Source: a virus
Taxonomy: Duplodnaviria > Caudoviricetes
IMG/VR virus record: IMGVR_UViG_3300010885_031309
Reading direction: 5' to 3' (one strand)
DNA length: 64,000 bases
Part shown: in pieces, positions 1 through 64,000 of the stretch
How positions within the stretch are numbered: position 1 is the stretch's first letter
How the letters are laid out: the number at the start of each line of letters is the position of its first letter
The notes under the pieces: generated by a model
Database searches by the model: none
Told to the model about the DNA's origin: nothing
Seen by the model: only the letters and a program-made list of their open reading frames with translations
Position numbers and translations under genes: made by a program

Positions 1-983
1 ACAAAATAATGTAAATTTTCAACCATAAAGTGTTCGTATATATTATTCTCAAGAATGTCTAATTTGCGTAGAACTTCATCATCACTTAGTGATTTGATTT
101 TATTTAACACTTGTTGCGAAACAACGTTAAAATAATCTGGAAATTCATAAAACATGATAGTTTTGAGACATTGAATACCGTATTGGCAAATTGTTTTAGT
201 AACTTCATGCAGTTCTTTTTTGTCAGCAAACATGGCCCATTTATCAATTCCGGGAATGCCTCGTATGAATTTTTCTATATTAGGAAATCTAGCTAAAATT
301 TTCTCAACAGATACAAATCTGTTGCGCTCGTCCATTAACTCAAGATTTTCAACATGTAATTGATATTTTTCATTTTCATAGGCTTCACGCTGCGGTATAA
401 AAATGTATAGAGGTCCGCGTTCGTTGTACACTTTGAATCTGTTGTTAGTATAACTGGCAGTACACCAATGTATAGAACCAAATTTTCTAGCAGCAGCTTC
501 ATTTTCTGGAACAATAACAGTAACATCCGATGTTTTGTAAACTACCTTGTGTCTAGGCTCTTCTTTCTCTCGTTGTTGCTCTGGTAGTTTGTATTTTGCC
601 AATGCAGTCATTAGACTTTGTAAATCTTTGAATTTATTAATATCTCTTTCTTCAGCACTTAGTAAATTAGCAGACTTCAAAGCATGAAATTTTTTAATTG
701 CGTCAGCGGAAACACTTAGTAAGTCTTCTAGTATTATTGCGGTATTAGCATATAATCTAGCCAGCCACTGAGTATATTCTTTGTTTCTGGTTGGATCAAC
801 TTTTTCTATTTCTTCTAGTATTTTATTTACAGTTTCTACAGAGTTATTCTGTAATTTCTCTTGCGAGATTATACCTAGCGTAATTGCCGATTGGTCTCTT
901 TTTATCTTGTCAATCAGTTTTGCTCCATAATTTTGAGCGGTAACATCTCTCCGATATTCTAGTATAAATTCGCGTGTTAACAT
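1..983 (-). CDS. Hypothetical protein, 3'-truncated by window start (begins MLTREFILEYRRDVTAQNYG)
   Basis: ATG at 983-981; frame is open at both ends I translated; absent from ORF track, consistent with no stop inside the window. Confidence 0.75.
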   Translation of the reverse strand, partial: MLTREFILEYRRDVTAQNYGAKLIDKIKRDQSAITLGIISQEKLQNNSVETVNKILEEIEKVDPTRNKEYTQWLARLYANTAIILEDLLSVSADAIKKFHALKSANLLSAEERDINKFKDLQSLMTALAKYKLPEQQREKEEPRHKVVYKTSDVTVIVPENEAAARKFGSIHWCTASYTNNRFKVYNERGPLYIFIPQREAYENEKYQLHVENLELMDERNRFVSVEKILARFPNIEKFIRGIPGIDKWAMFADKKELHEVTKTICQYGIQCLKTIMFYEFPDYFNVVSQQVLNKIKSLSDDEVLRKLDILENNIYEHFMVENLHYF

Positions 984-985
984 GA

Positions 986-1972
986 TTATGATTTATTGTT
1001 AGCCCATTTTTTCTTGAGATAATCTTGCAACTGTTTAAGATTCGCTAGACGATTTCTACTCATGAAATCATTGATAGGTATCAGTAACTGATATTCAGGA
1101 TTATCAGGACTACGTGCTGCATTGTGCATATCGTTCTGCAAACTACTGAATGTATCGCTGTAATAATTTAGATTATATCGCAGCTTGTCTGCTTTGTCAC
1201 TCAACTTGTCCTTTTGTGGATCTTTGTTGATCAGTTCTATCCAGTATGCTGGACTGTTGTAATACAAATCAGTTCTTGAAGGGCGGAAATAAGGTGTAAC
1301 AGCCTTACCAGACAGTAGAGTCTTTCCATACTGACTGTTCGGATCAATTCTATACTGTTCACGCTGAGACATCCATGACTGCTTGTTATCATACAAGTAT
1401 ACTGGAATATCTCGTGCGGCGCCTAATTCAATGATTCGACGAATTTCTGCTGCACGATATCCGCGGCGTTCTGGATCACTGTATGATGGCAATTTTTCTA
1501 CTGGTCTGACGAACACGTGAATGGCTAAGGTAGAACCACGTAGCGGTATAGCATTACTCTTACTGAATACACGATCTTCACTCTCACTAGTGCGACTAGG
1601 ATCACTTGCGAACATACTACGCTTGCGCTCTGCTGGTATGTTCTTCCATTCACCTCGCTTCAACTTATTGGGTACCATTGACCAATAATCTACGGGCTTT
1701 GTTTCATAATGATTATTCAGCCAACGACCATCCAGCACAAACATTGCGCCACTGTCACCTGCTTTTTGAACGTGATAGTCGCCAACTTTACTGCGTGTAG
1801 TAGCAAGATACCAATGCTTGCCAGAAGGCATCATCTTTTCTTCAACATCCATTCCAGTGCTACTCTCTAGACTGTAATGATTGTCTGCGAGTGTTCGCAC
1901 AGCATCGTGTGTGGGCATGTAATGATACACAATGTCAGTTGCTGCTTCGGTGATGAAGTCGTTTGCTCTCAT
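986..1972 (-). CDS. Hypothetical protein (MRANDFITE N-terminus typical of jumbo-phage head-associated proteins)
   Basis: 328 aa ORF. Confidence 0.7.
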   Translation of the reverse strand: MRANDFITEAATDIVYHYMPTHDAVRTLADNHYSLESSTGMDVEEKMMPSGKHWYLATTRSKVGDYHVQKAGDSGAMFVLDGRWLNNHYETKPVDYWSMVPNKLKRGEWKNIPAERKRSMFASDPSRTSESEDRVFSKSNAIPLRGSTLAIHVFVRPVEKLPSYSDPERRGYRAAEIRRIIELGAARDIPVYLYDNKQSWMSQREQYRIDPNSQYGKTLLSGKAVTPYFRPSRTDLYYNSPAYWIELINKDPQKDKLSDKADKLRYNLNYYSDTFSSLQNDMHNAARSPDNPEYQLLIPINDFMSRNRLANLKQLQDYLKKKWANNKS

Positions 1973-1978
1973 TTTAAT

Positions 1979-2695
1979 TTACCAGAATTTACAGGACCAG
2001 TACCTAGCTTTGTGGCGAGGCCCAGGATTTGCACAGTTGTGTCTGGCTCTAAAACTCTTGCGACGAGCAGGATTGCTCTTCTTAATCTTCATATTCTTGT
2101 CGCCAAAATTAACTTTTACAACATTTCCTTTTGGATTTTTTACATACACACTGCGCTTTTTTGGACCATCTGGCGTAAGAAACGGTTTTCCTAATGACAC
2201 TTTACGACCCTGATATTCATCTTCATCTAAAACCTTAAATGTACTCTTTAGTCTGTTTACTTTGCTCAGCACCATCTTCTTCAAAAACTCAGGATCATCA
2301 CTATTAACATCATTGGCGCCAGCGCGAAAGCCCTTGACAAAACTATCATCTGCTGTTAAGTTGGGCGTAGTTTCGGCCGCTGTCTGAATAGCTCTGGCTA
2401 CTATAGTCATATCATTTTCTCCAATGAAACTTCTTATAGTTTTGAACTTATCTCCTATTGCACGATCAACTCCGATAATGTATCCAATGCTTTCTAATCC
2501 CCCATGCCCCGCATGACGCTCTACTTGTCGTTTAAGAAAATCAAATACATTCTCGTTTACGATCTCAATAACATATCCATCATGTGTTGTGTCACTAATA
2601 GTTGCTTCAATTAGCGTATCACCACACTCTACTTGAAGTATGTCTCCCACAGTGGGTTCATAAGTTGTAATGTCTTTAATCATCATAATGATCAT
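1979..2695 (-). CDS. Conserved phage protein with basic C-terminal domain (KVNFGDKNMKIKK...RARHNC...KARYWSC)
   Basis: C-terminal motif recognised from T4-like/cyanophage hypothetical proteins. Confidence 0.7.
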   Translation of the reverse strand: MIIMMIKDITTYEPTVGDILQVECGDTLIEATISDTTHDGYVIEIVNENVFDFLKRQVERHAGHGGLESIGYIIGVDRAIGDKFKTIRSFIGENDMTIVARAIQTAAETTPNLTADDSFVKGFRAGANDVNSDDPEFLKKMVLSKVNRLKSTFKVLDEDEYQGRKVSLGKPFLTPDGPKKRSVYVKNPKGNVVKVNFGDKNMKIKKSNPARRKSFRARHNCANPGPRHKARYWSCKFW

Positions 2696-2721
2696 TCTCC
2701 TCTACTATTTAGCATAATACT

Positions 2722-3162
2722 ATGTATTACGCTAATCAAATATATGAGACTATATACCAAAAACTGCCAATATTAAATACTATACTGAAGTATGGGAATA
2801 TTATGACTGATCCTTCTAGTTATATTACAGCAAAGCTAGCGGCAATGATAGGTGGATTCATTGGAGGGTCAACCATATTAACATTTATTAGACCTAAAAC
2901 AATAGGTGAAGCATTCATGCGTGGTGGAACTAGCGTTGGCAGTTCCATGATTTTTAGTACACCTCTACTGCATGCGCTCGGGTGGCCAACTGATTGGGAA
3001 ACACAATTAATGGCAGGATTCTGCATTGGGTTTGTATCCTACAGTATTCTTGGAATGGTTGCTAATTTTTTCATAAAGAAAAAGGACAACGACATAGTAG
3101 AAGTTGTTACTGATCTAAGATCAGCTATATCATCAAAAACAGATAAACCCAAATCGGAGTAA
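2722..3162 (+). CDS. Holin-like membrane protein (true start probably MTDPSS)
   Basis: 2-3 hydrophobic Gly-rich segments and a charged C-tail. Confidence 0.55.
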   Translation: MYYANQIYETIYQKLPILNTILKYGNIMTDPSSYITAKLAAMIGGFIGGSTILTFIRPKTIGEAFMRGGTSVGSSMIFSTPLLHALGWPTDWETQLMAGFCIGFVSYSILGMVANFFIKKKDNDIVEVVTDLRSAISSKTDKPKSE

Positions 3163-3165
3163 CAA

Positions 3166-3522
3166 ATGTTTGGTTCTATTTCGTTGTTCTTTTTTACAAT
3201 ACAAGGCTACGCACTATATCTTAATTTTGCGTTTTTGCTCATGGCATTTATTGGAAGTCTGTATGTGGCAATACATTCCGAAACCATTCCAAATTGGATT
3301 AGAACTCCATTATGGTATATTGGATGCTCATGTTTTATTGTAGCAATATCAATAGTGTGTGAATGGACACTTGGTCCACAGTACCTATTTTCTTATAGCA
3401 GATTTGGATTAATTGGTCAAACAGCAGTAAACTTTTTTATAGCACTGACATCATTGATTATGTTAATTCATACTGTTTGGGTAGATATTAAACGAGCGAA
3501 GTTAAGAAGAAAAGACAAATGA
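3166..3522 (+). CDS. Small multi-TM membrane protein, partner of the holin-like gene
   Basis: Three hydrophobic segments, basic C-terminus, 3 bp after the previous gene. Confidence 0.55.
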   Translation: MFGSISLFFFTIQGYALYLNFAFLLMAFIGSLYVAIHSETIPNWIRTPLWYIGCSCFIVAISIVCEWTLGPQYLFSYSRFGLIGQTAVNFFIALTSLIMLIHTVWVDIKRAKLRRKDK

Positions 3523-3667
3523 TATACGATATGTATTTTGATTTGTTAATGATGATGTGGCTACAGTGCTACTACACACCATTTCTAATCATTGGTGCCA
3601 CTGCTTGATTTTTTAAGAATCACGACAATCACAAACTATATATTTTTAGTCTGTGAGTAGTTCATTT

Positions 3668-4489
3668 TCATGCCCACCTCAACACTGCCCACATTCTATC
3701 TTGTGCATTGCCGATATACCAAGTATCTAGATTTTTGTGATCAAAAGAATTTGTAGGGTCGCCCGTACTTGCGCCCATGTACTCGCAAACAACGTCATTT
3801 TCCTGGCACCAGTACCAAAACTGCTCACGATATTGATATTGAATTTTAAACATTAGCTCCATCTCAACACAAACAAAGTAGCATCTCGGTCATTACGAAA
3901 AGTAAAATAAATGTTTCCATAACTTTGATCAACAGACCACAACACTTCGGGATCCCAAAATGCTCTGCTGTCAAAATATGCTCCCTTGCCGATTTGCGTT
4001 TCACACCACTTATAACGCTGATCTGGTTGGGTAAAGTTAGATGCTATAGTTCCTAAGTTTATGGTTTTCACGACAACCACCTTAACGCAAACAGTGCAGC
4101 ATCTTTATCGTTCTTAAAAAACCATTGATAGGTTCCTGGATTCTTACTGCGAGTGCCTGCCCAAAATACGCACCACTTTCCGTTACGATTTCGCGTAGCA
4201 ACCCAACGCTCTCCGAATTGTTCTTCGCACCACCGTTTAGCAGGCTCAACAATCTTTTTTGATGTAATGACCTGGTGTGGTAAATCTTTCACGGCAACCA
4301 CCTCAACGCAAAGAATACGGCATCTTTCTCTTCACCGAAATAGTAACTAATACTGTCACAGCCTCCATGAACAGATTTCATTTTTCCGTGATGAGCCATA
4401 GCGTTAGTAATATAACTAGGACAGTTCTCCTTAGCCCAATCTAGTGCTTGCCACACGGGATCATAAGGCAGTGTAACAACAGCACTCAT
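3668..4489 (-). CDS. Tandem array of four small paralogues ending F.LRW (3668-3862, 3853-4080, 4068-4301, 4289-4489)
   Basis: Shared W(C/A) and (D)A..F.LRW motifs; overlapping start/stop codons. Confidence 0.75.
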
Positions 4490-4492
4490 TTA

Positions 4493-4846
4493 TCACTTAT
4501 TTTTCTTGTGTTGTTCTAACTCAGAAATTGATTTCTTTATTGTCTCTGAAAAATTCAGCGCCGCCTGCTTACTCAGTAGCATACTATGCTGCTGTTTATG
4601 AATGCCCTTGAACAATATGTTCCATGCTGCTGCTACACGATCAAGAAAATTATTAAATACGGGAGTCCATAAATTAGCATAGATGATCATTTCAATGAGT
4701 TGAGTATCATCTGCGTTTACTTCAATCCATACATCCAGTGCGTGATCCGCACTTGTACATTCACACTCAACATGATAACTTTTATAAGTGTCTGTGTCAG
4801 ATGTTTGAGAAATTCCCTCTGCGGGTCGTTGATATTCTATGTCCAT
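4493..4846 (-). CDS. Hypothetical protein
   Basis: 117 aa ORF in operon. Confidence 0.6.
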   Translation of the reverse strand: MDIEYQRPAEGISQTSDTDTYKSYHVECECTSADHALDVWIEVNADDTQLIEMIIYANLWTPVFNNFLDRVAAAWNILFKGIHKQQHSMLLSKQAALNFSETIKKSISELEQHKKNK

Positions 4847-5697
4847 AAATGATTCCTAATCTTAATTAATCTGACCATCATCGCTTCTTCTTCGTCATTT
4901 TGCTCTTTTTCAATCTTACCGAGTAGTTCTAAAACGCGGCTAGTTTCTTCACGCTCGCTTTTGCTCTCATTGTCTGAACCTAAGATTGAAAAATCATCAG
5001 CATCTGGGTCTTCTTCTTTGATTTTTTGACGACGATGATCACACAGCGCACTCCATCCACTTAGTTCATGTGGATCTTTGCGATTTGGATAAACTTCCTT
5101 CCACCAGATATACAATTCTAAAATTTCTTTAGCTGCGATTGCTTGTCCGGTTTGCTCTGCTAGATGCTTTTCATCTTCATCTAACCACTCTTCGTTAGTT
5201 AGTGTAATCTCCCACTTTAGATGTTCAAGTCCAGCTTCTGCTGAGCGCCAGTTGCGCCAGCGAAACCAACCCCAACTCCAAAATGGCACATTGTATTTTT
5301 TACGAGCTTCTTTGCTCCAAGCAATATTGCTCCAAGCTTTTTCTATTTCAACAAAATCAACAAGCTCATTGAAAAGACAAGGCAGAAAACGGTTCCCCAC
5401 ATCTCTCCAAGTACCAGGTTTGATATCCTTCGGATGAGCAGTAAGACTATGAGTACGAGTAACAAAGCGATTATTAATGTAGTATTTAATATCATATAGT
5501 TTGTCTGTGGGCCACCAAATAGCGCCCTGAATTTTATCTAACGCTTCTTCTGCTAGCCAATAGCGTAGTGGATGTGTAGTTTTGGCCTGCTTATTCCACT
5601 TACGCCACCCTTCTCCAGTTTGAGCACCTGGCTTTGCAGTTCCGCGCAACCAGTTAGCAAATTTAGTGCAACTCCAATAATGTGTTCTTGATCTCAT
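4837..5697 (-). CDS. Conserved Trp-rich hypothetical phage protein
   Basis: 286 aa ORF. Confidence 0.7.
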   Translation of the reverse strand: MRSRTHYWSCTKFANWLRGTAKPGAQTGEGWRKWNKQAKTTHPLRYWLAEEALDKIQGAIWWPTDKLYDIKYYINNRFVTRTHSLTAHPKDIKPGTWRDVGNRFLPCLFNELVDFVEIEKAWSNIAWSKEARKKYNVPFWSWGWFRWRNWRSAEAGLEHLKWEITLTNEEWLDEDEKHLAEQTGQAIAAKEILELYIWWKEVYPNRKDPHELSGWSALCDHRRQKIKEEDPDADDFSILGSDNESKSEREETSRVLELLGKIEKEQNDEEEAMMVRLIKIRNHLWT

Positions 5698-5750
5698 GTT
5701 TGATATTTTAATTTAAGTTTTAAAAAAAAGCAAGTGATTACTTGTCCTAA

Positions 5751-6498
5751 TTATATTTGAACTGGACCTAAATCTGAATGTTTCAACAGAAATGTAAGTG
5801 CTAATTTTTCGTTATATAGTGTAATGTGAAGTCTAGAGGGAGTGTTAACATAATTATGTTCTACGAATTTTTCTTCTGAGCGATAATAAGAAAAATCCCA
5901 ATCAACGCCCTGTACAAAATTGTCAATTCGTAACTGTTCAACTAACTTTAAGCAGTCAGTGACTTCTACATTATAGATACAATAGGTAATCATAGCCAAT
6001 TAAAAGTAAATGCGGTAGCTGTTTCGTCATCAAGTAGATAGATACGCAGATTAAATTCGCTTACTTCCCAACACCATTTTTTATTGAAATAGTCTTTAGA
6101 TGCATCATAAAAATCAAGTTCGCAACTTGGTCCCCATGTGTTCCAACACCACACTCTCCAATTACAAAAGATTTCATTTCTATCAGATACTTTCGGGCTA
6201 TATACAAACGGAACAGAAACAAAAAACTTGAATTTACCGTATGCTTTATGTCTTTTGTCTAATGTTGTAAGTGCAAATTCTTTTTTCATGTCCATCTTAA
6301 ACTAAACGCTGTAACATCGTGTTCATCATCAAATGAGAACTCATATGCATTGCCATACTGAAAGCAATCTGCCTGATAATTTGTTATAGACCAATTTCCA
6401 CGACAATTATCTCTGCACCAATTCATAATGTGTTTTAGTTGTCCAAACTCAACTGTAACATTAACTTGTGTGCTGATAGTGTTCAACATTAACGCCAC
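5751..6498 (-). CDS. Three more members of the F.LRW small paralogue family (5751-5999, 5990-6295, 6286-6498)
   Basis: C-termini TFLLKHS, AFTFNWL, AFSLRWT; W(C) motif in two. Confidence 0.65.
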
Positions 6499-7003
6499 TC
6501 TTTTCTAAGAATTCCACTCCAGCCGAGTCGCGATATGATGCACGATAAAACAACTTAGTTACACCACTCTGATATATCAATTTAGCACACTGTAAACATG
6601 GAGCATGAGTACAAAACATTGTTGATTCGGCACTACTCTCTGCACTTTTAGCAATTTTCATCAAGCAATTTGCCTCTGAATGTAGAACTTCTGGTTTAGT
6701 TTTGAGTCTATAGCGACCTTGCATTTCGTTACCAGCGGCATCTAAGTATGTGCCCTCATGGGGCCAGCCCTCTTCTATTTCTTCAGAACTTAGCCAGCCA
6801 CCACCACTGCACCACTCTACATCTTCACAGTCATTGTCCCAACCGCTGGGCATACCATTCCAACCGTAACTGATAATGTTGTTGTTTTTGACTAGAATAC
6901 TTCCAACTTTTAGTCTGTTAGCATAACTCATCTGCGAAACTCGCAATGCAATATCCATATAAAAATCATTATATTTTTTATTTTTAGCTAAGATATCAGT
7001 CAT
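6461..7003 (-). CDS. dCMP deaminase
   Basis: VGSILVK..GWNG, HSE(ANCL) and PCLQC zinc motifs. Confidence 0.9.
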   Translation of the reverse strand: MTDILAKNKKYNDFYMDIALRVSQMSYANRLKVGSILVKNNNIISYGWNGMPSGWDNDCEDVEWCSGGGWLSSEEIEEGWPHEGTYLDAAGNEMQGRYRLKTKPEVLHSEANCLMKIAKSAESSAESTMFCTHAPCLQCAKLIYQSGVTKLFYRASYRDSAGVEFLEKSGVNVEHYQHTS

Positions 7004-7008
7004 ACTAA

Positions 7009-7622
7009 TTAGTTCTTTATGTAATTATCTTTAATCCAACGGTCAGAAATATTTGTGTCTTTGAAATAATACAATGTACCAAATAGATTGTATTTCTCGC
7101 AAAATGCTTGTCCAAATCTTTTATCGGCCAATGCGTACATTACATATTCTCGTTTGAATAGTTCATATTCCTGTGTTGAAATGATGAAGTCTTCACGCGG
7201 CAACAACTGACTGTAGTGTGCATTAATCATGTTTCAACATCCTGATCGGCAATAACTACTTTTCCGTCAATAAAACAATAATATTGATTATCAATGATAT
7301 TCTTAAACATAGCTACTAGCTTAGCATCTAGCCTACAAAATGCACCGGCTGCATCATCCAAGCTTGCACCCTGACACACAAAAGCATTGCTTTCCTTGTC
7401 AAAGAAATAATGCACATTATTAATGTGCTCATGAACAAGCATGATTCCATCTCTGACGATATCCTCAGATGCGTTGTCTGTAGTCTCTGTTTGAGCAATC
7501 TTGTTGTTGACACTATTATAGAACTGTTTAACATTATGCAACATAGAATAGTGAGCGTAGAAATATCCCCCAGCCCAACAAATTGCCATAATAACTGCCA
7601 GAATTAATGCATCGTAAATCAT
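7009..7622 (-). CDS. Two hypothetical proteins (7009-7230; 7227-7622 with N-terminal TM)
   Basis: ORF track; coupled stop/start. Confidence 0.6.
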
Positions 7623-7626
7623 AGTA

Positions 7627-7905
7627 TTACTTATTCAGAATAGATTGATCAATGTTACTCCAGCACTTGAGTTTTTCAAGTTTTGCTTGTTTTGCACACA
7701 TCAAACTATCATATGACACTATATTCATGTCCTGTAATAATTCAATCATACATAGCAAGTCTCCAAATTCTTCTTCTAGGTGTTCGCGATTTGTTTTTGG
7801 TTTGCCTGGTTTATAAGCGTCCATACCAAATCGTTGACATTTTGAAATTGCCTGAATAACTTCAGCACACTCTTCAGATAGTATCAATAGTAGTTCGTCT
7901 TGCAT
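7627..7905 (-). CDS. MazG-like NTP pyrophosphohydrolase
   Basis: EECAEV...EEFGDL acidic motif. Confidence 0.8.
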   Translation of the reverse strand: MQDELLLILSEECAEVIQAISKCQRFGMDAYKPGKPKTNREHLEEEFGDLLCMIELLQDMNIVSYDSLMCAKQAKLEKLKCWSNIDQSILNK

Positions 7906-7915
7906 AGTTAGAAAA

Positions 7916-7947
7916 TAAAAAAGGCAAAGCGTTGCCTTGCCTTTGTG
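7916..7947 (-). terminator. Intrinsic terminator
   Basis: AAAGGCAA...TTTGCCTT hairpin followed by T-run on the minus strand. Confidence 0.55.
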
Positions 7948-7962
7948 TTACACGATTACCTA

Positions 7963-8229
7963 TCAAGCTTGCTCTGAAGCTAGAGCACGATAGCCTGCTG
8001 CAACAACCTCACGACTTGGAGTGCCAAGCCGATACTTGAAGCTGCGACGACCCTCACTGTTGGTATATGGATTAGCATAGATTGCAAATCCACCACGCAA
8101 ACGAAGATCACTGATGGTAGCAGTTGGGTTTCCAATACCAAAACGGGTTGCAATTTGCTTGGCAGTTAGTTGTTCTCCGCTCTTCAAAGTTTCTAGTAGA
8201 CGAGATTGCTTAGTTAGTGTTTTGTTCAT
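7963..8229 (-). CDS. Winged-helix/HTH DNA-binding protein conserved in T4-like phages
   Basis: LTAKQIATRFGIGNPTATISDLR HTH; YRLGTPSREVVAAGY motif. Confidence 0.65.
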   Translation of the reverse strand: MNKTLTKQSRLLETLKSGEQLTAKQIATRFGIGNPTATISDLRLRGGFAIYANPYTNSEGRRSFKYRLGTPSREVVAAGYRALASEQA

Positions 8230-8311
8230 GTTTTTTCCTTCTAATTGTTCGTTGTTTTCTCAACGTAGAACGATTATTGCACGACGCGCATGTCATGTCA
8301 ATATAGAACGG

Positions 8312-9169
8312 TCAAATCTCTACCGAAATCAGCAGATACGGTTCTTCCTGTTGTGTTCCACGATCAACGCCTACATATCCACGTGGATTAGAAATCACCC
8401 GAGTATCTCCAATTTCATAATTTACTGAATCATGCATGTGTCCATGTAACCAGTACTTAATCTGCGGCCGATCCAAAATGAATTCGCTCAAGTCACTATA
8501 GTATGCACCATTCATTAGTGTTTCATGCTTGAAACGTTCATTGACACTTAAGTGTGATGGCGCCATGTGACTAACTACTACAATCTTGTGATCCTTGCGT
8601 TCATCAATAACAGTTTTGAAGTAGTCTAGTGTATCACGATGTCGTCTTAGCACATGAACAGGGCGAATTTTAGCGTAGTTCATACCATCGTGTCTGATCA
8701 TGCGATAATCATTCATCATGTCGCGGATGGCATGAATAGTCATTGGATCACCTTTATTGAAATCGGTCCATAGTGTTCCGCCAACAAAAGTAACTTCGTC
8801 AATAGTAACAAGATCTCGCTCTAGAAAGTGTACGTTAGTACACTTGCCGTACTCATTTCGCAGCGTTTGAATGCTCGCTATCCACTTGCCGTGATAAAAT
8901 TCATGGTTTCCCGCGATCACAACAACATGCTTAAACTGAAAGCTAACACGCTTGATGAAGTCACGATACTCCATAGCTTTGCGCTGTCTAGATCCAAGTA
9001 TTTTGATGATTTCTGGCTTGTACGGTGTAGCTGGTTCCGGATGATCGTGTAGATCAGCAGCAACCATGATATCGCCAGCCAACACCAATACATCTGCATC
9101 AACTGTATTTTGCAGATTTAGATCACCGAATTCCAGATGTAAATCACTGGCGATTGCAATTTTGAGCAT
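8312..9169 (-). CDS. Calcineurin-like metallophosphoesterase
   Basis: SDLH, AGD, GNHE, SHMAP, HGHMH motifs. Confidence 0.9.
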   Translation of the reverse strand: MLKIAIASDLHLEFGDLNLQNTVDADVLVLAGDIMVAADLHDHPEPATPYKPEIIKILGSRQRKAMEYRDFIKRVSFQFKHVVVIAGNHEFYHGKWIASIQTLRNEYGKCTNVHFLERDLVTIDEVTFVGGTLWTDFNKGDPMTIHAIRDMMNDYRMIRHDGMNYAKIRPVHVLRRHRDTLDYFKTVIDERKDHKIVVVSHMAPSHLSVNERFKHETLMNGAYYSDLSEFILDRPQIKYWLHGHMHDSVNYEIGDTRVISNPRGYVGVDRGTQQEEPYLLISVEI

Positions 9170-9180
9170 GAATATATTTA

Positions 9181-9546
9181 TTAATTCACTGATTCAGTGT
9201 GCTTACACTTTCGCCTAAAGGCAAATCCGGGACATGTGCAAGTAATTCTACCAGCAATCTTACTTACAAAATACTTCTTTCCGCCGCTGCCAGTAATCTC
9301 AATTACTTCACCCACTGGCTTGTCTTCTGTCTTGGGAAAGTAAACACTATCACTTTCACCTCGCTCTGACAGCACAACAAACTTGCGACCCTTGGCATCA
9401 AAATTCATTGGCTTACTGAACTTGACTAACTTTTTTGTTCCAGATTTTATATAACCTACCATCTTACGCTTGTCATCAGTAAGATAATAGATATGATTTT
9501 GAACACTACCGGTGTTCCACTCAGTAACTTCTTGAAAGTATTTCAT
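9181..9546 (-). CDS. SWIM zinc-finger protein
   Basis: CTCPGFAFRRKCKH. Confidence 0.75.
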   Translation of the reverse strand: MKYFQEVTEWNTGSVQNHIYYLTDDKRKMVGYIKSGTKKLVKFSKPMNFDAKGRKFVVLSERGESDSVYFPKTEDKPVGEVIEITGSGGKKYFVSKIAGRITCTCPGFAFRRKCKHTESVN

Positions 9547-9549
9547 TGC

Positions 9550-10755
9550 TCAGCCAAACTCAGCATAAATCTCAGCAGCATCGGCCTGCTGAAGATCGCG
9601 AATTGCCATTACCGCATCGTATTCAGTGTCAGTCTCACAGACGATTTCCCAGTAACGATTTCCTTTTCCATCATCGGTAATGAGCTCCAGAACCATATAA
9701 GTCTGTTCGTCACTGTCAAACCGAATCTCGTACTTGGACATATCTATCTCCTATCTAACTTGAATGCAGTATATCACCGAACCAATTTATTGTCAAGCGA
9801 GTACCACAATACGTGGAAATTCTGGATTGTCCATAAATGAATTACCCTGCACTGGGGCCGTAAAAAAATCAGTTTTAAATTTCCGATCTTCTACGCCTTG
9901 CCATACACGCTTGATGAATCGTGCACGAAAAGCACCGTCCCACTGAATGGCTACAACCTTACCAACCATGTAGCAGTCATCAATGCCATTGAAATCCAAG
10001 GACTTGACGATATCACCAACACGCATTTTTTGCTCCGTTGTCTAACTCAATGAATACTTTTACTTCCTTGGTCCTGGCAATACAGCAATCAAAAAACTCA
10101 CAACAATGTAAGCCAGAGCACCAAGCAAAAACATAACAGTCATCATTTTATTTTCTATCACAGTACATCAAATTGTACGTAGAATTCTTGGTTGTCTACA
10201 GTAATCAAATGAGAAATCCCATTAGGAACGCCGCTCCAACCATGCTTGACGCGCCCCATTTGACGCTCACCAGCCAGCTTCTCAGCAGTGAGCCACACTG
10301 CAACACGGTGCTTGGTAGTGGCGAACCGATCAGAAATCTCGCCTACAGTCATGTAGAGGCCCAATCCGTCAATCATAACGCGAATCTTTTGGCTATTCTT
10401 GAAACCGTTGATCAGAGTCTTGGTACGCATAACTAACCTCGTTTTCTAACTTGAATACAGTATATCAGAATTGGGATTTATTGTCAAATTATCTTGCAAG
10501 AATTTTTACGGTCTCTACATGAAGAGTGTTCATTTCTTCAGTTGACATATAGAAGTCAGTCAGTGGGTTCCAATACTCACCTTCCTTGGGATCGTAGTAA
10601 AGAACTTGACCAGTCACATAGAAGAAAGGACCTTCCAATCCTACACGAGGTTGCCACTTTGCATCGCGATTAGTCAGAATCTTGTATCCCACGAAAATCT
10701 CCGATCTGTCAGTGTCAATACTTAGTATTGTATTGAAAAATTGATTTATTGTCAA
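9550..10755 (-). CDS. Four small early-gene hypotheticals (9550-9741, 9793-10026, 10158-10430, 10489-10755)
   Basis: RBS-preceded ORFs interspersed with sigma70-like promoters. Confidence 0.6.
9768..9796 (-). promoter_or_regulatory. Early sigma70-like promoter TTGACAataaat-N-TATACT
   Basis: -35 at 9791-9796, -10 at 9768-9773, 17 bp spacer; same family at 10459-10487, 25916-25944, 27800-27828, 28074-28102, 28430-28458, 28652-28680, 31701-31729, 41505-41533, 41851-41879, 42223-42251, 42719-42747. Confidence 0.85.
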
Positions 10756-11507
10756 ATAATTTGTTTATCTTCTGACAGATCGGGAATATCAAAAATCCAC
10801 TGTTCAAGCATGTATTCGTTATAGTAATCAAATGGCATATAGAAATAACCACTATCGCCCCAGTTTTTCCCAAAACTGTTCTCAACGATAAACACTTTTT
10901 TGGAAATGTCGTATCCAACTAATAACACCGCGTGACCATCTGTTGATCCGCCATCTTCGGTTATTATTGAACGCTCTTCGGTCAAATCGTAAAATGATTC
11001 AAAAACTTCAATGCCAGAAACAACAGGGTAATAATTATTTATGGCATCTATTGCGTCCGCGATACTGATCAATCGTTCATATTTAGTAATTTGTCTATGT
11101 TTTGCCTCAGCGTATGCTTCATCGCTTGGTTTAGCAAACAAATTGTTTAATGTATATGACCAAATAGATTCTTTACACACTCCGTATGTTTTTAAGCCAC
11201 GCAGACCACTTTTGATGCTAGCCCCACTGTCCCAAGTTACAGTGTCTTCGTATATTCGTGCGTTGTAATATACAAACATTCTACTAAGTTCGGTATAGTG
11301 TTCTGGATATAAACGTTGAGTCATTAATTCATACGCACTAACCAACGCATTTCCGGTACAACTGCCAACTTGTTGTTGATTCTCAATCAACATTCCCCAT
11401 TGACGTAAATCAATCGCATCGGTTGATTGTTTTCCGGAATTAGAATATATGTAATTGTTAATATCCGGATCGCTGCTCTTGTATCTTAGAGTTTTTAAAA
11501 TATTCAT
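10752..11507 (-). CDS. Papain-like cysteine peptidase (C1A)
   Basis: QQVGSCTGNA, GHAVLLVGY, ENSFGKNWGDSGY. Confidence 0.9.
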   Translation of the reverse strand: MNILKTLRYKSSDPDINNYIYSNSGKQSTDAIDLRQWGMLIENQQQVGSCTGNALVSAYELMTQRLYPEHYTELSRMFVYYNARIYEDTVTWDSGASIKSGLRGLKTYGVCKESIWSYTLNNLFAKPSDEAYAEAKHRQITKYERLISIADAIDAINNYYPVVSGIEVFESFYDLTEERSIITEDGGSTDGHAVLLVGYDISKKVFIVENSFGKNWGDSGYFYMPFDYYNEYMLEQWIFDIPDLSEDKQII

Positions 11508-11571
11508 CAGTCACCCGCTCTGTATAATGCTTGAATGTGAAAAATATGACATGTTGTTTTCTTATGATTTG

Positions 11572-12201
11572 TTATTTTTTCTTAAACGAATCTAGAATAT
11601 CAGTTATTATTCTCGTTGACGTTGGAGTTCTGTTCTCTATCTCATTGGCAACTTTTAGACGAGTGTATGCTAACAAATTATCAGGCAGATTGAAGTTTTT
11701 CATGCCAGGAATTTTTTGACTATCATTTTCAAATGCTTCAATTTGAGATACATTTGATTTAACTTCATCTGGTTTATTCTCTACTGTTTCTGTTTTATTT
11801 TCTGTTGGTGGAAGTTCTTTAACTTCTTCTTTAACTTCTTCTTTAACTTCTTCTTTAACTTCTGTAACTGGCTCGGAAACTGTATTCGCAGAGATGTCTT
11901 CAGTATTTTTAAGTTCTTCTTTCGGCTCTTCTATGATAGATTTAATCATTGGTTTTAATTTTTCTTCTTTTGATATTTGAGTATCAACGAATTCCATTAG
12001 ACTACGAGCCTTTTCCAAAATTAGCGTTTCTGTTGGGAATGGAGGGAATGAAGGATGTTCTAACTTTGTTCTACTAATCATCCATGCCTTCTCGCTTTCA
12101 ATTATCCACCGATTATGATCTTGCGCTTTCTTATCGTGATACTCAAGCATCAAGAGTTCTTTTGCTATTTCTAGCATCTTAACATTAATATCTTTACTCA
12201 T
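11572..12201 (-). CDS. Hypothetical protein with EEVK tandem repeats
   Basis: 209 aa ORF; 12-bp repeat around 11819-11860. Confidence 0.65.
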   Translation of the reverse strand: MSKDINVKMLEIAKELLMLEYHDKKAQDHNRWIIESEKAWMISRTKLEHPSFPPFPTETLILEKARSLMEFVDTQISKEEKLKPMIKSIIEEPKEELKNTEDISANTVSEPVTEVKEEVKEEVKEEVKELPPTENKTETVENKPDEVKSNVSQIEAFENDSQKIPGMKNFNLPDNLLAYTRLKVANEIENRTPTSTRIITDILDSFKKK

Positions 12202-12515
12202 GGGTATCTACGTCTTTCTGCTCTTAATTGATTTACGATAGAGTTTTGTTGAACATCATACATATAACCGAAATTGCTTATATTTTGGCTTACATTTGAT
12301 AATTGACTATCATATATGTAGTTATTGTATGGATATGGATTATAGTATGGACGATAGTATGGATATGGATTATAGTATGGACGATAATAATTATCATATC
12401 TACGTCTAAACATAACATCAGTATAGTAGTCGCCTAATCTTTTCATAATAATTCTCCTAGATAATGTGACATGAGCTGTCGCGATAAAGTGGCGAGACAC
12501 TTTCGCATGACGCAC
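12198..12515 (-). CDS. Tyr/Pro-rich small protein (YYRPYYNPYP repeat)
   Basis: 27-bp tandem duplication; start probably MKRLGDYY. Confidence 0.55.
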   Translation of the reverse strand: MRHAKVSRHFIATAHVTLSRRIIMKRLGDYYTDVMFRRRYDNYYRPYYNPYPYYRPYYNPYPYNNYIYDSQLSNVSQNISNFGYMYDVQQNSIVNQLRAERRRYP

Positions 12516-13065
12516 TCATTGCGTATTCCTTGTGAAATACGAATGTAATATTACGATTGCTTGATGAGTTCTCTTCTTTTACCACAAGAGCTTTACAATC
12601 TTTAATATTTCTGGGAAGTGTAATAGTAACCGATCCATCACTAGTAACGCCAATATAATAATCATCCATCGTAGCAGTGCGGTCTTGTGATACCAGAATT
12701 GTCTTGCTCCTCCAATTACACTTTCCAGTCGGGCCAGTAAATTCTGAAGACTCTGATTTTCCACGAGTGCCAGATTTTCCAGATGAGTCACTCTCTTCAC
12801 TATATCCGTGTGAATTATCATTTCCAGATGTAGTAGCCGGTCCTCCATGTCTCTGTGAACTTGTTGATCCGGTCGGTTCGGTAGGTTCAGTGAGTCCTGA
12901 GAGAGATTTGTATCCATTATTATCTCCTTGATTTATTATAACGATGTCGTTTTCGAGATCATCGTTAATGCGATTGTCGGCGAAGTTAATACTGGTGTCA
13001 GCTTGAACTACGTCTAAACTTGAAGTAGTTGCTATGAGAAATAAGTATGTCATAGTATATTCCAA
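12457..13065 (-). pseudogene. Eroded collagen-like protein paralogue
   Basis: TATMDDYYIGVTSDGSVTITLP matches the domain of neighbouring genes, but the G-X-Y tract and terminal W.I motif are degraded. Confidence 0.5.
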
Positions 13066-13932
13066 CGTGTTCCATCAAACACCACAATCATACCAGACTC
13101 GCTACCTAAAGTTTTGAAAGCAGCACTGTCAAGAGTTTGCCCGCCCGATCCTTGAACTTTAATATTTCCATTTGATTGATTTTTTACATAATAAACTCTA
13201 CCACGAATACCTTTAGGTAGAGTAATGGTTATGTTACCAGTAGTAGCACCTACATAATAATCATCATCGGTAATTGTGTAATTTGTACTAGTTAATTTAA
13301 CGTTGACCTTTTCACAGCAATCATCGTCTCCGCCGGTAGCACTTAATACACCACTTGAAGTAATAGACAACCCATTACCAATCTGAACAACGCCCAAGCC
13401 AGTGGTAGTTGCTATAACAGCATCCAATGTGACAGGAACAATACCTGCCGGCTGAATTACACCTGATGGGGGATTTTGTTTTAACGCAGTCCCCGCCAAG
13501 ACAGTTTGCGGTTGTCTATTGTAAGCCATATTATAAAATCAACCACTGTGTGCCGTTATACACAAGTGTCAATGATCCGTATGGTGCGTTGATAACAGCA
13601 GTTGGTGACCCGTCGATTGTACCAGCAGTTGGTGTAATAGTAATAGGAGTTGCCGGAGCAGCCAATCCTAAACCATCTTTGATTGTGAACTCTTGGCCCA
13701 GTACACCAGCTGGTAATGTTACTGCGACAGCAACTGGTCCGGGAACTGCTACGTCAATTATATTATCAGTTGCGGCTACTACTGTAATAGGAGTTGCCAC
13801 TGCGGTTCTAATATCTACGATTGTAGCGCCACTTGAACTGATGGTAATAGTAGTAGCACCTGTAGCGGTTGTTGGTGTTACTGTGATGCCTGCTCCCGCG
13901 GCGATTGATAACGAGTTATTTGTATATGACAT
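13050..13932 (-). CDS. Two paralogous beta-rich proteins (13050-13529, 13531-13932) with DYY.G..ITLP...KD..G...IDG...Y.GT.W domain
   Basis: Shared C-terminal domain, also present in 14503-15042. Confidence 0.7.
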
Positions 13933-13951
13933 TTAGTTTCTCCTTTTATGT

Positions 13952-14518
13952 TTATACTTGTAATAGTGTCACTCTGACACTGGGGCTTGCAGGCCGTATC
14001 GGGTCTACTTGTGTCGGCACTGCCAGTAAAATAGCATTGGCACTAGTGCTGTGCCAGGCTAATTCTAAATATTGTTCTGCCGTGATTGTCAACGTGTAGT
14101 TGGCTGCGATGATCTGTGCGGCATTATTATTACTGATAGTAAAATTACTATTACTATCAGCAATGTCAACACCATTTAATCTTAACCATACATCGACATT
14201 AGCAGCAGTTCCGCCTGCTGTTTTAGCAAACTGCATAGTGTAGGATAATGTATAGTTTCCTGTTTTACTTACTGTAAATTGTGTTCCCGCGACTAGTGTA
14301 ACACCTTGACTTAATGTAGTGTTGGTACAACTAACAATGTTAGTGACTAATAAATTTGTCTGCGTTAATGTACTGTAAAAGTATCCAACATCTAATGCGG
14401 CTGCGAGATCAACGCTAACTATGCCATTTGAGACATTCAGTCCAGTGTCGGCTCGCATAATGCCCCAGTTGGAACTGGTTGCGAATGACTCCTTGTAAGT
14501 CATCACGCTATACTCCAA
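13952..14518 (-). CDS. BclA-CTD/C1q-like domain protein
   Basis: [13 protein letters not shown]...VWLRLNG beta-sandwich pattern. Confidence 0.55.
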
Positions 14519-15042
14519 TTAGTTCCGTTGAATACTAATTGTAAGCTACCAAAATTAGTGTTAATCGTAGCTGTGCCTCCATCAACTAGTTGTCCACCTG
14601 TACCTTGTACAGTAATTGGATTATTTGCCGCATCGCCAAAACAATCTTTAACTATGTAAACTGTGCCTAATATTCCAGTTGGTAGAGTAATTGTAACTGG
14701 AGCATTGGTCAACACACATAAAAAATAATCAGTGCTTAGTGCTGTATACGTTGCGGTGGCAACATCAGTTACTGTTACTGGGCTAGGATTACCACTTGGT
14801 CCCGGTGGTCCTGGTGGACCTTCCGATCCAATTTCTCCTTGTGGGCCTGGAGGGCCTGGAGGGCCTGGAGGGCATTCGCAATTTTGTTCTTGTATTACTT
14901 GTCTGACGTTAATAATATCATCACCTCCAGTTTGAAACTGTTCGGCATAATTTATCGCCTGTACGGCATAAGAAACTTCACTGGTCCTTAATTGTTCCAT
15001 TAAAGTTCTTAGTTCTATTAATCGTCTCTCTAATGAATCCAT
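14503..15042 (-). CDS. Collagen-like (GPP) protein
   Basis: [25 protein letters not shown] tract. Confidence 0.85.
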
Positions 15043-15056
15043 TTACAATCTCCAAG

Positions 15057-15083
15057 CAAAAAAGGCGGGCAATTGCCCGCCTT
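15057..15083 (-). terminator. Intrinsic terminator
   Basis: AAGGCGGGCAATTGCCCGCCTT followed by T-run. Confidence 0.85.
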
Positions 15084-15093
15084 GAAGCTCACT

Positions 15094-15783
15094 TTAGCGA
15101 ACGTTGTTTGATGTTGAAGTTTGTCCAACACCAGCCATTGTGCCAAAGTTTACCATTCCTTGACGAGTCTCTTGTAGTTGACTCTGAAATGCCTGTAGCT
15201 GACTGTTTAGAGCCTGCCACTGACCTTGGTCATAACGACCGCGCCAATGACGACCGTCATCAAGAGCGGCAACCAATTCAGTATTACGCTCAATCAGATT
15301 ACGATTCAACCCATCATCGTTGAGTTTATTGATCAACTCGCGAGTTTTTTCTGCTTGTCCGTCAATCTTATCGCTTAGATAAGTTGACTGTCTAGCCAAA
15401 TCTACTTGCGTCTTGAGTGCGTTGATCTCAGCGTCCTTAGATGCGCCCATAAATCCGGCGACCATTGCCTGCTGCGCAGCGATGACTTGAGCACGGATGT
15501 CTTGCGTGTCGCGAGCAACGTCAAAGAACCGAGAGTCTAGACGATCTGCGTTGCGATCTACGTCTGCTGAGATTCTTGATGTAGATTCACTAACACGACT
15601 GTTGATATCAAAGCGTGCGTCTTTGATAGCGCCCTGAGTGCTGTAATCGCCCTTTAGGCCTTCTTTAACGATTTCATTTGTGTGCTCGGCTCCTTCACGA
15701 CGAATGTCGCTTAGACTTGCGGTGGTTTGTTCTGGGTAGTTGTTTACATAGCCAGTAACTGTACCTGATACGATATCTGCCAT
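15094..15783 (-). CDS. Coiled-coil hypothetical protein heading the collagen cassette
   Basis: 229 aa ORF with RBS. Confidence 0.7.
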   Translation of the reverse strand: MADIVSGTVTGYVNNYPEQTTASLSDIRREGAEHTNEIVKEGLKGDYSTQGAIKDARFDINSRVSESTSRISADVDRNADRLDSRFFDVARDTQDIRAQVIAAQQAMVAGFMGASKDAEINALKTQVDLARQSTYLSDKIDGQAEKTRELINKLNDDGLNRNLIERNTELVAALDDGRHWRGRYDQGQWQALNSQLQAFQSQLQETRQGMVNFGTMAGVGQTSTSNNVR

Positions 15784-15887
15784 TTTTATTTTCTCCTAAA
15801 AAATATGAGAGATTTTTATGTCTCTCATATCTACTTACTTGGAGAAAAAAGCAGGTAAGCACTACTATAGTATATTATGTACCAAAT

Positions 15888-16622
15888 TTACACAATTGTT
15901 CTTTCACACTCAGAGTGATCTTTTGCAAACACTGCAAGTTGAGTTCTGTTACGCACTTTGTATTTTTTTAACAGAGCACCCATGTGTAACTTTACGGTGC
16001 TTTCGCTAATGTTTAACATTTTTGCAATAACTTTATTACTAACACCGCGACTGGCAACAATGTTAAAAATTTGCCGCTGTCTTGGAGTAAGATTAATGAA
16101 ATTTTTAACTTGATCCGTTCTTTTTTTACGAGTCAGCATTTCTTGTACTTGTGCGGGTAGCGTGTTATCATTGATAATGATGCTTCGCAGTGAATTGGAA
16201 ACTTCATCGTCGCTGTACCCATCTCCAGATCTTAACCCAATAAAAGAAATCATCGGTAGCGACATAATTTCTTTAATAAGCTCAGTTGGTGTTTTTGTTC
16301 CAACTAAAATAACAATCTTGGTTTCTCTGCAACACAGTGTTTGCGTATCATCTTTGACATGAGTGCATGCCAGTAAAGTTGCTAGTGTGTTTAGTACAGC
16401 AAACACATCAACATTGTTTACACAGTGTAACTGTTCCAAATCAATACTTATATAATCACAGTAAAAAGTTTCACTACTAAGTAGCGGTAATAATTCATTT
16501 ATCGTGTTCAATAAAATAAACGAGATTGGAAATTCTGTGGTCAGTCTATCTATTAATATTTTTTTCTGCTCATGCTCAACATTCGGACAAATAGTTACCA
16601 TGATTTTTTTATTTTCAGTCAT
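15888..16622 (-). CDS. LuxR/NarL-family transcriptional regulator (degenerate REC-like N-terminus)
   Basis: LTPRQRQI...SNKVIAKMLNISESTVKLHM...RNRTQL. Confidence 0.85.
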   Translation of the reverse strand: MTENKKIMVTICPNVEHEQKKILIDRLTTEFPISFILLNTINELLPLLSSETFYCDYISIDLEQLHCVNNVDVFAVLNTLATLLACTHVKDDTQTLCCRETKIVILVGTKTPTELIKEIMSLPMISFIGLRSGDGYSDDEVSNSLRSIIINDNTLPAQVQEMLTRKKRTDQVKNFINLTPRQRQIFNIVASRGVSNKVIAKMLNISESTVKLHMGALLKKYKVRNRTQLAVFAKDHSECERTIV

Positions 16623-16865
16623 TTTAGTTCCTTCGGTAGTATACTAAGTATATAGAATAATTGTAGAGTTGAATAGCTATGCCCAAGTATGACATATACT
16701 AAAGTACTAGTATGTTATACTGTAAAAAAATAGTGTTCAACACAACAGTAACTAATTTTAGTAGTGTTTGTATTAATATACAAATTCAAAATCATTGGTG
16801 TTTGATCTAGATCAAGAACATACTGTTCCAATCTAAGATCATGTCGTTTTCTCAGTCTAAATGAA

Positions 16866-17414
16866 TTATTTCTTAGAATTTTGTTTAATCTTAACGATTA
16901 CAAATTGAGCATCGTATAAGTTATCGTCTCCTTCCGTTACTTCATCAATATACTCAGCAATCATTAAATCTTGTAGAGCAATTGACAATTTAAATTCTTC
17001 TTGAGTCAATGATTGTTGCCATGCGTTCAACTCGGTGACCGAATTGATTGACCACATTTTTACAATCATCTCACGCTGTCGCGTTGTTAGATTGTCTATG
17101 TTCACTCGTGTTAAAAGATAATTATGACTTTAGTGTAATACTTCTACTATATTTCCAAAATCATCAATTGCTTTTTTCAGTTCTTCAGGAGACCAACCAT
17201 TATCTACAAGAATTTCTATCATTCTGGTGTAGAGTGTAAAGCATGCCATACCAGGAACATAATTCTCGTCGTTGTTTTCAAAGTCAAACTTTTCCAATTT
17301 TGGTAGTATGTCATCATCTAAAAACTCTTCAGCAATATGATGAGTATAATCAAATTCCCAATCTTCGTAAGTAACTTCTTCAGTAGAAATAATTTCGCTG
17401 TTGTCGTTTTTCAT
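16866..17414 (-). CDS. Two acidic hypothetical proteins (16866-17105, 17130-17414)
   Basis: ORF track. Confidence 0.6.
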
Positions 17415-17489
17415 TATAAACTCCTGTATAGACTATAGTATTTATCTACTATAACACTATACGAGAGTAGTGTCACTATTTTTAAGTAA

Positions 17490-17921
17490 TTAGCGATATC
17501 TGTAATTTACCGAATCCTGATTCTCTCTGAATATTACTGCTCCGTTTTTTAGATGAAATTTACGAGCCATTTCTGTTTTTGGACTTAGCGTCACAAAGGT
17601 ATTGATATCGCTGTATCGCTGATTTATTGCAGATAAACATTCACGCAACAATTTAGCTCCATCACCTGGGCGGTAACTCCATATGGAGTAGAAAACGGCA
17701 GTAGTTGGGCACGATGATGTTTTTATCAAATCAGTAACTGATTCAGGAATAAAATCATGCAAACTAATGCACACCATGCTTGTTGGTCGCTGATCTTCTA
17801 CCAACGCTGCAATAAATCTATTTTCAGAAACGCGAAATTCTCTTGAAATTTCCGGCCGTACTGGATCATCAGAAACGAACGCGAGAAGTGGGTCTTGTGA
17901 GGTAGTAATAAGATGTAGCAT
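17490..17921 (-). CDS. Possible GNAT-like protein
   Basis: FYSIWSYRPGDGAKLL resembles an acetyl-CoA-binding motif. Confidence 0.4.
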   Translation of the reverse strand: MLHLITTSQDPLLAFVSDDPVRPEISREFRVSENRFIAALVEDQRPTSMVCISLHDFIPESVTDLIKTSSCPTTAVFYSIWSYRPGDGAKLLRECLSAINQRYSDINTFVTLSPKTEMARKFHLKNGAVIFRENQDSVNYRYR

Positions 17922-18028
17922 AATAATCGTATTTATGATGTAGTTAAAAAAATAGCATATTATGTGAAAATAGAGACTATAGTATTTCTACCATAGTCTC
18001 CATGTCAAAGTTATTTCAAAGTCTATTT

Positions 18029-19414
18029 TTAGACAACAGCATATCGTGGCTGATTGATTGTGTCAAGCATGATACTTTGTGGTGTAAACTCGCCTGCTGC
18101 AAGTATGCTTTTCATAATAGCAGGACTAAATCCACTGACTAGCGCAACGCCACTCTTGTTAAATTCAACCGGAACATTACTGTGACTACTGAGATTCCAG
18201 AATACAATTCGTGGCACGCTGTATCCAGCGGCCTCATACTTGCGTTCAATCATCCGAATTGCGCTATCATTATGTGATGTACACTCGTCAAATTGCATGT
18301 CACTTAAAATCAAAATATACTTTGGCATATCCGATGCTGACACCCGCTGATTGACGGCAACGTTCAACACCGCTTCAAAAGCACCATGCAAATTAGTGCT
18401 CATGCCCCAATCAGCCGACTGTAGTTGGCTGCATTTGCTTAGGATATCTCCTCGCAGGACTTCCAATCGTGTATTCTCACTGAAGGTCAAGAACATATCC
18501 TTGAATGGTCCACGATTCTTGTCTGCACAATATAAACCAAGTGCCACACTGATGTCAATGCACTGTAGATTACGATTTCCACCAACAGGACAACACATGC
18601 TGCCACTAACATCTACCATAGGCAGCACATTAGCATCAGACATATAGTTAGGCAATGCCTCCCATTGTGCTGCGGCAACCTCCGCATCTCCTGCACCAAT
18701 GCTGCGCACAACATCATGTGGGTATACGGCAGCAGCATTTACCTTGGCTTGTCCAGTCTTTAGTGCCGTCTTGTATGCAGTATACGCAACTGAAGCATTG
18801 CGACTAAAAGCCTTTTGATAACGTGCAGCCGCCACGCTTGGCACATGACTAAAGTTGATATTATCCCAATCCTTGGCACACATTTGTGTTTCTACAACCT
18901 TAGTCAAATTGACCAGTGTCTTACGATATTGCTTTGGAGACATACCAAGATGATCGCGCAATTCAATTGCGATATCACCCTTTCTCGGTAGCCACTTAGC
19001 ACACAGAGCTTGATTATCTGCTAGTGCTGCGTCAATCATGTCGTATGCCTTGGTCTTGAATTCCTTAGTTTGGAACACAAGTAGATCATCCCAACGTCCC
19101 CATTCTGGAACATGCGGTAGTACCCGATCCAATGCTTCTGGATGTAGATTTTCCAAATGCAACAGAATGTCACGGAAAATCTGCCGTTCTCCAGCACCAC
19201 CACGAACATCCCGCGCCCATGCAGCAACACGAAGTGCTAGTGTGCGATCAAACTGAAATGCTCGTTCAAACTCTGGGACAATTTGCTTTCCACGACTTGC
19301 GCCGATCTTGTAAAAAAGATCCACCACTGGGTTTGTGGTTGACTCTAGTGCCGCCATACCGTTAGTGGTACGTGCTTCTACTACTGTGCTTTGTACTGCT
19401 TGTGCGAATGTCAT
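18029..19414 (-). CDS. DUF2828 TROVE-like + vWA protein (Ro60-related)
   Basis: RDVRGGAGER, GRWDDL, AKWLPR and MIDAS DVSGSM ... SDMQFD motifs. Confidence 0.85.
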   Translation of the reverse strand: MTFAQAVQSTVVEARTTNGMAALESTTNPVVDLFYKIGASRGKQIVPEFERAFQFDRTLALRVAAWARDVRGGAGERQIFRDILLHLENLHPEALDRVLPHVPEWGRWDDLLVFQTKEFKTKAYDMIDAALADNQALCAKWLPRKGDIAIELRDHLGMSPKQYRKTLVNLTKVVETQMCAKDWDNINFSHVPSVAAARYQKAFSRNASVAYTAYKTALKTGQAKVNAAAVYPHDVVRSIGAGDAEVAAAQWEALPNYMSDANVLPMVDVSGSMCCPVGGNRNLQCIDISVALGLYCADKNRGPFKDMFLTFSENTRLEVLRGDILSKCSQLQSADWGMSTNLHGAFEAVLNVAVNQRVSASDMPKYILILSDMQFDECTSHNDSAIRMIERKYEAAGYSVPRIVFWNLSSHSNVPVEFNKSGVALVSGFSPAIMKSILAAGEFTPQSIMLDTINQPRYAVV

Positions 19415-19429
19415 TTCTTTTTTCCTTTC

Positions 19430-19486
19430 AGATTAAAGCCCACTTGGGCGATTTTTATACTATAAACTAATTGCTGAATTTAATCT
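19430..19486 (-). ncRNA. CAGC-bulge hairpin element E1
   Basis: AGATTAAA-TTCAGCAA...TTTAATCT; abuts the RBS of the TROVE gene. Confidence 0.65.
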
Positions 19487-19496
19487 AAGATATAAC

Positions 19497-19537
19497 AGGA
19501 TGAGCGATACAGATAATTTATTTGCTGTACTCATCCT
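19497..19537 (-). ncRNA. CAGC-bulge hairpin element E2
   Basis: AGGATGAG-TACAGCAA...CTCATCCT. Confidence 0.7.
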
Positions 19538-19617
19538 ACAAAAAATTATACTACACGTTCTTCTGCATTTCAATAACTTTCGGCTATTCTCTCAGTTGTA
19601 GTAGTATAAAAAACAAC

Positions 19618-19762
19618 AGGGTAGTTTTTGCCTTTTTAGTTCAAGTGAGAAGTCTAACTCACCTTAACTGAACGAAAACAAGATACGCTTCGCTGATTTC
19701 TCAGTGCTTATCATGTTTACTTTAACAGTCGTTGCTGTAATAGAATTCGCTGAACCTACCCT
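19618..19762 (-). ncRNA. CAGC-bulge hairpin element E3 (long form)
   Basis: AGGGTAG-GTTCAGCGAA...CTACCCT; shares about 43 nt with E4. Confidence 0.7.
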
Positions 19763-19770
19763 AAAACTCA

Positions 19771-20193
19771 CTAATTTTGTCCTTGATTCTCACCCAGATC
19801 ATTTTCAAAGATATAGTGGCCACCACGCCGACTTTGAACCCAACAGAAACTCCACAACATGTTGTTTTTCATCATGGCTTCAATAATATCTTCGTTGCCA
19901 CTCCACCCCGCGGTGGAAATATTATATTGCCTGAGAGTTTTGCTAGAGTTGTCATCTTTGATCTCTACCTCATGCCATCCCCAGCTAGCAAGATGCCACA
20001 CTGACTTGATGAACTCAAACCAGCCACTGGCATCCTCCCAATCCCAAATTTCAATTGCCCTCAAACAATCACGTGTGGGATATCCATCGTTGTCTAATAG
20101 ATTATTGTCGGCTAAGATACTATCTACTTCAGAAATTACGCTTTCGCGCCTCTGTTGTGTCAGATGACGAAACTCTACAATTTTTTCGTTCAT
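19771..20193 (-). CDS. Conserved hypothetical protein
   Basis: STAGWSGNE...RGGHYIFE motif; 140 aa. Confidence 0.65.
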   Translation of the reverse strand: MNEKIVEFRHLTQQRRESVISEVDSILADNNLLDNDGYPTRDCLRAIEIWDWEDASGWFEFIKSVWHLASWGWHEVEIKDDNSSKTLRQYNISTAGWSGNEDIIEAMMKNNMLWSFCWVQSRRGGHYIFENDLGENQGQN

Positions 20194-20339
20194 ATCTTAT
20201 CCGAGAAATAATCAAATTAACACATAATCTTCTTTACCACAGCCACACTCTGGGCACACAAAGTCATCGGGAAGTGTTTCCCACACGCCTTCTAGCTCTT
20301 CGTTGTGTACGTGATCACATACTACACAAACATGATCCA

Positions 20340-20789
20340 TTATAGTGTCTCCAATACTTCTTTGTACGCAGCGGCATGTCGCTGCTCAACTTTTGTCAAT
20401 GCAGAAAAACGCTTTTCAGCCTTGAGTAGAACAGCCCTAAATTGTTCAGCATGTTCACGACTCTCTGCTGTTTGCTCTGCTGCAATGTTCGCAGCTTCTA
20501 GCTCGCCCTCACGCATTGCCAATGATTGAAATTGTGGATACATTTCAGTGTACTCATATGTTTCACCAGCGATTGCCTTTTCTAGGCATTCCTTAGTTGA
20601 TGGTTTACCAACTAGCAATTCAAGATGACTCCACGCATGTAGAATTTCCTGATCCGCTGTGTATTCAAAATGCTTTGCTACTTCCTCAAAGCCCTCTGCA
20701 CGTGCCAACTTAGCAAAGTAACGATACTTTACGTGAGCCATGCTTTCGCCGGCCAATGCCGACTCAAGGTTTTTTAGTGTTACTGACAT
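20340..20789 (-). CDS. Rubrerythrin (short, ferritin-like)
   Basis: GES.A..KY..FA, QE..HA, GE.YE...MYP, ES.EHA motifs. Confidence 0.9.
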   Translation of the reverse strand: MSVTLKNLESALAGESMAHVKYRYFAKLARAEGFEEVAKHFEYTADQEILHAWSHLELLVGKPSTKECLEKAIAGETYEYTEMYPQFQSLAMREGELEAANIAAEQTAESREHAEQFRAVLLKAEKRFSALTKVEQRHAAAYKEVLETL

Positions 20790-20814
20790 ATATTCCTTTT
20801 TGTAAAAATAAAAC

Positions 20815-20914
20815 GGGATAGTTTTTGTCTTTTTAGTTCAAGTGAGAAAACTAACTCACCTCGTCAGGCGAACCCGATCATCCATAGTTTTATAAAATTC
20901 GCTGAACCTATCCC
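20815..20914 (-). ncRNA. CAGC-bulge hairpin element E4 in rubrerythrin leader
   Basis: GGGATAG-GTTCAGCGAA...CTATCCC. Confidence 0.7.
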
Positions 20915-20950
20915 AAATCTGTTTGTTGTTGCGATTTATGTATTATGTCA

Positions 20951-21160
20951 TCATTTGACTTTGTTTTCAACTGTTTTGGATGTATTACTTGACTTAGTTT
21001 TAACCAAGTTAGCGAGATTCATCCATACCAATCTACTATTGTCTGGGCGATGAACTTCAACAAAATCAACGCCATCAACGCGGCGCCGATTATCAAAGTT
21101 TTCACACACCCACATTTCACCAGTGCGAGGATTAGCAAGAGTTACAGATTTTGTCTTCAT
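20951..21160 (-). CDS. Hypothetical protein
   Basis: 69 aa ORF with RBS. Confidence 0.55.
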   Translation of the reverse strand: MKTKSVTLANPRTGEMWVCENFDNRRRVDGVDFVEVHRPDNSRLVWMNLANLVKTKSSNTSKTVENKVK

Positions 21161-21172
21161 AAATATTCTCCT

Positions 21173-21661
21173 TTATGTCGCAATGGCACGAATGCCAACA
21201 ATTTCTTTCCAACGGTCCGCAGCATACGATGCAGCAAAAGCACGTGGCTTTACCAATGGCACTACATTACACATGCCCTTTACATAACCAATAGCTTCAT
21301 TAACAACGATGCTGCTGTTATGCATTTCATTTGGATTAATGTCCAAGTGAACCTCAACATCAAACGGTACCTCTTTTGCCAACGCTAGATATAGATTGCT
21401 GACACGATATACTTCATTCATTAGTCGCATGCGAGGGCGATCAGCACGTTGATCATAATCACGCTCACGATCAACAGCACCGAAGATTTTACATCCATTT
21501 TTGCCATTGACATGTATAACAACCGCAGTAATATAATCAGCATACCAAACATTGTTATACTGTAGTCGTTCACTGTCGCAACCAATGTAGATTTTTGTAT
21601 TGTCGGCCAGATTTTCGCAAAATGCGACAACTTCATCAATGTCAATATGCTTCTTATGCAT
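21173..21661 (-). CDS. RNase H-like YkuK family (DUF458) protein
   Basis: IYIGCDS, RLMNEV, EVHLDINP, FAASYAAD. Confidence 0.85.
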   Translation of the reverse strand: MHKKHIDIDEVVAFCENLADNTKIYIGCDSERLQYNNVWYADYITAVVIHVNGKNGCKIFGAVDRERDYDQRADRPRMRLMNEVYRVSNLYLALAKEVPFDVEVHLDINPNEMHNSSIVVNEAIGYVKGMCNVVPLVKPRAFAASYAADRWKEIVGIRAIAT

Positions 21662-21673
21662 GATTATATCTCC

Positions 21674-21961
21674 TTAAAAAACATCATGTCTCTTTGGTTT
21701 ATTTCTTTCACTGCGGTCTTTAATCTTATTTAGATACTCGCGGCCAACTCTACCCGATTCAATATCATTTAGTGCCACTTTAGTTGGAATATGCTGTTGC
21801 TTTCGTTGCTCTAAATATTCATTCACACTCATATCACTATTTTTCATAGCATCATCTTCGTGCTTGCGAATGCGATGTAGTTCACGCAAACGCTCACTGG
21901 CAACCAGAATTAAATCAAATCTGTTACCAATCATGTCACACATTTTGTTAAAATCATTCAT
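21674..21961 (-). CDS. RNA polymerase omega-subunit-like protein
   Basis: NRFDLILVASER.REL...VAL.DI..G pattern of RpoZ. Confidence 0.65.
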   Translation of the reverse strand: MNDFNKMCDMIGNRFDLILVASERLRELHRIRKHEDDAMKNSDMSVNEYLEQRKQQHIPTKVALNDIESGRVGREYLNKIKDRSERNKPKRHDVF

Positions 21962-21996
21962 ATTTTATCCTAAGTATAATGTTAAATTATAGTATG

Positions 21997-22773
21997 TTAT
22001 ATTATTTTGTCAAGTAAGCTGTCAACTATTTTACGGCGATGTTCTGAATTCTTGGCACCCATTACTATTAAGAAATATCTAGTGTTATTGTGTACAAACA
22101 ACATGGTCAAACATCTACCAGCCGAATTTGTAAATCCAGTTTTGGCTGCCACGATATTTAATCGCCCAGCATACCAATTAGTATTGTTGCTCTGTATCAA
22201 TACGCTTTTTTTGAGTCCCATAGCACTGAAAAGCGTAGACCTGACATTAGCCGCCATTTTGTACACCGCCCAATTCTCTACTTCAAGTACTAATTTTTTA
22301 ATGTCATCTGCACTGCTTTTATTATCAGATAATAATCCAGTTGTATCACTGTATCTAGTATTACTCATGCCCAATTCTTGGGCTAATTGATTCATAGTAG
22401 CAAGAAAAGCAGTGTATCCACCTGGAAAAGTTTCTGCTAGTGTTCTGGTCGCAAGATTATCACTTGAAATAAGAGCCAACTCAATCAAATGATTACGGGT
22501 AATCTTCATCCCGGATCTTATATGTTTACTGGATTCTTTACCTACAACAGTTAACACTTCATCTAAGTCTAGATTGCCTCGTAATACAACCAACACACTC
22601 ATTAACTTTGTAATACTGGCTATAGAACGAATTTGTGCCTCGTTATGACTATCAACTACAACATTGTTGTCTAAATTCAATAACATATAAGACGGAATAG
22701 ACTCAGACACTCTCTGTGCAGAATAACAATTCAATCCAAAAAGAATTAACAATAATGCAATTACAACTCGCAT
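21997..22773 (-). CDS. D-alanyl-D-alanine peptidase (S11, PbpG-like) with signal peptide
   Basis: SxxK (SITK), SxN (SDN), KTG motifs. Confidence 0.9.
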   Translation of the reverse strand: MRVVIALLLILFGLNCYSAQRVSESIPSYMLLNLDNNVVVDSHNEAQIRSIASITKLMSVLVVLRGNLDLDEVLTVVGKESSKHIRSGMKITRNHLIELALISSDNLATRTLAETFPGGYTAFLATMNQLAQELGMSNTRYSDTTGLLSDNKSSADDIKKLVLEVENWAVYKMAANVRSTLFSAMGLKKSVLIQSNNTNWYAGRLNIVAAKTGFTNSAGRCLTMLFVHNNTRYFLIVMGAKNSEHRRKIVDSLLDKII

Positions 22774-22962
22774 ATATTATTTACTAAATAACTGTGTGAT
22801 ATCACATACTATACACACCGAAAACGAATACATATTCCATATATCACTCAGTGAACATGGAATATGCTATATTATAGTTTTTGATCTGTATACAAATGCG
22901 ATTAGTATGAAATACTTCTGCGATTACTCTAGTGCAATAGAGTTTATCAACACTCTAGAACA

Positions 22963-23151
22963 TTAAAGCATTTCTTTTAATTGTTTGCGTTGCTCTGGTG
23001 TCAACACCAACTCAAATCGCATTTCGGTATTATCATTCCATTGTGTATAAAATCTCAAATGATCAGAAACATTTCCCACGGAAATTGGTTTGACCAATTC
23101 AGCATATACACGATAATTTCCATTTTCACTGATTAATGTTTTATTACTCAT
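22963..23151 (-). CDS. Hypothetical protein
   Basis: 62 aa ORF with RBS. Confidence 0.5.
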   Translation of the reverse strand: MSNKTLISENGNYRVYAELVKPISVGNVSDHLRFYTQWNDNTEMRFELVLTPEQRKQLKEML

Positions 23152-23166
23152 TATTTTCCTTTTGTT

Positions 23167-23256
23167 TGGCGGATAGTGAGGGATTCGAACCCCCGAGGAT
23201 ATCGCTACCCTAACTGCTTAGTAGGCAGCCGCCATCGTCCACTCGGCCAACTATCC
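23167..23256 (-). tRNA. tRNA-Ser(ACT)
   Basis: GCTGC-CTACTAA-GCAGT anticodon arm, long variable arm, G73, encoded CCA. Confidence 0.85.
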
Positions 23257-23338
23257 TTATACCATATCGAAACACACTGCCGCAAACTTTCAATGCTGTA
23301 GTGAAGTCTATGCCACTCGCAATATGCTTCGATATGGT
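23257..23338 (-). ncRNA. Spacer hairpin with GCATATT/AGTGTGT core
   Basis: ACCATATCGAA/TTCGATATGGT closing stem includes the ACCA end of tRNA-Leu. Confidence 0.6.
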
Positions 23339-23656
23339 GCCCGGAGCCGGACTCGAACCGGCACGCCTTTTACGGCGAGGGATTTTAAGCGTGTTGTCTC
23401 AAAGTTTCCTAAGAGCACGGACTATCTCTTTACCTTCAACATTACTTGTTAAGGTAGTGGGCGTTCATGCTGGTTATTAAGAGGGCTTTACCTCTCCAGT
23501 AGTCTCTACACCTTCAAGGAATGTATTCCTTGCTTGGCTCGCGATTGCCATTTTACAGGCTCTCCCGAGTTAACCCACAGTTTACTCAAACATTTCTGTC
23601 TGAGGGGGACGGGCTTTCTGGTCCTCCCTTGTGTCTACCTATTTCACCATCCGGGC
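23335..23656 (-). tRNA. tRNA-Leu(TAA) interrupted by a group I intron (23390-23624) at position 31/32
   Basis: Exons 23625-23656 and 23335-23389 rebuild a canonical Leu(UAA); intron has IC3-like GCAATC..GAGCCAAGC, GTAGAGACTA, GATAGTCC and ends in G. Confidence 0.85.
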
Positions 23657-23659
23657 AAT

Positions 23660-24310
23660 TTAATTTTTAAAACTCTTTCCGTGTTTCCTTGTTTCATTAT
23701 ACTCAATCACATATTTTTTCCATAGCATAGTCAATCTAGGCTGTGAAGTTTTTATGGATTTAGCAAACGAAGTCACAGATTTGCAATCTGATTTAAGAAA
23801 AGTTTCATATAATTGATATGCCAATTTTCTTGATTCTTCATTTCTATCTGTTAAATAGTCTTCTCTTGATCTTAAATTTTCTTTATCAAAATTTATAACT
23901 CTACCTAACTCCCATCCTTCTTCAACTTTGAAATTTTTTGGGACTCTTTTTGACAGTCTCAACTTTTTATTGTGAATCCAAAAAGAGCCATATTGAGAAT
24001 TATTTTCTCCTGATTGAGCAAAAGACATTGCTTCAGATAATTTTCTGCGTAGCCAGCCATATAATTTGTTGGATGGTCTGTCTGGAATCATCATTGCGGC
24101 TGCCTTTACCAAGGCAAAATTTTTTGGATACATTTTGACTAATAGTTGATGAGCAACATAATGTTCTTCAGGTGTTAATGGTGCCAAATTAGAAGGATCA
24201 TCAGATCCACCCAAACATTTGGGAACAATATGATGATACTCAACATAATCACTTAATGATCTTGATTTAGCCTTTTCAATCAAAAGATTGTAGTGTTTTA
24301 CATAATTCAT
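23660..24310 (-). mobile_element. Free-standing HNH homing endonuclease
   Basis: HHIVPKCLGG...NL..LTPEEH..AH; GATAAATA late-type promoter upstream. Confidence 0.85.
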
Positions 24311-24366
24311 AATTGTAATAATAAAGTTATAACTTTATTTATCACATTTATGAGTTTTTAAATTTT

Positions 24367-24654
24367 TGGTAGGCCCCCTGGGGATCGAACCCAGACTCTA
24401 TCGATTATGCTTACCACTATAGTTTTCACTACCAGATTACCCTGTTTGTGGTCTGGACTATGCCTTCACCATCGCTTTCGCATTAGGTGGGTGATTATAG
24501 TCTCTACACGTTCCCTTGCGGGCTTCGCTCGGCGTTGGCATCAGCATTACCTGTTAAGCGTTCACCGAATTTACACCTTACTACTATACCGTTTCCAGTA
24601 TAGCGACCCATTATTACTTAAGTCGATTGCATTTACCAATTATGCTAGAGGCCC
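24367..24654 (-). tRNA. tRNA(CAT), likely Ile2 (or Met), with group I intron (24410-24620) at position 33/34
   Basis: ATCGA-CT|CAT-AA-TCGAT; P1 GACU/GGUC with U-G pair; R and S elements; terminal G. Confidence 0.9.
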
Positions 24655-24660
24655 ATTTAT

Positions 24661-24731
24661 TTCTTAAAGAGCGTTTGCTGACTAACTATTTGTTTTATCA
24701 GCGTATGAATACATTGTATTCTTATCTTACT
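24661..24731 (-). promoter_or_regulatory. Promoter plus boxB-like hairpin and boxA (CGCTCTTTAAGAA) upstream of tRNA operon
   Basis: TTGACA-N17-TACAAT, then GCTGA...TCAGC hairpin, then boxA-like sequence. Confidence 0.6.
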
Positions 24732-25350
24732 TATCTGTCAAGTCATGTTCTTCCATTTTTTGTCTAGCTTCTAACTTTTTACGCAGCATAGTATGAATAC
24801 CAGGATTTACTCTAAGAATACCAGGCATAAGTTGATGCCTAATATAATTGCGAGTATACTCAATATCATTATTACTAGTATCCTCAATCCACTCAACATT
24901 TTTGCGCCGCGCCCAATCTTCTAGATCATATTTTCTATTTAGAAGTAGTGGTCTAATCACATTAGCACGACTGTAGGGCATTAAACTACTAGTGCCGTGT
25001 AAGCTACTCCACACCCAAGTTTCAGCAACATCGTCTAAGTGATGTGCTGTCGCTACGGTTTCAAAGTTACTAAAAAACTTGTATCGCTCATTGCGCCAAT
25101 GTTCCTCCGAACTAAGATTTTTTGGCTTGTTGGCATCAATCACATACACATGAACGGGCATCTTGTATTGTTTACACACTGTGCTAGTTACAAACTTGTA
25201 GGCTCGTTCACTATTCTCAGTTCTGTGATGCACGAATGCCACGCTTACATCATGGTTTTTACGCAAGAAGTCAAACAACACCATGCTATCTACACCGCCG
25301 CTTAGTGCGACGGTGATTTTTCGCGGCACAGTTTCTAACAGCTTAATCAC
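24727..25350 (-). CDS. tilS: tRNA(Ile)-lysidine synthetase, catalytic domain only
   Basis: SGGVDS PP-loop, ATAHHLDD.AET, IRPLL, EDTSN...YTRNYIRH. Confidence 0.9.
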   Translation of the reverse strand: MIKLLETVPRKITVALSGGVDSMVLFDFLRKNHDVSVAFVHHRTENSERAYKFVTSTVCKQYKMPVHVYVIDANKPKNLSSEEHWRNERYKFFSNFETVATAHHLDDVAETWVWSSLHGTSSLMPYSRANVIRPLLLNRKYDLEDWARRKNVEWIEDTSNNDIEYTRNYIRHQLMPGILRVNPGIHTMLRKKLEARQKMEEHDLTDK

Positions 25351-25467
25351 TTAACGAACATGTAGTGAAAGAACAAGAATGCGATTACGCCTACGACAGT
25401 AATGTGTCCACAATTTTGCCAGAAGGAAAAATCCTTACTGTAGAACCAATTAGCAATTTTCTTCATT

Positions 25468-25881
25468 TTACTTCTCCAGAATGTAGGGTTGATCCCACTT
25501 GCCGATATTGACATCAACGTACCAACCCACCGAAAAGTAGTCAGTTTGAATGTCCGAGTTGTCATAGTTGCCGTAGTTCATCAGAGGGATAACTTCGGAC
25601 AAGAACTTCAGAGCCACACCGCTGTAATGATTCTTGTAGTGATAGACATTTACATTATCATACTTGTTCTTGTTGGGAGTGAAGCCACGAGACACTTGAT
25701 AGTGATCGTTGCCGCACACCTCGTTGGCATTGCCAATGAAGTCAATGACACCACTCTTGATGTTCAGGCACAGAGTGCTATGATTACGCACAGACAAGGT
25801 AGCCTTGACGCCATACTTCTTGCACACAGCCTTGATATGAGGTGCCAGAGTCTTTTTGAGGTCTTGAGATACAAAAGCCAT
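25468..25881 (-). CDS. Conserved hypothetical early protein
   Basis: DNSDIQTDYF.VGWY..VNIGKWD.PY motif. Confidence 0.65.
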   Translation of the reverse strand: MAFVSQDLKKTLAPHIKAVCKKYGVKATLSVRNHSTLCLNIKSGVIDFIGNANEVCGNDHYQVSRGFTPNKNKYDNVNVYHYKNHYSGVALKFLSEVIPLMNYGNYDNSDIQTDYFSVGWYVDVNIGKWDQPYILEK

Positions 25882-25921
25882 TTGTTTACTCCAGGTGTTT
25901 ATCTACTATGAATACAGTATA

Positions 25922-26953
25922 TCAAAGAACCGATTTATTGTCAAATAATTCTGATTTCTGTTTTTTATAAACAACAGTGGTATCGCTACTTTTTTGATTT
26001 TTATTTATAGATGATTGATTACTTTGACGTTTACTGCTTATAACCTCAAGTACATCGGCTTCCTGATATTTAAATTCTGTATGATATTTCAATACATCCT
26101 CATTCATATCTCGGCTTCGCACTTTACCTACATTCCAACAACTTACACCATGTGGGTTTAAGTGGTCTATTCCAAGTTTAATGATATCTCTTAGAAAGCC
26201 GTCAGCCCATTGTTGATAGGTTGATGCTTCGCTAACACTCTGAGTGGATTCGTGTGAGTATACTTCTAAATTAAAATAAGGAGGACTGGTGAGTACCATA
26301 TCAAAAGTAGACAAATTATATTTTGTCATGTTTCTGGCGTCATCACAAATAAGCGTTACACTATTCTGAATACCGAGAAACTGTACAATATTCATCAGAT
26401 TTGCATATGTAGTGGTGTTGGGTTCAAAAGCAGTGTAATGTGCCCCATAGGCAACCGCGCCCAACATTCGTCCTCCCCAACCTGCACACGGGTCCAAAAC
26501 TCGTTTTGGTTGGTACTTGATACATGCTAGTTTCATCATCTGAGGGCGATACATTGTGTTTTTTGTAAGCCCGCAGCAAAAATATATACCACGCTTTAGT
26601 TCGCTGAGATATGGAGTAGTATGTGACTTACGATTCCAGCGTAAGATTTTTTCTAGATTCTTAGCCTTCCATAGACTAGCAAAACTTACACCTCTATCGT
26701 TTTCAATGTTATAAAAGTTGGGACAGTAATGTTCACTCAACTTCATACCAAGTCTAGACGTTGAATTTATGTTATTTTCACTGGTTGTCCATTTGAGTAA
26801 TTTATTCCAGTCTTCTGATAATTCTTTGTCGCTATACAGTGTATGAAAATTGACTTGCTCTAACTCAGTTGCTAACTGAGACACTTTGCTCTCAAAATCA
26901 GCATCAGTTAGATTTCGTGTAGAATTTTTTTTGTTCAGAAAGTTATTTATCAC
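25922..26953 (-). CDS. DNA amino-methyltransferase (N4C/N6A)
   Basis: DPCAGWGG (motif I) and TSPPYF (motif IV). Confidence 0.85.
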   Translation of the reverse strand: MINNFLNKKNSTRNLTDADFESKVSQLATELEQVNFHTLYSDKELSEDWNKLLKWTTSENNINSTSRLGMKLSEHYCPNFYNIENDRGVSFASLWKAKNLEKILRWNRKSHTTPYLSELKRGIYFCCGLTKNTMYRPQMMKLACIKYQPKRVLDPCAGWGGRMLGAVAYGAHYTAFEPNTTTYANLMNIVQFLGIQNSVTLICDDARNMTKYNLSTFDMVLTSPPYFNLEVYSHESTQSVSEASTYQQWADGFLRDIIKLGIDHLNPHGVSCWNVGKVRSRDMNEDVLKYHTEFKYQEADVLEVISSKRQSNQSSINKNQKSSDTTVVYKKQKSELFDNKSVL

Positions 26954-27524
26954 CGCGTTCCTTAAAAAATCGTGCTAGTGAAGTTGTCAGGCAATTTGTT
27001 TTATTTATTACTTCTTCGTTGTAGAAATGAATTTTTACCTGAGTTGAATTAATTATATCTTTGTATGAAAATGGACAGACAATTCGCTTTCCGAGTTTTG
27101 CGTTTATAATAGGGATTTTCAGGCGTTCGTAAATATCACTTATAGGAAATTCCACAATAAACAGCAAATCATTTGCCATAAAAGAACTGCAAATAATATC
27201 ACAATCTTTCTTCTTTTCTAACAATGAAAGTGTCAGATCATTGAAATTGCCACCTAAACTTACTTTTTTGTCAGTGAAAAATCTAGGCTTTATCTCTTTT
27301 TGACGTCCGGTTGTTGGATCAAATCCATCAAATCCGTGTTTGCTATCATATGACTGATATTTCAAATAATGTAATGTTACGGCCTCGCGAATAGATGATG
27401 AATTGCAATCTGAAATGTAATTGATAAATGTTTCTTTATCAATAGAATGCATGCTATCAAAGCGATCTCTATTGCCAAGAAAAAAACTGGTATAAAAATC
27501 CAGAGCGTCCTTACTGAAGGCCAT
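26943..27524 (-). CDS. Putative PD-(D/E)xK restriction endonuclease partner
   Basis: HGFDGFD...KEIKP motif; overlaps methyltransferase start. Confidence 0.55.
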   Translation of the reverse strand: MAFSKDALDFYTSFFLGNRDRFDSMHSIDKETFINYISDCNSSSIREAVTLHYLKYQSYDSKHGFDGFDPTTGRQKEIKPRFFTDKKVSLGGNFNDLTLSLLEKKKDCDIICSSFMANDLLFIVEFPISDIYERLKIPIINAKLGKRIVCPFSYKDIINSTQVKIHFYNEEVINKTNCLTTSLARFFKERGDK

Positions 27525-27548
27525 ATATGAAATTTATTGTCAAATATT

Positions 27549-28849
27549 TTAGTACGAAAAAGTGCCGGGTGCAATAAAATCGTAGGAGGTGTCGTACACA
27601 CCGACCTTGCCGTAAGCGATTGCGACGGTTACACGTTCTCGCAGAGCATTGAAAACTTGCGTGGCAATTTTGGAATCTTGGGTTTCCAAGAACAGTGTGC
27701 CCTCGTAAAAATACGCGGGAACAGTAGTTACAGACTTGACAACATTCAGAACCGTCTTTTCAAAGGCCATTTTGTTCACCTCATCAACTCAATGAATACA
27801 GTATAACCGAAATCTGATTTATTGTCAAGTTTCAACAAAATAACGATTGTAGAATTCAGTGTCCAATTCTGCTGAGAAAATGTCCCAAAGATTTTTTTGT
27901 TGTCTAAGAGCAATTTGAATACTAGACATAATACCGTGCGTTTCACGGGCTTTCAAATAATATTCCAGATAGCTATTCAAATCACCGTGTCGGTCGGCAA
28001 TTTGCTCAGCAATTTGCATAGACTTGGAAATAGTATTCATATGATTATCGCCTTGTTTAGTGACTGTGAATACAGTATAGCAAGTCGGTTATTTATTGTC
28101 AAACTCAGGCGGCAGAGAGCATGTTTGCAGGAACGCGCCACTGCATGCTGTAGAAGCTGGTAGACTTTTCCCGAACAATGATGAACTTGCGGTTGACCTT
28201 TTCTACGGTGCCAAAAACCGTTTGGCCAGTGCGGCTGCTGGTGAACTTCACCTCGGATCCAGCACGGAAGGTATACTTATTCTTTTTAGCGATTTGATTA
28301 CGAGCGAACTTTACTGCTGTCATAATAGAATCCAGTTGGTCGTTAGTGAATTGACCCTGAATGATGCTAGAATTGATTTCCTGAATGGTAGCCATTTGTT
28401 AACTCCTGTTGTTTTCTGACAGTGAATACAGTATAACAGTATTTGGATTTATAGTCAAGTCTTGGAAAGTGACAGAATGATCTTGGCTTGCAACAACAGT
28501 TCTTCTCTACTGCTATTGCTCAAGCTAAGTTGACTAAAGTTGTACCAATTCTTGTTGATAATATCAACTTGAGTGTCGTTGAAAAACTCGGACAAGAACA
28601 ACACAATCCAACGAGGAAGATTCATCACAACTCCTTATCAACTAGACACACAGTATATCAAACCACTGAATTATCGTCAAGTTTTCTGTTGTCTAATTGC
28701 GATCTTAACAGCTCTATTTCATCTGCTGCCTGTTCTAAAATCTCTGCTATACGGTCAGGTTTACCCTCTTGTACGCTCTTTCTACCAGGAATTTGACGGC
28801 GAATTTCTGCCCGTTTTCTCAATCTGTATACTATGTCTTGTTCATTCAT
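27549..28849 (-). CDS. Four small early genes, three directly behind their own promoter (27549-27779, 27825-28040, 28105-28395, 28658-28849)
   Basis: Promoter-ORF cassettes. Confidence 0.6.
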
Positions 28850-29154
28850 GTATGCTCTACGATTTTTATTTCAGTTGCATCAATAGCAGATTGACAAACA
28901 TTACAGGGTTTTGCCAATGCTGGATTCCCATGTCTGTCATATCTTATGATAAGAATTCTGTGAGCCCTACTCAAATCTCTACATTTGGTGATAGCTGAGA
29001 TTTCAGCATGCAAGAATACCTTGTGCTCTTCGCCAACCTGCGAAGCATATTTCGCCTGTAGTGGATGAGTTTTTACATACGAATTCTGTCCTACCGATAA
29101 CACGCGACCGCGCTTATCATAGATGAACGCGGTCATATTTTGTCGCTGAGTCAT
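28846..29154 (-). CDS. Cytidine/dCMP deaminase-like zinc protein
   Basis: HAEISAI and PCNVC motifs. Confidence 0.75.
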   Translation of the reverse strand: MTQRQNMTAFIYDKRGRVLSVGQNSYVKTHPLQAKYASQVGEEHKVFLHAEISAITKCRDLSRAHRILIIRYDRHGNPALAKPCNVCQSAIDATEIKIVEHT

Positions 29155-29232
29155 TATTCTTAATGCCGTTCAAAATACTGTCGGATCCAATCAAGCCGAG
29201 ATTGCTCATCCATAGCAGTATACTGTTCAATA

Positions 29233-29565
29233 TTAGCGCGAATAGCACCTACAAGTGGATAATACTCCTAGTAGTTCCTTGATTAGGGTCTTTTTATCTT
29301 CCGTTGACATACCATCAACTCCGAAATGTTTCTTTACAACATAACCAACATCATTGCCAGTTAGTTTTTCTTCGCCCCATTCTATTTCAAACAATCCGGC
29401 ACATTCCCTAACAATCAACTCGGCGAACTTTTCCAATTGAAAATCAAGTAGTCCGATGTTTTTAACATACCTTGGACCTTTGTCATCGTTTTGTTCCGAT
29501 ATTTTGGTTAATACTTCCTGCATCGGACCGGCCTGTTCAGCAAGTTCTTTAATTCTTTCTCTCAT
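29233..29565 (-). CDS. Member of MNERI...KFAELIV...HFGVE paralogue family
   Basis: Shared motifs with 42248-45756 copies. Confidence 0.7.
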   Translation of the reverse strand: MRERIKELAEQAGPMQEVLTKISEQNDDKGPRYVKNIGLLDFQLEKFAELIVRECAGLFEIEWGEEKLTGNDVGYVVKKHFGVDGMSTEDKKTLIKELLGVLSTCRCYSR

Positions 29566-29689
29566 TTATATACTTTCAGTTGTTTCGGTATAAATAAGTA
29601 TAGCATAAAACAAAGTTTATGTCAACAAAAATGTCCTTCGCGGTTCTCCCAAACCCAAGGACTCTAACAGTTTGTAAGGAACTATCAGC

Positions 29690-30361
29690 ATGAGTATTTA
29701 TTGCGTCTACCTAACCATATATCGAGGAACAAAACTTCCGCCATTTTATATTGGATCCAGTTCAGTAGAAAAAGTCCAAAACGGGTATCACGGTTCAGTC
29801 TGTTCAAAACAGTTTAAGGATATTTGGAAATCTGAACTTAGATTTAATCCTAACTTATTTGAAACCAAAATCATTTCAACGCATTCGGATAGAAAAGAAG
29901 CAACACTTAAAGAGCGAACTTTTCAAAAGAAAGTCAATGCGGTTAGAAACCCCCTTTACATCAATCAGTCATTTGCCGCTTATGACAGTTTTACTGACAG
30001 AGATCAATCTGGTAAGAATAATCCAATGTATGGGACTTCCCGAAAAGGAGAAGCAAATCCGTTTTATGGGCAAACTCATACCGAAGAGACTCTTGCCAAA
30101 ATGCGTGGAAGAAAATGCTCCGAAGCAAACAAAAAGTTATACAGTAAACTCAAAAAAGGTATTCCCGATTCTGAAGAAACAAAACTGAAAAAGAGTATTG
30201 CTAAGAAAGGAAAGCCGCCAAACAGTTCCAAAGTGCTCAACTCAGTATCAAAACAGAAGTTTATCTGTATGATTGATACTAAGAAAGAATACACTTATGT
30301 AAATGCTTGTCAGCGGCTTCCTGACATTAAACATCTCTTTTGGACAAAGAAGTTAGGATAG
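29690..30361 (+). mobile_element. GIY-YIG (Seg-like) homing endonuclease with NUMOD3-type repeats
   Basis: CVY...FYIGSS...GYHGS; NPMYG/NPFYG..HTEET; TATAAATA at 29589-29596. Confidence 0.85.
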
Positions 30362-31258
30362 GAACTCTCGAACCCAAGCCAATCGTTCTTGTTCAGTCTT
30401 TGCTGTGTATGCCTCTATGTCTGCTTGTATCGCAGAAAGCAAAGGATAATATTCTTCATCGATTTGCTTCTTAAAGTCTTCACGCATCAACTTGTCAGTC
30501 CGTGGATTACGAGCCACCCACTTATTTGTTAGATAATAAGGGCTCTTAATCTTGAAGGATACGCCGTCATCGGTGTATGCTACATAACCTTCGTGCTTAC
30601 ATTCCTTTGCTAGTTCCTTTAAACGGATCATGTTAGTAGTTACACCTTCTGCCCAGAAGCAGTTAAGTGTATCACGAGCAAAGTCCATTAGGAAATATGG
30701 GTCACGCATGATCTTAGAGCCCCAAGAGTTTTCACGAGCTCCTAGCAAATACATGCCTGACTTTTCTGGTATGATGTGTGGGTCACCTGGATGAACGCAC
30801 TCGAACATAAAAGTCATTCCTAAGCAATCTGCTGTGCCTAACGCCATGCGCCAATCTGTCAAAGGCATGTGTGTTGCCATCATTTCCTTTGCCATATCAA
30901 CAAATGGGCTGTCTGTGCTACCAGTAGTAGACACCAACAGTTCACCGTTATGAACAGTCATAGCAACCATAAAGCCGTTGACCTTACGGAATGCAGTCAC
31001 TTGAGTATCGTCAGCCAGCACTGGTGCAGCCTTTTCGACACCATAGTTGTAAATTTTCTGAAATGGATAAGACACCAAGTTGAAGTCACGATCAACAATA
31101 GTGCCACGACATTCTTCTAAGTAATCATTCCACAGATCATCATAGAATACTCGCTTGGCGTACTTTAACACAAACAGCCCAGGTTGCGACTTGGATTCCC
31201 GCACAGTAACTAGACGAGGATTATTCTCAACATATGCTTTCAAATCTTGCAAATTCAT
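30353..31258 (-). CDS. T4 Rnl1-like RNA ligase
   Basis: PFQKIYNY, KVNGF (motif I), FEC, EGYV...FKIKS. Confidence 0.8.
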   Translation of the reverse strand: MNLQDLKAYVENNPRLVTVRESKSQPGLFVLKYAKRVFYDDLWNDYLEECRGTIVDRDFNLVSYPFQKIYNYGVEKAAPVLADDTQVTAFRKVNGFMVAMTVHNGELLVSTTGSTDSPFVDMAKEMMATHMPLTDWRMALGTADCLGMTFMFECVHPGDPHIIPEKSGMYLLGARENSWGSKIMRDPYFLMDFARDTLNCFWAEGVTTNMIRLKELAKECKHEGYVAYTDDGVSFKIKSPYYLTNKWVARNPRTDKLMREDFKKQIDEEYYPLLSAIQADIEAYTAKTEQERLAWVREFLS

Positions 31259-31260
31259 TC

Positions 31261-31671
31261 TTAAATCTCCAACAACGCACGCCGGAACAACAGTTCTTGC
31301 TTAGCGAAGGCTTGAATTTCCCAAGGACGATTCAGATACTCAGTACTCTTGAGATAGCATTTGCCCGCCCAATATTGACTTCCACGCTTACCGCCCTTGA
31401 GAATTCCCTTTGCCATCTGAGCAACATGCACCATTTCATGGGCTAGCGTGATGCCCAGCGACTCGGGTGAAGCATTTGGATTCAACACCACATAGTACAT
31501 ATTCAATGCGGTCATTGAAACAGTAAGTCCAGCATCAGTGCAATCCTCTTGCAGAGTGATCAACACCGATGCCTTGCTTGACTTCAACTTAAGTTGACCA
31601 ATCAAGCTGGGCATAAGCAACTCAATCATCTTACGCTTCTTGGTAGAACGCCCAACAACTTCGTACTGCAT
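31261..31671 (-). CDS. HEXXH zinc-metallopeptidase-like protein
   Basis: AHEMVHVAQ...PWEIQA. Confidence 0.65.
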   Translation of the reverse strand: MQYEVVGRSTKKRKMIELLMPSLIGQLKLKSSKASVLITLQEDCTDAGLTVSMTALNMYYVVLNPNASPESLGITLAHEMVHVAQMAKGILKGGKRGSQYWAGKCYLKSTEYLNRPWEIQAFAKQELLFRRALLEI

Positions 31672-31735
31672 GATTGCTTTCTGTTTTCTACTGTAGATAC
31701 AGTATAACAGTAAACCGATTTACTGTCAAATCGGT

Positions 31736-32290
31736 TTACATACTCTCGCCATCCCCGTGCGTTTTGATTTCTCCTCGCAGAGCATCAGCAATCATGTCAT
31801 CCATCAGTGATACTACACGACCAGTGGCATCCATGCCAGCATCACGCACACGATACCGCTCAAGTCCAGTGGGCTTACCATGAACATGACCATGAAAATG
31901 AACTGCACCACGATGACACTGATTCCATTCATGGATAGGATAGTGCAGCATCACTACTTTGACACCAGCACAGTTTACCTCATGGTAGTTGTGAATCTCT
32001 TCAAATCTGTTGCGAAATCCAGGATCCTTGCACAGTTTCGCATCATGGTTTCCAGCAATCAGAATTTTTTTGCCGTTAAGTTGATCCAGCACACCTCTTG
32101 CTTTTTCTGCACTCATAAAGGCAAAATCTCCAAGATGATACACCAGATCGTTCTCTGCGACTGAACTGTTCCATGTCACGATCATGGACGCATTCATGTG
32201 TTCAACGTCCCGATACTGGCGTGTCTCGGGATTAAACTTGAGGATGTTAGCGTGTCCCCAGTGAGTATCTGAAGTAATCCAAGTTTTCAT
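31736..32290 (-). CDS. Metallophosphoesterase
   Basis: SDTHWGH, HLGD, GNHD, HYP, HGHVH. Confidence 0.9.
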   Translation of the reverse strand: MKTWITSDTHWGHANILKFNPETRQYRDVEHMNASMIVTWNSSVAENDLVYHLGDFAFMSAEKARGVLDQLNGKKILIAGNHDAKLCKDPGFRNRFEEIHNYHEVNCAGVKVVMLHYPIHEWNQCHRGAVHFHGHVHGKPTGLERYRVRDAGMDATGRVVSLMDDMIADALRGEIKTHGDGESM

Positions 32291-32343
32291 CTATATTCCT
32301 TTACAATCTTTTTATTGTAGACGAAAACCAATTTACTGTCAAA

Positions 32344-33006
32344 TCAGTCTTCGTCTGACAGGTCTAATACTTTCCAGCCTAATTTCAGAAGATCGGCACG
32401 AATTTCATCAGTAACCCTGCCTTCGTCAACATATTTCTGTATATTATCGTAGTGAATTTTTTCTTCTGCGGTTAACTCACTGATATCACGAGTCAAATCT
32501 GCACCTCCGCGAAGTCCGCTACAATACCAATCAATATAGTCACCACGTTCTTGCATATCAGCGATTACGCCACCTGCATGTCGCCAACTACAACTCCAAA
32601 CTGGTATTCCATCTGACAATACTTGTACCACACTTTCTGGAGTGTTTACTAGATTAACTTTCTGAAATTCATTGTTACACATAGCAGCATATAAATTCTG
32701 TGCATATGCATCACTGGATCTTACCTTCTCTAGAATCCAATCAGTGCTACACAAATCATATTCCATGTTGTTTTTCTTCCAGTCATCATTCTCTTCGTTA
32801 CTACGATGTCTTTCATCTATTAGATTGAAATAATCAAGCATAGCTGCTACATTACTACTATTTTCTGCGGTTTTTCCCTGCTCAGCCATATTCGCTAGAT
32901 ATCTTTCTTTTTGAAAAGTATTACGATGTGGGCTGCGGCTTAATTTAGTTAGCATACCAAATTTCCTTAAATCCTTCGGTTTCTGATGGAATTTCATAAT
33001 TATCAA
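32344..33006 (-). CDS. Conserved hypothetical protein
   Basis: YAQNLYAAMCNN...WSCSWR..GG...DWYCSG motif. Confidence 0.7.
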   Translation of the reverse strand: MIIMKFHQKPKDLRKFGMLTKLSRSPHRNTFQKERYLANMAEQGKTAENSSNVAAMLDYFNLIDERHRSNEENDDWKKNNMEYDLCSTDWILEKVRSSDAYAQNLYAAMCNNEFQKVNLVNTPESVVQVLSDGIPVWSCSWRHAGGVIADMQERGDYIDWYCSGLRGGADLTRDISELTAEEKIHYDNIQKYVDEGRVTDEIRADLLKLGWKVLDLSDED

Positions 33007-33415
33007 TCATTGATGATACAGCACTCCATGGAATATTTTTTCCAATTCTATTGGCCAATCGCTGCTTCAATTCGCTAGTAGACGGAGTTTTGAATGTAAC
33101 GGCAATATGATAGTAATCTGGCAACATCTTAAATTTCTTTTTGCGACTGTTGACAGTTGTTGAGGTTTGATCCCAAATAACATCCAGTTCACGCTCACGA
33201 GCGTTGACTACATCTTGTGTCATTAGCTTGACGGCAGTGGGCATATATTCATCAAATACTTCACTGTATGTTTTTCCTACCGCAGCAGCATATTTTTCAA
33301 CATGAGCATCAGTAGATACTATCACACAATCATTTAGCCAAGTTTGTGTTGCAATCCAGGTGGACTTACCACTACCCGGGACTCCGACTAATTGATAACA
33401 TGTTGGCATTACCAA
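32945..33415 (-). CDS. Polynucleotide kinase-like P-loop protein (AAA_33)
   Basis: GVPGSGKST, VSTD, WDQT. Confidence 0.85.
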   Translation of the reverse strand: MVMPTCYQLVGVPGSGKSTWIATQTWLNDCVIVSTDAHVEKYAAAVGKTYSEVFDEYMPTAVKLMTQDVVNARERELDVIWDQTSTTVNSRKKKFKMLPDYYHIAVTFKTPSTSELKQRLANRIGKNIPWSAVSSMIDNYEIPSETEGFKEIWYAN

Positions 33416-33600
33416 TTCTCCACACTTGATACCACGATCTCAAAAGTTCCCTCTATGTCATTGACGACTGTTTGTACTTTCATTGTAACTTCTGCACCAA
33501 TGCCGCTGATGTTATCAGAGTATAACTCAAATACTTGAGCATTTGGAAACTTTTCAATTAATTCACCAATTTTTTTGATGTCATCACGATGTAGAAACAT
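33409..33600 (-). CDS. Hypothetical protein
   Basis: 63 aa, coupled to neighbours. Confidence 0.6.
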   Translation of the reverse strand: MFLHRDDIKKIGELIEKFPNAQVFELYSDNISGIGAEVTMKVQTVVNDIEGTFEIVVSSVENW

Positions 33601-34072
33601 TGTTCTTGCTCCTTAAGTAATTGCGATATTCTTCTTGCCATCTATGCTCCGCCGGCGGCTCATATGGCAAACTCAATTCTTCCATCATTAGTCGCATAAC
33701 ACGAGTATTAGGACTGCGAAAGCCCTCTACCAACATAAATCCCATCTGTTCACCGACAGTAGCTACCGCGCCACTACGACTAACCCCCGCATAGCAGTGT
33801 ACTACTACATTAATATTTTTGTCAAGTGCATGACGCAATAATCTAACCAATTCTTTGGCCTGTTCTGTGCTAATAAACATTTCTGGATCATCAGCCTCGT
33901 CACCATCCTCAATATCCAAGAATTCGAAATGGTGTGTTTCCTTGAATTCATGTTTTGGTTCTGGACGCCAACTAGCGGGATCTGTTATTTGGATCAGCAT
34001 AGAGTTTGGTCCAGCATCGTGATGGAATCTTAGCGGTATATCAGCCGCTGCTACATTTTCAATCCAGGGCAT
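33584..34072 (-). CDS. Cys-dependent (CX5R) phosphatase
   Basis: HCYAGVSRS. Confidence 0.85.
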   Translation of the reverse strand: MPWIENVAAADIPLRFHHDAGPNSMLIQITDPASWRPEPKHEFKETHHFEFLDIEDGDEADDPEMFISTEQAKELVRLLRHALDKNINVVVHCYAGVSRSGAVATVGEQMGFMLVEGFRSPNTRVMRLMMEELSLPYEPPAEHRWQEEYRNYLRSKNNVSTS

Positions 34073-34371
34073 TTTTATTTCCTATTGTTAATCTCTTACT
34101 TACTACTGTATTTCCAGTCTACTACCTGCCAGTATCCTTCAGAATATTCTTCAATCTGACCCATGGCATTTATTCTAATATCCCCGTGAACATCAGTTGT
34201 TCTATTCAATAATACTACACTATGTTCTACTGTGTCAAGTTTGCTATCTTCCATATTTTTATTCTCCATCATAACTATTTACTGCACTATTCAAGCACAC
34301 AATATTATTGTGTACTTAAGTACATACAACGATATCTAATACAATCTTAAATAATCAAAAGGATATAAAAC

Positions 34372-34865
34372 ATGAGCAAAGATCGTGAATTATTACAACG
34401 ATATCTTCAAATTATAAATGAAGCTACTACTGTTATTGCAGAAAAATGGGGAGTTAGTGGTGCTGTTAATCCCAGTGAGCGCGGAAAGTATGCTGGAAAA
34501 ACAAAACAAGAATTATTGCGAGCATACAATGCACTTAAAAGAAGCGGCCCACATTCAAAAGATAGTAAAGAATACGGAAGAATGCGCGAACTGGCATTTG
34601 CTATCCGTGCAAAAAGTAGTTGGGGTAAAGTTGCGGAAGAAGATTATCGCAATGAATAACCATGAGTTGCTGCGAATATATAACTCTTACAGAATTAGGA
34701 GTAGGATCAATATTCGTCAAATACAGTGATATCATTAGCATAGAGCTTACTGGTCCATGTGCTAGTCGCATAACACTTAGCAATGGTTACACAAAAATCG
34801 TAGCAGAAGAACCATGTGAGATTGTTCGTATCATCACACGAACTAAAAAATTATGCGAAAATTGA
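34372..34865 (+). CDS. Two plus-strand hypotheticals (34372-34659, 34662-34865)
   Basis: RBS-preceded, adjacent. Confidence 0.55.
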
Positions 34866-34869
34866 TAGT

Positions 34870-34943
34870 TGGTGCCCCAACCTGGTTACGATCCAGGGTC
34901 TCCGCATTACCAATACGGTGTACTACCATTGTACTATAAGGGC
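34870..34943 (-). tRNA. tRNA-Thr(GGT)
   Basis: CCGTA-TTGGTAA-TGCGG; CCA. Confidence 0.9.
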
Positions 34944-34953
34944 GAAAATTGTT

Positions 34954-35150
34954 TGGCTACTCTCACCACAAGAGCCCCAAACTGAGTGGTTACCCTGTCC
35001 ACAAGAGCTTATCTAGGTCTGCCCTTGAACTCCCAGCAATGTTACGAGTCGCCCATGTAACGCGGGCCTCAGCAGCAGATTGCTTCGCCGACATCTTTAT
35101 GGCATGATGTGTTTGCCCACTTTTGTTAACGCTCAAAGTGTAACGCGGGG
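34954..35150 (-). ncRNA. Unassigned structured RNA ending in GCCA
   Basis: GC-rich spacer between two tRNAs; GCTGCT/AGTAGC stem; duplicated CCCGCGTTACA. Confidence 0.45.
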
Positions 35151-35152
35151 AT

Positions 35153-35227
35153 TGGAGCGGGTAGTCGGGGTCGAACCGACGACATTTTCCTTGGCAAGGA
35201 AACATTCTACCACTGAATTATACCCGC
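35153..35227 (-). tRNA. tRNA-Gly(GCC)
   Basis: TTTCC-TTGCCAA-GGAAA; T73; CCA. Confidence 0.92.
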
Positions 35228-35271
35228 AGTATTACTATTATTTACTATTTTCGTTCACTATGCAAATATTT

Positions 35272-35363
35272 TGGTGGACAGAGTGGGATTCGAACCCACG
35301 GACCTCTTTCGAAGCCGACAGTTTTCAAGACTGTTCCAATAAGCCGGACTCTGGCACCTGTCC
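35272..35363 (-). tRNA. tRNA-Ser(TGA) (A73)
   Basis: ACAGT-CTTGAAA-ACTGT; long variable arm. Confidence 0.88.
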
Positions 35364-35371
35364 TATAAATA

Positions 35372-35446
35372 TGGTGGACCCGGGGAGGATCGAACTCCCA
35401 CTAAAGGCTTGCAAAGCCCCTGTGCTCCCATTATCACTACGAGCCC
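35372..35446 (-). tRNA. tRNA-Ala(TGC)
   Basis: G3:U70; loop TTTGCAA. Confidence 0.9.
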
Positions 35447-35503
35447 ACGTTGTTCGTTAACACACTACTTATCACATTGTACACCGTGTGTCATGGTGAA
35501 GTT

Positions 35504-35545
35504 TGGCGTCCCGTTACGGAGTCGAACCGCAAATATGCCGAAACT
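35504..35545 (-). pseudogene. 3' half of a tRNA-Glu-like gene
   Basis: T arm TGCGG-TTCGACT-CCGTA, ACGGGAC-G-CCA; no 5' half found. Confidence 0.6.
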
Positions 35546-35616
35546 CTATCGTAATGATAAATAAACATGAACCATAAGATTGTTTACTTGGAACTAAACA
35601 ATCAACCACACGAGGA

Positions 35617-36528
35617 GTGATGGCTGTCTGGTTCGCAAGTATTTATAACGAGGAGATTCACATGAATTATAAATCACCACTGTGCTCATGTATAGCATGT
35701 CACGAAATAAAGTCCGCTAAAGGAATAAATTGTCATTTTTTGACTATGCACACTGATGCAGAAACTAAAAAACGTCTGGTAGGACGAGAGAATAAAAAAT
35801 CTCCAAACATGTCCAAACAGAAAGAAAAATGTGAACAAGACAGATTAGTATCATTTGAGAGATATCTGATATCTCCTAATCAATGTAAGTGTTGTAATGC
35901 GATATTATCGTATGATAAAAGAAAACAGAAATTTTGTGGACGTTCTTGTTCCGCATCTTATAACAATTCTAATCGTGATGAAACGATTAAAAATAAAACG
36001 ATAGCGACTTTGAAAAATACTATCGCCACAAAATCTCAAATTAAAAATCAATTTGGAGTTTTTAATAGACGCACATCGTTTACTCCAGATGGTCCATACA
36101 CTAAAATTTACTTATGTATATGTAAATATTCTGGGCAGAAATTTTATTCTGCAACTGTAAAAACCGTTCATCCAAATTTGACTATCTCTAAAGAAAGATA
36201 CAATTATGCCTGCAAATTTACATTTGGAATATCAAATTACACAGAATGGTTCTCTACTGCAAGCGAACTGATAAGAAAACACGGATGGTATTCCACTCCT
36301 GGTTCACGCAAAGGAACAACAAATTTAAATGGAATCAGCAGAGATCATCTTTATTCGGTGCATGATGGCTGGATAAATTCTGTTCCACCGCACATATTAC
36401 GTCATCCTGCAAATTGCAATTTAGTCACTCATAAAGAGAATCAATCAAAGAACAGAAAATCTAAAATAACTCTATATGAACTTTATGAGCGTATAGAAAG
36501 ATTTAACAGAATTTATGGCGAGAGGTGA
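35617..36528 (+). mobile_element. HNH-type endonuclease with zinc-finger repeats, antisense to tRNA operon (start probably MNYKS)
   Basis: RDHLYS...HPANC.LV.H.EN.SK; GATAAATA upstream. Confidence 0.75.
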
Positions 36529-36600
36529 GGGACTCGAACCCCCGTGGGTATTAACCGATGGTTTTGGAAACCATTGCAATCGCCGCTATGCGAACCTCTC
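36516..36600 (-). tRNA. tRNA with CCA (Trp) anticodon on a class II, long-variable-arm body
   Basis: ATGGT-TTCCAAA-ACCAT; variable GGT-TAAT-ACC hairpin; G73. Confidence 0.8.
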
Positions 36601-36751
36601 ACTACGAATTCATATGGTTGATTATCACACTGTTTGTCCTAAAATACACAGAATGTCATGATGATGTTTATCATGATTCTAGTGAAAAAAACTTTCACCA
36701 AAGAGCATGAAAGACCGACATAATGCCATTATACCAGAGAGACAATAATAT

Positions 36752-36841
36752 TGGCGGAGAGTGTGGGAGTCGAACCCACTCAGCGGCTTCTAACCACCGT
36801 CGGATTAGCAATCCGATGCCTTACCATCCGGCCCACTCTCC
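36752..36841 (-). tRNA. tRNA-Ser(GCT)
   Basis: TCGGA-TTGCTAA-TCCGA; long variable arm; G73. Confidence 0.92.
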
Positions 36842-36860
36842 TAAATCTTAACTATATCGT

Positions 36861-36937
36861 TGGTGCCCTAGGAGAGACTCGAACCCCCAGAATTTACGTT
36901 CTAAGCGTAACACGTATACCAATTCCGTCACGTGAGC
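36861..36937 (-). tRNA. tRNA-Leu(TAG), short variable loop, two acceptor-stem mismatches
   Basis: TTACG-CTTAGAA-CGTAA; GCTCACG vs CTAGGGC. Confidence 0.75.
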
Positions 36938-36954
36938 TTGATTTCTATTTATCT

Positions 36955-37030
36955 TGGTGCTGCCTCGTGGGATCGAACCACGTTCCAAGGCTCTTCAGGC
37001 CTCCGCTATGACCACATCAGCTAAAGCAGC
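36955..37030 (-). tRNA. tRNA-Phe(GAA)
   Basis: GAGGC-CTGAAGA-GCCTT. Confidence 0.92.
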
Positions 37031-37037
37031 ATTAACT

Positions 37038-37111
37038 TGGTACCGAGTACTGGTTACGCTCCAGTGATTCACGATTATCAGTCGTGTATTTTACTATTAA
37101 ATTAACCCGGC
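37038..37111 (-). tRNA. tRNA-Ile(GAT)
   Basis: CACGA-CTGATAA-TCGTG. Confidence 0.9.
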
Positions 37112-37846
37112 AATGAATTCTTTTGATAAATTTTTTTCTAAGATAACAATTACTTTAACCTGATTCTGTTCTTGTGCTAGACGAATTTTTTCTGCATCCA
37201 ACTTTGCTTTGTAGTTGTTCTTAGGATCAAGATAAATCCCATGATCCACAAGATAGAAATCTGCAAAATAATTACGTCCATTGTATTTTAATGCCTTAGG
37301 ACGAATCCAACGAACATTCATTTCGGTGAGAATTTCAAAACATTTATATTCATAGGAACTTTGTAAAGTCGTTGAATTTCCAAATGAGTCAATAACTTTA
37401 TATTTTTTGCTTCTACCAGCATTTTCTCTATAACCGCCAAGCCCTCGTTCTTTGGCTTGCTTAGAACGTCTCTCACGTTCTGCACTAGTTATTTCTTTGG
37501 CTATTATTCTACCAGATTCATATCCATTTTTTAATTTTTCAGCACTTCTGCGAATGATGTGATTAGTTTCTTTTGTCTGACCTTTGTTCCAAGAAGTATG
37601 TCCAACGGAATAATTTTTGTAAACTCTGTCTTTGTTTTGAGGACAAGTTCTTGTATGCTGAGTGTGACTAATTTTATTTTTGCAAATTTTACCACAATAC
37701 GCGCAGTTTAGACTTATCGGATCTGAAATTTTATTCCAGATAATTTTGCCGCCCTTGATGATACAACGACTGTGGTGTTTAGATAAATTATTTGTCGTGA
37801 ATTCATCTTTACAATTTATACAACAGTATCTTACTTTATTGTTCAT
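37097..37846 (-). mobile_element. Putative PD-(D/E)xK-type homing endonuclease with zinc-finger N-terminus
   Basis: QSSYE...ADFYL...YLDPK; stop lies inside tRNA-Ile; GATAAATA upstream. Confidence 0.65.
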
Positions 37847-37873
37847 GAATATTCTCCTAATCTATTTATCACA

Positions 37874-37909
37874 GATAAAGAGAATGCTCTACCTTTGAGT
37901 TACGCGGGC
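37874..37909 (-). pseudogene. 5' half of a tRNA gene
   Basis: GCCCGCG-TA-ACTC-AAAGGTA-GAGC-A-TTCTC, then breaks off. Confidence 0.55.
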
Positions 37910-37920
37910 AATTATAAAAC

Positions 37921-37974
37921 AGGATGCTTATTTTTCAATTATAAGTTGAATTATAAGTTTGCTGAACGCATCCT
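37921..37974 (-). ncRNA. CAGC-bulge hairpin element E5 inside tRNA array
   Basis: AGGATGC-GTTCAGCAAA...GCATCCT. Confidence 0.7.
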
Positions 37975-37980
37975 AAAACT

Positions 37981-38076
37981 TGGACCGTCGAACAGGATTC
38001 GAACCTGCATCAGTATACAGTGATACCACTCCAAATTACCTTTGTTCTCGTTCGTAGCGAGAGAGGATACCGACGG
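37981..38076 (-). ncRNA. D-armless tRNA-like RNA with ACG anticodon-like loop
   Basis: 7-bp acceptor, canonical T arm, T73-CCA, TCTCG-CTACGAA-CGAGA, ~37 nt variable region. Confidence 0.7.
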
Positions 38077-38087
38077 ATTGTTATTAC

Positions 38088-38163
38088 TGGGCAGACGCTA
38101 CGGATACGAACCGTTCCCTACTCTTTCACGGAGAGTAATGCTTCCAACTACACCAAACGCTGC
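38088..38163 (-). tRNA. tRNA-His(GTG), imperfect (C33, bulged acceptor)
   Basis: ACTCT-CCGTGAA-AGAGT; G-1:C73. Confidence 0.78.
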
Positions 38164-38175
38164 ACTGAATTTTTT

Positions 38176-38250
38176 GGCGGTCTTAGGGGGTAACGATCCC
38201 CACTCTTACGGCGTGACAAGCCGTCGTGCGTCCATGAACACTTTAAGACC
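38176..38250 (-). tRNA. tRNA-Asp(GTC)
   Basis: ACGGC-TTGTCAC-GCCGT; G73. Confidence 0.92.
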
Positions 38251-38256
38251 TAAATT

Positions 38257-38535
38257 TGGTAGGACCAGCGAGGTTCGAACTCGCGACCAACGGATTAACT
38301 TACCACTATAGTTTTCACCACCAGATCGCTCTGTTTGTGGTCTGGACTATACCTTCATCATAGCATTTCTGCCTTAGATGCCCGCCGTCTAGTCTCTACA
38401 CGTTCCCATTACTGGGCTTCGCTCGGTATCGCCATTTTACAGGGTTCACCGAATTTGACGGGTTCTACTTACAAAATTTCTTTTGTAGCACTCCTATTTT
38501 AAAGTCCGCTGCTCTACCGGCTGAGCTATAGTCCC
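38257..38535 (-). tRNA. tRNA-Lys(TTT) with group I intron (38299-38501) at position 34/35
   Basis: GCGGA-CTT|TT-AA-TCCGT; P1 ACUU/GAGU; AAATTCGGTGAA, GTAGAGACTA, TAGTCC; terminal G. Confidence 0.9.
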
Positions 38536-38592
38536 TCTATCAAACAACAGAACACAGTGTAGCACTGTGTGTATTATTTGTCAAATATTTTG

Positions 38593-38677
38593 TGGTCGGA
38601 GTGGCAGGATTCGAACCTGCGATGCTTTCGCGCTAGCTCCCAAAGCTAGTGACTTGACCAGGCTAGCCTACACTCCG
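38593..38677 (-). tRNA. tRNA-Pro(TGG) with extra variable hairpin
   Basis: CTAGC-TTTGGGA-GCTAG; variable CGCGAAAGCATC. Confidence 0.88.
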
Positions 38678-38684
38678 AGTTGTT

Positions 38685-38760
38685 TGGTAGGAGATGACGA
38701 GTTCGAACCAACATCGTCCTCCTTGTAAGGGAGGTGCATAACCTCTCTGCTCAACTACCC
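38685..38760 (-). tRNA. tRNA-Val(TAC), degenerate or chimeric
   Basis: CCTCC-CTTACAA-GGAGG; mismatches in acceptor and T stems. Confidence 0.65.
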
Positions 38761-39278
38761 TTATATTCTCTTAAATAAGAATTTCTCTTAGTTACTTTTT
38801 TGTATCTACTACCTTTTCCCTTACTGCCAAAGTTTTCTGTTTGACTGTGACAGTTAGGACATAACAGTCTTAAATTATTGATATTGTTGTTATCACTATC
38901 TCCGTCAATATGATCTAATTGTAGCACAAGAGATTTATTATTCCAAGTATCTCCTTGCTCGCATTCAAAACATTTCTTATCAAATTTTTCAATAAGATAT
39001 TTCTTTAATGTATAAGAGGAATTACTCGTGCATTTATTAGATTCAATTCGTGGAATAGTTTCATTAATCCATTTGTACTTACCTTGACAAACGTTGTCAC
39101 AAAATTTGTTAATTTTGCTACGACCACTTAAATTCTCTTTACCGCAATGTAAACACGAATAGAATTTTGAATCTTTTTTTCTATCTATAAAAAAGCCTGT
39201 TTTGCGACTATGTGATCCAACATGACCACCATATTTTTGTCCAGAATCAAATGTTGCTCCGCAATGACAAATATACAT
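38751..39278 (-). mobile_element. HNH endonuclease
   Basis: LQLDHIDGDSDNN..NLRLLCPNCHSQT; stop inside tRNA-Val 5' end. Confidence 0.9.
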
Positions 39279-39303
39279 AATGATTCAAGTTTCCTATAAA
39301 TTT

Positions 39304-39377
39304 TGGAGCGGGATAGGAGAATCGAACTCCTGACTTTAGCTTGGAAGGCTAAGGTAATGCCATTTTACGAATCCCGC
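39304..39377 (-). tRNA. tRNA-Gly(TCC)
   Basis: TTAGC-CTTCCAA-GCTAA; T73. Confidence 0.92.
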
Positions 39378-39388
39378 GTATCTAATTC

Positions 39389-39477
39389 TGGTTGCGGAAC
39401 CTGGATTCGAACCAGGACAATGCATTAGATGTCTCAGGGTTATGAGCCCTGCGCTTTACCAATTAAACTATTCCGCT
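39389..39477 (-). tRNA. Initiator-type tRNA-fMet(CAT) with 18-nt variable region
   Basis: 1:72 mismatch, GGG/CCC anticodon stem, CTCATAA loop. Confidence 0.85.
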
Positions 39478-39620
39478 ATAATTATTTATACTGGCACATT
39501 GCTATGACAGATTTTTTGTATACCTGGCCCCCACTGTTCACGCCGATATACATGGCACCCGCTTTATTTGACGGTACGAGGGCCCCCTATAACCGTACAG
39601 TCATTTAAGACTGTTTTGTG

Positions 39621-39980
39621 CTAGAGTAGCAGACTCTTTCGTCCACTCTCTAGAGCACACTTCATTGCAATTCCCAGCGCTGCGGCACATGGAAACCTAT
39701 TGCCACGTTTGAACTTGAAGCCATTTAGCGTAAACGGCTTAAGAACCTCATCGCCATTCCACCATCCACGTTGGACATAAATATACCCGTCACGTTCAAG
39801 AGACTCACGTAACTTGGTGAATTCTGGATGATCTATAGTACTGATCGCATAACTAGTATTTTCGTAGACTAGCGCATCTACTAATTCATCTGGCGTTAGT
39901 GTTTCTTTATTAGCAAAACGACTAAGACTAGTCTTTTGTGTAACACTAGTTAAATATTCTGATTCAATTGTAAAATTCAT
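39621..39980 (-). CDS. Hypothetical protein
   Basis: 119 aa with RBS. Confidence 0.6.
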   Translation of the reverse strand: MNFTIESEYLTSVTQKTSLSRFANKETLTPDELVDALVYENTSYAISTIDHPEFTKLRESLERDGYIYVQRGWWNGDEVLKPFTLNGFKFKRGNRFPCAAALGIAMKCALESGRKSLLL

Positions 39981-40222
39981 TACGATCTCCTAACATTTCT
40001 ATATACACCTGCTGACATACGATCTCCTTAATAAGAGGAGATTAGATTTTTTACAGCCGACGATTACCCTACACGGCATCATGAATAGTGTAGGCTTTAC
40101 CTGGCATATTTATAAGATAATTGCCAGCATCTAACGAAGGGTGTCTTACCACCCCAAACTAATATATAGTATAAGTATATTATTAATAAGACATATATCA
40201 GCATGTGTATATAGAAAACGAC

Positions 40223-40300
40223 TGGAGCACAGGGCCGGATTCGAACCGGCGGTTTTACGGTTTTGCAAACCGTTGCATTGGGCCTCTCTGCCACCTGTGC
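40223..40300 (-). tRNA. tRNA-Cys(GCA)
   Basis: ACGGT-TTGCAAA-ACCGT; T73. Confidence 0.92.
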
Positions 40301-40303
40301 GTT

Positions 40304-40380
40304 TGGTGGTGACGGGCAGGTTCGAACTGCCTTCATTCAGCCTTATGAGGGCTGCGTATTTCCACTAATACTACATCACC
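40304..40380 (-). tRNA. tRNA-Met(CAT), elongator-type (or Ile2)
   Basis: CAGCC-CTCATAA-GGCTG. Confidence 0.85.
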
Positions 40381-40396
40381 AAATATAAATAACAAC

Positions 40397-40675
40397 GTGA
40401 GTAAAGAACGTATACCACTCAACTTACGCAGACGTGTCATTGAACGTGACGGTCTACGGTGTGTCTATTGCGATGACGACTTAACTGGTGCGGAAGTACA
40501 CCTTGATCATGTAGTGCCTGAAAGCTGTGGTGGTCCAACAACATACGACAACTTACAAGTTACCTGCCGTAAATGCAATCTTGCAAAAGGCGTACTTACT
40601 GAAGGTGAGTTCACGGCTAAATTACGTCAACGTGCAATAAACATACTGGCTAGACTAGGTCCTGGTTCAATATAA
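40397..40675 (+). CDS. Minimal HNH endonuclease
   Basis: C..C...HLDHVVPES.GG.T..DNLQVTC..CN..K; TATAAATA at 40384-40391. Confidence 0.85.
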   Translation: MSKERIPLNLRRRVIERDGLRCVYCDDDLTGAEVHLDHVVPESCGGPTTYDNLQVTCRKCNLAKGVLTEGEFTAKLRQRAINILARLGPGSI

Positions 40676-41018
40676 CAGACAAGCGACCACTTCATACAGT
40701 CCAGTCGGACATTTTCTAATTTTGATGGAGGCACTGAGTTACGAGTCAGACTATGCCCCTAGTTATCGTAATCGCTAGGTAATTTCAAGTCAGACAGAAG
40801 TGTGTTCTTTATAGACGCACAACATTTCCTTTTGCATATGGCGCTGTATTTTCTCCAAGAAGATTGACCTATCGTTCTTCTCTTTACACTGCGACAGCTT
40901 TGAACTGAGAGATCGCAGTAACTTGGAATACAGCATAACTTGGCGTACATGGAGATCATTTCAATCGTCTTTCGCTCTCGCAAGAGTACCCTCAATCTTC
41001 GGGCTCATGTACATATCT

Positions 41019-41106
41019 TGGTGGGGACTGAAGGAATCGAACCTAATTGCCGCCACTCTGCATATTATGGCAAGTGATTTACAGTCACCCGCAGAGAACA
41101 GCCCCC
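41019..41106 (-). ncRNA. D-armless tRNA-Tyr(GTA)-like RNA
   Basis: 8-bp acceptor, GGTGA-CTGTAAA-TCACT, TTCGATT loop, A73-CCA; CTCTGC complementary to GCAGAG in variable region. Confidence 0.7.
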
Positions 41107-41114
41107 AAAATTCT

Positions 41115-42220
41115 TTACCATATTTCAACACACTGATGGGCTTCTTTTAAGTCGAACTAACCCCGCACCCTAGTGATTTATTCCTCCCTGGTCAGAGGTT
41201 GTTTTCAATGTGTTGAAATATGGTTTCCTACTTTGCGCGACCGTTCGGAACAATTCAAGACGCACCCACTAAGCACAGTGTCCTTGATTCTCAGACCTGG
41301 GACTCGAACCCAGCACACTATCTTAGTTAGTAAGAGTGCAATCTTATTAACTTACGGTGTGAACCTATCTCTGATATTGCTTTTACCATATTTCAACACA
41401 CTCGTTGCATCAGTCGATAAGAGCAGTCGATACAAAAAATGTGTTGAAAAAAAACTCTATGCTAATTGTATAAAGAACTGTGTTGATTTCTCAACATTGA
41501 TGACAGTATATCAGTGTCCTGATTTATTGTCAAGAAACTGTCGGGTAGCTTAATGTGTGATTTCCACTACCCTGTTACTCTGTATCAGTCTAGGCTAATC
41601 ATTGCTGAAAATTCCTAGCATCAACCTGCGTCACACTGTGTTCAGACAGTTATAACTATAACAGGACCGTGATTTATTGTCAACAACTTTCAGTGATTAG
41701 ATCGAAATGCACTCGCATCTGCTTTTTGAGCCGCGTGTTCTCCGCCCTTGATTCCTAGACTAGTACTAGGGGCGTGTGCCCATTTACACTAGCACTTCGA
41801 TCTAATCACTGAATTTTAAAGAACTACGCTGATTTCTCAACGTTAGAGACAGTATATCAAACTTCTGATTTACTGTCAAGTTTCTGTAGTGATCTTGATT
41901 CAACACATGATACTATCTAGATGATTCAGTAGCTGTATCGGCCGATTATCTACTATCTGTCACCCTACGCTCCCTTGGTCCTTTGGGAATGGCTTACCCT
42001 GTGCTGAATCAAGATCACTACAGATTGTTAAAGAACAGCAGTTTACGCTACTGCCAAACGAAGACCTGTGGGTTCTCAGGCTACCCCACACTAGACGTTA
42101 TACTGACAACTGGGATTGTGCTTCCCGAAACATTCTGTAGCGGCGGTGGGAGTTTGTTGTCCCTCGTTTATGCCGACTACACTCAGACCCTGTTTGTTGT
42201 CAGTTCTCTAGCGTATGAAT
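41115..42220 (-). ncRNA. Cluster of long-stem-closed structured RNAs (about 41116-41224, 41221-41380, 41385-41449, 41545-41650, 41689-41813, 41890-42019, 42090-42211)
   Basis: Perfect 8-18 bp closing stems, no credible ORFs, four dedicated promoters. Confidence 0.65.
41590..41618 (-). ncRNA. Minimal CAGC-bulge element E6
   Basis: CTAGG-AATTTTCAGCAATGATTAG-CCTAG. Confidence 0.45.
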
Positions 42221-42247
42221 ACATTATAGACGAGGCTTGATTTATTG

Positions 42248-45200
42248 TCAAATTACGGCAAGACCAAAATGTTGCTTCAGTCCATTAACTGAGGCATTAC
42301 GCATGCCTTTCTCGATTTGGTCACGATAATCACCGTAGCCAAGAGGCGTACTATCAACAACCTCCATGCATTCCCTAACAATCAACTCGGCGAACTTATC
42401 CAATGCTGCTTGACTGATAATAAAGCCTTCCAAATCAGGATGCTTTGGGTCCCAGTATTTGTGCCTATTACATCCAGCCTCAAACGCAAATTCATCAATT
42501 CGTTCGTTCATTCTCATGCTCCTTTATTGCTCTTGTACCTTACGCAGAGTGGCGATCAGTTGGGGCAGCAGATTGATGCCAACGGAGCAGACAAATTCGC
42601 TTTCTGCTTCACCGGGTTCACCAACCCATACCTCTACCAAGTTGCTGCCGATTTGACGAGTTTGAAACGGATTGATTGTGACTTTCATCGTGTGCTCCTT
42701 GCTGTCTACTATGAATACAGTATAGCAAAGATCCGATTTATTGTCAAATGGTCTTTTCCAACCACAGACTACAGAATAGAACGGCAGTGACCAGCAGTGC
42801 TCGCATTTCCCCGTAGTTCTTGTCACTCCTTGCGAATCCTGCCAGACACATTGTTGCTACGAATCCAGCGAAATAAAAATATTCCATCATTCAACTCCTA
42901 GATAATCTTCAATATACTGTTTGACAGAAATAGCACCCGACGCTTCTTTTTCTAGACCATATGTAAGATACCCCACTTGAGCAACCTCACACATTCTCAT
43001 ACATTCCTGAACAATAAGTTCGGCGAACTTTTCCAAATCATAAGGTATTACTGTAGCAGTATCAACGCCATAGTTGTCAGAAGAAACATCAAATTCGATG
43101 TCAGCCTGCTTGGCCAGTTCCCGAATTCGTTCGTTCATCATTCAACCTCAAAACTGTCCAGGATCTGTCTACCGATACCTACTCGGCCCTCGTGTTCCAT
43201 AATACCAGCAACAAGGGCACATTCCCGAACAATCAGTTCGGCAAGTTTATTGGCCCTGCTAGCAATTTCAGGAGCAGCATACCCTGCTTCCTGCATTAAT
43301 TGATTTAATCGTTCGTTCATTTTACAAATCTTCCCCAAATAAACTTTAGACTCAAACCGTCGATCAGGCTCTGTTTGTAAGGTGTTGTAGGTGCCCAAAT
43401 AATATATCCCAAAATAATACCGTCAATCCAAGCAAGAATTAGCAGTAAGGTAATTTCTAATTCAGCCATCATTCAACTCCCGTTCTTCTTACGTTGTTGG
43501 ATATAGTATTCATTCATTCGCTTTTTCCATTCTTCGGGCGTTGGATCACGAAAGGAACCTTGTGGCTTACTTGAACCACGCCCGCTTTTGAAACTGTAAT
43601 ACGCTGTTCTAAAACTCACGATTCAACTCCGAAATGTTGTTCAAATCTTGTTCGCCATTCATTCAACCATGAAATATATTCGGTTGGCCTTTCACTTGGC
43701 TCAAAACAATGATAGCAATCATCCTCGGTTTGCTCCATCATACCGCACATTTCTTTGATAATCAACTCGGCGAACCGTTCGGCACTACGATCACCACCCC
43801 AATATACGGTAGGAGGATTGCCACCACGCATAGGATCATCTTCCGGATATTCTCGCACCATGTGAGCCTGCTGGTATAGTTCTTTTAGACGTTCGTTCAT
43901 TTTTTATTCCCGTTGACAATTTCATTAATTTTTTCAACAAAGTCTGGGTTTCGTTGAATGATTTCATCAATTACATCATCAAGTTCTGCTAGACTTCTTT
44001 TACCTACAGGATTACGTAGGTGATGGATCATTTCCTCCACTGTAAATTCTGGAGCAGATTCTTCATACTTGCTCATTTGTTACTCACTCCATACTTCTTC
44101 TTCAGTCGGTTGATCTCGGCCTTGAGATTACGATTTTCGTAGTCTGCCCAACCAGCGCGATCTTGCATTTCCTTCATCTGCTTTGCGAAGTCTCTATCAC
44201 TCGGTGTTAGGTCTTCTTCTGGCGTGATAATAAACTTACCACTGTCCCAGTCAAAGCCCATCTGGATATTTTTTATCTTAACAGTGGGCAATCCACCAAC
44301 AGTAGAGTACGGCAGTTTGATCTTAACCACCACCTCTGGGTCTTCGTGGTGGCCATCACGGTGAGATAGTTCAACAATACGTTTTAGTTCACTGAATTTC
44401 ATCATTCAACTCCTGTTTAACAATGCCTGTAGAGCATAAACGGCATCGTGTGTAGTAAAGAGTATAACATCATTTTCAATTACTGTATATAGATTAGGTT
44501 GATACTGATGTTGTGAATCATTAAGATCGTTTACCGTCTTTTCAACTTTTAGAACTACCGTTTCAGTTTTCACGAATCAACTCCAAATAATATGATAAAA
44601 CATTGGGCCAAACATTGCCGCAATGATAATAACAAACACAACTGCTGATCTCCAATGCCACGGCATCATTCAACTCCAAACTTTCTTCGAATGGCAGAAG
44701 CAAGAATAATTGCCGTTTCACTAGTACCATCGGGCATCGCATACAAGTCACACAATGCCGCACATTCCTGAACAATCAAATCACCAAACTCGCGCCAATC
44801 AAAGTCACCAATGTACTCACGATCACTAGCATGTTCCTTTTTCAATCCAGCTTGTTTGGCTAGTTCTAGCATTCGTGTGTTCATTTTTTAAACCTTGGAA
44901 TACCGCCTGCTGTGCCTACATATTGAAAGTTGTCTAGCACAGGAACAAGCCCGGCTAGATCACTGGTAGAATGACGGCAAATCTGTTTTGAGTCTGCACC
45001 ATCATGTAACATAAAATACAAGATGGTAGTACCTTCATCAATCTGTGGCTTAAAAATGTATTCCAAATCTTCTAGTATCATTTATCAACTCCAAAAATCT
45101 TATTAATCAGTGTAGCACAGTTAACCGCGGTAGCCTTGGTTTTTCTGGCCATTTCTCCGTTATTGACTAGTTCAGCTTGTTCAGCAACCGAGTAGCAAAT

Positions 45201-45756
45201 ACCAGAACACTGCTTTACGATCAATTCAACGAAATTAGTCAAATCAATGCCGCCGGCGTTGTTTCCTATCGCGTCATGATACATACCGTGGCTGTCACGC
45301 AACATGCCGGCACGATTTGCCAACCGTTCAATTAGTTCTTTATTCATACCAGCAAACCTCCGCGGCGCTGATCACTAACAAGATGCTCTTCTAGGCTACG
45401 GTTTACACACAGCCCGCCGTCATATGTCATTGGTTGACCAAGCCAACTCCACCACTCTAAATGAGATGGTGTGAATTTAGTTCCGGTCACGTTCCATGCT
45501 TTTTTGAAGCCCTCGGCAATTCCTTCTCTATGGGGCATCATTCGACTCCGAAATGTTCCTCAATCAATGAGATAGCATACAAATATGCTTCTGGGTCTTT
45601 AGTAAAGGGATGATGCTGTTCTAACCTAGTGACACATTCTTTCACAATCAACTCGGCGAACTTTTCTTCCCACATTGCATCAAAATCATCTTGATTTGGT
45701 TGCCTGACACACCAAATAGTGGCTTGCCGTCCAAGTTCACGAATTCGTTCTTTCAT
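42248..45756 (-). CDS. Cassette array with 7 MNERI...FAELIV...FGVE paralogues (42248-42517, 42887-43141, 43138-43398, 43616-43900, 44666-44884, 45078-45347, 45538-45756) and unrelated small ORFs (42524-42826, 44073-44405, 44881-45081, 45344-45541)
   Basis: Shared protein motifs and repeated GGAGTTGA(A)TG junctions. Confidence 0.75.
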
Positions 45757-45783
45757 AATACACCCTACACAAAATACTGTATA

Positions 45784-46005
45784 TTACACACACTTTGTTG
45801 TATTGTAGTCAACTACACACCCTGCAGGGATACAACGAGTGTGATTTCTGAATTGTATCAACAGCATGTTGTTTTTGGCTTCACCAAGTACCATGCCACT
45901 ACGACCGATATACTTGCGAACATAACGATGCATTCGGCCACTCTTACTCATGATGCTAACTACCCACACACGTTTGTTTTTCCAAAGTGCCTCTTGATAT
46001 GTCAT
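45784..46005 (-). CDS. Small basic hypothetical protein
   Basis: 73 aa ORF. Confidence 0.5.
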   Translation of the reverse strand: MTYQEALWKNKRVWVVSIMSKSGRMHRYVRKYIGRSGMVLGEAKNNMLLIQFRNHTRCIPAGCVVDYNTTKCV

Positions 46006-46029
46006 GGTATGTTGCCCGTTGATGATGTT

Positions 46030-46105
46030 TGGCGCGACTGGAGCGATTCGAACGCCCGACAGACCGGGTAGAAGCCGGTTATTCTATCCACTGAATTACA
46101 GTCGC
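46030..46105 (-). tRNA. tRNA-Arg(TCT)
   Basis: ACCGG-CTTCTAC-CCGGT. Confidence 0.92.
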
Positions 46106-46154
46106 AATATTGTTAGTATAAGTTAAGCTGAATTATTTGTCAAGAGAAATTTTT

Positions 46155-46424
46155 TGGCTCCCTGTCGTGGGGTCGAACCACGGACCAACAGATTCCGGTT
46201 TGTGTGACTTTCGCCACTCCCTGGACTTTATCTTGACCATAGCATTTCTGCCTTAGGTCCCTGCCGTCAAGTCTCTACACGTTCCCGTTTCTGGGCTTCG
46301 CTCGGTATTGCCATATGCTTTCGCACTTAGGTTTCACCGAATTTGACAGGATTTTCAACTACTGTTTCCAATAGAAGTGTCCATTTCTAAACAGTCTGCT
46401 GCTCTACCTCTGAGCTAACAGGGA
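46155..46424 (-). tRNA. tRNA-Asn(GTT) with Azoarcus-type group IC3 intron (46195-46389) at position 36/37
   Basis: GCAGA-CTGTT|AA-TCTGT; intron ends GTCCAGGGAGTGGCGAAAGTCACACAAACCGG, matching the Azoarcus tRNA-Ile intron 3' end as I recall it. Confidence 0.92.
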
Positions 46425-46433
46425 ATTGATTTT

Positions 46434-47033
46434 TTAATAACTTTTTCCTTCAAGATATCGTTTCATTCTTAAATGTCTACCGTTTCCTTTGTTTTTTCCT
46501 TTATAAGTCGGCGTTTGACTATGACAATTAGGACAAAGCAAAGACAAATTACTAATTTCGTTGTTCGTGCTGTTTCCGTCTATATGCTCTAGTTCCATAA
46601 CTAGTTCTTTGCCGTTCCACTCCGTTATACCACAATTCCAGCATTTATTTCCGTATTTGTCTAAAAGAAATTTCTTCATCGTCTTTGAAGACGCAATCTT
46701 TTCTTCTATTTTTTGAAGAGACTGATAATCTTGCTGACACTTGATACTACAATATTTGTTCTTGTTTGCTCTATAATACAGAGTCGTCGTATTACAGAAT
46801 ATACAGTTAAAGAAACTTTTCTTTTTATCCTTGGCTAAATTATTAAATGTAGCAGAGCAGGAACTATTACAAAACGCTTTCTTTCTTTTGAAGTCATCAT
46901 AAGACAGTGAAGTATTACAATGTTTACACAATTTTGGAGATTTGTTATATGCTATCTCATTGGCTTCTTTTATTTTAGCCCATGTTTTAGCAGACTCAAC
47001 CGCTCCTAATTTTCCTGCTTCCGATCTATTCAT
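46434..47033 (-). mobile_element. HNH endonuclease
   Basis: MELEHIDGNSTNN..NLSLLCPNCHSQT; paralogous to 38751-39278. Confidence 0.9.
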
Positions 47034-47045
47034 AATTTTATCAAA

Positions 47046-47119
47046 TGGTTCCCCGTGACGGTTACGCTCCGCCGACTAATGCTTACAAGGCAATCGTTAT
47101 GCTATTTAACTAACGGGGA
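47046..47119 (-). tRNA. tRNA-Thr(TGT)
   Basis: ATTGC-CTTGTAA-GCATT; CCA. Confidence 0.85.
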
Positions 47120-47194
47120 ATAATTTTGGCTATATCTTTCAAATAACTAATCTATTTAGACACAGTGTAACACTACAAAATTTTTTTGTCAAAT

Positions 47195-47272
47195 TTATTT
47201 GAACCAAAATGCATATGTAGTGCACAATATGTTCCATGCATTTACTAAAATAGTATCATCTTTCATTTTCAT
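47195..47272 (-). CDS. 25-aa peptide MKMKDDTILVNAWNILCTTYAFWFK
   Basis: AGGAG RBS directly upstream; follows a structured RNA. Confidence 0.45.
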   Translation of the reverse strand: MKMKDDTILVNAWNILCTTYAFWFK

Positions 47273-47281
47273 CTCCTGTTT

Positions 47282-47460
47282 TCACACTCTGTTTGAATGT
47301 GCATAGTAAAGAACACCACCGGATGCACTTTACTATATGTGAGACACCATACTAGTGTCTCACAATAGATTTCCCTTTATCGCACTCAGTCAGCCTAAAG
47401 AGTACTCGGCTGCTTCTTAGCGGTCCGGCGCTATTTCTATACCGCGATTTCCTGACGCGG
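47282..47460 (-). ncRNA. Multi-hairpin structured RNA downstream of attenuator
   Basis: CCGCG/CGCGG, AGCC/GGCT, GTGAGACAC/GTGTCTCAC, ATAGTAAAG/CTTTACTAT and CACATT/AGTGTG helices. Confidence 0.65.
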
Positions 47461-47480
47461 TTTTATTCTGTTACAAAAAC

Positions 47481-47512
47481 AAAAAAACCCTAGAATTTTT
47501 GGTTCTAGGGTT
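47481..47512 (-). terminator. Intrinsic terminator of attenuator
   Basis: AACCCTAGAA/TTCTAGGGTT 10-bp stem, then TTTTTGTTTTT. Confidence 0.88.
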
Positions 47513-47554
47513 CAAGTATTTGTAGTATTCTACTTTAGTTCTATACTTGAACCC
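47508..47554 (-). promoter_or_regulatory. Antiterminator hairpin
   Basis: 12-bp perfect GGGTTCAAGTAT/ATACTTGAACCC; 3' arm overlaps terminator 5' arm by AACCC. Confidence 0.8.
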
Positions 47555-47648
47555 CGATTAGACCATCATTATAGGCACGGCTAAAGCAGGGCATAGACCA
47601 TGTGGTCTGCTCTGATTTCACTGCGATAATGGAATGCTTGTGATTCAT
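47541..47648 (-). CDS. Leader peptide MNHKHSIIAVKSEQTTWSMPCFSRAYNDGLIGVQV (35 aa)
   Basis: Hand-translated; last codons form the antiterminator 5' arm; TTGACA-N17-TATATT promoter at about 47659-47687. Confidence 0.75.
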   Translation of the reverse strand: MNHKHSIIAVKSEQTTWSMPCFSRAYNDGLIGVQV

Positions 47649-47773
47649 AATAGTTACAAATATATTATATTTATCAGATCGTGTCAAAACAATTGGATAA
47701 CTGCGTTTTTTTGATTGTCTTATATTTTTGAGTTGTTTTCTGACAAATATATATTTTATTTATTCAATAATAA

Positions 47774-48370
47774 TTATTGCTGTGTGTTATTGCGTTTTTT
47801 TGCATAAAAAATATGATTTCCAACAGTCATTACTTTTTCATATTTCCAATTTGGATTTACTGTTGTGTTATGAAAGAACAGCACATTATTTGGCACTACA
47901 TCATTCCATGCGTTTTCAGTCAGCACTTTTCGTGCTATATCTTCAGCCTGACGATATGCTAGATTTCTTTCTGGAGTTTGTTTGCCCTCGCACACCCAAT
48001 TAAATTGACAGACTGTTTTATATTGTTCACTGTCTAGCTCAACTTGATTTTTTGCATAAATTACAGCACATGGATTTTTTGCGAAACCATGTTTGATACG
48101 GTTCATTACTACTCTTGCTACCATAACCTGTCCCATGAAGGGTTCGTTGCCTGCTTCGTGGTATATATTTGTGGCCATGCATCTTAGATATTCTTTATTA
48201 ATTGATGCATATGATTTAGCTTGAAATCTTTTTGACTCAATGATTGAGTATATTGCATCATTATAATCCAGTTGTTGCCGATACAGCATGCCAGAATAAA
48301 AAGAAGAGAGCATAATCACCGTGATTAAAAAAAATAAAAAATAAAGTCTACTCTTGCCAGATGTCGGCAT
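47774..48370 (-). CDS. SleB-like cell wall hydrolase (Hydrolase_2) with N-terminal TM
   Basis: CMATNIYHEA..E...GQ..VA.VVMNR...CQF.W...FFH...GNHIFY. Confidence 0.9.
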   Translation of the reverse strand: MPTSGKSRLYFLFFLITVIMLSSFYSGMLYRQQLDYNDAIYSIIESKRFQAKSYASINKEYLRCMATNIYHEAGNEPFMGQVMVARVVMNRIKHGFAKNPCAVIYAKNQVELDSEQYKTVCQFNWVCEGKQTPERNLAYRQAEDIARKVLTENAWNDVVPNNVLFFHNTTVNPNWKYEKVMTVGNHIFYAKKRNNTQQ

Positions 48371-48397
48371 GTTATGTCTCCTATACTATTAATTAGT

Positions 48398-51316
48398 TCA
48401 GCAATCGCAGTTACATATAGTTACTGTATCTATAGCATCTGTAGTACTATAACTTGCATCATCCGTGGTCACTAGATTATCTGGAACTGGATCTGTTCCT
48501 GTGTATGGAGATCCAGCAAAGCTACCGGGAACAGTGGTGTTTCCCAGTCTGACGGGTGTTGGGGGTGGATCTATCTGCACTGACAAACATGCGTTGCCTA
48601 GATTGTATCCACTGCCACTATTGACGACAACTATTTTAGATATGCTTCCATTTTCAACAACAGCTTGTGCTACTGCCCCAGACCCAGAACCACCGAATAC
48701 ACCACCGCATGGTCCAATTCTTACAGATGGTGGATTTTGATTGCTGTATCCATTTCCTTCGGACAGTATACCGATACTTGCTATTCCTCCGTTATTTGTC
48801 AACTCAAATACTTCTGCTGTTGCTTGATTAGTAATCACTGTATCGGGCACATCATTATCCAATTCACCGCCAACATTTATTATTCTTTGTGCGTTGCGAC
48901 TTTCTCTCATCATAGCAATTAAGGATTGTCCGCCCAATAAGGTATTATCTGAAATTGCCTCAAGCACTGGTGCCTCTTGTCCGTATTCTGTTTTAAGTGC
49001 GTAATTTTCTACACTTCGGACAAAAGACTGAAATTCTGTTCCATTGATAAATCCATAAATTTCTTCATTTGTAGTAATTGCCAGTGGTATAGCTCGCTGT
49101 TCAATATATAACTGCTGTCCGATTTTATCCCAGTAGTAATTTAATTTTTCATATAACTGTGGATCTGTAGTAGTTAATTTTAATATTTCTAAATTAGCTG
49201 CATCAATCAAGTCTTGAATTGAATTTTCATATTCTGTTTCATATATGTATATCGCAGTGTATGCGTCTACTCTACTTGTTAGTGGTTGCGTGACTGTTAC
49301 TACAGTGTTAGTTCCATTAAAGCTACTACTTAAAACAGTATAGCTATTTGCACCGGTTGAATTAAAAGATATTATTTTTCCACTGGTCAGTATTGCGGTC
49401 AGATTATGCTGCACAACAATTGTTGTTGTGCTAGCTAAAGCAGTTTCTTGTGTGCAAAATAAAGTGTAGGCGTATTTTGCTTCCCAGCTTGGTGCTGGAT
49501 TAACGATAGTATCTTGATATCCTTTTCCACGACTAATTAGAGCCCAATTATTGTTTAATGATTTTTGATACAATTTGTCGTACACAATCTTGAGCGTGGT
49601 ATCGGGAACTCTGCTAATTGTTTCTATAAATTGTTGATAATAATCGCGATACGGGTATCCGCTTGCTGCTCCAAAGAAATCACACTGTCTGTAAGTACCG
49701 CCATTTCCACTACCAAGTGCAATCAAGCTTAGCATATCGTTGACTGTTGTTAAGTTAACCGCACTGCTATCTGCGCTATTAATTAACGGTAGTGCTTTGT
49801 CTGTTACTTCAAGATTAGCAACAGTTTGTGCTAGCTTTTCGGTATTCATTAGACGAATGTTTTTAATTTGACTCATGGTCATCATGAAAGCGCCGGCAGC
49901 AATAGTCAACTCATCTGACAATATTCCCGATAGATACTCTCCCCAATTTTCTATTCTGTTGTTAACGCCAGTTTCAGTATAGATGAAATCATATACTTTG
50001 CTTGTTGCTGGATTATTAATACTGTATTTTGGAATAGTAAGTGTTCTATAACTATTAGGAAACATTTTTTGTGGGTTTAATAGATCCACAAGAGAAACTA
50101 GATTTTCAGTTGTACAATTTAGTATCAACTTTATGTTTTCCAGATCTTGTCCCCGTATTAAATCCAGAGCCGCATATATCTGTTTTTCTTGTGCAACAGA
50201 TGGTATGTAAAAGCTTTCAAATATCTTACTTAATTCAATTGTTGTTAGATCGTTGTACAACAATGCCAACTTCAATGCGTCTGTAAGAGCTCCGTGCGCC
50301 TGTAAATTTAATAAAAATTTACTTGGTAATCCAAATTTATCTATATTGGACATGTTCAATGATTTGCCCAATTTAATCATATCATTTCCAAATAGTTTGA
50401 ATGCTAAACTGACTCCAGCAATATCACTGGTGGTCAAATCATTCATGTTACTGAAGTTACCTTTTAGAAAAGTTTTGCTATTTACAAATGATGCAATTTC
50501 TAAATTTTTAGATTGTTTCCAATTATGACAGTGTTCAAAGCTTTTTATTATTTCTGTGTATTGATTTTTTCTTCTTGTTAGATGATCGGACCATAATTCA
50601 TAGTATGCTTGTCTTGCAACTGTTGCTATAAATCCATGCTTAAAATATTCATCATATTCAATTAGATTTTTATCTCGCTCTCTTAAATCTGGTCTTGGAA
50701 AATACGCGAATTCATAAGTATCAGACCAATACACATTGTTTTCAAATTTATTTCTTGATGGCCAACCAATTACCCATCCATATGGGTGATTCCATTGATG
50801 CTCATATGAGTACGGACCACTAGTTGTTGATCCCCATGTGTTGTATACATAACTGTATGCTCCAGATTTAGGATAATCTTTCGGCGGATAGATTTCATTT
50901 ACTATAGTAATATCGGAAGTAGTTACTGATGTATTACCAAACTCATCAACTGTTTGATAATTCCAGGTACCGTAACCAGCATAGCTAGTCTTAAATGTAT
51001 CGGGTCTGCTGTTTCCTAATGCAGGACAATTTATTCTGTTGTCGTTTGCGCGATTAATTGGTCTTCCAATTTTTAATATATTTCTGTAGAGTTCAACACT
51101 GATTATATTATTTTTTGCGAGATTGTAGAAATTCGGAATTGATTGTGTCAGCTTGTTTAACACTGTGGAAGTAGTAATTGTTCCCTGGGTATAATTATTA
51201 GAAGACCAAGTACCCTGAAAAGAACGAGCGATATCGGATACAAAGAATACTCTGTTTTTTTGTAGTTCTCCGTAGACATTTAGTCCCAGAGAAGTAAATT
51301 TTCCCGTAAAACTCAT
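48398..51316 (-). CDS. Large virion structural (baseplate/tail-associated) protein
   Basis: 972 aa; G.GA.A...i.v.nsGSGY repeats; adjacent to PAAR. Confidence 0.6.
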   Translation of the reverse strand: MSFTGKFTSLGLNVYGELQKNRVFFVSDIARSFQGTWSSNNYTQGTITTSTVLNKLTQSIPNFYNLAKNNIISVELYRNILKIGRPINRANDNRINCPALGNSRPDTFKTSYAGYGTWNYQTVDEFGNTSVTTSDITIVNEIYPPKDYPKSGAYSYVYNTWGSTTSGPYSYEHQWNHPYGWVIGWPSRNKFENNVYWSDTYEFAYFPRPDLRERDKNLIEYDEYFKHGFIATVARQAYYELWSDHLTRRKNQYTEIIKSFEHCHNWKQSKNLEIASFVNSKTFLKGNFSNMNDLTTSDIAGVSLAFKLFGNDMIKLGKSLNMSNIDKFGLPSKFLLNLQAHGALTDALKLALLYNDLTTIELSKIFESFYIPSVAQEKQIYAALDLIRGQDLENIKLILNCTTENLVSLVDLLNPQKMFPNSYRTLTIPKYSINNPATSKVYDFIYTETGVNNRIENWGEYLSGILSDELTIAAGAFMMTMSQIKNIRLMNTEKLAQTVANLEVTDKALPLINSADSSAVNLTTVNDMLSLIALGSGNGGTYRQCDFFGAASGYPYRDYYQQFIETISRVPDTTLKIVYDKLYQKSLNNNWALISRGKGYQDTIVNPAPSWEAKYAYTLFCTQETALASTTTIVVQHNLTAILTSGKIISFNSTGANSYTVLSSSFNGTNTVVTVTQPLTSRVDAYTAIYIYETEYENSIQDLIDAANLEILKLTTTDPQLYEKLNYYWDKIGQQLYIEQRAIPLAITTNEEIYGFINGTEFQSFVRSVENYALKTEYGQEAPVLEAISDNTLLGGQSLIAMMRESRNAQRIINVGGELDNDVPDTVITNQATAEVFELTNNGGIASIGILSEGNGYSNQNPPSVRIGPCGGVFGGSGSGAVAQAVVENGSISKIVVVNSGSGYNLGNACLSVQIDPPPTPVRLGNTTVPGSFAGSPYTGTDPVPDNLVTTDDASYSTTDAIDTVTICNCDC

Positions 51317-51600
51317 GATACTATTACATCTTCGCTTCCCTCAACAATGCTGTGCCCGCAACTATTTCCACTAGTTATTCGTAGTACATTTGCACCTTCG
51401 CATATTACATCTGTACTAGCACTAGTAGTGCGAGCTTTCTTGTGAGGGGGATGTCTCTTTCTATTCCAGGGAGCGTGAGGAGAAATAGGACTTACATGTA
51501 ATCCAACTGGAATTCCATTGCATAACACATCCGTGGCGCCGCGTTCTATAGCTCCGCCAACTTGATTTTTATCGCCTTTTCTACTCAGTTTATTTCCCAT
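51313..51600 (-). CDS. PAAR spike-tip protein
   Basis: LSRKGD...CNG.P...H...PH...S..V.CEG...G.SCGH.IVEGS.DV. Confidence 0.85.
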   Translation of the reverse strand: MGNKLSRKGDKNQVGGAIERGATDVLCNGIPVGLHVSPISPHAPWNRKRHPPHKKARTTSASTDVICEGANVLRITSGNSCGHSIVEGSEDVIVS

Positions 51601-51602
51601 TT

Positions 51603-51908
51603 TTATCCTAACACTATTTTTTTACTGGTGGTTGCTATTCCAGTAGTCGCTTCAATATACTTCATTCTGATTGCATCGGCTGTTTCACAATGCATCGTGA
51701 CTGTATTAGTATTTAGTGTTACTGGTTTATCATGTTCGGCAGTAAACATACTTGGAACTAAACCCATGCCTTGATGATTTGGGGCAACACTAAGTGGCTC
51801 TGATAGCAATAGAGTCGTTGCTGTGGCTTCAATTACTTTGCCGATGACTTCCTCTCCCGATGAGAGTTTAAAAGTCAACACCTCTCCGACTAAATTAGAA
51901 TAACTCAT
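51603..51908 (-). CDS. Conserved T4-like phage hypothetical protein
   Basis: FKLSSGEEVIG...P motif. Confidence 0.7.
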   Translation of the reverse strand: MSYSNLVGEVLTFKLSSGEEVIGKVIEATATTLLLSEPLSVAPNHQGMGLVPSMFTAEHDKPVTLNTNTVTMHCETADAIRMKYIEATTGIATTSKKIVLG

Positions 51909-52126
51909 AACAATCTTTCTTGTAATTCTTTAAATCCACCAACGCACACATCACCAAAAAATATCTGCGGAACTGATCTGGCGCTTGGCGCAACTGCTAA
52001 TAAATCGTCTCTGGTCCAGCCGTCTCCGATTTTTCTTTCTTCGTAGTCTACGCTCTTGCTCTTTAAAAGAGCCTTTGATTGCTCACATTGTGAGCAATTC
52101 TCTTTACTCCATACTATAACTTTCAT
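51905..52126 (-). CDS. Glutaredoxin
   Basis: CSQC, RSVPQIF, VGGF. Confidence 0.9.
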   Translation of the reverse strand: MKVIVWSKENCSQCEQSKALLKSKSVDYEERKIGDGWTRDDLLAVAPSARSVPQIFFGDVCVGGFKELQERLL

Positions 52127-52150
52127 ATTATTCTCCTTATTTACTTAGCA

Positions 52151-53251
52151 TCAAATATCAGGCAGCAAAAGTTTATCAACGCTATCACTTAATACTCCAA
52201 TAACATAGTTCGTACTTTCAGACTCTTGAAGTGCTACCTGCTTTTTATTAATATTGGTATGTTTTGTGAACCATGGAATAGGAGTGCTTTTTGGATGCTG
52301 TACTTGATACTTGATTCCAATATCTTTTAGACGAGTGTAGGCTGTCCAATCCACAAAATCTTTAAGAATTTCGGCATTTAGCCCAATTACTGGTCCTTTC
52401 TTGAACAGATAATCAGCCCATGCTTTTTCTTCTGCAATCACAGACTCGTACATGCTGTAAACTTCAGCAGCACACTCGTCAACAACGACTGCAAAACGTG
52501 AATCTTCCTTTACTACTTGATTAATAATCCATGCAGTCCAGTCAGCGTGTAGTAATTCATCCTGTAGTATTAGACTAATAATATTACCATTGCCGATGTA
52601 GATTTTGTTTTCTACCATGGCTAGACTTGTAGCAAATGAAACCATAAAACGCAGTGCCTCAAGTGCGTAACTGGCATGTAGTGCTAGCCATATTGCTTTG
52701 ATGTGATGACTTTCAGCGACATCGGTACCTGTTTCTTTGAAACAATTCAGTGTGTGTAAGGCATCATAATACTTACCAACACTGCTGGCCATTTCAACGA
52801 TTTCACTCGTGTCGTGAATGGTATTAAATACATCCTTAGGGACACCATAGATGTTTCTGATGATGTGTGAGTATGACTTAGAGTGAATGTTTGTTTCAAA
52901 AAAACTCCAGTTACTAACCAATGCTTCTAACTCTGGGATAGAGATAACTGGTCCGAATACTTGTGCAGGAGCACGACCTTGAATACTGTCCAGTGCAGTT
53001 TGCCGCAATAAGTTACTAGTAAAGATATGCTTGATGGCCTCAGTGGCATCTTTATGATCCATCTTGTCTTTTGTCAATGAGATTTCTTCTGGAACCCAAA
53101 AGAATCCCCGCGCCGTATCCTCGTACTTTTGAAGTTTGGGATACTTAACTTCTTCAAACCTTTGAATTACTACCGGACCCTCTGGGTCTAGAAACATTGT
53201 TCGCTGTAGATAGTTTGTTTTCTTTGATAAATTGTATTGTTCTTTAGACAT
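52151..53251 (-). CDS. nrdB: Ribonucleotide reductase class Ia beta subunit
   Basis: FFWVPEEI, LDSIQG, ETNIHSKSY, LEALRF.VSF, DELLH, QE.E...Y. Confidence 0.95.
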   Translation of the reverse strand: MSKEQYNLSKKTNYLQRTMFLDPEGPVVIQRFEEVKYPKLQKYEDTARGFFWVPEEISLTKDKMDHKDATEAIKHIFTSNLLRQTALDSIQGRAPAQVFGPVISIPELEALVSNWSFFETNIHSKSYSHIIRNIYGVPKDVFNTIHDTSEIVEMASSVGKYYDALHTLNCFKETGTDVAESHHIKAIWLALHASYALEALRFMVSFATSLAMVENKIYIGNGNIISLILQDELLHADWTAWIINQVVKEDSRFAVVVDECAAEVYSMYESVIAEEKAWADYLFKKGPVIGLNAEILKDFVDWTAYTRLKDIGIKYQVQHPKSTPIPWFTKHTNINKKQVALQESESTNYVIGVLSDSVDKLLLPDI

Positions 53252-53293
53252 TTGATTGTTCCTTTTATAGTAATCCTGCAGTTCTACTGGTTG

Positions 53294-53905
53294 TCATTTT
53301 CTATATTTCCCACTCGTCAATACGATCTTACAAATATGTTCCATTCTCTCTGCATGTTCAAATGCACGCCAGGGACTAGTGTCTACTGCAACTATGCCGT
53401 GCCTGTCTATTCCCACAATGTGATTGTAGACTCCGCCATCACTGTGTAAATTTAGTGCTGATATAGACTCATCAGCAAGTACTTGACTAATTGGTGGGAC
53501 ATTAGGTACATTTCTCCCAACACGAGTATATCGTCCTAGTTCTGGAAATTCCTTGACTAGGTCGGCAAGTTGGATTCCAGCATACATAGCAGCAACTGTA
53601 TATGTAGGATGCATGTGTAACACAACACGCACCTCAGTATCAATTTTGCGTTGTAGACCCCAGTGTAGAGGTAATTCTCCACTGGGTTTCAGTGCGCCAC
53701 TTAGATCGGTGTATGATAACGCACACTGTGCATTGATGTCCCATTTGATAAACATTTCTGGCTGTAGTGTTTGCTTTCGTATACCACTTGGTGTGATATA
53801 CATATGATCGCGATCACGCCAACGAACACTGGCATTACCATCACGAGCAGTAATCCAATTACGCTTATATGCTTCTTGAAATATTTCGCTTACTGTTTCT
53901 AACAT
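53294..53905 (-). CDS. Class II aldolase/adducin-family protein
   Basis: DGNAS, ITPSG..K, PSGELPLH, VLHMHP, HGIVA. Confidence 0.85.
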   Translation of the reverse strand: MLETVSEIFQEAYKRNWITARDGNASVRWRDRDHMYITPSGIRKQTLQPEMFIKWDINAQCALSYTDLSGALKPSGELPLHWGLQRKIDTEVRVVLHMHPTYTVAAMYAGIQLADLVKEFPELGRYTRVGRNVPNVPPISQVLADESISALNLHSDGGVYNHIVGIDRHGIVAVDTSPWRAFEHAERMEHICKIVLTSGKYRK

Positions 53906-53916
53906 TTAATTATTTC

Positions 53917-54900
53917 CTATAATTTGCAGCTTTCGCATTGTGATTCATCATCTTGTGTCATTTCTGTTGAGGTAGTAAACTGAACTACATTATCAGCTTC
54001 AGACAACCCTTTCTTAGCGCCCATCTTATTGATCAAACTATAATATACGGTTTTTCCACCCCAGTAGTTATACAACATAAGATTCTTTGCTACTAGCGTG
54101 GCTGGAACCTTATTACCTTCATAATGAGCGGGATTATAGAAAGTATTAGTACTAATACTCTGATCTACATATGCGGCTAGCACTGCCGCAGTCTTTAGAT
54201 AATCAAGACAGTCGTTTTGATCCCACATCAATTGATACTTGTTCTTTAGTCGCTTGTACTCTGGTACGACTTGAACAAAGCTTCCTGCTTTGCTTTCTTT
54301 TACACTGACCAGTTCCATAGGCATTTCAATGCCATTAGTGCTGTTCAATACTACACTAGAACTTTCAACAGGGGCGATTGCGAGAAGCACAGCATTACGA
54401 ATGCCAGACTTTAGTAACCGACTGCGTAACGGCTCCCAATCTAGACTTGGCGTAAAATCGGTTAGATCATTAACACCTTCTGCTCTACGCTCCCACGGGA
54501 AAACACCACGGCCATACCAGGTGTGTTCGCTACGAGCACATGCGCCTCGTTCCTCTGCTAGTTCAATACTAGCTTCAGTTAAGTAATATGCCTGATGTTC
54601 TATAAACTTTTTTGTTATTGCTAATCCTTCAGAAGAACCGTAAGTGAGGTTTCTTTTAGCCAGAAAATATGCTAAGTTGGTAATACCGATACCCAATGGT
54701 TCGAAATCACGATTAGCTAGTTCACTTTGAATGCTTAGAAAGTCTTGATAATTTAGTAGATTACTCAATGAACGAACTAATATACGGCAAGCTTTACGCA
54801 TATCTTGTGGATTTCGAAAAGCACCCCAATTGATACTCCCAAGAGTACAAAGAGCCACTCTACCACCTTCATTAATACATTCTTTTTTTACTATTTTCAT
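53917..54900 (-). CDS. nrdA: NrdA C-terminal fragment (piece 3) with short non-RNR N-terminal tag
   Basis: MKIVKKECINEG + GRVALCTLGSINW...AIAPVESSS...STN...KTVYY...CESCKL. Confidence 0.92.
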   Translation of the reverse strand: MKIVKKECINEGGRVALCTLGSINWGAFRNPQDMRKACRILVRSLSNLLNYQDFLSIQSELANRDFEPLGIGITNLAYFLAKRNLTYGSSEGLAITKKFIEHQAYYLTEASIELAEERGACARSEHTWYGRGVFPWERRAEGVNDLTDFTPSLDWEPLRSRLLKSGIRNAVLLAIAPVESSSVVLNSTNGIEMPMELVSVKESKAGSFVQVVPEYKRLKNKYQLMWDQNDCLDYLKTAAVLAAYVDQSISTNTFYNPAHYEGNKVPATLVAKNLMLYNYWGGKTVYYSLINKMGAKKGLSEADNVVQFTTSTEMTQDDESQCESCKL

Positions 54901-55593
54901 TTATTTTTCCTTATTTTTACAATTTTCAAAATGCCATCTTTTCATCTGACTAATTCCGCCAAATAATCCACAGTGCAGGCATTCTATTTTTTCTCTAGGT
55001 CCTCTAAGATTATTTTTATGAGATTCTGATTTGGGTTTTCTCATATTACGCTTATGCTGTTCAGATTTAGGAACACCTTTGGTAGACTCTGAAATTGAGT
55101 TTGCCATTTTTAGTAAAGAGTTTTTTGATAATTTTCTGCCGGTGGATGATGCTACCCTTTTCATTCTCAGTTCATTGGCTTTTGTATTGCCATATATTTC
55201 TTCATAAGTTTTACCTTTAGAAGAACTCTCAACACCCCACATTGGATTTTTATCTCCAGACATGTCTCTATTGACGATGCCTTTTATATAATTTTCACAC
55301 ATAGACGTATCGCCACCATCGCCAGATTCAGGTCTTATGTTAGCCCACTCATTACTTTCTACTATGTTCCATAGATTGCTGTAATAAATTCCCCATTCCT
55401 TCAATTCTTCCGTAGTCTGACATTCTCTGAGAATCTCAGTAGTAACATCATTACCGTGTTTGTTGATATGATTACACCAGTATGTTCCAGAACCCTGATA
55501 CTTGAACGGGTCTTGGGTAGTTTTACCTAAATACTTTAGTCCAGTAGTATTGTGAGTTTTCTTGTATAGATACGATAATTTATGTGTTTTCAT
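54901..55593 (-). mobile_element. GIY-YIG (Seg-like) endonuclease inserted in nrdA
   Basis: YLY...KYLGKT...YQGSG...WAN; NPMWG; stop abuts piece 3 ATG. Confidence 0.85.
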
Positions 55594-55742
55594 TGGTATC
55601 CCTTGTCAATTTTTCTACTCTATCTATCCATTCAGTTAGATTCCGTAGAATTTCAGAGAGAGAGGCTTCTTATTCCTATTTTCAAATAAATGTTTATTTT
55701 TCTCTCTCCACTCTAAAACTTCTCTTGGTATATAATATTCGC

Positions 55743-56030
55743 TCATACCAATAAGTTCTCAATATCATCATCTTCAGTCAACTCACGAACTTTTTTACGG
55801 GTACCGTCAGTCAGCAATACTTTATGTTCGCCTCTCAACGTAACTTCTTGTCCATCATCTAGCGTCAATTTTAATGTGCCCTCGTCTTCTAGTCGCTGAA
55901 ATGGCTTAGTTGGAAGAAGAATTTCGCAGTTGTGAACGAGAATGTTGTTGGCAAAAAAACAGTGGGTATCTTCAACTGTTATGTCGTATACATCTGTGGG
56001 CTCTACCTGAACTTTTCTAATTTTTATCAT
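55743..56030 (-). CDS. nrdA: NrdA piece 2: split-intein C part (55929-56030) + 17-aa RNR segment (55878-55928) + intein-like tail
   Basis: VYDITVEDTHCFFANNILVHN|CEILLPTKPFQRLEDEG|TLKLTLDDGQEVTLRGEHKVLL... Confidence 0.9.
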   Translation of the reverse strand: MIKIRKVQVEPTDVYDITVEDTHCFFANNILVHNCEILLPTKPFQRLEDEGTLKLTLDDGQEVTLRGEHKVLLTDGTRKKVRELTEDDDIENLLV

Positions 56031-56031
56031 G

Positions 56032-57027
56032 TTATACCTTTATTTTTCCTGGGACATAGTGATCATAAGTTTTAATGAATTCTTCTATGTTGGTTATACG
56101 GATGTTATTAATGCCGTCATTATACCATCGATGTTTGCTTGATTCAATCGACAGTTTTTCTTTTTGTGAGTTGCTTCTGTGATAAGGATTGTATTTTATG
56201 TTAGTTCCAATATGCTTATTAACTTCGTCAACCAGATCGTTGAAAGATTGATAGTTGTTTTCTATCCACTTTAGTGAAATTTTCTTGAACTCACCAAACT
56301 CTTTAGACATTTCTATTTTCAATATGTTCAGTTTCAAGTGCTCATCTTCTGTGGCTTTAGCAACACACTGCCATAATCTTTCTCTTCGATCTTGTGTAAG
56401 CTCTTTGTAGTTGTTATTGTTGGATCCACGTTGTGATTTTCTATTTTCAGTCTTTGTTGGGGATGGCACCCCCTTACTATGATGCACCCATTCTCCAGAT
56501 AGTACTTTTTCATGATTTACTGACACTGATCCCATACTTTCGCGAGTTATAGCGTCAACGACTGGCATCATTCCTCTTCTTGCTTTGCTTATGCTTTCGT
56601 TTCCTATTTTTCTAAGATGTTCCATTTGTGTAAGTAACTCACGATCAACATCTGACAGATTTACTTGTCTAGCATGATTGCTAACTGCTTTAGTAAAGAA
56701 AAACTGTAGCGCCGATCCCGCTGAGTACTCATAACGAGTGCCTTTGTAGATTTCATAAAGATAATAATGACACATCAAGTGCTCCGCAAAAGTTAGTAGC
56801 ACGATATTTTCTTTACTATTTGGATTGCCATCTAAATGGCCCATTGGGCCTTTTCTCTTTCTGTTTTTGAAAAGAAAGTCTGGAACTACATGATGCTTTT
56901 CGTAATAGAAATCTCTACCCTTGACTCTGTTCTCTGAACGAGCGTTATCAATTATTTCTTTATATTTCTGTTTATACATACGAATGTCTCCATACGTATT
57001 TATTTCGGCAATCAAACTTCTGAACAT
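56032..57027 (-). mobile_element. HNH endonuclease between the split-intein halves
   Basis: EKHHVVP...N..ENIVLLT..EH..CH. Confidence 0.85.
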
Positions 57028-59924
57028 AACATGTCCGTCTCTACTAATTCATCTGCTCTAACATATCCGCGATTTTTAGTGAAAATTAAGTGATCGCCTG
57101 TGCATCTGATTATATTTCCTTGTTCATCTTCAACCTCGTACAATTCTGTGACTGTTTTTGTTTTTGCAGCGGCAGTCACGGATTTCCATATTACTGAATC
57201 CTGATCATAGCTCTTTACTTTTGAGTCCGTAAGAGCACCTAATTCCCACCGTTCTACAGCACTTTCAAGAGACATTTTTTCAACTTGTCCATTAGAATGT
57301 AGAAACTCTAATTGACTGTCGCCGGTCAGACAGCACAGATTACTCATGTAAATTGGATCTTCTTCAGTGTCAAATGGTCCTTGATTGATAACATTGTCAA
57401 TATTGACTAGGTAAATACGACCAGTGTCTGTGCGTTCTTTTAGGATGCCATTCTTGAATATCTCTTCAGCAGATAACACTTTCTTTTTCTTGGTAGAATC
57501 TGATTCATACTTAACATATAATTCTTCAAAACGTTCTACATTACGATAGTATGCTTCGTACAAATCTGGCACTTCATGTGGATCAAACAGTGTAATATTC
57601 TCTCCATTCTTATATCGACGCCAGAACAACTTACTGACGACGACACCATAATCTAATTGTCTGACACGGGTTTCTTCTGTGCCTTGGTTATTCTTTAGCA
57701 CAATGAAGTCTTCAAATTGATAATGCCAAATTGGAAGATATACTGTGCAACTTGCGTTGCGGATTCCACCCTGGGAGCAACTACGCAGATCACCATACCA
57801 CTTCTTTAAGAATGGAATAAGTCCGGTATGTTTGATCTCGCCATTGCGAATAGGTGCACCGAGTGGACGAATACGCCCAATCTCTAGACCAATGCCAGCA
57901 CGTTTGCTAGCATACTTTGCCATCATTTCGCCAGACGCGAATATACTGTCTAGAGTATCGTCTGCACTAATAAGTACGCAATTGTGCACACCTACCCCAT
58001 TAACGGTAAATGATTGAACATTATTTACTTGCAAATCATAAACCATAATCCCATTGGCTTTTCTTTTACTTACTTCTCTTACTTTAGCAAAATACATTCC
58101 ATCGACAACTTTAACATATGGATTTTTATTTCTTTTTTTGCTAATACCTTCAAGTCTAGAATTCTTATCTACCTTTCGTAAAAAGTCTAAATTACCAGAT
58201 AGTCCAAGGGTTATTTTATAACTATCATGTCTGGTAATAATAGTCTTCTCGAATCTATCCTTAGATTTAATCCTATTGTTCTTGTATTCATTTATCTTTT
58301 CTGCTGTCACAACACCAAGAACTGGGGATAGATCACACCTAATCATAATCTGTGATATTTGTCGAATTAGGTGTCGGTTAGACATACCAAGACTTAGCCC
58401 ATTTTTTGTAACACAACCGTCGCCACGAATAACTCCTATTAGGAAATTCTCTTGATTTTCGCGGGTTGCTTTCATTACAATATCATGCAAAGTCTTTGTG
58501 TTAAACCCATTCCCAACTAACCCAACTAGCAATGTTTTAAAAGCAGCGGAATGCACTGTAATAGAGGTTGAATTATCTGCTCGAATGTGCTTTGAAATGG
58601 GCAAATCAAAGTTACTTTTAATGATTTGTTCTATGTCTTCTAAAAACATTGTTTCTTTTGAAGAAAGCGTAAATCCTACAGAAAAATCTGTATTAGCATG
58701 ACCTTCCGCTGCATAATAACCCAGCAATCTAAATAAGTCAGAATTTAGAATAACCTCATCTGAACATTTCAACACTTTATCGTCATATTCGCCTGATCTT
58801 TTGGAATGGTCTACGGTTGGTTTCCTCAAGAATCCATCATCATCGACCTGAAGATAATCTAGAATCTGTGGGAATTCAACAGAAATTTTAATTTTCTCTC
58901 GTGGATCGATATATTTTGAATATGGTATTTGAACAAAATCACCCTTCTCAATATTATCTGCACGGGTCCACTGAGGCACACTGTACTTTTTCTTATTAAA
59001 AGACAATGGATGAGATTTTTTTAGTGCCATAATCAAATGGTCTTCGGTAGATTCGAACTCACCATTCAATGAATAAACATTATTAATTTTTACCAAATAT
59101 TCTTGAGGTGCAGATTGTGCTCTCGTAGCAATTACAGGCTGATATGAACCTTCATGTGTTAATACTAAATCTCCTACATTTATGGATTCAATATTTTTTT
59201 CACCATCAACAGTCCACACTCTTTGACCAGCAGGAAAACAACTAGAAAACTGCTTAGTATTAGTGCCAAGACCAGCCAACACAGGTGTAGCCAATGTGAA
59301 ATGCCCTTCACTAGCACATTCATAATATTCTTTAACATACTTTAATCTTTTATCTTTTGGCTCAGCGTGAAATGCTGTAGCTGCTGCAATTGCATAGCGT
59401 ACTTGTGGAGTCTCGTAAATTTTTCCGGTGCTACGATTTTGCACTAGATATTTTTCACACAGTTGAGCAATCGCCGCATATGTATATTTTTCATCTTTGC
59501 TGTGATCTAAAAACAGATCAATAATATTCCATTCTTCTTCAGTATACCAGTCTAATAAATCTGGTGTATACATTCCGTGTTCAACATTTTTCTTTACAAT
59601 ATCCCATAATTTAGATGGGGCGTATTCACCATAGACTTCTTTGCGTAGCATTGAGTTGCGTTGACGACCAGCAACATACTGATAATTTACATTATTTACT
59701 TCAGTGTCTTCACTTTCATCAATTAGACCTACCATAGCTTGAAGCAACAGTTGGTCAATCGTTTCTGTGGTCATATTATCGTGAAACTGAAGTTTAGCTC
59801 TGAGTTCAATCATTGATGGTGATACACCATCAATGCCTTGGCAGCAGTTGCGTACTTGTCTTTGGATTTTTGAAATATCTAGTGATTCTTTATCGCCGTT
59901 TCTCTTGATAATACTTATATTCAT
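57012..59924 (-). CDS. nrdA: NrdA piece 1: ATP-cone + catalytic N-part with LAGLIDADG cis-intein (57981-59240) and C-terminal split-intein N part (57015-57332)
   Basis: IIKRNG ATP cone; KQFSS|CFPAG...VHN|CVLI; MSNLC|CLTGDS...CTGDH. Confidence 0.95.
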   Translation of the reverse strand: MNISIIKRNGDKESLDISKIQRQVRNCCQGIDGVSPSMIELRAKLQFHDNMTTETIDQLLLQAMVGLIDESEDTEVNNVNYQYVAGRQRNSMLRKEVYGEYAPSKLWDIVKKNVEHGMYTPDLLDWYTEEEWNIIDLFLDHSKDEKYTYAAIAQLCEKYLVQNRSTGKIYETPQVRYAIAAATAFHAEPKDKRLKYVKEYYECASEGHFTLATPVLAGLGTNTKQFSSCFPAGQRVWTVDGEKNIESINVGDLVLTHEGSYQPVIATRAQSAPQEYLVKINNVYSLNGEFESTEDHLIMALKKSHPLSFNKKKYSVPQWTRADNIEKGDFVQIPYSKYIDPREKIKISVEFPQILDYLQVDDDGFLRKPTVDHSKRSGEYDDKVLKCSDEVILNSDLFRLLGYYAAEGHANTDFSVGFTLSSKETMFLEDIEQIIKSNFDLPISKHIRADNSTSITVHSAAFKTLLVGLVGNGFNTKTLHDIVMKATRENQENFLIGVIRGDGCVTKNGLSLGMSNRHLIRQISQIMIRCDLSPVLGVVTAEKINEYKNNRIKSKDRFEKTIITRHDSYKITLGLSGNLDFLRKVDKNSRLEGISKKRNKNPYVKVVDGMYFAKVREVSKRKANGIMVYDLQVNNVQSFTVNGVGVHNCVLISADDTLDSIFASGEMMAKYASKRAGIGLEIGRIRPLGAPIRNGEIKHTGLIPFLKKWYGDLRSCSQGGIRNASCTVYLPIWHYQFEDFIVLKNNQGTEETRVRQLDYGVVVSKLFWRRYKNGENITLFDPHEVPDLYEAYYRNVERFEELYVKYESDSTKKKKVLSAEEIFKNGILKERTDTGRIYLVNIDNVINQGPFDTEEDPIYMSNLCCLTGDSQLEFLHSNGQVEKMSLESAVERWELGALTDSKVKSYDQDSVIWKSVTAAAKTKTVTELYEVEDEQGNIIRCTGDHLIFTKNRGYVRADELVETDMLCSEV

Positions 59925-60296
59925 TTTACGCCTTTTATTTTTTACATTGTTCAGTCAAAAGTCACTTATTTAAATAGACCATAATTAATAAAGTAATAAG
60001 TATCGTCATTTCTAAGATGAACGCACATACAACATTGTTGATTTATTTTTAATGGATCTAGTAATAGACAGTGACTGATAATAAATTCTATTAGATTAAT
60101 ACTTAGTACGACTTCAGTGAAGTAAGAAAGAACATATTTTGCGTTGTCGTCAACGACTAAATTATGCTATTCCATGTGGTCATTCACTAGATGCATAATG
60201 CAAGTTTATGACATAGAACATCTGCTAAGTATAGCAAATTGTAATGTCACGTGTCAACTGTCAACTATACGGCGGTGAAACCGTATAGTCCAAATA

Positions 60297-61907
60297 TCAG
60301 CCTACGGTACCTCGTCCTAGCGATATGGTTGTATCCACCGAAACACAAGATCCAGATTTATCACTGGCAATTACAGAAATATCATATGGTTGACCTCTTC
60401 TTGCTGGAATTCCAGAAAAAGTAATACTAGCATAATTAATTGGTCCAACTTTAGTGGTGCTGATAGTAGTTGTAATGTCAGAGGGTAAGATTGAACTGGG
60501 TGATAATTGCAGTGATGTAGCGTTTGCTACTGATACAACTCCGTTAAATCTTACTCCGGCTCGCATAGAAGCTAGCGTGCTGCTAGTCAGTGACGCTAAT
60601 CCAATAGATGGAACTGCACACTGAGACCCAAGTACAGTGCCTGAACTCGCGCTAATATCATTTTTAGTAGCTGCAACTAATTTAGGAGTAGTAACTGGAT
60701 CATTAGTAGCATTTACTTTGATGTTAAACGATTGATTTGATGTGGTTGGTGTTCCGGTAACAGTTATTACAAAGTTGTTTCCGCTTTTAGCTCCGGTCCA
60801 ATTTAGACCATTTGGAAGAGTACCTGCTACTATGTTGGCAGAAGTTGCGTTTTTAACTAGAATAGTTCCATTATATTGAATGCCTCGCTGAAAAATTGAA
60901 TTTCCAGATTGTTTACTCAATGTATTACTAGTTATAGAGTCAACCGTTGGAGCTGGCGCACCTGCGGCCAAAGTTACACCACTTGCTATTACCGCCGTGC
61001 TAGTACTTTCGCTGCAACTGGATGATGATTTATTGTAGGCAGTGACACTAATTGAATATGACTGTGCGGCAACAGTTGGAGTTCCTGATACTGTCAAAAC
61101 AAGATTAGTTCCACTGATACCACTGACTATATTAATGCCAGTTGGCACTCCACTGAATATGACTCTAGTGGCATTTTGTATAATTACGATTTCACGGTAT
61201 GCAAGACCCTGTTGAAATATATTATTTGAAAGTTGTGAAATAACAGGAGTAGAACATGGAATCAAATCAACAGTTCCAGAACTAATACTACTCGGAGTAG
61301 TAGTATTGTTATAAGATACGGTTGCACAATTTGTTCCGGCATTTGATGCAGTCAATGTAATATTATAGTTTTGTGAGCCCGTTGTTGGAGTTCCACTTAG
61401 CTTAAATTCATAATTTGATCCAACTCTGTTACCAGTTGCAGTTACTCCTGTTGGCAGACCACCCAATGCGGCAGTTGTTGCATTATTTACGGTAAAACTA
61501 AGATTAGTTGCTTGTCCTAGCGTAAATATAAGTGACGGCAAGCTGAGTGTAGGAGCCGGACCACATGCAGTAGCAGTGACTGCTACGTATACTGATTTAA
61601 GTGTTACAGTGTCTTGCGGTGCATGAGAGCTACTACAGGTGGGATTTCTAGCAGAGAGTTTAACTTCATAGGTGCCGGCAGTAGTTGGTGACCCAGAAAT
61701 TGTAACTTGATGACTCATACTAGATAATGATTGAACTCCACTACTACGTAGTCCGGGTGGTAGTCCAGATATACTAAAGTCAGTTTTAGATGTATTATCA
61801 ACACCGATTATAAATTCAACTGAATTATTAATTGTCAATCTACTGGGCATTTTGCGAGTGTCCCACGATGGTCTGAAACACGGCGTGGTACCTGTAATTC
61901 TACTCAT
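60297..61907 (-). CDS. Ig-like repeat virion protein
   Basis: Repeated sgLPtG...tisGTPT units. Confidence 0.75.
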   Translation of the reverse strand: MSRITGTTPCFRPSWDTRKMPSRLTINNSVEFIIGVDNTSKTDFSISGLPPGLRSSGVQSLSSMSHQVTISGSPTTAGTYEVKLSARNPTCSSSHAPQDTVTLKSVYVAVTATACGPAPTLSLPSLIFTLGQATNLSFTVNNATTAALGGLPTGVTATGNRVGSNYEFKLSGTPTTGSQNYNITLTASNAGTNCATVSYNNTTTPSSISSGTVDLIPCSTPVISQLSNNIFQQGLAYREIVIIQNATRVIFSGVPTGINIVSGISGTNLVLTVSGTPTVAAQSYSISVTAYNKSSSSCSESTSTAVIASGVTLAAGAPAPTVDSITSNTLSKQSGNSIFQRGIQYNGTILVKNATSANIVAGTLPNGLNWTGAKSGNNFVITVTGTPTTSNQSFNIKVNATNDPVTTPKLVAATKNDISASSGTVLGSQCAVPSIGLASLTSSTLASMRAGVRFNGVVSVANATSLQLSPSSILPSDITTTISTTKVGPINYASITFSGIPARRGQPYDISVIASDKSGSCVSVDTTISLGRGTVG

Positions 61908-61961
61908 ATTTTTTTCCTTTTATTAATCTATTTAATAGCACATAGAATTAAATAACTTAAG

Positions 61962-64000
61962 TTATTTAACGGTTCCAACTGCCACAGATACATTATTTTT
62001 TGTTTTTATTGTGCATCCAGCAGCAGAAATATCTGGGTTATTTGTGGCATTTAATCTAATATCATATCTTTGATTAGCAGTTGTTGGTCGCCCAGCAAAG
62101 TTAAGTATTACTGTACCTCCGTTAGCGGATGAAGTTGTGCTAGATACTAGTCTAATTCCAGTTACACTCAATGAAGTTATAAAATTAAAACTTGCAGAAG
62201 TGGCGTTTGTTATAGTAACCGTCCCGGTATAATTAACTCCAACCTTAAAGTCATTTGGTAATAATTGTTCAACGATTGGGTCAGCACATTTATTTGGTTC
62301 AGTGACGCTACCTGCTCCAATACTAAATGGAGCAGGTAATGCAGATGTTGTAAATTCACAAATATTAGATGCAGATATTAATGCATCCCATGATTGATTT
62401 AATGTACTTGGAGTTCCACTTAGTGTAAATTCATAATTTGAACCAACAACTGCGCCTGTGCTGCTTATTCCAGTTGGTAGACCACTAATACTAGCAGTAG
62501 TTGCATTGTTAACTACAATTTTTATTGGTCCATATGAGACTCCGACTTTGAATGTAGAAGTCTCTATTCTGGATAGAACTGACGGCAAAGCACAATTGCT
62601 TACAACACTCAGAGTAATTCCGCACCAGCCACGGGTCCAGGCAGTAGTCGTAATCCCGTTTTTCGTACTGGAAGAATAATTCATTGAATATCCAGCCGAG
62701 GTAATATTTATTGTGGCTTTTTGCCCAACTTTTATTAGACCAGCATGAACTGCTGCCATAGCAATATTAGAGTCGTCTGTGTAAGGCCCACTTCCCCATA
62801 CAGTACCACCAGTGGTTGCTCCAGTTACCTCAACCGATGCATAGTTTGTTTTACAGATACTGGACTTAGCAACTTGCCCACTTCCAAAACTGGAATTTGT
62901 AATTGATGTAGTAACTTTTCCACCGCCGCATGCGTTTGATGCATTTACTCTTATATCCCAAGACTGCAACTCTTGAGTTGGAGTGCCACTGAGTATAAAT
63001 TCATAATTTGCTCCTGTTCTGGAACCAACTGATGATATTCCAGTTGGCAGACCCGAGATAGTAGCAGTGGTTGCATTAAAAATTACTAATTTGCCGCTGT
63101 ATGCTCTGTCTTTAGTAAAAGTTATGTTGTCTAAAGAAGAAGATAAACTTGGAGTATCGCATAATGGAGGTGGATTTACTTTTCCATTTCCCCCGCTGAG
63201 ATTAGTTGAGGTTGTAGTAAGCTTGCCTGATCCGCAATTATTGGTTGCATCAATAGTAATAGCATAAGTTTCATCAACTTTTGTTGGGGTTCCGCTTATA
63301 GTAAAAACATAATCTGATCCAACTCGTTGTCCTGTTTGACTAATTCCAGTAGGAAGTCCACTAATAGTAGCACTGGTTGCGTTGTTAACTGTGATTATTC
63401 CATTTTGATAAGTTTGTCCCTGAACAAACACATTTGGATTAATAGTCTGCGACGATGAAGCAGAACACAAGTCTGGCGGCAATACAGTTCCTGCACCAAG
63501 TTGAACTGAAGTTAGAGCAGTAGTGATTTTCCCCCCTCCACATGCATTAGTAATATTTGCTATAATGGTATATGCTTTAGAGTTGGCGCTAAGATCTGGA
63601 GTGCCACTCAGAGTAAATTCATAATTTGCCCCAGATCTAGCTCCGCTTGCAGTTACTCCAGTTGGGAATCCACTAATAGTTGCACTAGTCGCATTGTTAA
63701 TAATTATTTTAGTCTCAGCAGCTACTGGAACTCCAACCTTAAATGTTCCTGTAAATATTTGTGGTGATGGGATATCACATTGTGGAGCAGCTAACACAGA
63801 TATAGGAATGTTTAATCTAGTGGTCGTGGGAGTTTTATCTGCTGAACATGCATTTGTTGCATCTATTACTAAATTATATTGTTTACCCGCAGCAGACAAA
63901 TCAGGAGTACCGCTCAATGTATATTCAATATTTGCTCCAACACGAGTGAAATTACCGATGTTCACCCCAGGCGGAAATGTAGATCCTCCAGCCCCGGTAA
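61962..64000 (-). CDS. Ig-like repeat protein with LCCL domain, 5'-truncated by window end
   Basis: NAT.A.I.GLPTG...LSGTP repeats; VWGSGPYTDDSNIAMAAVHAGLI; frame stays open beyond the GTG at 63965. Confidence 0.8.
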   Translation of the reverse strand, partial: TGAGGSTFPPGVNIGNFTRVGANIEYTLSGTPDLSAAGKQYNLVIDATNACSADKTPTTTRLNIPISVLAAPQCDIPSPQIFTGTFKVGVPVAAETKIIINNATSATISGFPTGVTASGARSGANYEFTLSGTPDLSANSKAYTIIANITNACGGGKITTALTSVQLGAGTVLPPDLCSASSSQTINPNVFVQGQTYQNGIITVNNATSATISGLPTGISQTGQRVGSDYVFTISGTPTKVDETYAITIDATNNCGSGKLTTTSTNLSGGNGKVNPPPLCDTPSLSSSLDNITFTKDRAYSGKLVIFNATTATISGLPTGISSVGSRTGANYEFILSGTPTQELQSWDIRVNASNACGGGKVTTSITNSSFGSGQVAKSSICKTNYASVEVTGATTGGTVWGSGPYTDDSNIAMAAVHAGLIKVGQKATINITSAGYSMNYSSSTKNGITTTAWTRGWCGITLSVVSNCALPSVLSRIETSTFKVGVSYGPIKIVVNNATTASISGLPTGISSTGAVVGSNYEFTLSGTPSTLNQSWDALISASNICEFTTSALPAPFSIGAGSVTEPNKCADPIVEQLLPNDFKVGVNYTGTVTITNATSASFNFITSLSVTGIRLVSSTTSSANGGTVILNFAGRPTTANQRYDIRLNATNNPDISAAGCTIKTKNNVSVAVGTVK

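What the first reader, a model, noticed from the sequence alone, without database searches (positions are those of the whole stretch)
41115..42220. 1.1-kb island of promoter-driven, stem-closed noncoding RNAs
Seen: at least six elements with long perfect closing stems, for example TTCAGTGATTAGATCGAA (18 bp, 41689-41813), GTGATCTTGATTCA (14 bp, 41890-42019) and CTGACAAC (42090-42211). One element (41221-41380) contains a perfect T arm (CTGGG-TTCGAGT-CCCAG) mid-molecule and ends in ACCA. Four sigma70 promoters, two boxA leaders and no credible ORF are present. Inference: a battery of phage sRNAs (decoys or sponges for host defence proteins, antitoxin mimics, or Y-like RNAs).
Basis: partly seen in the sequence, partly recalled or inferred. 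Interest (0 to 1): 0.62.

Follow-up and report, generated by a model that had tools for sequence, protein, structure and literature searches.

The report
Phage small-RNA genes with rRNA-style leaders
A giant uncultured lake phage starts its tRNA gene cluster with a 1.2-kb row of strong promoters and ribosomal-RNA-type leader signals that drive about seven small folded RNAs closed by long stems. Several of these RNAs belong to conserved, uncatalogued phage RNA families whose job is unknown.

Summary
Four consensus early promoters sit within 750 bases. Three leaders carry a short hairpin plus a boxA match (12/13 to E. coli rrn boxA). Seven folded elements (E1-E7) follow, with closing stems of up to 25 bp.

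E1, E3 and E4 recur in related lake-phage contigs. E3 is a family of 22 distinct sequences; its closing stem and one arm covary strongly, and two arms never change. Rfam matches nothing in the island.

The promoter-hairpin-boxA cassette recurs in 55 phage contexts and in 0 of 115 bacterial contexts. The 5' strand of each long stem starts at or right after boxA, as in the leader-trailer helices of rRNA operons.

Best reading: small rRNA-operon-like units at the head of the phage tRNA operon that make stable small RNAs, analogous to T4 rnaC/rnaD. Use of host Nus factors and trimming by RNase III are inferred, not shown.

What the RNAs do is open.

Earlier notes of this scan describe similar boxA-led phage RNA operons on other DNA; these particular RNA families were not among them.

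The parts
42223..42251 (-). Promoter P1 (TTGACA-17-TATAAT, 12/12 match). The predicted start falls at about 42215, the first base of the E1 outer stem.
   Evidence: sequence
42086..42216 (-). E1: a 131-nt RNA with two stacked closing stems (9 + 9 bp) and a three-way junction carrying two GGGA...UCCC hairpins.
   Evidence: fold z = -3.1; conserved in L002 and L003 with 7 compensatory pairs; found in only these three genomes
42064..42081 (-). Hairpin followed by UCUUCGUUUGG after E1: a weak terminator-like site.
   Evidence: conserved in L002 and L003
42024..42056 (-). Leader 1: hairpin 42056-42036, then boxA GTTCTTTAACAAT (42036-42024). It runs straight into CTGTAGTG, the start of the 5' strand of the E2 stem.
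   Evidence: The E. coli rrn boxA-spacer is ugcucuuuaacaauuua (PMC2724277). The junction is invariant in four phages while the core behind it differs.
41883..42024 (-). E2: a 142-nt RNA with a 25-bp closing stem and a three-way junction core.
   Evidence: fold z = -7.3; core 88% identical in L016, which has a different, compensating outer stem
41851..41879 (-). Promoter P2 (11/12 match, TG-extended -10).
41814..41843 (-). Leader 2: a boxB-like 5-bp hairpin with a GAAA loop (41843-41826), then boxA GTTCTTTAAAA (41824-41814).
   Evidence: The cassette occurs in 55 distinct promoter-linked phage contexts, with hairpin flanks paired in 55/55 and 50/55, and in 0 of 115 bacterial contexts.
41689..41813 (-). 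E3: a 125-nt RNA with a 22-bp closing stem around a four-way junction. The spacers between its arms (2, 1, 4, 0 nt) match those of a tRNA cloverleaf.
   Evidence: fold z = -6.8; family of 22 distinct sequences; covariation 0.396 against 0.155 in shuffles, 0/500 shuffles as high; covariance model R1 scores 125.9 bits, single copy in the window
41655..41683 (-). Promoter P3 (11/12 match). The predicted start falls at about 41648-41650, the first base of the E4 closing stem.
   Evidence: the promoter is kept in front of E4 in L410 and L411
41536..41650 (-). E4: a 115-nt RNA with a 6-bp closing stem, a 7-bp hairpin, an arm with a variable tip, and a possible GUGUGA/UCACAC pseudoknot.
   Evidence: z = -2.0; six sequences, with 8 pairs showing compensatory changes. 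The pseudoknot is my own inference from invariant sequence.
41505..41533 (-). Promoter P4 (11/12 match). P4 plus its leader is a 79%-identical duplicate of P2 plus its leader.
   Evidence: repeat D2
41466..41496 (-). Leader 3: GAAA hairpin (41496-41481), then the degenerate boxA GTTCTTTATACAA (41478-41466).
   Evidence: sequence
41391..41449 (-). E5: a long hairpin (13 + 8 bp). Its 3' strand is the repeated motif GTGTGTTGAAATATGGT.
   Evidence: z = -3.0
41225..41384 (-). E6: a tRNA-like domain (41376-41288) with a perfect T arm, a long variable arm and a 6-nt anticodon loop UUGCAC, plus a 62-nt 3' extension.
   Evidence: ARAGORN at a relaxed threshold only; not called as tRNA by Rfam. A 152-nt contig in a lake metatranscriptome covers exactly 41226-41374 at 100% identity; this is weak evidence. 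No homologue among the fetched loci.
41117..41224 (-). E7: a 108-nt RNA with a 20-bp closing stem of the 'constant' type (ACCATATTTCAACACA / TGTGTTGAAATATGGT). It ends 9 nt upstream of the next tRNA-like gene.
   Evidence: fold z = -5.8; 94% identical copy in front of tRNA-Lys in L003; the same stem type closes at least five other cores in L003
41022..41107 (-). A Tyr(GTA)-type tRNA-like gene directly downstream. It lies outside the finding and is the first tRNA-type product of the operon.
   Evidence: Rfam tRNA-Sec model 24.5 bits, below threshold; ARAGORN at a relaxed threshold only; present in contigs of two metatranscriptomes
18029..19414 (-). Context: gene for a 461-aa DUF2828/DUF7788 protein with a Ro60/TROVE fold. 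It is a candidate protein partner for stem-closed RNAs.
   Evidence: Pfam; model pLDDT 77.5; Foldseek full-length matches to 9kop, 9l5y (phage phiLo Ro60), 2nvo and 1yvr, E = 1.9e-8 to 7e-6

Best explanation
The island is the promoter-rich head of the phage's tRNA and stable-RNA operon on the minus strand. It is built from small units that copy the logic of a bacterial rRNA operon.

Shown:
- Four consensus early sigma70-type promoters lie in tandem.
- Three leaders consist of a short hairpin followed by a boxA match.
- The 5' strand of a 20-25 bp helix starts at or immediately after boxA. Its 3' strand follows an 80-100 nt folded core. This is the arrangement of the leader-trailer helices that bracket 16S and 23S rRNA.
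- The cores are conserved, structured RNAs.

Inferred:
- Host NusB/NusE (with NusA, NusG and SuhB) load on boxA. This would make RNA polymerase resistant to Rho over the roughly 7 kb of untranslated RNA. It would also hold the 5' strand near the RNA exit channel so that the long closing helix forms once the 3' strand emerges.
- RNase III cuts the near-perfect duplexes, and RNase P cuts at the tRNA-like 5' ends. Together they would release small stable RNAs (E2, E3, E7, and E6 between two helices).
- E1 and E4 would start directly at their closing stems from their own promoters.

The products are functional counterparts of the stable RNAs rnaC and rnaD in the T4 tRNA cluster. Their most likely role is as tRNA-shaped or Y-RNA-like ligands of RNA-handling proteins, possibly the phage's own Ro60-fold protein. 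That last step is the least certain.
For: Promoters.

boxA: 12/13 identical to the E. coli rrn boxA, and 13/13 in the relative L003 (PMC2724277).

The promoter + GAAA hairpin + boxA cassette is specific to phages. Of 85 distinct phage contexts, 55 have a promoter, and in those the hairpin flanks pair in 55/55 and 50/55. Of 115 bacterial contexts, none has a promoter and pairing is at chance level.

The helix begins at boxA. The junction AACAATCTGTAGTG is invariant in four phages, while the enclosed core is swapped.

The rRNA precedent is published: boxC lies in the 5' strand of the leader-trailer helix, and a boxA-anchored looping model explains how that helix forms (PMC10250234). Nus factors also act in antitermination and RNA maturation (PMC4807359).

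The RNAs are real:
- Fold z-scores of -5.8 to -7.3.
- E3: 94% of cells paired, 20 pairs with double changes, 0/500 shuffles as good.
- E1, E4 and E2 show compensatory changes.
- E3 is about 97% identical between phages whose flanking hydrolase protein is only about 60% identical.

E6 appears as a discrete 152-nt contig in a lake metatranscriptome.

T4 precedent: rnaC and rnaD are annotated in its tRNA cluster, and rnaC has a T arm.
Against: No direct evidence of transcription, RNA ends or processing exists. The one RNA-library contig has low depth (5.8) and could come from contaminating DNA.

The host is unknown, so its own boxA cannot be compared. boxA is short, and the third copy is degenerate.

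The boxA-to-helix spacing here is 0-3 nt, against 18-19 nt between boxA and boxC in Enterobacteriaceae.

E1 and E4 have no boxA leader. In some relatives E3 has only a 7-bp stem and sits between tRNAs (L168), so the long helix is not essential to the family.

Cleavage by RNase III is inferred only from duplex length. The trans function is unknown.
Confidence: 0.6

Rival explanations
1. Y-RNA-like partners of the phage Ro60-fold protein. The stem-closed RNAs would bind the DUF2828/DUF7788 ring protein through their 5'-3' stems. As in Ro60-Y RNA-PNPase complexes, they would tether or gate it, for example to blunt host PNPase or to handle damaged tRNA.
For: The window encodes a full-length Ro60/TROVE-fold protein. 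Known phage Ro60 binds phage-encoded Y-like RNAs and host PNPase (PMC12135203). YrlA-type Y RNAs were reported in 22 phages and contain tRNA-like modules (PMC4201824).

The island RNAs are 108-142 nt, closed by long 5'-3' stems, and partly tRNA-shaped. The E3 5' strand carries AUCGAAG, one base away from the GNCGAAN0-1G motif. No canonical Y RNA exists anywhere in the window, and no non-coding gap lies beside the Ro-like gene. The island therefore holds the only candidates in view.
Against: There is no Rfam Y_RNA or YrlA hit even at E <= 10. The CGAA-like motif is present only in one sublineage of the E3 family and sits inside a covarying helix. The stems are perfect duplexes without the bulge or internal loop typical of Ro sites.

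The island is 22 kb from the Ro-like gene here, and 20-26 kb away in two relatives. In other phages the gene sits in dense coding DNA with no adjacent RNA genes. RNA binding by DUF2828 proteins has never been tested.
Confidence: 0.18
2. Purely cis-acting operon furniture. The stems and cores would serve only as co-transcriptional folding, insulation or RNase entry modules between promoters and tRNAs, and would be degraded after processing, with no role in trans.
For: The elements always lie in tRNA regions in the same orientation as the tRNAs, often 9-10 nt upstream of a tRNA 5' end. A 'constant' stem encloses many unrelated cores, as expected for a processing signal. rRNA leader-trailer helices act in cis.
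Against: The unpaired and junction sequences of E3 and E4 are invariant across phages whose neighbouring protein is only about 60% identical. Meanwhile the peripheral arms vary in length and sequence, which is the pattern of RNAs that contact a partner. E1 and E4 have their own promoters, and E1 has its own terminator-like hairpin. The T4 rnaC and rnaD RNAs are stable species.
Confidence: 0.17
3. Decoys or sponges for host defence or tRNA-targeting proteins. tRNA-shaped RNAs would soak up anticodon nucleases or RNA sensors, or abundant boxA transcripts would titrate the host's Nus factors away from rRNA operons.
For: The arm spacing of E3 is tRNA-like, and E6 is tRNA-like with a defective anticodon loop. 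Four consensus early promoters imply very high early expression. High-level nut/boxA RNA is known to titrate Nus factors and lower rRNA expression (PMC4807359). Jumbo phages carry many systems that counter attacks on tRNA (PMC7824862).
Against: No target is identified. The host is unknown. No conserved complementarity to other sequence in the window was found: the longest antisense matches do not clearly exceed those of shuffled sequences (14 nt for E3 against 13; all others within the shuffle range), and the one 14-nt match is not conserved.
Confidence: 0.12
4. DNA-level elements: MITE-like inverted-repeat insertions, recombination cassettes, or a replication origin fired by the promoter cluster.
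For: The size (110-140 bp with 18-25 bp terminal inverted repeats) is MITE-like. Cores are exchanged at conserved boundaries between phages. T4-type phages can prime replication from transcripts (my own knowledge).
Against: There are no target-site duplications. Each element is single-copy in the window, and its relatives were found only in tRNA regions of the fetched contigs. The stems differ in sequence and keep pairing through G-U pairs and compensatory changes, which matters only in RNA. The promoters face into the elements. GC skew does not switch sign at the island.
Confidence: 0.04

Closest known systems
Phage T4 stable RNAs rnaC (species 1, 139 nt) and rnaD (species 2, 119 nt) in the T4 tRNA gene cluster
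   Same: They are small, structured, non-coding RNAs of unknown function inside the tRNA cluster of a T4-type phage, on the same strand as the tRNAs. rnaC contains a T arm, as E6 does.
   Different: There is no sequence similarity (nhmmer finds no hit at E <= 10). The T4 RNAs are annotated without promoters of their own, boxA leaders or 20-25 bp closing helices. Here there are at least five different families in a row.
Bacterial rRNA operon leader: boxB-boxA-boxC with the leader-trailer helix, read by the rrn antitermination complex (NusA/B/E/G, SuhB)
   Same: The order of parts is the same: strong promoter, hairpin, boxA (12-13 of 13 identical to E. coli), then the 5' strand of a long helix whose 3' strand follows the enclosed structured RNA. 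Helices of 20-25 bp are long enough for RNase III.
   Different: The enclosed RNA is 80-100 nt, not 1.5-2.9 kb. The helix starts 0-3 nt after boxA rather than 18-19 nt. The GAAA hairpin is specific to phages, being absent from promoter contexts in 115 distinct bacterial matches. Binding of Nus factors is untested.
Y RNAs / YrlA with Ro60 (Rsr), including Yrl1 and Yrl2 of Thermus phage phiLo
   Same: The RNAs are 80-130 nt, closed by a long 5'-3' stem, with tRNA-like modules, and are encoded by a phage that also encodes a Ro60-fold protein.
   Different: The Rfam models do not match. The CGAA/GNCGAA motif is not conserved. The stems lack a bulge. The genes are 22 kb apart rather than within 4 kb. 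The protein is a divergent DUF2828/DUF7788 form.
Lambda nut sites (boxA + boxB)
   Same: Both combine boxA with a small hairpin carrying a GNRA-type loop in a phage early transcript.
   Different: The order here is hairpin then boxA, as in rrn and not as in nut. No N-like gene was identified. The downstream product is structured RNA, not mRNA.

Membership tests
Any Rfam 15 family | Covariance-model match at or near the gathering score | tested here: not met
   No hit inside 41115-42220 at the gathering threshold, nor at E <= 10 on the 2.4-kb region. The whole window at E <= 1 gives only tRNAs, group I introns and weak chance hits outside the island.
rrn-type antitermination leader | boxA sequence (E. 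coli rrn: UGCUCUUUAACAA) | tested here: met
   GTTCTTTAACAAT at 42036-42024 matches 12/13. L003 has GCTCTTTAACAAT, 13/13 (PMC2724277). The second copy matches about 10/13, and the third is degenerate.
rrn-type antitermination leader | Hairpin (boxB) upstream of boxA, shortly after a strong promoter | tested here: met
   The hairpin flanks covary in 55 promoter-linked phage contexts.
rrn-type antitermination leader | boxA followed by the 5' strand of a long leader-trailer helix that brackets the product RNA | tested here: met
   The E2 and E3 stems begin 0-1 nt after boxA. The helices covary. The spacing differs from the 18-19 nt seen in Enterobacteriaceae.
rrn-type antitermination leader | NusB/NusE binding and Nus-dependent antitermination or maturation | not testable with these tools
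   Needs biochemistry or genetics. The host is unknown.
Y RNA / YrlA | 80-130 nt with a long stem formed by the 5' and 3' ends | tested here: met
   E2, E3 and E7 are 142, 125 and 108 nt, with 25-, 22- and 20-bp stems.
Y RNA / YrlA | Ro60-binding motif GNCGAAN0-1G / CGAA in the 5' strand (PMC4201824; PMC12135203) | tested here: inconclusive
   E3 has AUCGAAG, one mismatch away. Only 6 of the 22 family members keep CGAA, and the position covaries as an ordinary base pair. E1, E2, E4 and E7 lack the motif.
Y RNA / YrlA | tRNA-like D and T arms (YrlA) | tested here: not met
   E3 has tRNA-like arm spacing but no T-loop or D-loop sequence. Only E6 has a T arm. The Rfam YrlA model gives no hit.
Y RNA / YrlA | Encoded within about 4 kb of the Ro60 gene on the same strand | tested here: not met
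   Same strand, but 22 kb apart here. The distance is 20-26 kb in two relatives.
tRNA (for E6, 41376-41288) | Canonical cloverleaf with a 7-nt anticodon loop, detected by standard tools | tested here: not met
   Not called by ARAGORN at default settings or by the Rfam tRNA model. At a relaxed threshold it shows a 6-nt anticodon loop, an A.G mismatch in the acceptor stem and a weak D stem.
T4 rnaC / rnaD | Sequence homology to the T4 RNAs | tested here: not met
   nhmmer of E1-E7 against the T4 tRNA region (L239) gives no hit at E <= 10. The resemblance is only in position, size and kind.
MITE-like repeat | Many dispersed copies with target-site duplications | tested here: not met
   Single copies, relatives found only in tRNA regions of the fetched contigs, and no flanking direct repeats.

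The most novel reading that the evidence does not exclude
A lineage of giant lake phages has copied the whole design of the rRNA operon (boxA-loaded, Nus-modified RNA polymerase acting as an RNA chaperone, leader-trailer helix, RNase III release) to manufacture a swappable set of small RNAs. These RNAs would be the missing RNA partners of the very widespread phage Ro60-fold (DUF2828/DUF7788) protein. That would make this a new, phage-specific Ro-Y-type ribonucleoprotein system whose RNAs share a stem but carry exchangeable cores.
Probability: 0.15. Interest if true: 0.85.

Novelty: new variant of a known kind. Interest (0 to 1): 0.6.

Why it matters
The function of phage stable RNAs in tRNA clusters, such as T4 rnaC and rnaD, is still not established as far as I know. 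This island offers at least three conserved, covariation-supported RNA families (E1, E3, E4) and several lineage-specific ones. Each has defined promoters and boundaries, so they can be synthesised and tested directly.

If the leaders really recruit the host Nus/SuhB complex, this would show a phage using the cell's rRNA transcription-and-folding machinery for small RNAs. That would also supply a compact natural model of leader-trailer helix formation.

The Ro60-fold assignment of the DUF2828/DUF7788 family, which has at least 8000 homologues in the search, also raises a testable question: which RNAs does it bind?

Tried and rejected
- Nucleotide and protein BLAST of the island and of a neighbouring 972-aa protein against GenBank phages found no match. 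No whole genome is held for this window.
- The neighbouring 89-aa protein gave no related loci.
- Scanning bacterial genomes for the leader pattern, in the hope of finding a host rRNA leader, returned only chance matches. None of the 115 distinct contexts had a promoter and none lay near a 16S gene.
- The 14-mer scan for E3 and the 16-mer scan for E1 returned mostly chance hits and needed BLAST or nhmmer filtering.
- The E3 covariance model found no second copy in the window, so E1, E2, E4 and E7 are not distant E3 relatives.
- An antisense search of E1-E7 against the window found one 14-nt match of E3 inside the Ro-like mRNA (19230-19243). It is not conserved in relatives, so I treat it as chance.
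- A sequence search of the Ro-like protein against PDB found nothing. Only the fold comparison did.
- Neighbourhoods of the Ro-like gene in two other phages, and in this window, show no adjacent RNA genes.
- GC skew shows no origin-like switch at the island. A literature search for T4 oriE gave nothing usable.
- In the three RNA libraries laid on the island, most of it had no contig cover. This says nothing either way.
- A literature search on DUF2828 was uninformative.
Full report
**Orientation and setting**

The window comes from an uncultured freshwater giant T4-related phage, according to earlier notes on the same genome. The DNA runs that hold this stretch are labelled freshwater or lake metagenomes. 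Almost all ORFs and all 18 tRNA calls are on the minus strand.

The flagged 41115-42220 lies inside the tRNA region, which spans about 47.2 to 34.9 kb. It sits directly upstream, in the direction of transcription, of a Tyr-type tRNA-like gene (41107-41022) and the tRNA genes from 40380 downward. The window's contig is not in IMG/VR or GenBank phages.

**Checking the observation**

The consensus scan finds four promoters matching 11-12 of 12 positions, with -35 boxes at 42251, 41879, 41683 and 41533. They belong to an extended promoter class, TTGACARTAAATC, with 15 copies in the window against 0.41 expected, all on the minus strand.

I divided the island into seven folded elements:

| Element | Coordinates | Main feature | Fold z-score |
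|---|---|---|---|
| E1 | 42216-42086 | two stacked 9-bp closing stems | -3.1 |
| E2 | 42024-41883 | 25-bp stem | -7.3 |
| E3 | 41813-41689 | 22-bp stem | -6.8 |
| E4 | 41650-41536 | 6-bp stem | -2.0 |
| E5 | 41449-41391 | long hairpin | -3.0 |
| E6 | 41384-41225 | T arm | -1.5 |
| E7 | 41224-41117 | 20-bp stem | -5.8 |

The inverted repeats behind these stems are listed. The ORFs in the island are short or on the wrong strand, have no Pfam match, and are broken by insertions and deletions in relatives.

**Leaders**

After P2 and P4 the transcript begins with a 5-bp hairpin capped by a GAAA loop (…UGA-GAAA-UCA…). This is followed by GUUCUUUAAAA (P2) or GUUCUUUAUACAA (P4). After E1 a different hairpin precedes GUUCUUUAACAAU.

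The E. coli rrn boxA-spacer is ugcucuuuaacaauuua (PMC2724277, Table 1). The best phage copy therefore matches 12 of 13 positions, and the orthologous copy in relative L003 matches 13 of 13.

I scanned IMG/VR for TGAGAAATCA-N3-6-TTCTTTAA and obtained 85 distinct contexts:
- 55 have a sigma70-type promoter within 70 nt upstream. In these, the two positions flanking the 10-mer pair in 55/55 and 50/55 cases, with U-A, C-G and G-C alternatives.
- In the 30 without a promoter, pairing is at chance level.
- The downstream sequence is usually a tRNA or a stem-closed hairpin.

The same pattern in one genome per prokaryotic species gave 115 distinct contexts. None had a promoter, none was near a 16S gene, and pairing was at chance level. 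The cassette is therefore a conserved device of a phage lineage, not a copied piece of a host rRNA leader. Its boxA part does match the rRNA signal.

**The helix starts at boxA**

The 5' strands of the E2 and E3 closing stems begin 0-1 nt after boxA. In four phages the sequence …GYTCTTTAACAATCTGTAGTG is invariant. What follows differs: the E2 core here, another stem-closed core in L003, and a tRNA-like RNA in L002 and L072.

In Enterobacteriaceae, boxC (UCUGUGUGGG) lies in the 5' strand of the 25-40 bp leader-trailer helix that brackets 16S rRNA. The current model is that boxA bound by NusB keeps this strand near the RNA exit channel until the trailer emerges (PMC10250234). Nus factors and SuhB act there in antitermination and in RNA maturation (PMC4807359).

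The phage units have the same order of parts in miniature. That they use the same host factors, and that RNase III cuts the 20-25 bp near-perfect duplexes, is inference from this architecture.

**Are the RNAs real and conserved?**

Three related IMG/VR contigs were found through the cell-wall hydrolase gene that lies upstream of the tRNA region (58-61% amino-acid identity). Two of them (L002, L003) extend far enough into the tRNA region, and they carry:
- E1 (80-92% nucleotide identity);
- P2-leader-E3 (96-98%);
- P3-E4-P4-leader (81-84%).

L003 also carries E7 (94%).

*E3.* Pattern scans of IMG/VR and JGI metagenomes raised the family to 22 distinct sequences. On that alignment:
- 94% of cells form standard pairs, against 80.5% in shuffles.
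- 20 of 40 pairs show changes on both sides.
- The covariation score is 0.396 against 0.155 in shuffles, with 0 of 500 shuffles reaching it.
- Sliding the partner columns collapses pairing to 27-51%.

The closing stem P1 (16 of 22 pairs with double changes) and arm P3 (4 of 5) covary. P3 is replaced wholesale in some members. Arms P2 (GUGU-AAAUGN-GCAC) and P4 (ACACGCGGCUCNAAANGCAGAUGCGAGU) are invariant.

The spacers between the four helices are 2, 1, 4 and 0 nt, as in a tRNA cloverleaf, but no T-loop or D-loop sequence is present. In some phages E3 has only a 7-bp closing stem and sits between two tRNAs (L168). A covariance model (R1) finds one copy in the window at 125.9 bits and nothing else.

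*E4.* Six sequences were found. The 7-bp hairpin covaries and one arm has a variable tip. E4's own promoter is kept in L410 and L411.

*E1.* It occurs in three genomes, with 7 compensatory pairs.

*E2.* Its core recurs once (L016, 88% identity) inside a different, compensating stem.

*E6.* No relative was found among the fetched loci.

*Catalogue and repeat checks.* Rfam has no match for any element. T4 rnaC and rnaD show no similarity.

**A shared stem with exchangeable cores**

E5 and E7 use the strands ACCAUAUUUCAACACA / UGUGUUGAAAUAUGGU. In L003, stems of this type close at least five further, unrelated cores of 38-120 nt.

Across the fetched phage loci, three variants of this stem (…AUAUUUCARCAC…, …AUAUUGAAGCWC…, …AUAUAUAARCNC…) enclose about 30 distinct cores. 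These include E3 and E2 family members in other phages (the count is approximate because both strands match). Such hairpins typically end 9-10 nt before a tRNA 5' end.

This points to a common processing or binding signal. Together with the invariant boxA junction, it also marks the boundaries at which cores are swapped.

**E6**

ARAGORN at a relaxed threshold draws 41376-41288 as a class-II-like tRNA look-alike. It has a perfect T arm, a long variable arm, a 7-bp acceptor stem with one A.G mismatch, and a 6-nt anticodon loop UUGCAC. Standard settings and Rfam do not call it.

A 62-nt extension follows, up to the E7 stem.

One lake metatranscriptome (X18) contains a 152-nt contig that covers 41226-41374 at 100% identity. 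That is exactly the piece between the E5 and E7 hairpins, at depth 5.8. This fits a discrete stable RNA, but it is a single low-depth contig from a library that may contain DNA.

**The Ro60-fold protein**

The 461-aa product of 18029-19414 (minus strand) matches Pfam DUF2828 and DUF7788. The homology search returned at least 8000 homologues, the best of them from ENA, JGI, NCBI and Logan assemblies, some on contigs of over 100 kb.

Its AlphaFold model (pLDDT 77.5) is an all-helical N-terminal part plus a vWA domain. It matches, over its full length, a TROVE domain (9kop, E = 1.9e-8, TM 0.59), Ro60 of Thermus phage phiLo (9l5y), Deinococcus Rsr (2nvo) and Xenopus Ro60 (1yvr).

Known Ro60 proteins bind Y RNAs. 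These are 80-130 nt with a long 5'-3' stem carrying a GNCGAAN0-1G-type motif, often with tRNA-like domains, and usually lie within 4 kb of the gene (PMC4201824). The phiLo protein binds two phage Y-like RNAs through a CGAA motif and recruits host PNPase (PMC12135203).

For the Y-RNA reading here:
- The RNAs have the right size and are closed by long stems.
- The E3 5' strand reads AUCGAAG.
- There is no canonical Y RNA in the window and no RNA gene beside the protein gene.

Against it:
- The motif is kept in only 6 of 22 E3 relatives and behaves as an ordinary base pair.
- The stems have no bulge.
- The genes are 20-26 kb apart in all three genomes.
- In other phages the gene lies in dense coding DNA.

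I rate this function at about 0.18.

**Verdict**

The best-supported account covers architecture and biogenesis. The island is a set of rRNA-operon-like mini-units at the head of the phage tRNA operon that produces several stable, structured small RNAs. These are new families of the kind first seen as T4 rnaC and rnaD. Confidence in this account is 0.6.

The steps that remain inferred are Nus loading, RNase III trimming, and any action in trans. Among trans functions, a Y-RNA-like partnership with the Ro60-fold protein and tRNA-mimic decoys are both open. A purely cis processing role is the sober alternative.

Earlier notes of this scan describe comparable boxA-led phage RNA operons and a phage Y-RNA array on other DNA. 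No look-alike of these particular sequences had been noted.

Noticed in passing
window:18029-19414 (-): The DUF2828/DUF7788 protein folds as a full-length Ro60/TROVE ring plus vWA domain. Top PDB matches are 9kop, phage phiLo Ro60 (9l5y), Rsr (2nvo) and Xenopus Ro60. The family has at least 8000 homologues in the protein search and is listed in Pfam only as domains of unknown function.
   Followed up: partly
L003:14130-19010 (IMG/VR 3300042914_003037): At least eight stem-closed RNAs lie in a row in a relative's tRNA region. Five or more share the constant stem YYATATTTCARCAC / GTGTTGAAATATRR around unrelated cores of 38-120 nt.
   Followed up: partly
window:41022-41107 (-): A Tyr(GTA)-type tRNA-like gene is missed by default ARAGORN and scores below threshold in Rfam (tRNA-Sec model, 24.5 bits). 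The same RNA, with different flanks, occurs in contigs of two metatranscriptomes (X19, X20).
   Followed up: partly
window:40397-40675 (+): An HNH endonuclease ORF (Pfam HNH_5, E = 7e-14) lies on the opposite strand, inside the tRNA operon, between the Tyr-like RNA and tRNA-Met.
   Followed up: no
window:42248-43398 (-): Three small paralogous proteins (84-89 aa) share the motif FAELIVRECM. They lie just upstream of the island and have no Pfam match. A further consensus early promoter sits at 42747-42719.
   Followed up: no
window:19230-19243 (-): A 14-nt perfect antisense match exists between the E3 junction (CGAAGUGCUAGUGU) and the mRNA of the Ro60-fold protein. It is not conserved in the two related contigs, so it is probably chance.
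   Followed up: yes
window:39978-40396 (-): ARAGORN's permuted 'tmRNA*' call overlaps two ordinary tRNA genes (Cys and Met) and is probably a false positive.
   Followed up: no
L417:9469-10554; L419:15465-16526: In other phages an AAA+ (nSTAND3/AAA) gene lies near the Ro60-fold gene: directly downstream in L417 and L418, about 6 kb downstream in L419 and L420. This recalls vWA-MoxR pairs.
   Followed up: no

Follow-up and report, generated by a model that had tools for sequence, protein, structure and literature searches.

A candidate leader-peptide attenuator sampling nearly every amino acid beside a phage tRNA region

The leader-peptide attenuators of amino-acid operons, with trpL, hisL, leuL, thrL, pheL and ilvL as the classical examples, sense one or a few amino acids and are located ahead of the matching biosynthetic or synthetase genes. 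What would be sensed by a leader that contains all 20 amino acids and is located in a phage? This question is raised by a short locus in the window, by which we mean the whole stretch of 64,000 nucleotides analysed here, taken from a Caudoviricetes virus record (IMGVR_UViG_3300010885_031309). An initial annotation had proposed that this leader samples nearly the whole tRNA pool, so that loss of any tRNA switches on a downstream RNA, a peptide and a tRNA array. Here, we follow up this proposal with homologues and RNA folding. On balance, we lean towards reading the locus as a ribosome-mediated (leader-peptide) transcription attenuator that acts as a generalist sensor of elongation and tRNA supply; the direction of the switch, the pausing, the sensed input and the physiological trigger are what we infer from the sequence.

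The leader and its hairpins

The elements of the putative attenuator are all encoded on the minus strand of the window, confirming what had been noted earlier. They are, in order of transcription:

47659..47687, minus strand: sigma70-type promoter, with TTGACA at 47687-47682, a 17-nt spacer and TATATT at 47664-47659 (11 of 12 consensus matches)
47676-47668, minus strand: TGATAAATA motif overlapping the promoter, kept in most homologues
47541..47648, minus strand: leader ORF of 35 sense codons plus TAG (ATG 47648-47646, TAG 47543-47541)
47587..47614, minus strand: mid-ORF hairpin H1 around the Trp codon, whose inner stem covaries; found in 13 of 14 homologues
47543..47554, minus strand: antiterminator 5′ arm of 12 nt, made up of the last sense codons and the first base (T) of the TAG
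47508..47519, minus strand: antiterminator 3′ arm, pairing perfectly with the 5′ arm and ending in the six bases GAACCC
47474..47513, minus strand: intrinsic terminator, with an 11-pair stem (47513-47503 / 47495-47485) that closes a 7-nt loop and precedes a T-run reaching about 47474

The promoter upstream of the leader ORF is present as first described, TTGACA-N17-TATATT at 47687-47659, and its span contains GATAAATA. The overlapping TGATAAATA motif occurs five times in the window, where 1.7 occurrences are expected, and the TATAAATA motif shows no enrichment there. A distance of 10 nt separates the leader ATG from the −10 hexamer, and the mRNA is therefore leaderless or nearly so; there is no Shine-Dalgarno (SD) sequence. 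In all homologues, the ATG is found 5–12 nt past a −10 or TATAAATA-like element, again with no SD sequence. The encoded peptide contains all 20 amino acids, specified by 32 distinct codons. This agrees with the near-leaderless, 35-codon ORF of the initial annotation, whose listed codon sets for His, Lys, Gln, Ser and Val are likewise correct.

The last codons of the ORF had been described as the 5′ arm of a perfect 12-bp hairpin whose 3′ arm overlaps an intrinsic terminator, and both observations stand (47554-47543 / 47519-47508, with GAACCC shared and an 11-pair terminator stem). GAACCC is common to the antiterminator 3′ arm and the start of the terminator 5′ arm, and only these six bases overlap. 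Among the homologues, antiterminator pairs 1–7 are invariant and pairs 8–12 covary, with position 8 occurring as AT, CG, GC, TA and GT; the pairs were counted by script from anchored registers (the MAFFT alignment set the arm out of register). The terminator is present in all homologues, with an RNAalifold consensus of 10 pairs of which two covary, and compensated changes in the shared CCC region are found in L007 and L034. The inner stem of H1 covaries as well (GACC/GGTC, TAGAC/GTCTA, GAGGTC/GATCTC and ACCA/TGGT), and this hairpin may be a candidate RNA polymerase pause or synchronising hairpin.

The stop codon ends 12–14 nt past the start of the arm in 12 of the 15 homologues, while the arm is read in all three frames. 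Exceptions are found in L034 (18 nt), in L013 (46 nt) and, scored separately, in L046 (23 nt). In L013, the stop codon is lost, resulting in an ORF of 49 codons that ends at a TAG inside the terminator arm, an arrangement that would invert the logic of the switch. When a ribosome mask is placed at the stop codon, the predicted base-pair probability of the terminator is 1.0 in 12 of 12 scorable homologues. Without a ribosome, the terminator base pairs have an equilibrium probability of 0.77–1.0 in the window, L011, L015, L024 and L030, the full terminator being present there alongside a truncated antiterminator; for about half of the homologues, the antiterminator is no clear winner over the terminator at equilibrium. 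Because both hairpins are near balance at equilibrium, the modelled switch must be kinetic. In three clades only, the 5′ arm is predicted to pair (P near 1) with the start region (A)UGAAY, an alternative pairing that may occlude the AUG.

Composition and conservation among homologues

Searches of IMG/VR, JGI, ENA and Logan contigs, made via the neighbouring endolysin gene (a route that is unbiased with respect to the leader) and via DNA patterns, yielded about 17 distinct homologues in uncultured phages. They belong to a freshwater giant-phage lineage in which the leader is conserved at the tRNA/small-RNA region, and in seven of eight comparisons the endolysin gene next to it has diverged further than the leader itself. 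In more distant endolysin relatives (L037 and L042–L044, 44–50% identity), no leader adjoins the endolysin gene. A peptide-pattern scan of metagenomes yielded one true homologue, the truncated L007, and three chance matches (L008–L010). A scan of genome contigs returned a cyanobacterial sequence (L033) with a chance terminator only, and the pattern matches L045 and L047–L049 are not homologous. By DNA and protein searches, neither the leader nor the endolysin region nor a 972-aa virion protein has a relative in INPHARED, and tblastn searches of INPHARED with two leader peptides gave chance-level matches only (E 4–8). The leader and the downstream RNAs match nothing in Rfam 15 (including T-box and riboswitch families), whether at gathering threshold or at E≤1-10, and the leader peptide matches nothing in Pfam. 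A match of the leader to phrog_29942 (E=0.013) was judged to be chance, its tblastn counterpart having E=6.

Among 14 homologues, the leader frame contains no in-frame stops, versus 33 and 45 in the other two frames. Indels within clades are multiples of three, and the alignment contains synonymous changes (CGT/CGC, TCT/TCA/TCC and CTA/TTG). Judging from these patterns, the leader ORF is maintained and very probably translated.

Taken alone, the all-20 composition of the single window leader is not significant. The probability of finding all 20 residues in 35 is ~2e-3 with the amino-acid composition of the window (~1e-2 with uniform usage), and because the window contains 174 ATG-initiated ORFs of 30–40 codons, about 0.5 of such all-20 ORFs are expected by chance. 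The composition gains significance only through its homologues. Eight of the 16 aligned peptides, which are 30–39 codons long with one of 49, contain 20 distinct residues, seven contain 19 and one contains 18; L046, with 52 codons, has all 20 amino acids. The sampling of all 20 residues that had been proposed is thus a property of the window leader and is not strict in the family, where homologues have 18–20. A tree-aware neutral simulation (all-20 root, seven core columns fixed, 14 tips, 4000 runs) results in 17.5 ± 0.45 distinct residues per tip, versus 19.36 observed. At least 19 residues are found in 13 of the 14 tips versus 3.1 expected, a value that was reached in 0 of 4000 simulations. 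When the discovery clade is left out, the threshold of 19 residues is reached by 9 of 10 tips, where 2.4–2.6 are expected (P≤2e-4); the same applies if the amino-acid background is uniform. The simulations support the conservation of amino-acid diversity in deeply diverged homologues above the tree-aware neutral expectation. A check that the initial annotation had called for turned out in its favour: amino-acid diversity stays high despite deep divergence of the homologues, most of which also keep the stop codon within the antiterminator 5′ arm.

The rarer residues move within the leader. Cys, Phe, His and Asp occupy different positions in different clades: the positions of Cys and Arg are swapped in L015, Cys is relocated in L003, clade IV, L019 and L046, and Phe is relocated to the tail in L024 and L030. 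In the latter two, Phe occurs nowhere else, just as Gly and Leu are confined to the last seven codons of the window leader. A ribosome that stalls in this tail would cover the 5′ arm, so that a shortage of Gly or Leu would go unsensed by the window leader. The stall-competent zone (23–33 codons) contains 17–20 distinct residues. Codon diversity, given the peptide, is also above expectation (sum 429 versus 403.9 ± 6.5). The N-terminal half of the peptide is nearly free to vary, and a core of Q, W, P, R and Y is conserved. This core coincides with H1, and its GAGCAG, TGG and ATGCCC stretches have no synonymous variation, which argues from the alignment that core conservation acts at the RNA level. 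Enrichment of regulatory codons for one or a few amino acids is absent, as the leaders contain 18–20 different amino acids, mostly in single copies. This lack makes the leader a variant of leader-peptide attenuators and not a classical member.

The proposed switch, its rivals and its relatives

In the proposed mechanism, host RNA polymerase would initiate at the consensus-like promoter and a ribosome would load on the SD-less, (nearly) leaderless AUG; H1 may hold the polymerase until this ribosome arrives. An unhindered ribosome at the stop codon would cover the antiterminator 5′ arm, leaving GAACCC free and allowing the terminator to form, with termination ~175 nt from the transcription start. 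If the ribosome is delayed in roughly codons 2–28, the 5′ arm would pair with the 3′ arm first. The antiterminator would then deprive the terminator stem of its three basal G-C pairs, resulting in polymerase read-through into a structured RNA and a 25-codon ORF, and from there into the tRNA region. Since the leader holds nearly every amino acid and tends to vary its synonymous codons, the switch would be flipped by a severe shortage of almost any charged tRNA, and likewise if elongation or initiation slowed down globally. Slowed ribosomes at almost any codon would probably switch on downstream RNA synthesis. A single codon per amino acid does confer low sensitivity to mild starvation in comparison with classical codon runs. 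Leaderless initiation may be inefficient, and an untranslated transcript would by default adopt the antiterminator.

A more specific version, which we consider possible but rather doubtful, is that this 'one of each' composition, with its varied codons in the stall-competent zone of a leaderless ORF, has been selected as a test message that detects the loss of any single tRNA species, leading to transcription of a rescue unit and to feedback by the tRNA set. The tRNA loss would be caused by host anticodon nucleases or by late-infection starvation. The rescue unit would comprise a conserved micropeptide and the structured RNA, of which three mutually exchangeable types exist, together with further transcription reaching the tRNA set. 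The near-complete tRNA set would shut the switch off again, a form of product feedback.

The same anatomy and conservation would be seen if this were a real attenuator that senses only translation coupling (ribosome availability, leaderless initiation capacity, host shut-off or infection stage), with diversity as a side effect. Such a sensor would fit the SD-less leaderless start kept in all homologues, the single codons per amino acid, which make poor starvation sensors, and the predicted pairing of the 5′ arm with (A)UGAAY in three clades, which points to initiation control. However, it leaves unexplained the 19–20 residues found across saturated divergence, as well as the rare residues at new positions and the differing synonymous codons, and we regard it as unlikely. 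Attributing the diversity to chance and shared ancestry, without any selection on composition, is in line with the unremarkable probability of the single sequence among 174 small ORFs in the window. Yet simulations from an all-20 ancestor never reach the observed values, whether or not the discovery clade is included and also if the amino-acid background is uniform, leaving this explanation very little credence.

The conserved core could also belong to an ordinary micropeptide gene, or the locus could encode a small RNA ending in a stem-loop and terminator, with the first hairpin serving stability or processing. Such a gene would be consistent with downstream genes that have their own promoters, and with a terminator that, in about half of the homologues, forms at equilibrium irrespective of the upstream hairpin. 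A micropeptide is difficult to reconcile with a C-terminus that is read in three frames while the RNA arm is invariant, with an N-terminal half that is nearly free to vary, and with a core that equals H1 and whose GAGCAG, TGG and ATGCCC lack synonymous variation, pointing to conservation of the RNA. The peptide also lacks a Pfam match and has a PHROG match at chance level. Together with the invariant GAACCC and the compensated changes in both of its partners, this makes the explanation improbable in our view. Conserved Trp and Pro residues with a constant spacing to the downstream stop codon are reminiscent of nascent-peptide arrest leaders of the TnaC, SecM or Erm type, in which W...P...R.Y would stall the ribosome on a specific ligand or factor. 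We have largely rejected this reading, and hold it to be highly improbable, because the conserved codons sit in a covarying RNA hairpin: the W and P codons are fixed at the nucleotide level inside H1. In addition, clades differ in the distance between these codons and the stop codon, and the motif context is missing from L019 and L046.

The preferred reading, a generalist attenuator, has several features in common with classical attenuators: a short ORF lies close to the promoter, ahead of antiterminator and terminator hairpins that exclude each other; a ribosome that has reached the stop codon would mask the antiterminator 5′ strand; and an upstream hairpin could pause the polymerase. Unlike these, the phage leader has no runs of regulatory codons and holds nearly every amino acid, mostly once. 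It is SD-less and (nearly) leaderless, its hairpins share only six bases, it is located in a phage, and downstream of it are RNAs and a micro-ORF instead of biosynthetic enzymes.

Other leaders are related in part. The multipurpose, stall-sensing uORF toiL of Escherichia coli topAI-yjhQ has been shown to respond to antibiotics (PMC12121999). As proposed for the phage leader, one short ORF reports many translation stresses via stalls at different positions that remodel the downstream RNA. However, toiL acts on a ribosome-binding site and Rho-dependent termination (PMC12121999), whereas the phage leader would act on an intrinsic terminator, with a shortage of tRNA or amino acids as the proposed input. 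In bmrB-bmrCD (PMC4191407) and the msrD leader (PMC10314930), a stall in the leader ORF likewise favours an antiterminator over an intrinsic terminator; these stalls are drug- and peptide-dependent, whereas the phage peptide is largely free in sequence and conserved in composition. Mycobacterial polycysteine sORFs are also leaderless first cistrons that sense amino-acid supply via pausing, but they respond to a single amino acid and control how the following gene is translated (10.1101/834739). We found no published description, but the initial claim that no equivalent has been described is to be qualified by the related toiL (PMC12121999) and leaderless sensory sORFs (10.1101/834739). If the preferred reading is true, a leader conserved for compositional completeness would represent a different design principle, in which a single cis element reports the health of the whole decoding system, in a virus and beside its own tRNA repertoire. 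It would also provide a testable handle on how large phages regulate their tRNA/small-RNA regions and on whether phages sense host defences that target tRNAs.

The downstream unit and the tRNA region

Beyond the terminator, the minus strand continues with:

47364..47462, minus strand: structured RNA 'type A', directly 3′ of the terminator
47195..47272, minus strand: 25-codon ORF with a strong AGGAG ribosome-binding site
47049..47192, minus strand: separate promoter (47192-47164) and the first tRNA gene, tRNA-Thr(UGU) (47119-47049; anticodon read from the sequence)

The unit directly under the terminator consists of the structured RNA and the 25-codon ORF, which are proposed to be the first and second read-through products, respectively. 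The type A RNA is near-identical in L003 and L034 and has no Rfam match. The 25-codon ORF is kept in relatives with a core motif N-A-W-N-x-L and has no Pfam or PHROG match. If the preferred reading is true, three structured RNAs and a conserved micropeptide are flagged as the probable regulated products. RNA runs contained a short related piece in one metatranscriptome only. One metatranscriptome contig spans the terminator of a relative into the downstream RNA (the part corresponding to 47383-47463); it is a possible read-through transcript, and possibly DNA carry-over.

Control of the tRNA array by the attenuator, as initially envisaged, is not supported, since the tRNAs have their own promoters: the first tRNA and many later ones are preceded by near-consensus promoters, and tRNA-Thr(UGU) is not dependent on read-through alone. 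The tRNA repertoire beside the leader is near-complete, and the layout of an own promoter followed by the first tRNA is the same in L002.

The leader and its homologues

The leader observation is confirmed: the description in the initial annotation proved accurate in every checked detail, with all elements on the minus strand of the window, which derives from an uncultured freshwater phage.

47687-47682 (TTGACA) and 47664-47659 (TATATT), minus strand: near-consensus sigma70-type promoter, 17-nt spacer
47648 (ATG) to 47543-47541 (TAG), minus strand: leader ORF, 35 sense codons, ATG 10 nt past the -10 hexamer, no Shine-Dalgarno (SD) sequence
47554-47543 (5′ arm) and 47519-47508 (3′ arm), minus strand: perfect 12-bp antiterminator hairpin, its 5′ arm comprising the final codons plus the T of TAG
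47513-47503 and 47495-47485, minus strand: intrinsic terminator, 11-pair stem, then a long T-run
47774-48370, minus strand: adjoining CwlJ/SleB-type endolysin gene, with hundreds of metagenomic relatives

The segment GAACCC forms both the final six bases of the antiterminator 3′ arm and the first bases of the terminator stem, where it contributes three G-C pairs at the base. No relative of the window was found in the phage database. Homologues were collected by fetching contigs for a sample of the endolysin relatives, a route unbiased with respect to the leader, and by DNA pattern scans. Together these yielded ~17 distinct leader homologues, including the following on metagenomic contigs (L-numbers):

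L002:4719-4890, leader homologue
L011:3235-3407, leader homologue
L022:3157-3331, leader homologue
L007:1-138, leader homologue, cut by the contig end
L003:4707-4887, leader homologue
L015:3206-3392, leader homologue
L034:3204-3381, leader homologue
L014:3230-3408, leader homologue
L013:1845-2024, leader homologue
L024:5403-5583, leader homologue
L030:9608-9785, leader homologue, with variants in L038-L041
L027:6502-6681, leader homologue, with near-copies in L028, L031 and L032
L029:7610-7789, leader homologue
L019:4072-4229, leader homologue
L046, around 3255-3500, minus strand, leader homologue

In relatives at 44-50% endolysin identity (L037, L042-L044), the leader is absent from the position beside the endolysin. 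In seven of eight comparisons, DNA-level conservation is higher in the leader than in the adjacent endolysin gene.

Across 14 homologues, the stretch from the ATG to the hairpin arm contains no in-frame stop codon, versus 33 and 45 in the other two frames. Within clades, the leaders differ in length by multiples of three, and synonymous substitutions are seen (CGT/CGC, TCT/TCA/TCC, CTA/TTG, GGT/GGG). These observations indicate that the ORF is maintained and almost certainly translated. The leader mRNA is leaderless or nearly so, a conserved and unusual feature, because the ATG of every homologue follows a -10 hexamer, or a motif resembling TATAAATA, by 5-12 nt and lacks an SD; the downstream small ORF, unlike the leader, has a strong AGGAG.

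RNA structures and the position of the stop codon

The antiterminator helix consists of seven invariant pairs followed by five covarying ones, with A-T, C-G, G-C, T-A and G-T all occurring at position 8 alone. In the terminator, two pairs of the 10-pair consensus covary, and compensated changes are found inside the shared CCC segment in L007 and L034. A further hairpin in the middle of the ORF, H1 (window 47614-47587), encloses the Trp codon and has a covarying inner stem. The conserved residues could be taken to mark an arrest peptide, or else a micropeptide with a function of its own. However, GAGCAG...TGG...ATGCCC is fixed at the nucleotide level because it is part of H1, so the apparent peptide core in large part reflects RNA-level conservation, which argues against both.

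Ribosomes would read the invariant arm GGGTTCA in a different frame depending on the clade, with all three frames represented, so the C-terminal residues differ; the stop codon nevertheless ends 12-14 nt past the first base of the arm in 12 of 15 homologues (among the exceptions, 18 nt in L034 and 23 nt in L046). In a further exception, L013, the stop has been lost through changes that perfect an inner hairpin, and the ORF extends over 49 codons, as far as a TAG within the terminator 5′ arm; in this pyrBI-like arrangement, attenuator logic would be reversed in that single phage. The position of the stop codon thus follows the RNA rather than the peptide. In predicted folding, a ribosome footprint on the stop codon gives the basal pairs of the terminator P=1.0 in every scorable homologue. 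Folding of three clades further predicts pairing between the 5′ arm and the start region (A)UGAAY; as a lead only, this pairing could block access to the AUG or serve as an anti-antiterminator.

Amino-acid diversity

The window leader encodes all 20 amino acids with 32 different codons. Alone, this is not beyond chance: the probability of all 20 in 35 residues is ~2e-3 with the amino-acid composition of the window (~1e-2 with uniform usage), and the window holds 174 ATG-ORFs of 30-40 codons, so that ~0.5 all-20 ORFs are expected and exactly one is present. The case depends on the relatives. All 20 amino acids are present in eight of 16 aligned leader peptides (30-39 codons, with one of 49), while seven contain 19 different amino acids and one contains 18; the 52-codon leader of L046 has all 20 as well. 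The missing residue varies (two leaders lack Cys, three lack Asp, one lacks Leu, the L027/L028 pair lacks Val, and L034 lacks both Cys and Gln), and rare residues occupy non-homologous positions from clade to clade. Cys and Arg are exchanged in place in L015; Cys precedes the E-Q pair in L003, follows Trp in clade IV and is C-terminal in L046; Phe has shifted to the tail in L024 and L030; and His and Asp move between clades.

When the seven conserved columns are held and the remaining columns redrawn, ~17.1 distinct residues are expected, with per-peptide P(20)=0.011-0.018 and P(>=19)=0.1-0.16. A tree-aware neutral simulation, started on purpose from an all-20 ancestor, gives 17.5 +/- 0.45 distinct residues per tip versus 19.36 observed; 13 of 14 tips have at least 19 residues versus 3.1 expected, a count reached in none of 4000 simulations. 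Leaving out the discovery clade, the count is 9 of 10 tips versus 2.4-2.6 expected (P<=2e-4, with a uniform amino-acid background as well). High amino-acid diversity is therefore conserved among the homologues. Given the peptides, the variety of synonymous codons exceeds expectation (429 versus 403.9 +/- 6.5), which is suggestive only, because the homologues are not independent. Diversity is concentrated in the stall-competent zone, where a stalled ribosome leaves the arm free, with 17-20 distinct residues in 23-33 codons.

A candidate elongation switch and its products

We lean slightly towards reading the leader as a ribosome-mediated attenuator that serves as a generalist sensor of elongation. 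A ribosome reaching the stop codon on time would mask the 5′ arm and let the terminator form, while one delayed in roughly codons 2-28 would allow the antiterminator to take GAACCC and polymerase to read through. In the trp attenuator, the 1:2 hairpin synchronises polymerase and ribosome, and H1 may do likewise. With a single codon for each amino acid, mild starvation would leave the device unaffected, and it would react when almost all of any one tRNA species is lost or when translation slows globally; speculatively, tRNA-cleaving defences fit better than starvation as the trigger. The overlap between antiterminator and terminator is short. At equilibrium, a truncated antiterminator with the full terminator is favoured in about half of the homologues, including the window (P=0.77), and the full antiterminator in the rest, so any switch must be kinetic. 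Stalling would go unsensed at residues needed for 20/20 that occur only in the tail (Gly and Leu in the window; Phe in L024 and L030).

Classical leader-peptide attenuators share this working principle but are enriched for cognate codons, whereas the phage leader is not; we file it as a variant outside any amino-acid-specific attenuator family. Functionally, the nearest published ideas include toiL, a multipurpose stall-sensing uORF (PMC12121999), ribosome-mediated attenuators of resistance genes (PMC4191407, PMC10314930) and leaderless sensory sORFs of mycobacteria (10.1101/834739). Full-text literature searches turned up neither a leader that covers all amino acids nor any case of phage tRNA regions under leader-peptide control. 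The design principle is unusual, and the comparative signals are strong.

Past the terminator lie the following elements:

Window 47462-47364 (minus strand), L003:4900-5005, L034:3393-3492: type A structured RNA, ~100 nt, directly past the terminator, nearly identical in L003 and L034
L002:4900-5030, L015:3405-3510: type B structured RNA
L022:3380-3480, L019:4240-4345, L027:6685-6780, also in L007, L011, L013, L014, L029, L038 and L046: type C structured RNA
Window 47272-47195 (minus strand), L022:3554-3625, L019:4292-4372, L007:~330-400: conserved SD-led micro-ORF, 23-33 codons, strong AGGAG, core N-A-W-N-x-L...Y
L011:3959-5038, L019:4528-, L022:3699-4811, L034:3967-5079, L038:4390-5496: IMPDH (guaB-like) gene after the leader/RNA/micro-ORF unit, before the tRNAs

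The slot past the terminator thus holds three unrelated structured RNAs of ~100 nt in different relatives, none matching Rfam. Type C, the commonest, has three covarying hairpins with conserved loops, e.g. GCACUNUAAACAU and GGCGAUAAC. A conserved hairpin, ATAGTAAAG...CTTTACTAT, separates the structured RNA from the micro-ORF, which has no family match. The transcript evidence consists of one 151-nt freshwater metatranscriptome contig (run X9), which joins the terminator 3′ arm of a relative, its T-run broken, to type A RNA (window 47383-47463); it is compatible with read-through and also with DNA carry-over.

The micro-ORF is followed by tRNA genes or, in several relatives, by the IMPDH gene and then tRNAs. 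The initial annotation had proposed that the attenuator switches on the tRNA array. That claim is weak, because a strong promoter of its own precedes the first tRNA both in the window and in L002, and at least 14 near-consensus sigma70 promoters are spread through the tRNA/small-RNA region (window 27500-47400, minus strand), most of them of the form TTGACA-17-TATACT and often with an extended -10 TG; no other strong minus-strand terminator is present there. A firmer case exists for gating of the unit made up of the structured RNA and the micro-ORF. As a whole, the interpretation in the initial annotation is partly supported, by the anatomy, the covariation of both hairpins, the fixed stop position and the conserved diversity. 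The phages have large tRNA repertoires: the tRNAs inside the window cover at least 15 amino acids, and relatives also have tRNAs for Asn, Gln, Glu and Lys. With an almost complete tRNA set next to it, a leader containing all amino acids would fit the idea that the leader mirrors the array.

A conserved 37-aa hydrophobic ORF, absent at the matching position in the window, lies on the opposite strand between structured RNA and tRNAs (L002:5080-5195, L003:5090-5205, L013:2222-2335, L034:3583-3696, all minus strand). Group I introns that exceed the gathering score of Rfam RF00028 occur in the tRNA region at window 46202-46402 and 38329-38511 (both minus strand) and at L003:6535-6733, and adjoin an HNH endonuclease gene (46434-47033). 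Long-arm tRNA-like genes (L003:5246-5332, L013:2380-2466, L015:3659-3745) reach 46-47 bits with the selenocysteine tRNA model, close to its gathering threshold. Three tRNA genes missed by ARAGORN were found by Rfam at window 37041-37111, 38688-38759 and 47049-47119 (all minus strand), with anticodons, read by eye, of Ile(GAU), Val(UAC) and Thr(UGU), respectively.

Follow-up and report, generated by a model that had tools for sequence, protein, structure and literature searches.

Organization of the nrdA locus

The window, a stretch of 64,000 nucleotides of DNA from an uncultured freshwater phage, carries the gene for the alpha subunit of class Ia ribonucleotide reductase (RNR), nrdA, as three ORFs on the minus strand with two homing-endonuclease genes between them. 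An ORF check of the window placed all five on the minus strand at the coordinates below, where residues carry E. coli numbers; those of S224/C225 and of the SNLC motif were obtained through an orthologue lacking the cis intein (L002) that was aligned to E. coli R1.

57012-59924, minus: piece 1, 970 aa (Pfam ATP-cone, RNR N-terminal, barrel, Hint and LAGLIDADG_3 domains)
59241-59924, minus: NrdA extein segment 1, piece 1 aa 1-228, ATP-cone and all-alpha domain, ending ...QFSS
57981-59240, minus: cis-splicing class 1 intein (predicted), 420 aa, piece 1 aa 229-648 (Hint, Hint_2, LAGLIDADG_3)
57333-57980, minus: NrdA extein segment 2, piece 1 aa 649-864, C225 to SNLC (Ribonuc_red_lgC 648-865)
57015-57332, minus: IntN of the true split intein, 106 aa, Cys1 directly after C439 (PF14890)
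56032-57027, minus: free-standing HNH-like homing endonuclease gene, 331 aa, between IntN and IntC
55743-56030, minus: piece 2, 95 aa (IntC, residues 440-456 and a 44-aa tail)
55929-56030, minus: IntC of the true split intein, 34 aa, ending ...LVHN before Cys+1 (PF14890 positions 125-155)
55878-55928, minus: NrdA extein segment 3, 17 aa, residues 440-456 including E441
55746-55877, minus: acidic tail, 44 aa, relic of the last ~40 residues of a split IntN (PF14890, hhalign, profile search); stop codon at 55743-55745
55594-55742, minus: spacer, 149 nt, upstream of the endonuclease gene (Rfam scan negative, no ribozyme)
54901-55593, minus: free-standing GIY-YIG-type homing endonuclease gene, 230 aa, in the second break (phrog_314, E 3.8e-14)
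53917-54900, minus: piece 3, 327 aa (ungapped alignment to E. coli R1 454-733)
54865-54900, minus: basic head of piece 3, 12 aa, MKIVKKECINEG (conserved, pN/pS 0.14)
53917-54864, minus: NrdA extein segment 4, G457 to the C-terminus and stop codon (Ribonuc_red_lgC 223-522)

The sequence-only reading had described a three-ORF nrdA with a cis intein, a split intein and an intein relic, and its coordinates, domains and boundaries were all confirmed. The three-piece architecture is not an assembly artefact; between 0.92 and 0.97 of the words of the stretch were present in runs from two freshwater samples of different studies, where the run holding the most words may be the window's own source sample. 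All catalytic residues are kept (C225, N437, C439, E441, C462, Y730, Y731 and the CxxC), alignment to E. coli R1 showed no RNR residue lost or duplicated at the second break, and intact nrdB and glutaredoxin genes lie downstream of the nrdA pieces.

Cis intein and split intein

Extein segment 1 (Pfam ATP-cone and Ribonuc_red_lgN) ends in QFSS at the equivalent of S224, and the 420-aa LAGLIDADG intein lies between the S224 and C225 equivalents, as first proposed and as borne out by its motifs and by the alignment of intein-less L002 with E. coli R1. It contains Cys1, TEDH and two LAGLIDADG-like motifs, and its ...GVHN end is followed by Cys+1. The extein then continues to SNLC (residues 436-439, including N437 and C439).

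Matches to PF14890 upheld the description of piece 1 as ending in SNLC plus a 106-aa IntN and of the 95-aa ORF as opening with an IntC that ends ..VHN. Orthologous IntNs occupy the same site in related loci (20 further distinct sequences, 19 of them 103-109 aa long), the nearest solved relative of the IntN is the NrdJ-1 intein (PDB 8ubs, E 2.5e-11), and the IntC aligns to the C-termini of the gp41-1, NpuDnaB and NrdJ-1 inteins. The suggestion of a compact new split-intein pair did not hold, as the halves are of ordinary size (106 + 34 aa) and the IntN is clearly related to the characterised NrdJ-1. The 331-aa ORF between the halves matched PHROGs families of homing (phrog_655, E 2.5e-12) and HNH (phrog_12434) endonucleases and in Pfam gave a weak AHH match only; it is 50% identical to the L002 ORF at the same place. 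Residues of the short extein segment 3 run on into the barrel in unbroken relatives. From these features we infer that the window nrdA undergoes intein splicing both in cis and in trans.

The first break resembles the fractured genes of Dassa et al. 2009 (PMC2677866) in its order of IntN, endonuclease gene and IntC, and shares with that type and with NrdJ-1 an acidic IntN and a basic IntC start. The split intein also lies at the insertion point described for the NrdJ intein, one residue after the thiyl Cys, while the NrdA loci of that study carry the intein one residue earlier than the window NrdA (PMC2677866). The closest match among isolated phages was Klebsiella phage KP13-7 (OP617745; 65% over IntC plus extein), in which SNLC is followed by the same split intein, its halves separated by a GIY-YIG gene. 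Unlike in the window, loop 441-462 of KP13-7 is unbroken; elsewhere KP13-7 carries another true split intein, with an IntC that starts MKIVKIEKNG and ends SHN, as well as one more upstream interruption, and most of its pieces are annotated as hypothetical proteins.

Intein-like remnants at the second break

The 44-aa tail had been likened to the second half of an IntN without the block A Cys, and three analyses agreed with this. Of 23 tails, 20 matched PF14890 at positions 51-92 of 155 (Pfam), hhalign gave an ungapped alignment to IntN positions 65-102 of 106 (E 2.3e-4) in which the block B His is aligned and both sequences end at the split site, and a tail-only profile searched against 1.84 billion proteins reached E values down to 1e-10 outside the family. 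All ten profile matches sampled have Pfam intein domains, the matching stretch lying within or largely overlapping the N-terminal intein domain, and in six of them it falls at PF14890 profile positions ~50-93. Over 41 aa, the window tail shares 44% identity (E 3e-9) with the end of a genuine UvsW IntN, whose partner IntC was found on the same contig. The window tail also aligns to gp41-1 residues 48-67 and NpuDnaB 61-94. The tail's homology to inteins is statistically supported. It keeps the block B His but has lost all splice nucleophiles along with blocks A, F and G.

After the stop codon of the tail, the 230-aa endonuclease ORF gave no Pfam match, and in its N-terminus it shares 36-40% identity with the GIY-YIG endonucleases that L030 and L033 carry at this break. 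Piece 3 has a Shine-Dalgarno sequence of its own (AAGGA) upstream of its ATG and opens with the head, MKIVKKECINEG, similar to an IntC first strand but lacking the terminal HN. As the head comprises only 8-12 residues, its proposed IntC origin is based on where it lies, on its charge and on its likeness to the IntC starts of KP13-7, L075 and the window's own split intein rather than on statistics. It is conserved as MK[IL][IV]KKE[CT] in all tail-bearing relatives. Piece 3 resumes the enzyme at G457 with GRVALCTL, in line with the sequence-only reading of an IntC-like start lacking HN; its G13 corresponds to G457, C18 to C462 and Y286/Y287 to Y730/Y731, and its C-terminal end is CESCKL. Together tail and head retain about 55 of ~140 HINT-domain residues, and with all catalytic intein parts gone, nothing would be spliced at this break.

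Both extensions are translated, and purifying selection acts on their protein sequence as strongly as on that of the catalytic barrel (pN/pS 0.19 for the tail, 0.14 for the head and 0.23 for the barrel, at synonymous sites near saturation and with lower synonymous divergence in the head region). Fourteen tail positions are invariant in 23 sequences. Tail and head co-occur in 13/13 distinct relatives, and in these 13 pairs the tail has a charge of -3 to -6 and the head of +2 to +5. The second-break endonuclease gene is present in some relatives and absent in others; it is lacking in L002 and L003, with a relic of its C-terminus left in L002. Both extensions persist in loci without it, where the spacer measures 124-161 nt or is absent, as at the ATGA overlap of L031/L032, and the gap between the tail and head ORFs ranges from -4 nt (this overlap) to 1409 nt. 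Among tail-bearing loci, C439 is followed by a split intein, by a contiguous one or by none, and the split intein at C439 is also present in unbroken genes. On a tree built from the downstream 308 columns, broken and unbroken states are interspersed, requiring 9-10 changes, at least 4 of them forced by well-supported branches. In the near-identical sisters L007/L051, 1311 nt replace 17 nt, exactly from tail start to head end. The relic behaves as an insertion/deletion cassette (tail, optional endonuclease gene and head) scattered over close nrdA alleles.

Assembly of the enzyme and alternative explanations

The nearest precedent is the Aeh1 arrangement nrdA-a / mobE / nrdA-b, known as genes in pieces (Friedrich et al. 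2007; Crona et al. 2010, PMC3045599). In Aeh1, as in the window, the break in the class Ia NrdA falls in the loop that connects the equivalents of E441 and C462 (C431 and E433 in NrdA-a, C31 in NrdA-b) and holds a free-standing homing endonuclease gene; the fragments are not covalently joined (presumably so in the window) and both new ends carry oppositely charged non-RNR extensions. The charges are reversed relative to the window, with a basic tail and an acidic head in Aeh1, the Aeh1 cut lies about six residues earlier, and the window enzyme, unlike that of Aeh1, would also need a cis and a trans splice. The Aeh1 tail has no detectable intein similarity, and the window tail belongs to a different family with demonstrable intein homology; an Aeh1-type tail forms a second, alternative family in the window's phage group (L030 and ten metagenome proteins). 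The Aeh1 authors had speculated that their tails could be degenerate split-intein remnants and found no matches (PMC3045599), and our literature search found no paper describing intein-relic tails for NrdA. Aeh1 tails are essential for activity and for formation of (a/b)2, and not for the a/b heterodimer (PMC3045599), so the initial statement that Aeh1 NrdA assembles via its tails stands for activity and for dimerisation of the heterodimers but not for the heterodimer itself. T4 topoisomerase gp39/gp60, split by mobA, likewise combines an endonuclease-associated split with charged extensions proposed to help assembly, in a different enzyme and with no intein homology reported (PMC3045599).

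Seen from split inteins, the second break has the fractured-gene layout with the intein halves cut to about 44 + 10 residues, which cannot splice. Assembly of split inteins begins with charge contacts that the region at the C-end of IntN makes with the start of IntC (10.1101/546465, PMC11766414, PMC2677866), as in the charge zipper of gp41-1 (Beyer et al. 2019, 10.1101/546465) and the capture-and-collapse of Npu DnaE (Shah et al. 2013, as summarised in PMC11766414). The window relic keeps these two regions, with the charge polarity of DnaE/NrdJ-1-type split inteins. Collapse onto a catalytic core would not follow, since the relic lacks the first half of IntN as well as the last two thirds of IntC. 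The end of the gp41-1 strand preceding block B is matched by the start of the tail only, so the published zipper strand may be partly absent.

The comparative data support and strengthen the initial interpretation of a cis splice, a trans splice and a non-splicing relic at an Aeh1-like break, namely an NrdA with three repairs in which the third break is permanent and its relics are kept as an aid to assembly; we give this reading a probability of about three in four. Alternatively, tail and head could be leftovers with no assembly role, either tolerated or serving the endonuclease gene as stop, start, ribosome-binding site or regulatory DNA, while the fragments associate via the RNR barrel. 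We regard this as unlikely. Tail-less Aeh1 NrdA-a and NrdA-b do still heterodimerise (PMC3045599) and the lower synonymous divergence of the head region could reflect constraint on translation initiation, but a tail pN/pS as low as that of the barrel at saturated synonymous sites, the 14 invariant tail positions, the opposite charges in all 13 pairs, the survival of both extensions after loss of the endonuclease gene (including at the ATGA overlap) and the essential role of the Aeh1 tails (PMC3045599) all argue against it.

Joining of codon 456 to 457 by a group I intron with a GIY-YIG ORF, or by ribosomal bypassing, so that tail and head never form part of the mature enzyme, is very unlikely. 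Group I introns with endonuclease ORFs are common in phage RNR genes, and the tail, spacer and head of L002, at about 330 nt, are intron-sized. Against this, permissive Rfam scans for group I and II introns were negative in the window, L002, L003 and L005 (which agrees with the earlier remark that no group I core is visible at 55594-55742), the supposed intron ends evolve as protein with mostly synonymous change and are homologous to intein protein sequence, the L031/L032 overlap shrinks the supposed intron to some 170 nt of conserved coding sequence, and piece 3 has its own Shine-Dalgarno and ATG. Aeh1 tails were moreover detected on the mature proteins by mass spectrometry (PMC3045599). Trans-splicing by tail and head as a minimal, atypical split intein is similarly improbable. 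All tails share the block B His, a Cys or Thr is conserved in the head (KKEC / KKET) and class 2 and 3 inteins manage without a position 1 nucleophile (PMC11766414), but some 55 residues without block A, F or G or a terminal Asn remain, Pfam coverage is limited to profile positions 51-92, and the junctions lack a conserved nucleophile (E, T or I after ...DEG; PK, GR or PM before [IV][AS]LCTL). A decaying pseudogene in a phage using the host RNR or another enzyme is hardly credible: four selfish elements in one gene look like damage and the related Campylobacter phage CPt10 reportedly has only a highly interrupted nrdA remnant (PMC3653736), but the full catalytic set, purifying selection on all segments, the same broken architecture in 13 distinct lineages and the intact nrdB and glutaredoxin genes speak against decay.

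Under the preferred three-repair reading, a working class Ia alpha subunit would require three different repairs. The LAGLIDADG intein at S224|C225 would be spliced out in cis, the canonical split intein (Cys1, Cys+1) would connect C439 of piece 1 to residue 440 of piece 2, and the chain would stay open between residues 456 and 457, within the surface loop that runs from E441 to C462. There the N-side relic, which begins with the strand preceding block B and reaches the natural split site, and the short basic head would re-form part of the HINT fold flanking that site and help spliced piece 1+2 and piece 3 assemble to an active (a/b)2. Binding of tail to head, a need for it in activity and non-covalent docking by the tails are suggested by their conservation and the Aeh1 precedent. 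As the Aeh1 fragments NrdA-a and NrdA-b still pair when they lack their tails, most of the binding energy may come from the RNR barrel, and the role of the tails may lie in dimerisation or in the geometry of the active site instead of in docking as such. The intein relics most likely just hold the NrdA pieces together.

Anatomy of the three-piece nrdA gene

The nrdA region of the window comprised five consecutive ORFs on the minus strand (53917-59924), with residue numbers given throughout according to E. coli R1.

Features of the nrdA locus
Piece 1: 57012-59924, minus strand, 970 aa; ATP-cone, RNR all-alpha domain and first half of the RNR barrel
Cis intein: piece 1 aa 229-648, minus strand, 420 aa; Cys1, TEDH, two LAGLIDADG-like motifs, and GVHN followed by Cys
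IntN of the first break: last 106 aa of piece 1, minus strand; starts with Cys directly after C439
Homing endonuclease gene of the first break: between IntN and IntC, minus strand, 331 aa; phrog_655
Piece 2: 55743-56030, minus strand, 95 aa; IntC, RNR stretch and tail
Piece 3: 53917-54900, minus strand, 327 aa; own AAGGA ribosome-binding site

Pieces 1 and 3 carried the class Ia NrdA domains (Pfam PF03477, PF00317 and PF02867), and the alignments to E. coli R1 structures had E values of 1e-122 and 1e-59. All catalytic and radical-transfer residues were present (C225, N437, C439, E441, C462, Y730, Y731 and the C-terminal Cys pair), in the contexts QFSS|C, SNLC, CE(441)ILLP, ALC(462)TL, YY at 286/287 and CESCKL. 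The three-piece anatomy proposed in a sequence-only reading was confirmed by ORF reading, Pfam and the E. coli R1 alignments.

Piece 1 was interrupted by Hint and LAGLIDADG domains and ended, according to Pfam, in an intein N-terminal splicing region. The interrupting element had a nucleophile at position 1, a block B TxxH, two LAGLIDADG-like motifs (LLGYYAAEG and LIGVIRGDG), a terminal HN and a +1 nucleophile, and by these features is a standard class 1 LAGLIDADG intein at a catalytic Cys. It was absent from the orthologue of a related contig (L002), whose alignment with E. coli R1 (QFSSC ending at C225, SNLC at 436-439) placed the insertion at S|C225, ahead of the C225 equivalent as had been read.

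Piece 2 consisted of a 34-aa IntC with a VHN end, an RNR stretch of Cys+1 and 16 residues, and 44 non-RNR residues, hereafter the tail. The RNR stretch corresponded to E. coli 440-456, in line with the 17 RNR residues including E441 assigned earlier to this ORF. The tail ORF was followed by a 149-nt spacer and a 230-aa endonuclease gene (phrog_314), whose product matched GIY-YIG endonucleases from related loci at its N-terminus. Piece 3 started with 12 non-RNR residues, MKIVKKECINEG (the head), and aligned without gaps to E. coli R1 from G457 to past Y731, with CESCKL at its C-terminal end; the resumption with C462, YY and CxxC noted previously was recovered in this alignment. Because piece 3 resumes ungapped at G457, no RNR residue is missing or duplicated at the second break; the cut falls between 456 and 457, and both new ends bear extensions.

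The first break had an IntN with nucleophile 1 and block B, and an IntC with terminal HN and a +1 nucleophile on a later ORF; it lay at an endonuclease insertion site with a free-standing endonuclease gene between the intein halves. This split intein carries, as far as sequence can indicate, all hallmarks of a live one, and its layout of IntN, free-standing endonuclease gene and IntC is that of the fractured genes of Dassa et al. 2009 (PMC2677866). In that work the inteins of NrdA directly preceded the thiyl Cys, and those of NrdJ were inserted one residue further on (PMC2677866); unlike those NrdA inteins, the window's split intein uses the later, NrdJ-type insertion point. The suggestion that it provides a compact new split-intein pair was not upheld, as the closest solved relative of its IntN was the NrdJ-1 split intein (8ubs, E 2.5e-11) and its size was not unusual (103–109 aa in 19 of 20 further distinct orthologous IntNs at the same site in related contigs). 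Both the cis intein and the split intein are of known kinds.

Several other features were observed in the vicinity. Within the 149-nt spacer (window 55650-55735, minus strand), one frame read ..REVLEWREKNKHLF... without a start codon, and a 39-codon ORF (..KEVLEWREKSKHLF..) at L002:5885-6004, between the HNH gene and the IntC ORF, nearly matched this stretch; the two may represent a small element travelling with endonuclease genes. In another related contig, piece 3 (L003:6413-7858) was 481 aa long and held one more intein inside the barrel. Upstream of nrdA, two minus-strand ORFs of 536 and 667 aa (window 60297-63965) consisted of repeated modules of ~90 aa sharing the motif ..NATSA.ISGLPTGI...G.NY.F.LSGTP.., and are probably Ig-like repeat surface or fibre proteins.

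The tail and head of the second break

The 95-aa ORF had about 25 full-length orthologues in metagenomes (62–84% identity); the window's own sequence was found in DNA runs of freshwater metagenomes only, and a near-identity DNA search of isolated phages gave no match. Twenty of 23 tails scanned alone matched the Pfam Intein_splicing profile (PF14890), at positions 51-92 of 155 and with a best E value of 8e-4. When a profile of the tails was compared with one of the IntNs from the adjacent split intein, an ungapped alignment (E 2.3e-4) paired tail residues 5-42 with IntN residues 65-102 of 106, and the block B histidines coincided; as both sequences stop four or five residues past the alignment, tail and split IntN end at a matching place. 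A search of 1.84 billion representative proteins with a profile of the tail alone returned 126 hits, with E values down to 1e-10 outside the family. All ten hits sampled carried intein domains, the matched stretch lying within or largely overlapping the N-terminal intein domain hit in each, and at Intein_splicing positions ~50-93 in six.

The nearest live relatives of the tail were split IntNs of UvsW-type helicases. Over 41 residues the window's tail shared 44% identity (E 3e-9) with the final 47 residues of one such IntN, whose partner IntC was next on the contig. Among solved structures, a search with the whole 95-aa ORF aligned the start of the tail with gp41-1 48-67 and its body with NpuDnaB 61-94, and a profile of the tails against PDB sequences produced weak matches alone (E > 0.5). 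The similarity of the tail to intein N-terminal regions is significant and in the right register. Pfam, profile-profile comparison and the 1.84-billion-protein search agreed with the original description of a tail resembling the second half of an IntN without the block A Cys, and place the tail in the HINT/intein superfamily by descent. The head, a basic stretch of 12–14 residues located where an IntC would start, resembled the first strand of three IntCs (MKIVKIEKNG in Klebsiella phage KP13-7, MKITRITKIS in locus L075 and MIKIRKVQVE in the window itself), although it is too short for statistics.

No full-length IntN at the 456/457 site occurred among the 126 profile hits, and the in-situ decay of a complete intein there would have no direct witness among them. 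Derivation of the tail by local duplication of the adjacent IntN was ruled out, the two being 18% identical in comparison to the much closer UvsW family. Tail and head were also considered as a tiny trans-splicing mini-intein. The tail began at PF14890 position ~51 and had no block A with a position 1 nucleophile or class 2/3 substitute, the residue after ...DEG at its start being E, T or I; the head led directly into [IV][AS]LCTL without HN, blocks F and G, terminal Asn or a +1 Cys/Ser/Thr. A conserved nucleophile was absent at either second-break junction across the compared loci, and with all these elements missing the mini-intein was rejected. A group I intron at the second break was likewise rejected: Rfam group I and II intron models matched nothing in the window up to E = 10, as anticipated by the statement that no group I core is visible, and none up to E = 1 in permissive scans of three related loci (L002, L003 and L005), two of which had a contiguous second-break region without an endonuclease gene. 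In two further loci (L031 and L032) the tail and head ORFs overlapped by ATGA. Ribosomal bypassing and pseudogene readings were both rejected.

Persistence, selection and proposed assembly

Occurrence of the tail was compared with that of its neighbours. Tail and split intein at C439 occurred together in the window and in six related loci (L002, L003, L006-9), and the tail occurred without an intein at C439, with SNLC directly followed by extein, in many more (L005, L010-15, L026-27, L031-38). In one metagenome protein (P0069, 488 aa) the intein at C439|440 was contiguous (cis), with extein and then the tail after it, and the converse state, a split intein with an unbroken loop, was found in many relatives. 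The distance from tail stop to head start ranged from -4 to 1409 nt, and the interval was occupied by various endonuclease genes, by unknown ORFs or by nothing at all. In L002 the second-break spacer of 161 nt had no endonuclease gene and held a 42-codon relic (L002:6328-6456) resembling the Cys/His-rich C-terminus of the window's GIY-YIG endonuclease. That both tail and head outlive the endonuclease gene argues that they serve the enzyme. The intein relic occurs independently of the endonuclease gene and likewise of the live split intein beside it.

Selection was measured by the Nei-Gojobori method in 14 distinct loci.

Substitution in segments around the second break
Tail: pS 0.82, pN 0.155, pN/pS 0.19
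Head: pS 0.42, pN 0.06, pN/pS 0.14
15 extein codons before the tail: pS 0.79, pN 0.19, pN/pS 0.24
First 100 barrel codons of piece 3: pS 0.81, pN 0.19, pN/pS 0.23

By these values, tail and head are kept by selection as protein. Fourteen tail positions, including the block B His, were invariant in 23 sequences, and the head MK[IL][IV]KKE[CT] was present in every locus with a tail. In 13 distinct pairs the charge was -3 to -6 for the tail and +2 to +5 for the head, the acidic-tail/basic-head polarity of the DnaE, NrdJ-1 and NrdA-2 split inteins (PMC2677866).

According to published structures and kinetics, the halves of a split intein first meet electrostatically through the strands around the split site, in the C-end region of IntN and at the start of IntC (10.1101/546465; PMC11766414). 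What remains in the relic is the sequence on either side of the split site, the catalytic halves being gone. Since the retained flanks are where the published first contacts lie, we propose that tail and head would re-form the split-site part of the HINT fold and that this would help the spliced piece 1+2 to assemble with piece 3. Complex prediction of the tail (piece 2 aa 49-95) with piece 3, run on alignments made for this analysis, gave a score of 0.15 (mark, 0.32), which speaks neither for nor against binding. The idea that the enzyme needs one cis-splice, one trans-splice and one non-covalent docking is supported as a reading, within which we infer the actual splicing and the tail-head contact.

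Aeh1, other fractured genes and the spread of the break

The NrdA of phage Aeh1 is split in the same loop, with C431 and E433 in NrdA-a and C31 in NrdA-b, and its mature proteins carry a basic C-tail and an acidic N-tail that are essential for activity and for formation of (a/b)2, the dimer of the two-fragment heterodimer, but not for the a/b heterodimer itself (PMC3045599). Crona et al. found no database match for these tails and speculated that they might be degenerate split-intein remnants (PMC3045599). Given Aeh1, tail and head in the window may influence dimerisation or active-site geometry no less than they provide simple tethering. In both systems the E441-C462 loop is broken, each new end bears a non-RNR extension and an endonuclease gene is associated, whereas the Aeh1 cut lies about six residues earlier and its tail is not homologous: the window's tail is acidic and intein-like, while that of Aeh1 aligns with a second, basic tail family at the same loop (type 2). 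This family, widespread in metagenomes, has a basic tail (..KVKK..F..), a strongly acidic head and a GIY-YIG gene between them.

Type 2 loci and proteins
L030:3273-5344 (contig locus)
P0027, P0031, P0035, P0037, P0044, P0047, P0048, P0053, P0059, P0063 (metagenome proteins)

The alignment of the Aeh1 tail with the type 2 family was ungapped from end to end and is suggestive only; when the end of Aeh1 NrdA-a was run by BLASTP against a type 2 protein, the match stopped short of the K-rich tail. One NrdA loop thus has two alternative tail systems in related phages, of which the window's type is the one with visible intein ancestry. The C-terminal part of Aeh1 mobE (HNH; L070:1948-2661), presumably DNA-binding, was 36–39% identical to the C-terminal halves of endonucleases at both kinds of break (L033:5271-6044 and L030:3555-4289). 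The N-terminal halves of the latter two were GIY-YIG-like, so endonucleases at this nrdA loop are modular, and the comparison suggests that they share a DNA-binding domain directed to one common target.

Two other fractured genes were recovered with the tail profile, and a further multi-piece nrdA was identified.

Other fractured genes
L073:335-2620, gut-metagenome phage: UvsW-type helicase split in the loop before motif V
L071:2-2171: gp43-type DNA polymerase broken inside motif C (...IGD | TDS...)
L001:2977-8507, Klebsiella phage KP13-7 (OP617745, jumbo phage): nrdA in at least four coding pieces

The helicase N-fragment ended in a truncated IntN-like tail (YKITLEDD...KVKDLKETDEI) without Cys1 and with the His lost; a 307-aa GIY-YIG gene followed, and the C-fragment started MKIKKIEHCG before helicase sequence resumed. 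In the polymerase, ...IGD was followed by a truncated IntN-like tail (PYEITLENG...KKVSELTEFDDIII) and an endonuclease gene with a weak NUMOD3 match, and the C-fragment began at TDS itself, using a TTG start codon and lacking an IntC-like head. KP13-7 nrdA has the same split intein after SNLC as the window, with a GIY-YIG gene between the halves. It also showed a break after ...KSCSQG with an HNH-like ORF, possibly an intron, and an additional true split intein (IMPGE | ... | TSSQ) that is likewise accompanied by an endonuclease gene; the majority of its pieces are annotated as hypothetical proteins.

In a tree built from the 308 aligned columns that follow the break, alleles with and without it were interspersed. 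Parsimony required 9–10 changes, of which well-supported branches forced at least four, in comparison to an average of 12.6–13.4 for shuffled labels. Two near-identical sisters, L007 (broken) and L051 (unbroken), differed by 1311 nt (tail, two ORFs and head) versus 17 nt, homology stopping and resuming within a few codons of the tail start and head end. This pattern fits spread by homing-type gene conversion or, alternatively, loss through recombination with unbroken alleles, the tree being blind to gain versus loss. That IntN remnant, optional endonuclease gene and IntC remnant together form a mobile gene-fracturing cassette with its own antidote is conceivable, at odds we would put somewhat below even. 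The endonuclease genes do not support a single shared cassette, since those of the helicase and polymerase showed no similarity at E 1e-3 to those at the nrdA break. On the cassette reading, what is left of half a HINT domain would act as a splicing-free heterodimerisation module through which an endonuclease gene can settle in essential genes, adding a third route to those of introns and inteins. The module would recur in NrdA, the UvsW-type helicase and possibly the gp43 polymerase, would be the evolutionary source of Aeh1-like tails and could be transferable to other split proteins.

A search of open-access papers turned up no account of NrdA tails derived from inteins. The third interruption of the gene, at 456/457, is by these comparisons a variant of the Aeh1 solution, and adds sequence evidence for an intein origin that was earlier just conjectured. 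It would represent the intermediate so far missing between trans-splicing of proteins and assembly that is purely non-covalent, and would indicate which part of a split intein survives when only association matters, with the prediction that the region flanking the split site is a self-sufficient docking module. Such modules would be natural material for small, splicing-free, charge-complementary heterodimerisation tags. Annotation can easily mistake such pieces for hypothetical proteins or pseudogenes, KP13-7 being an example, and the fractured nrdA offers a case for how homing endonucleases colonise essential genes.
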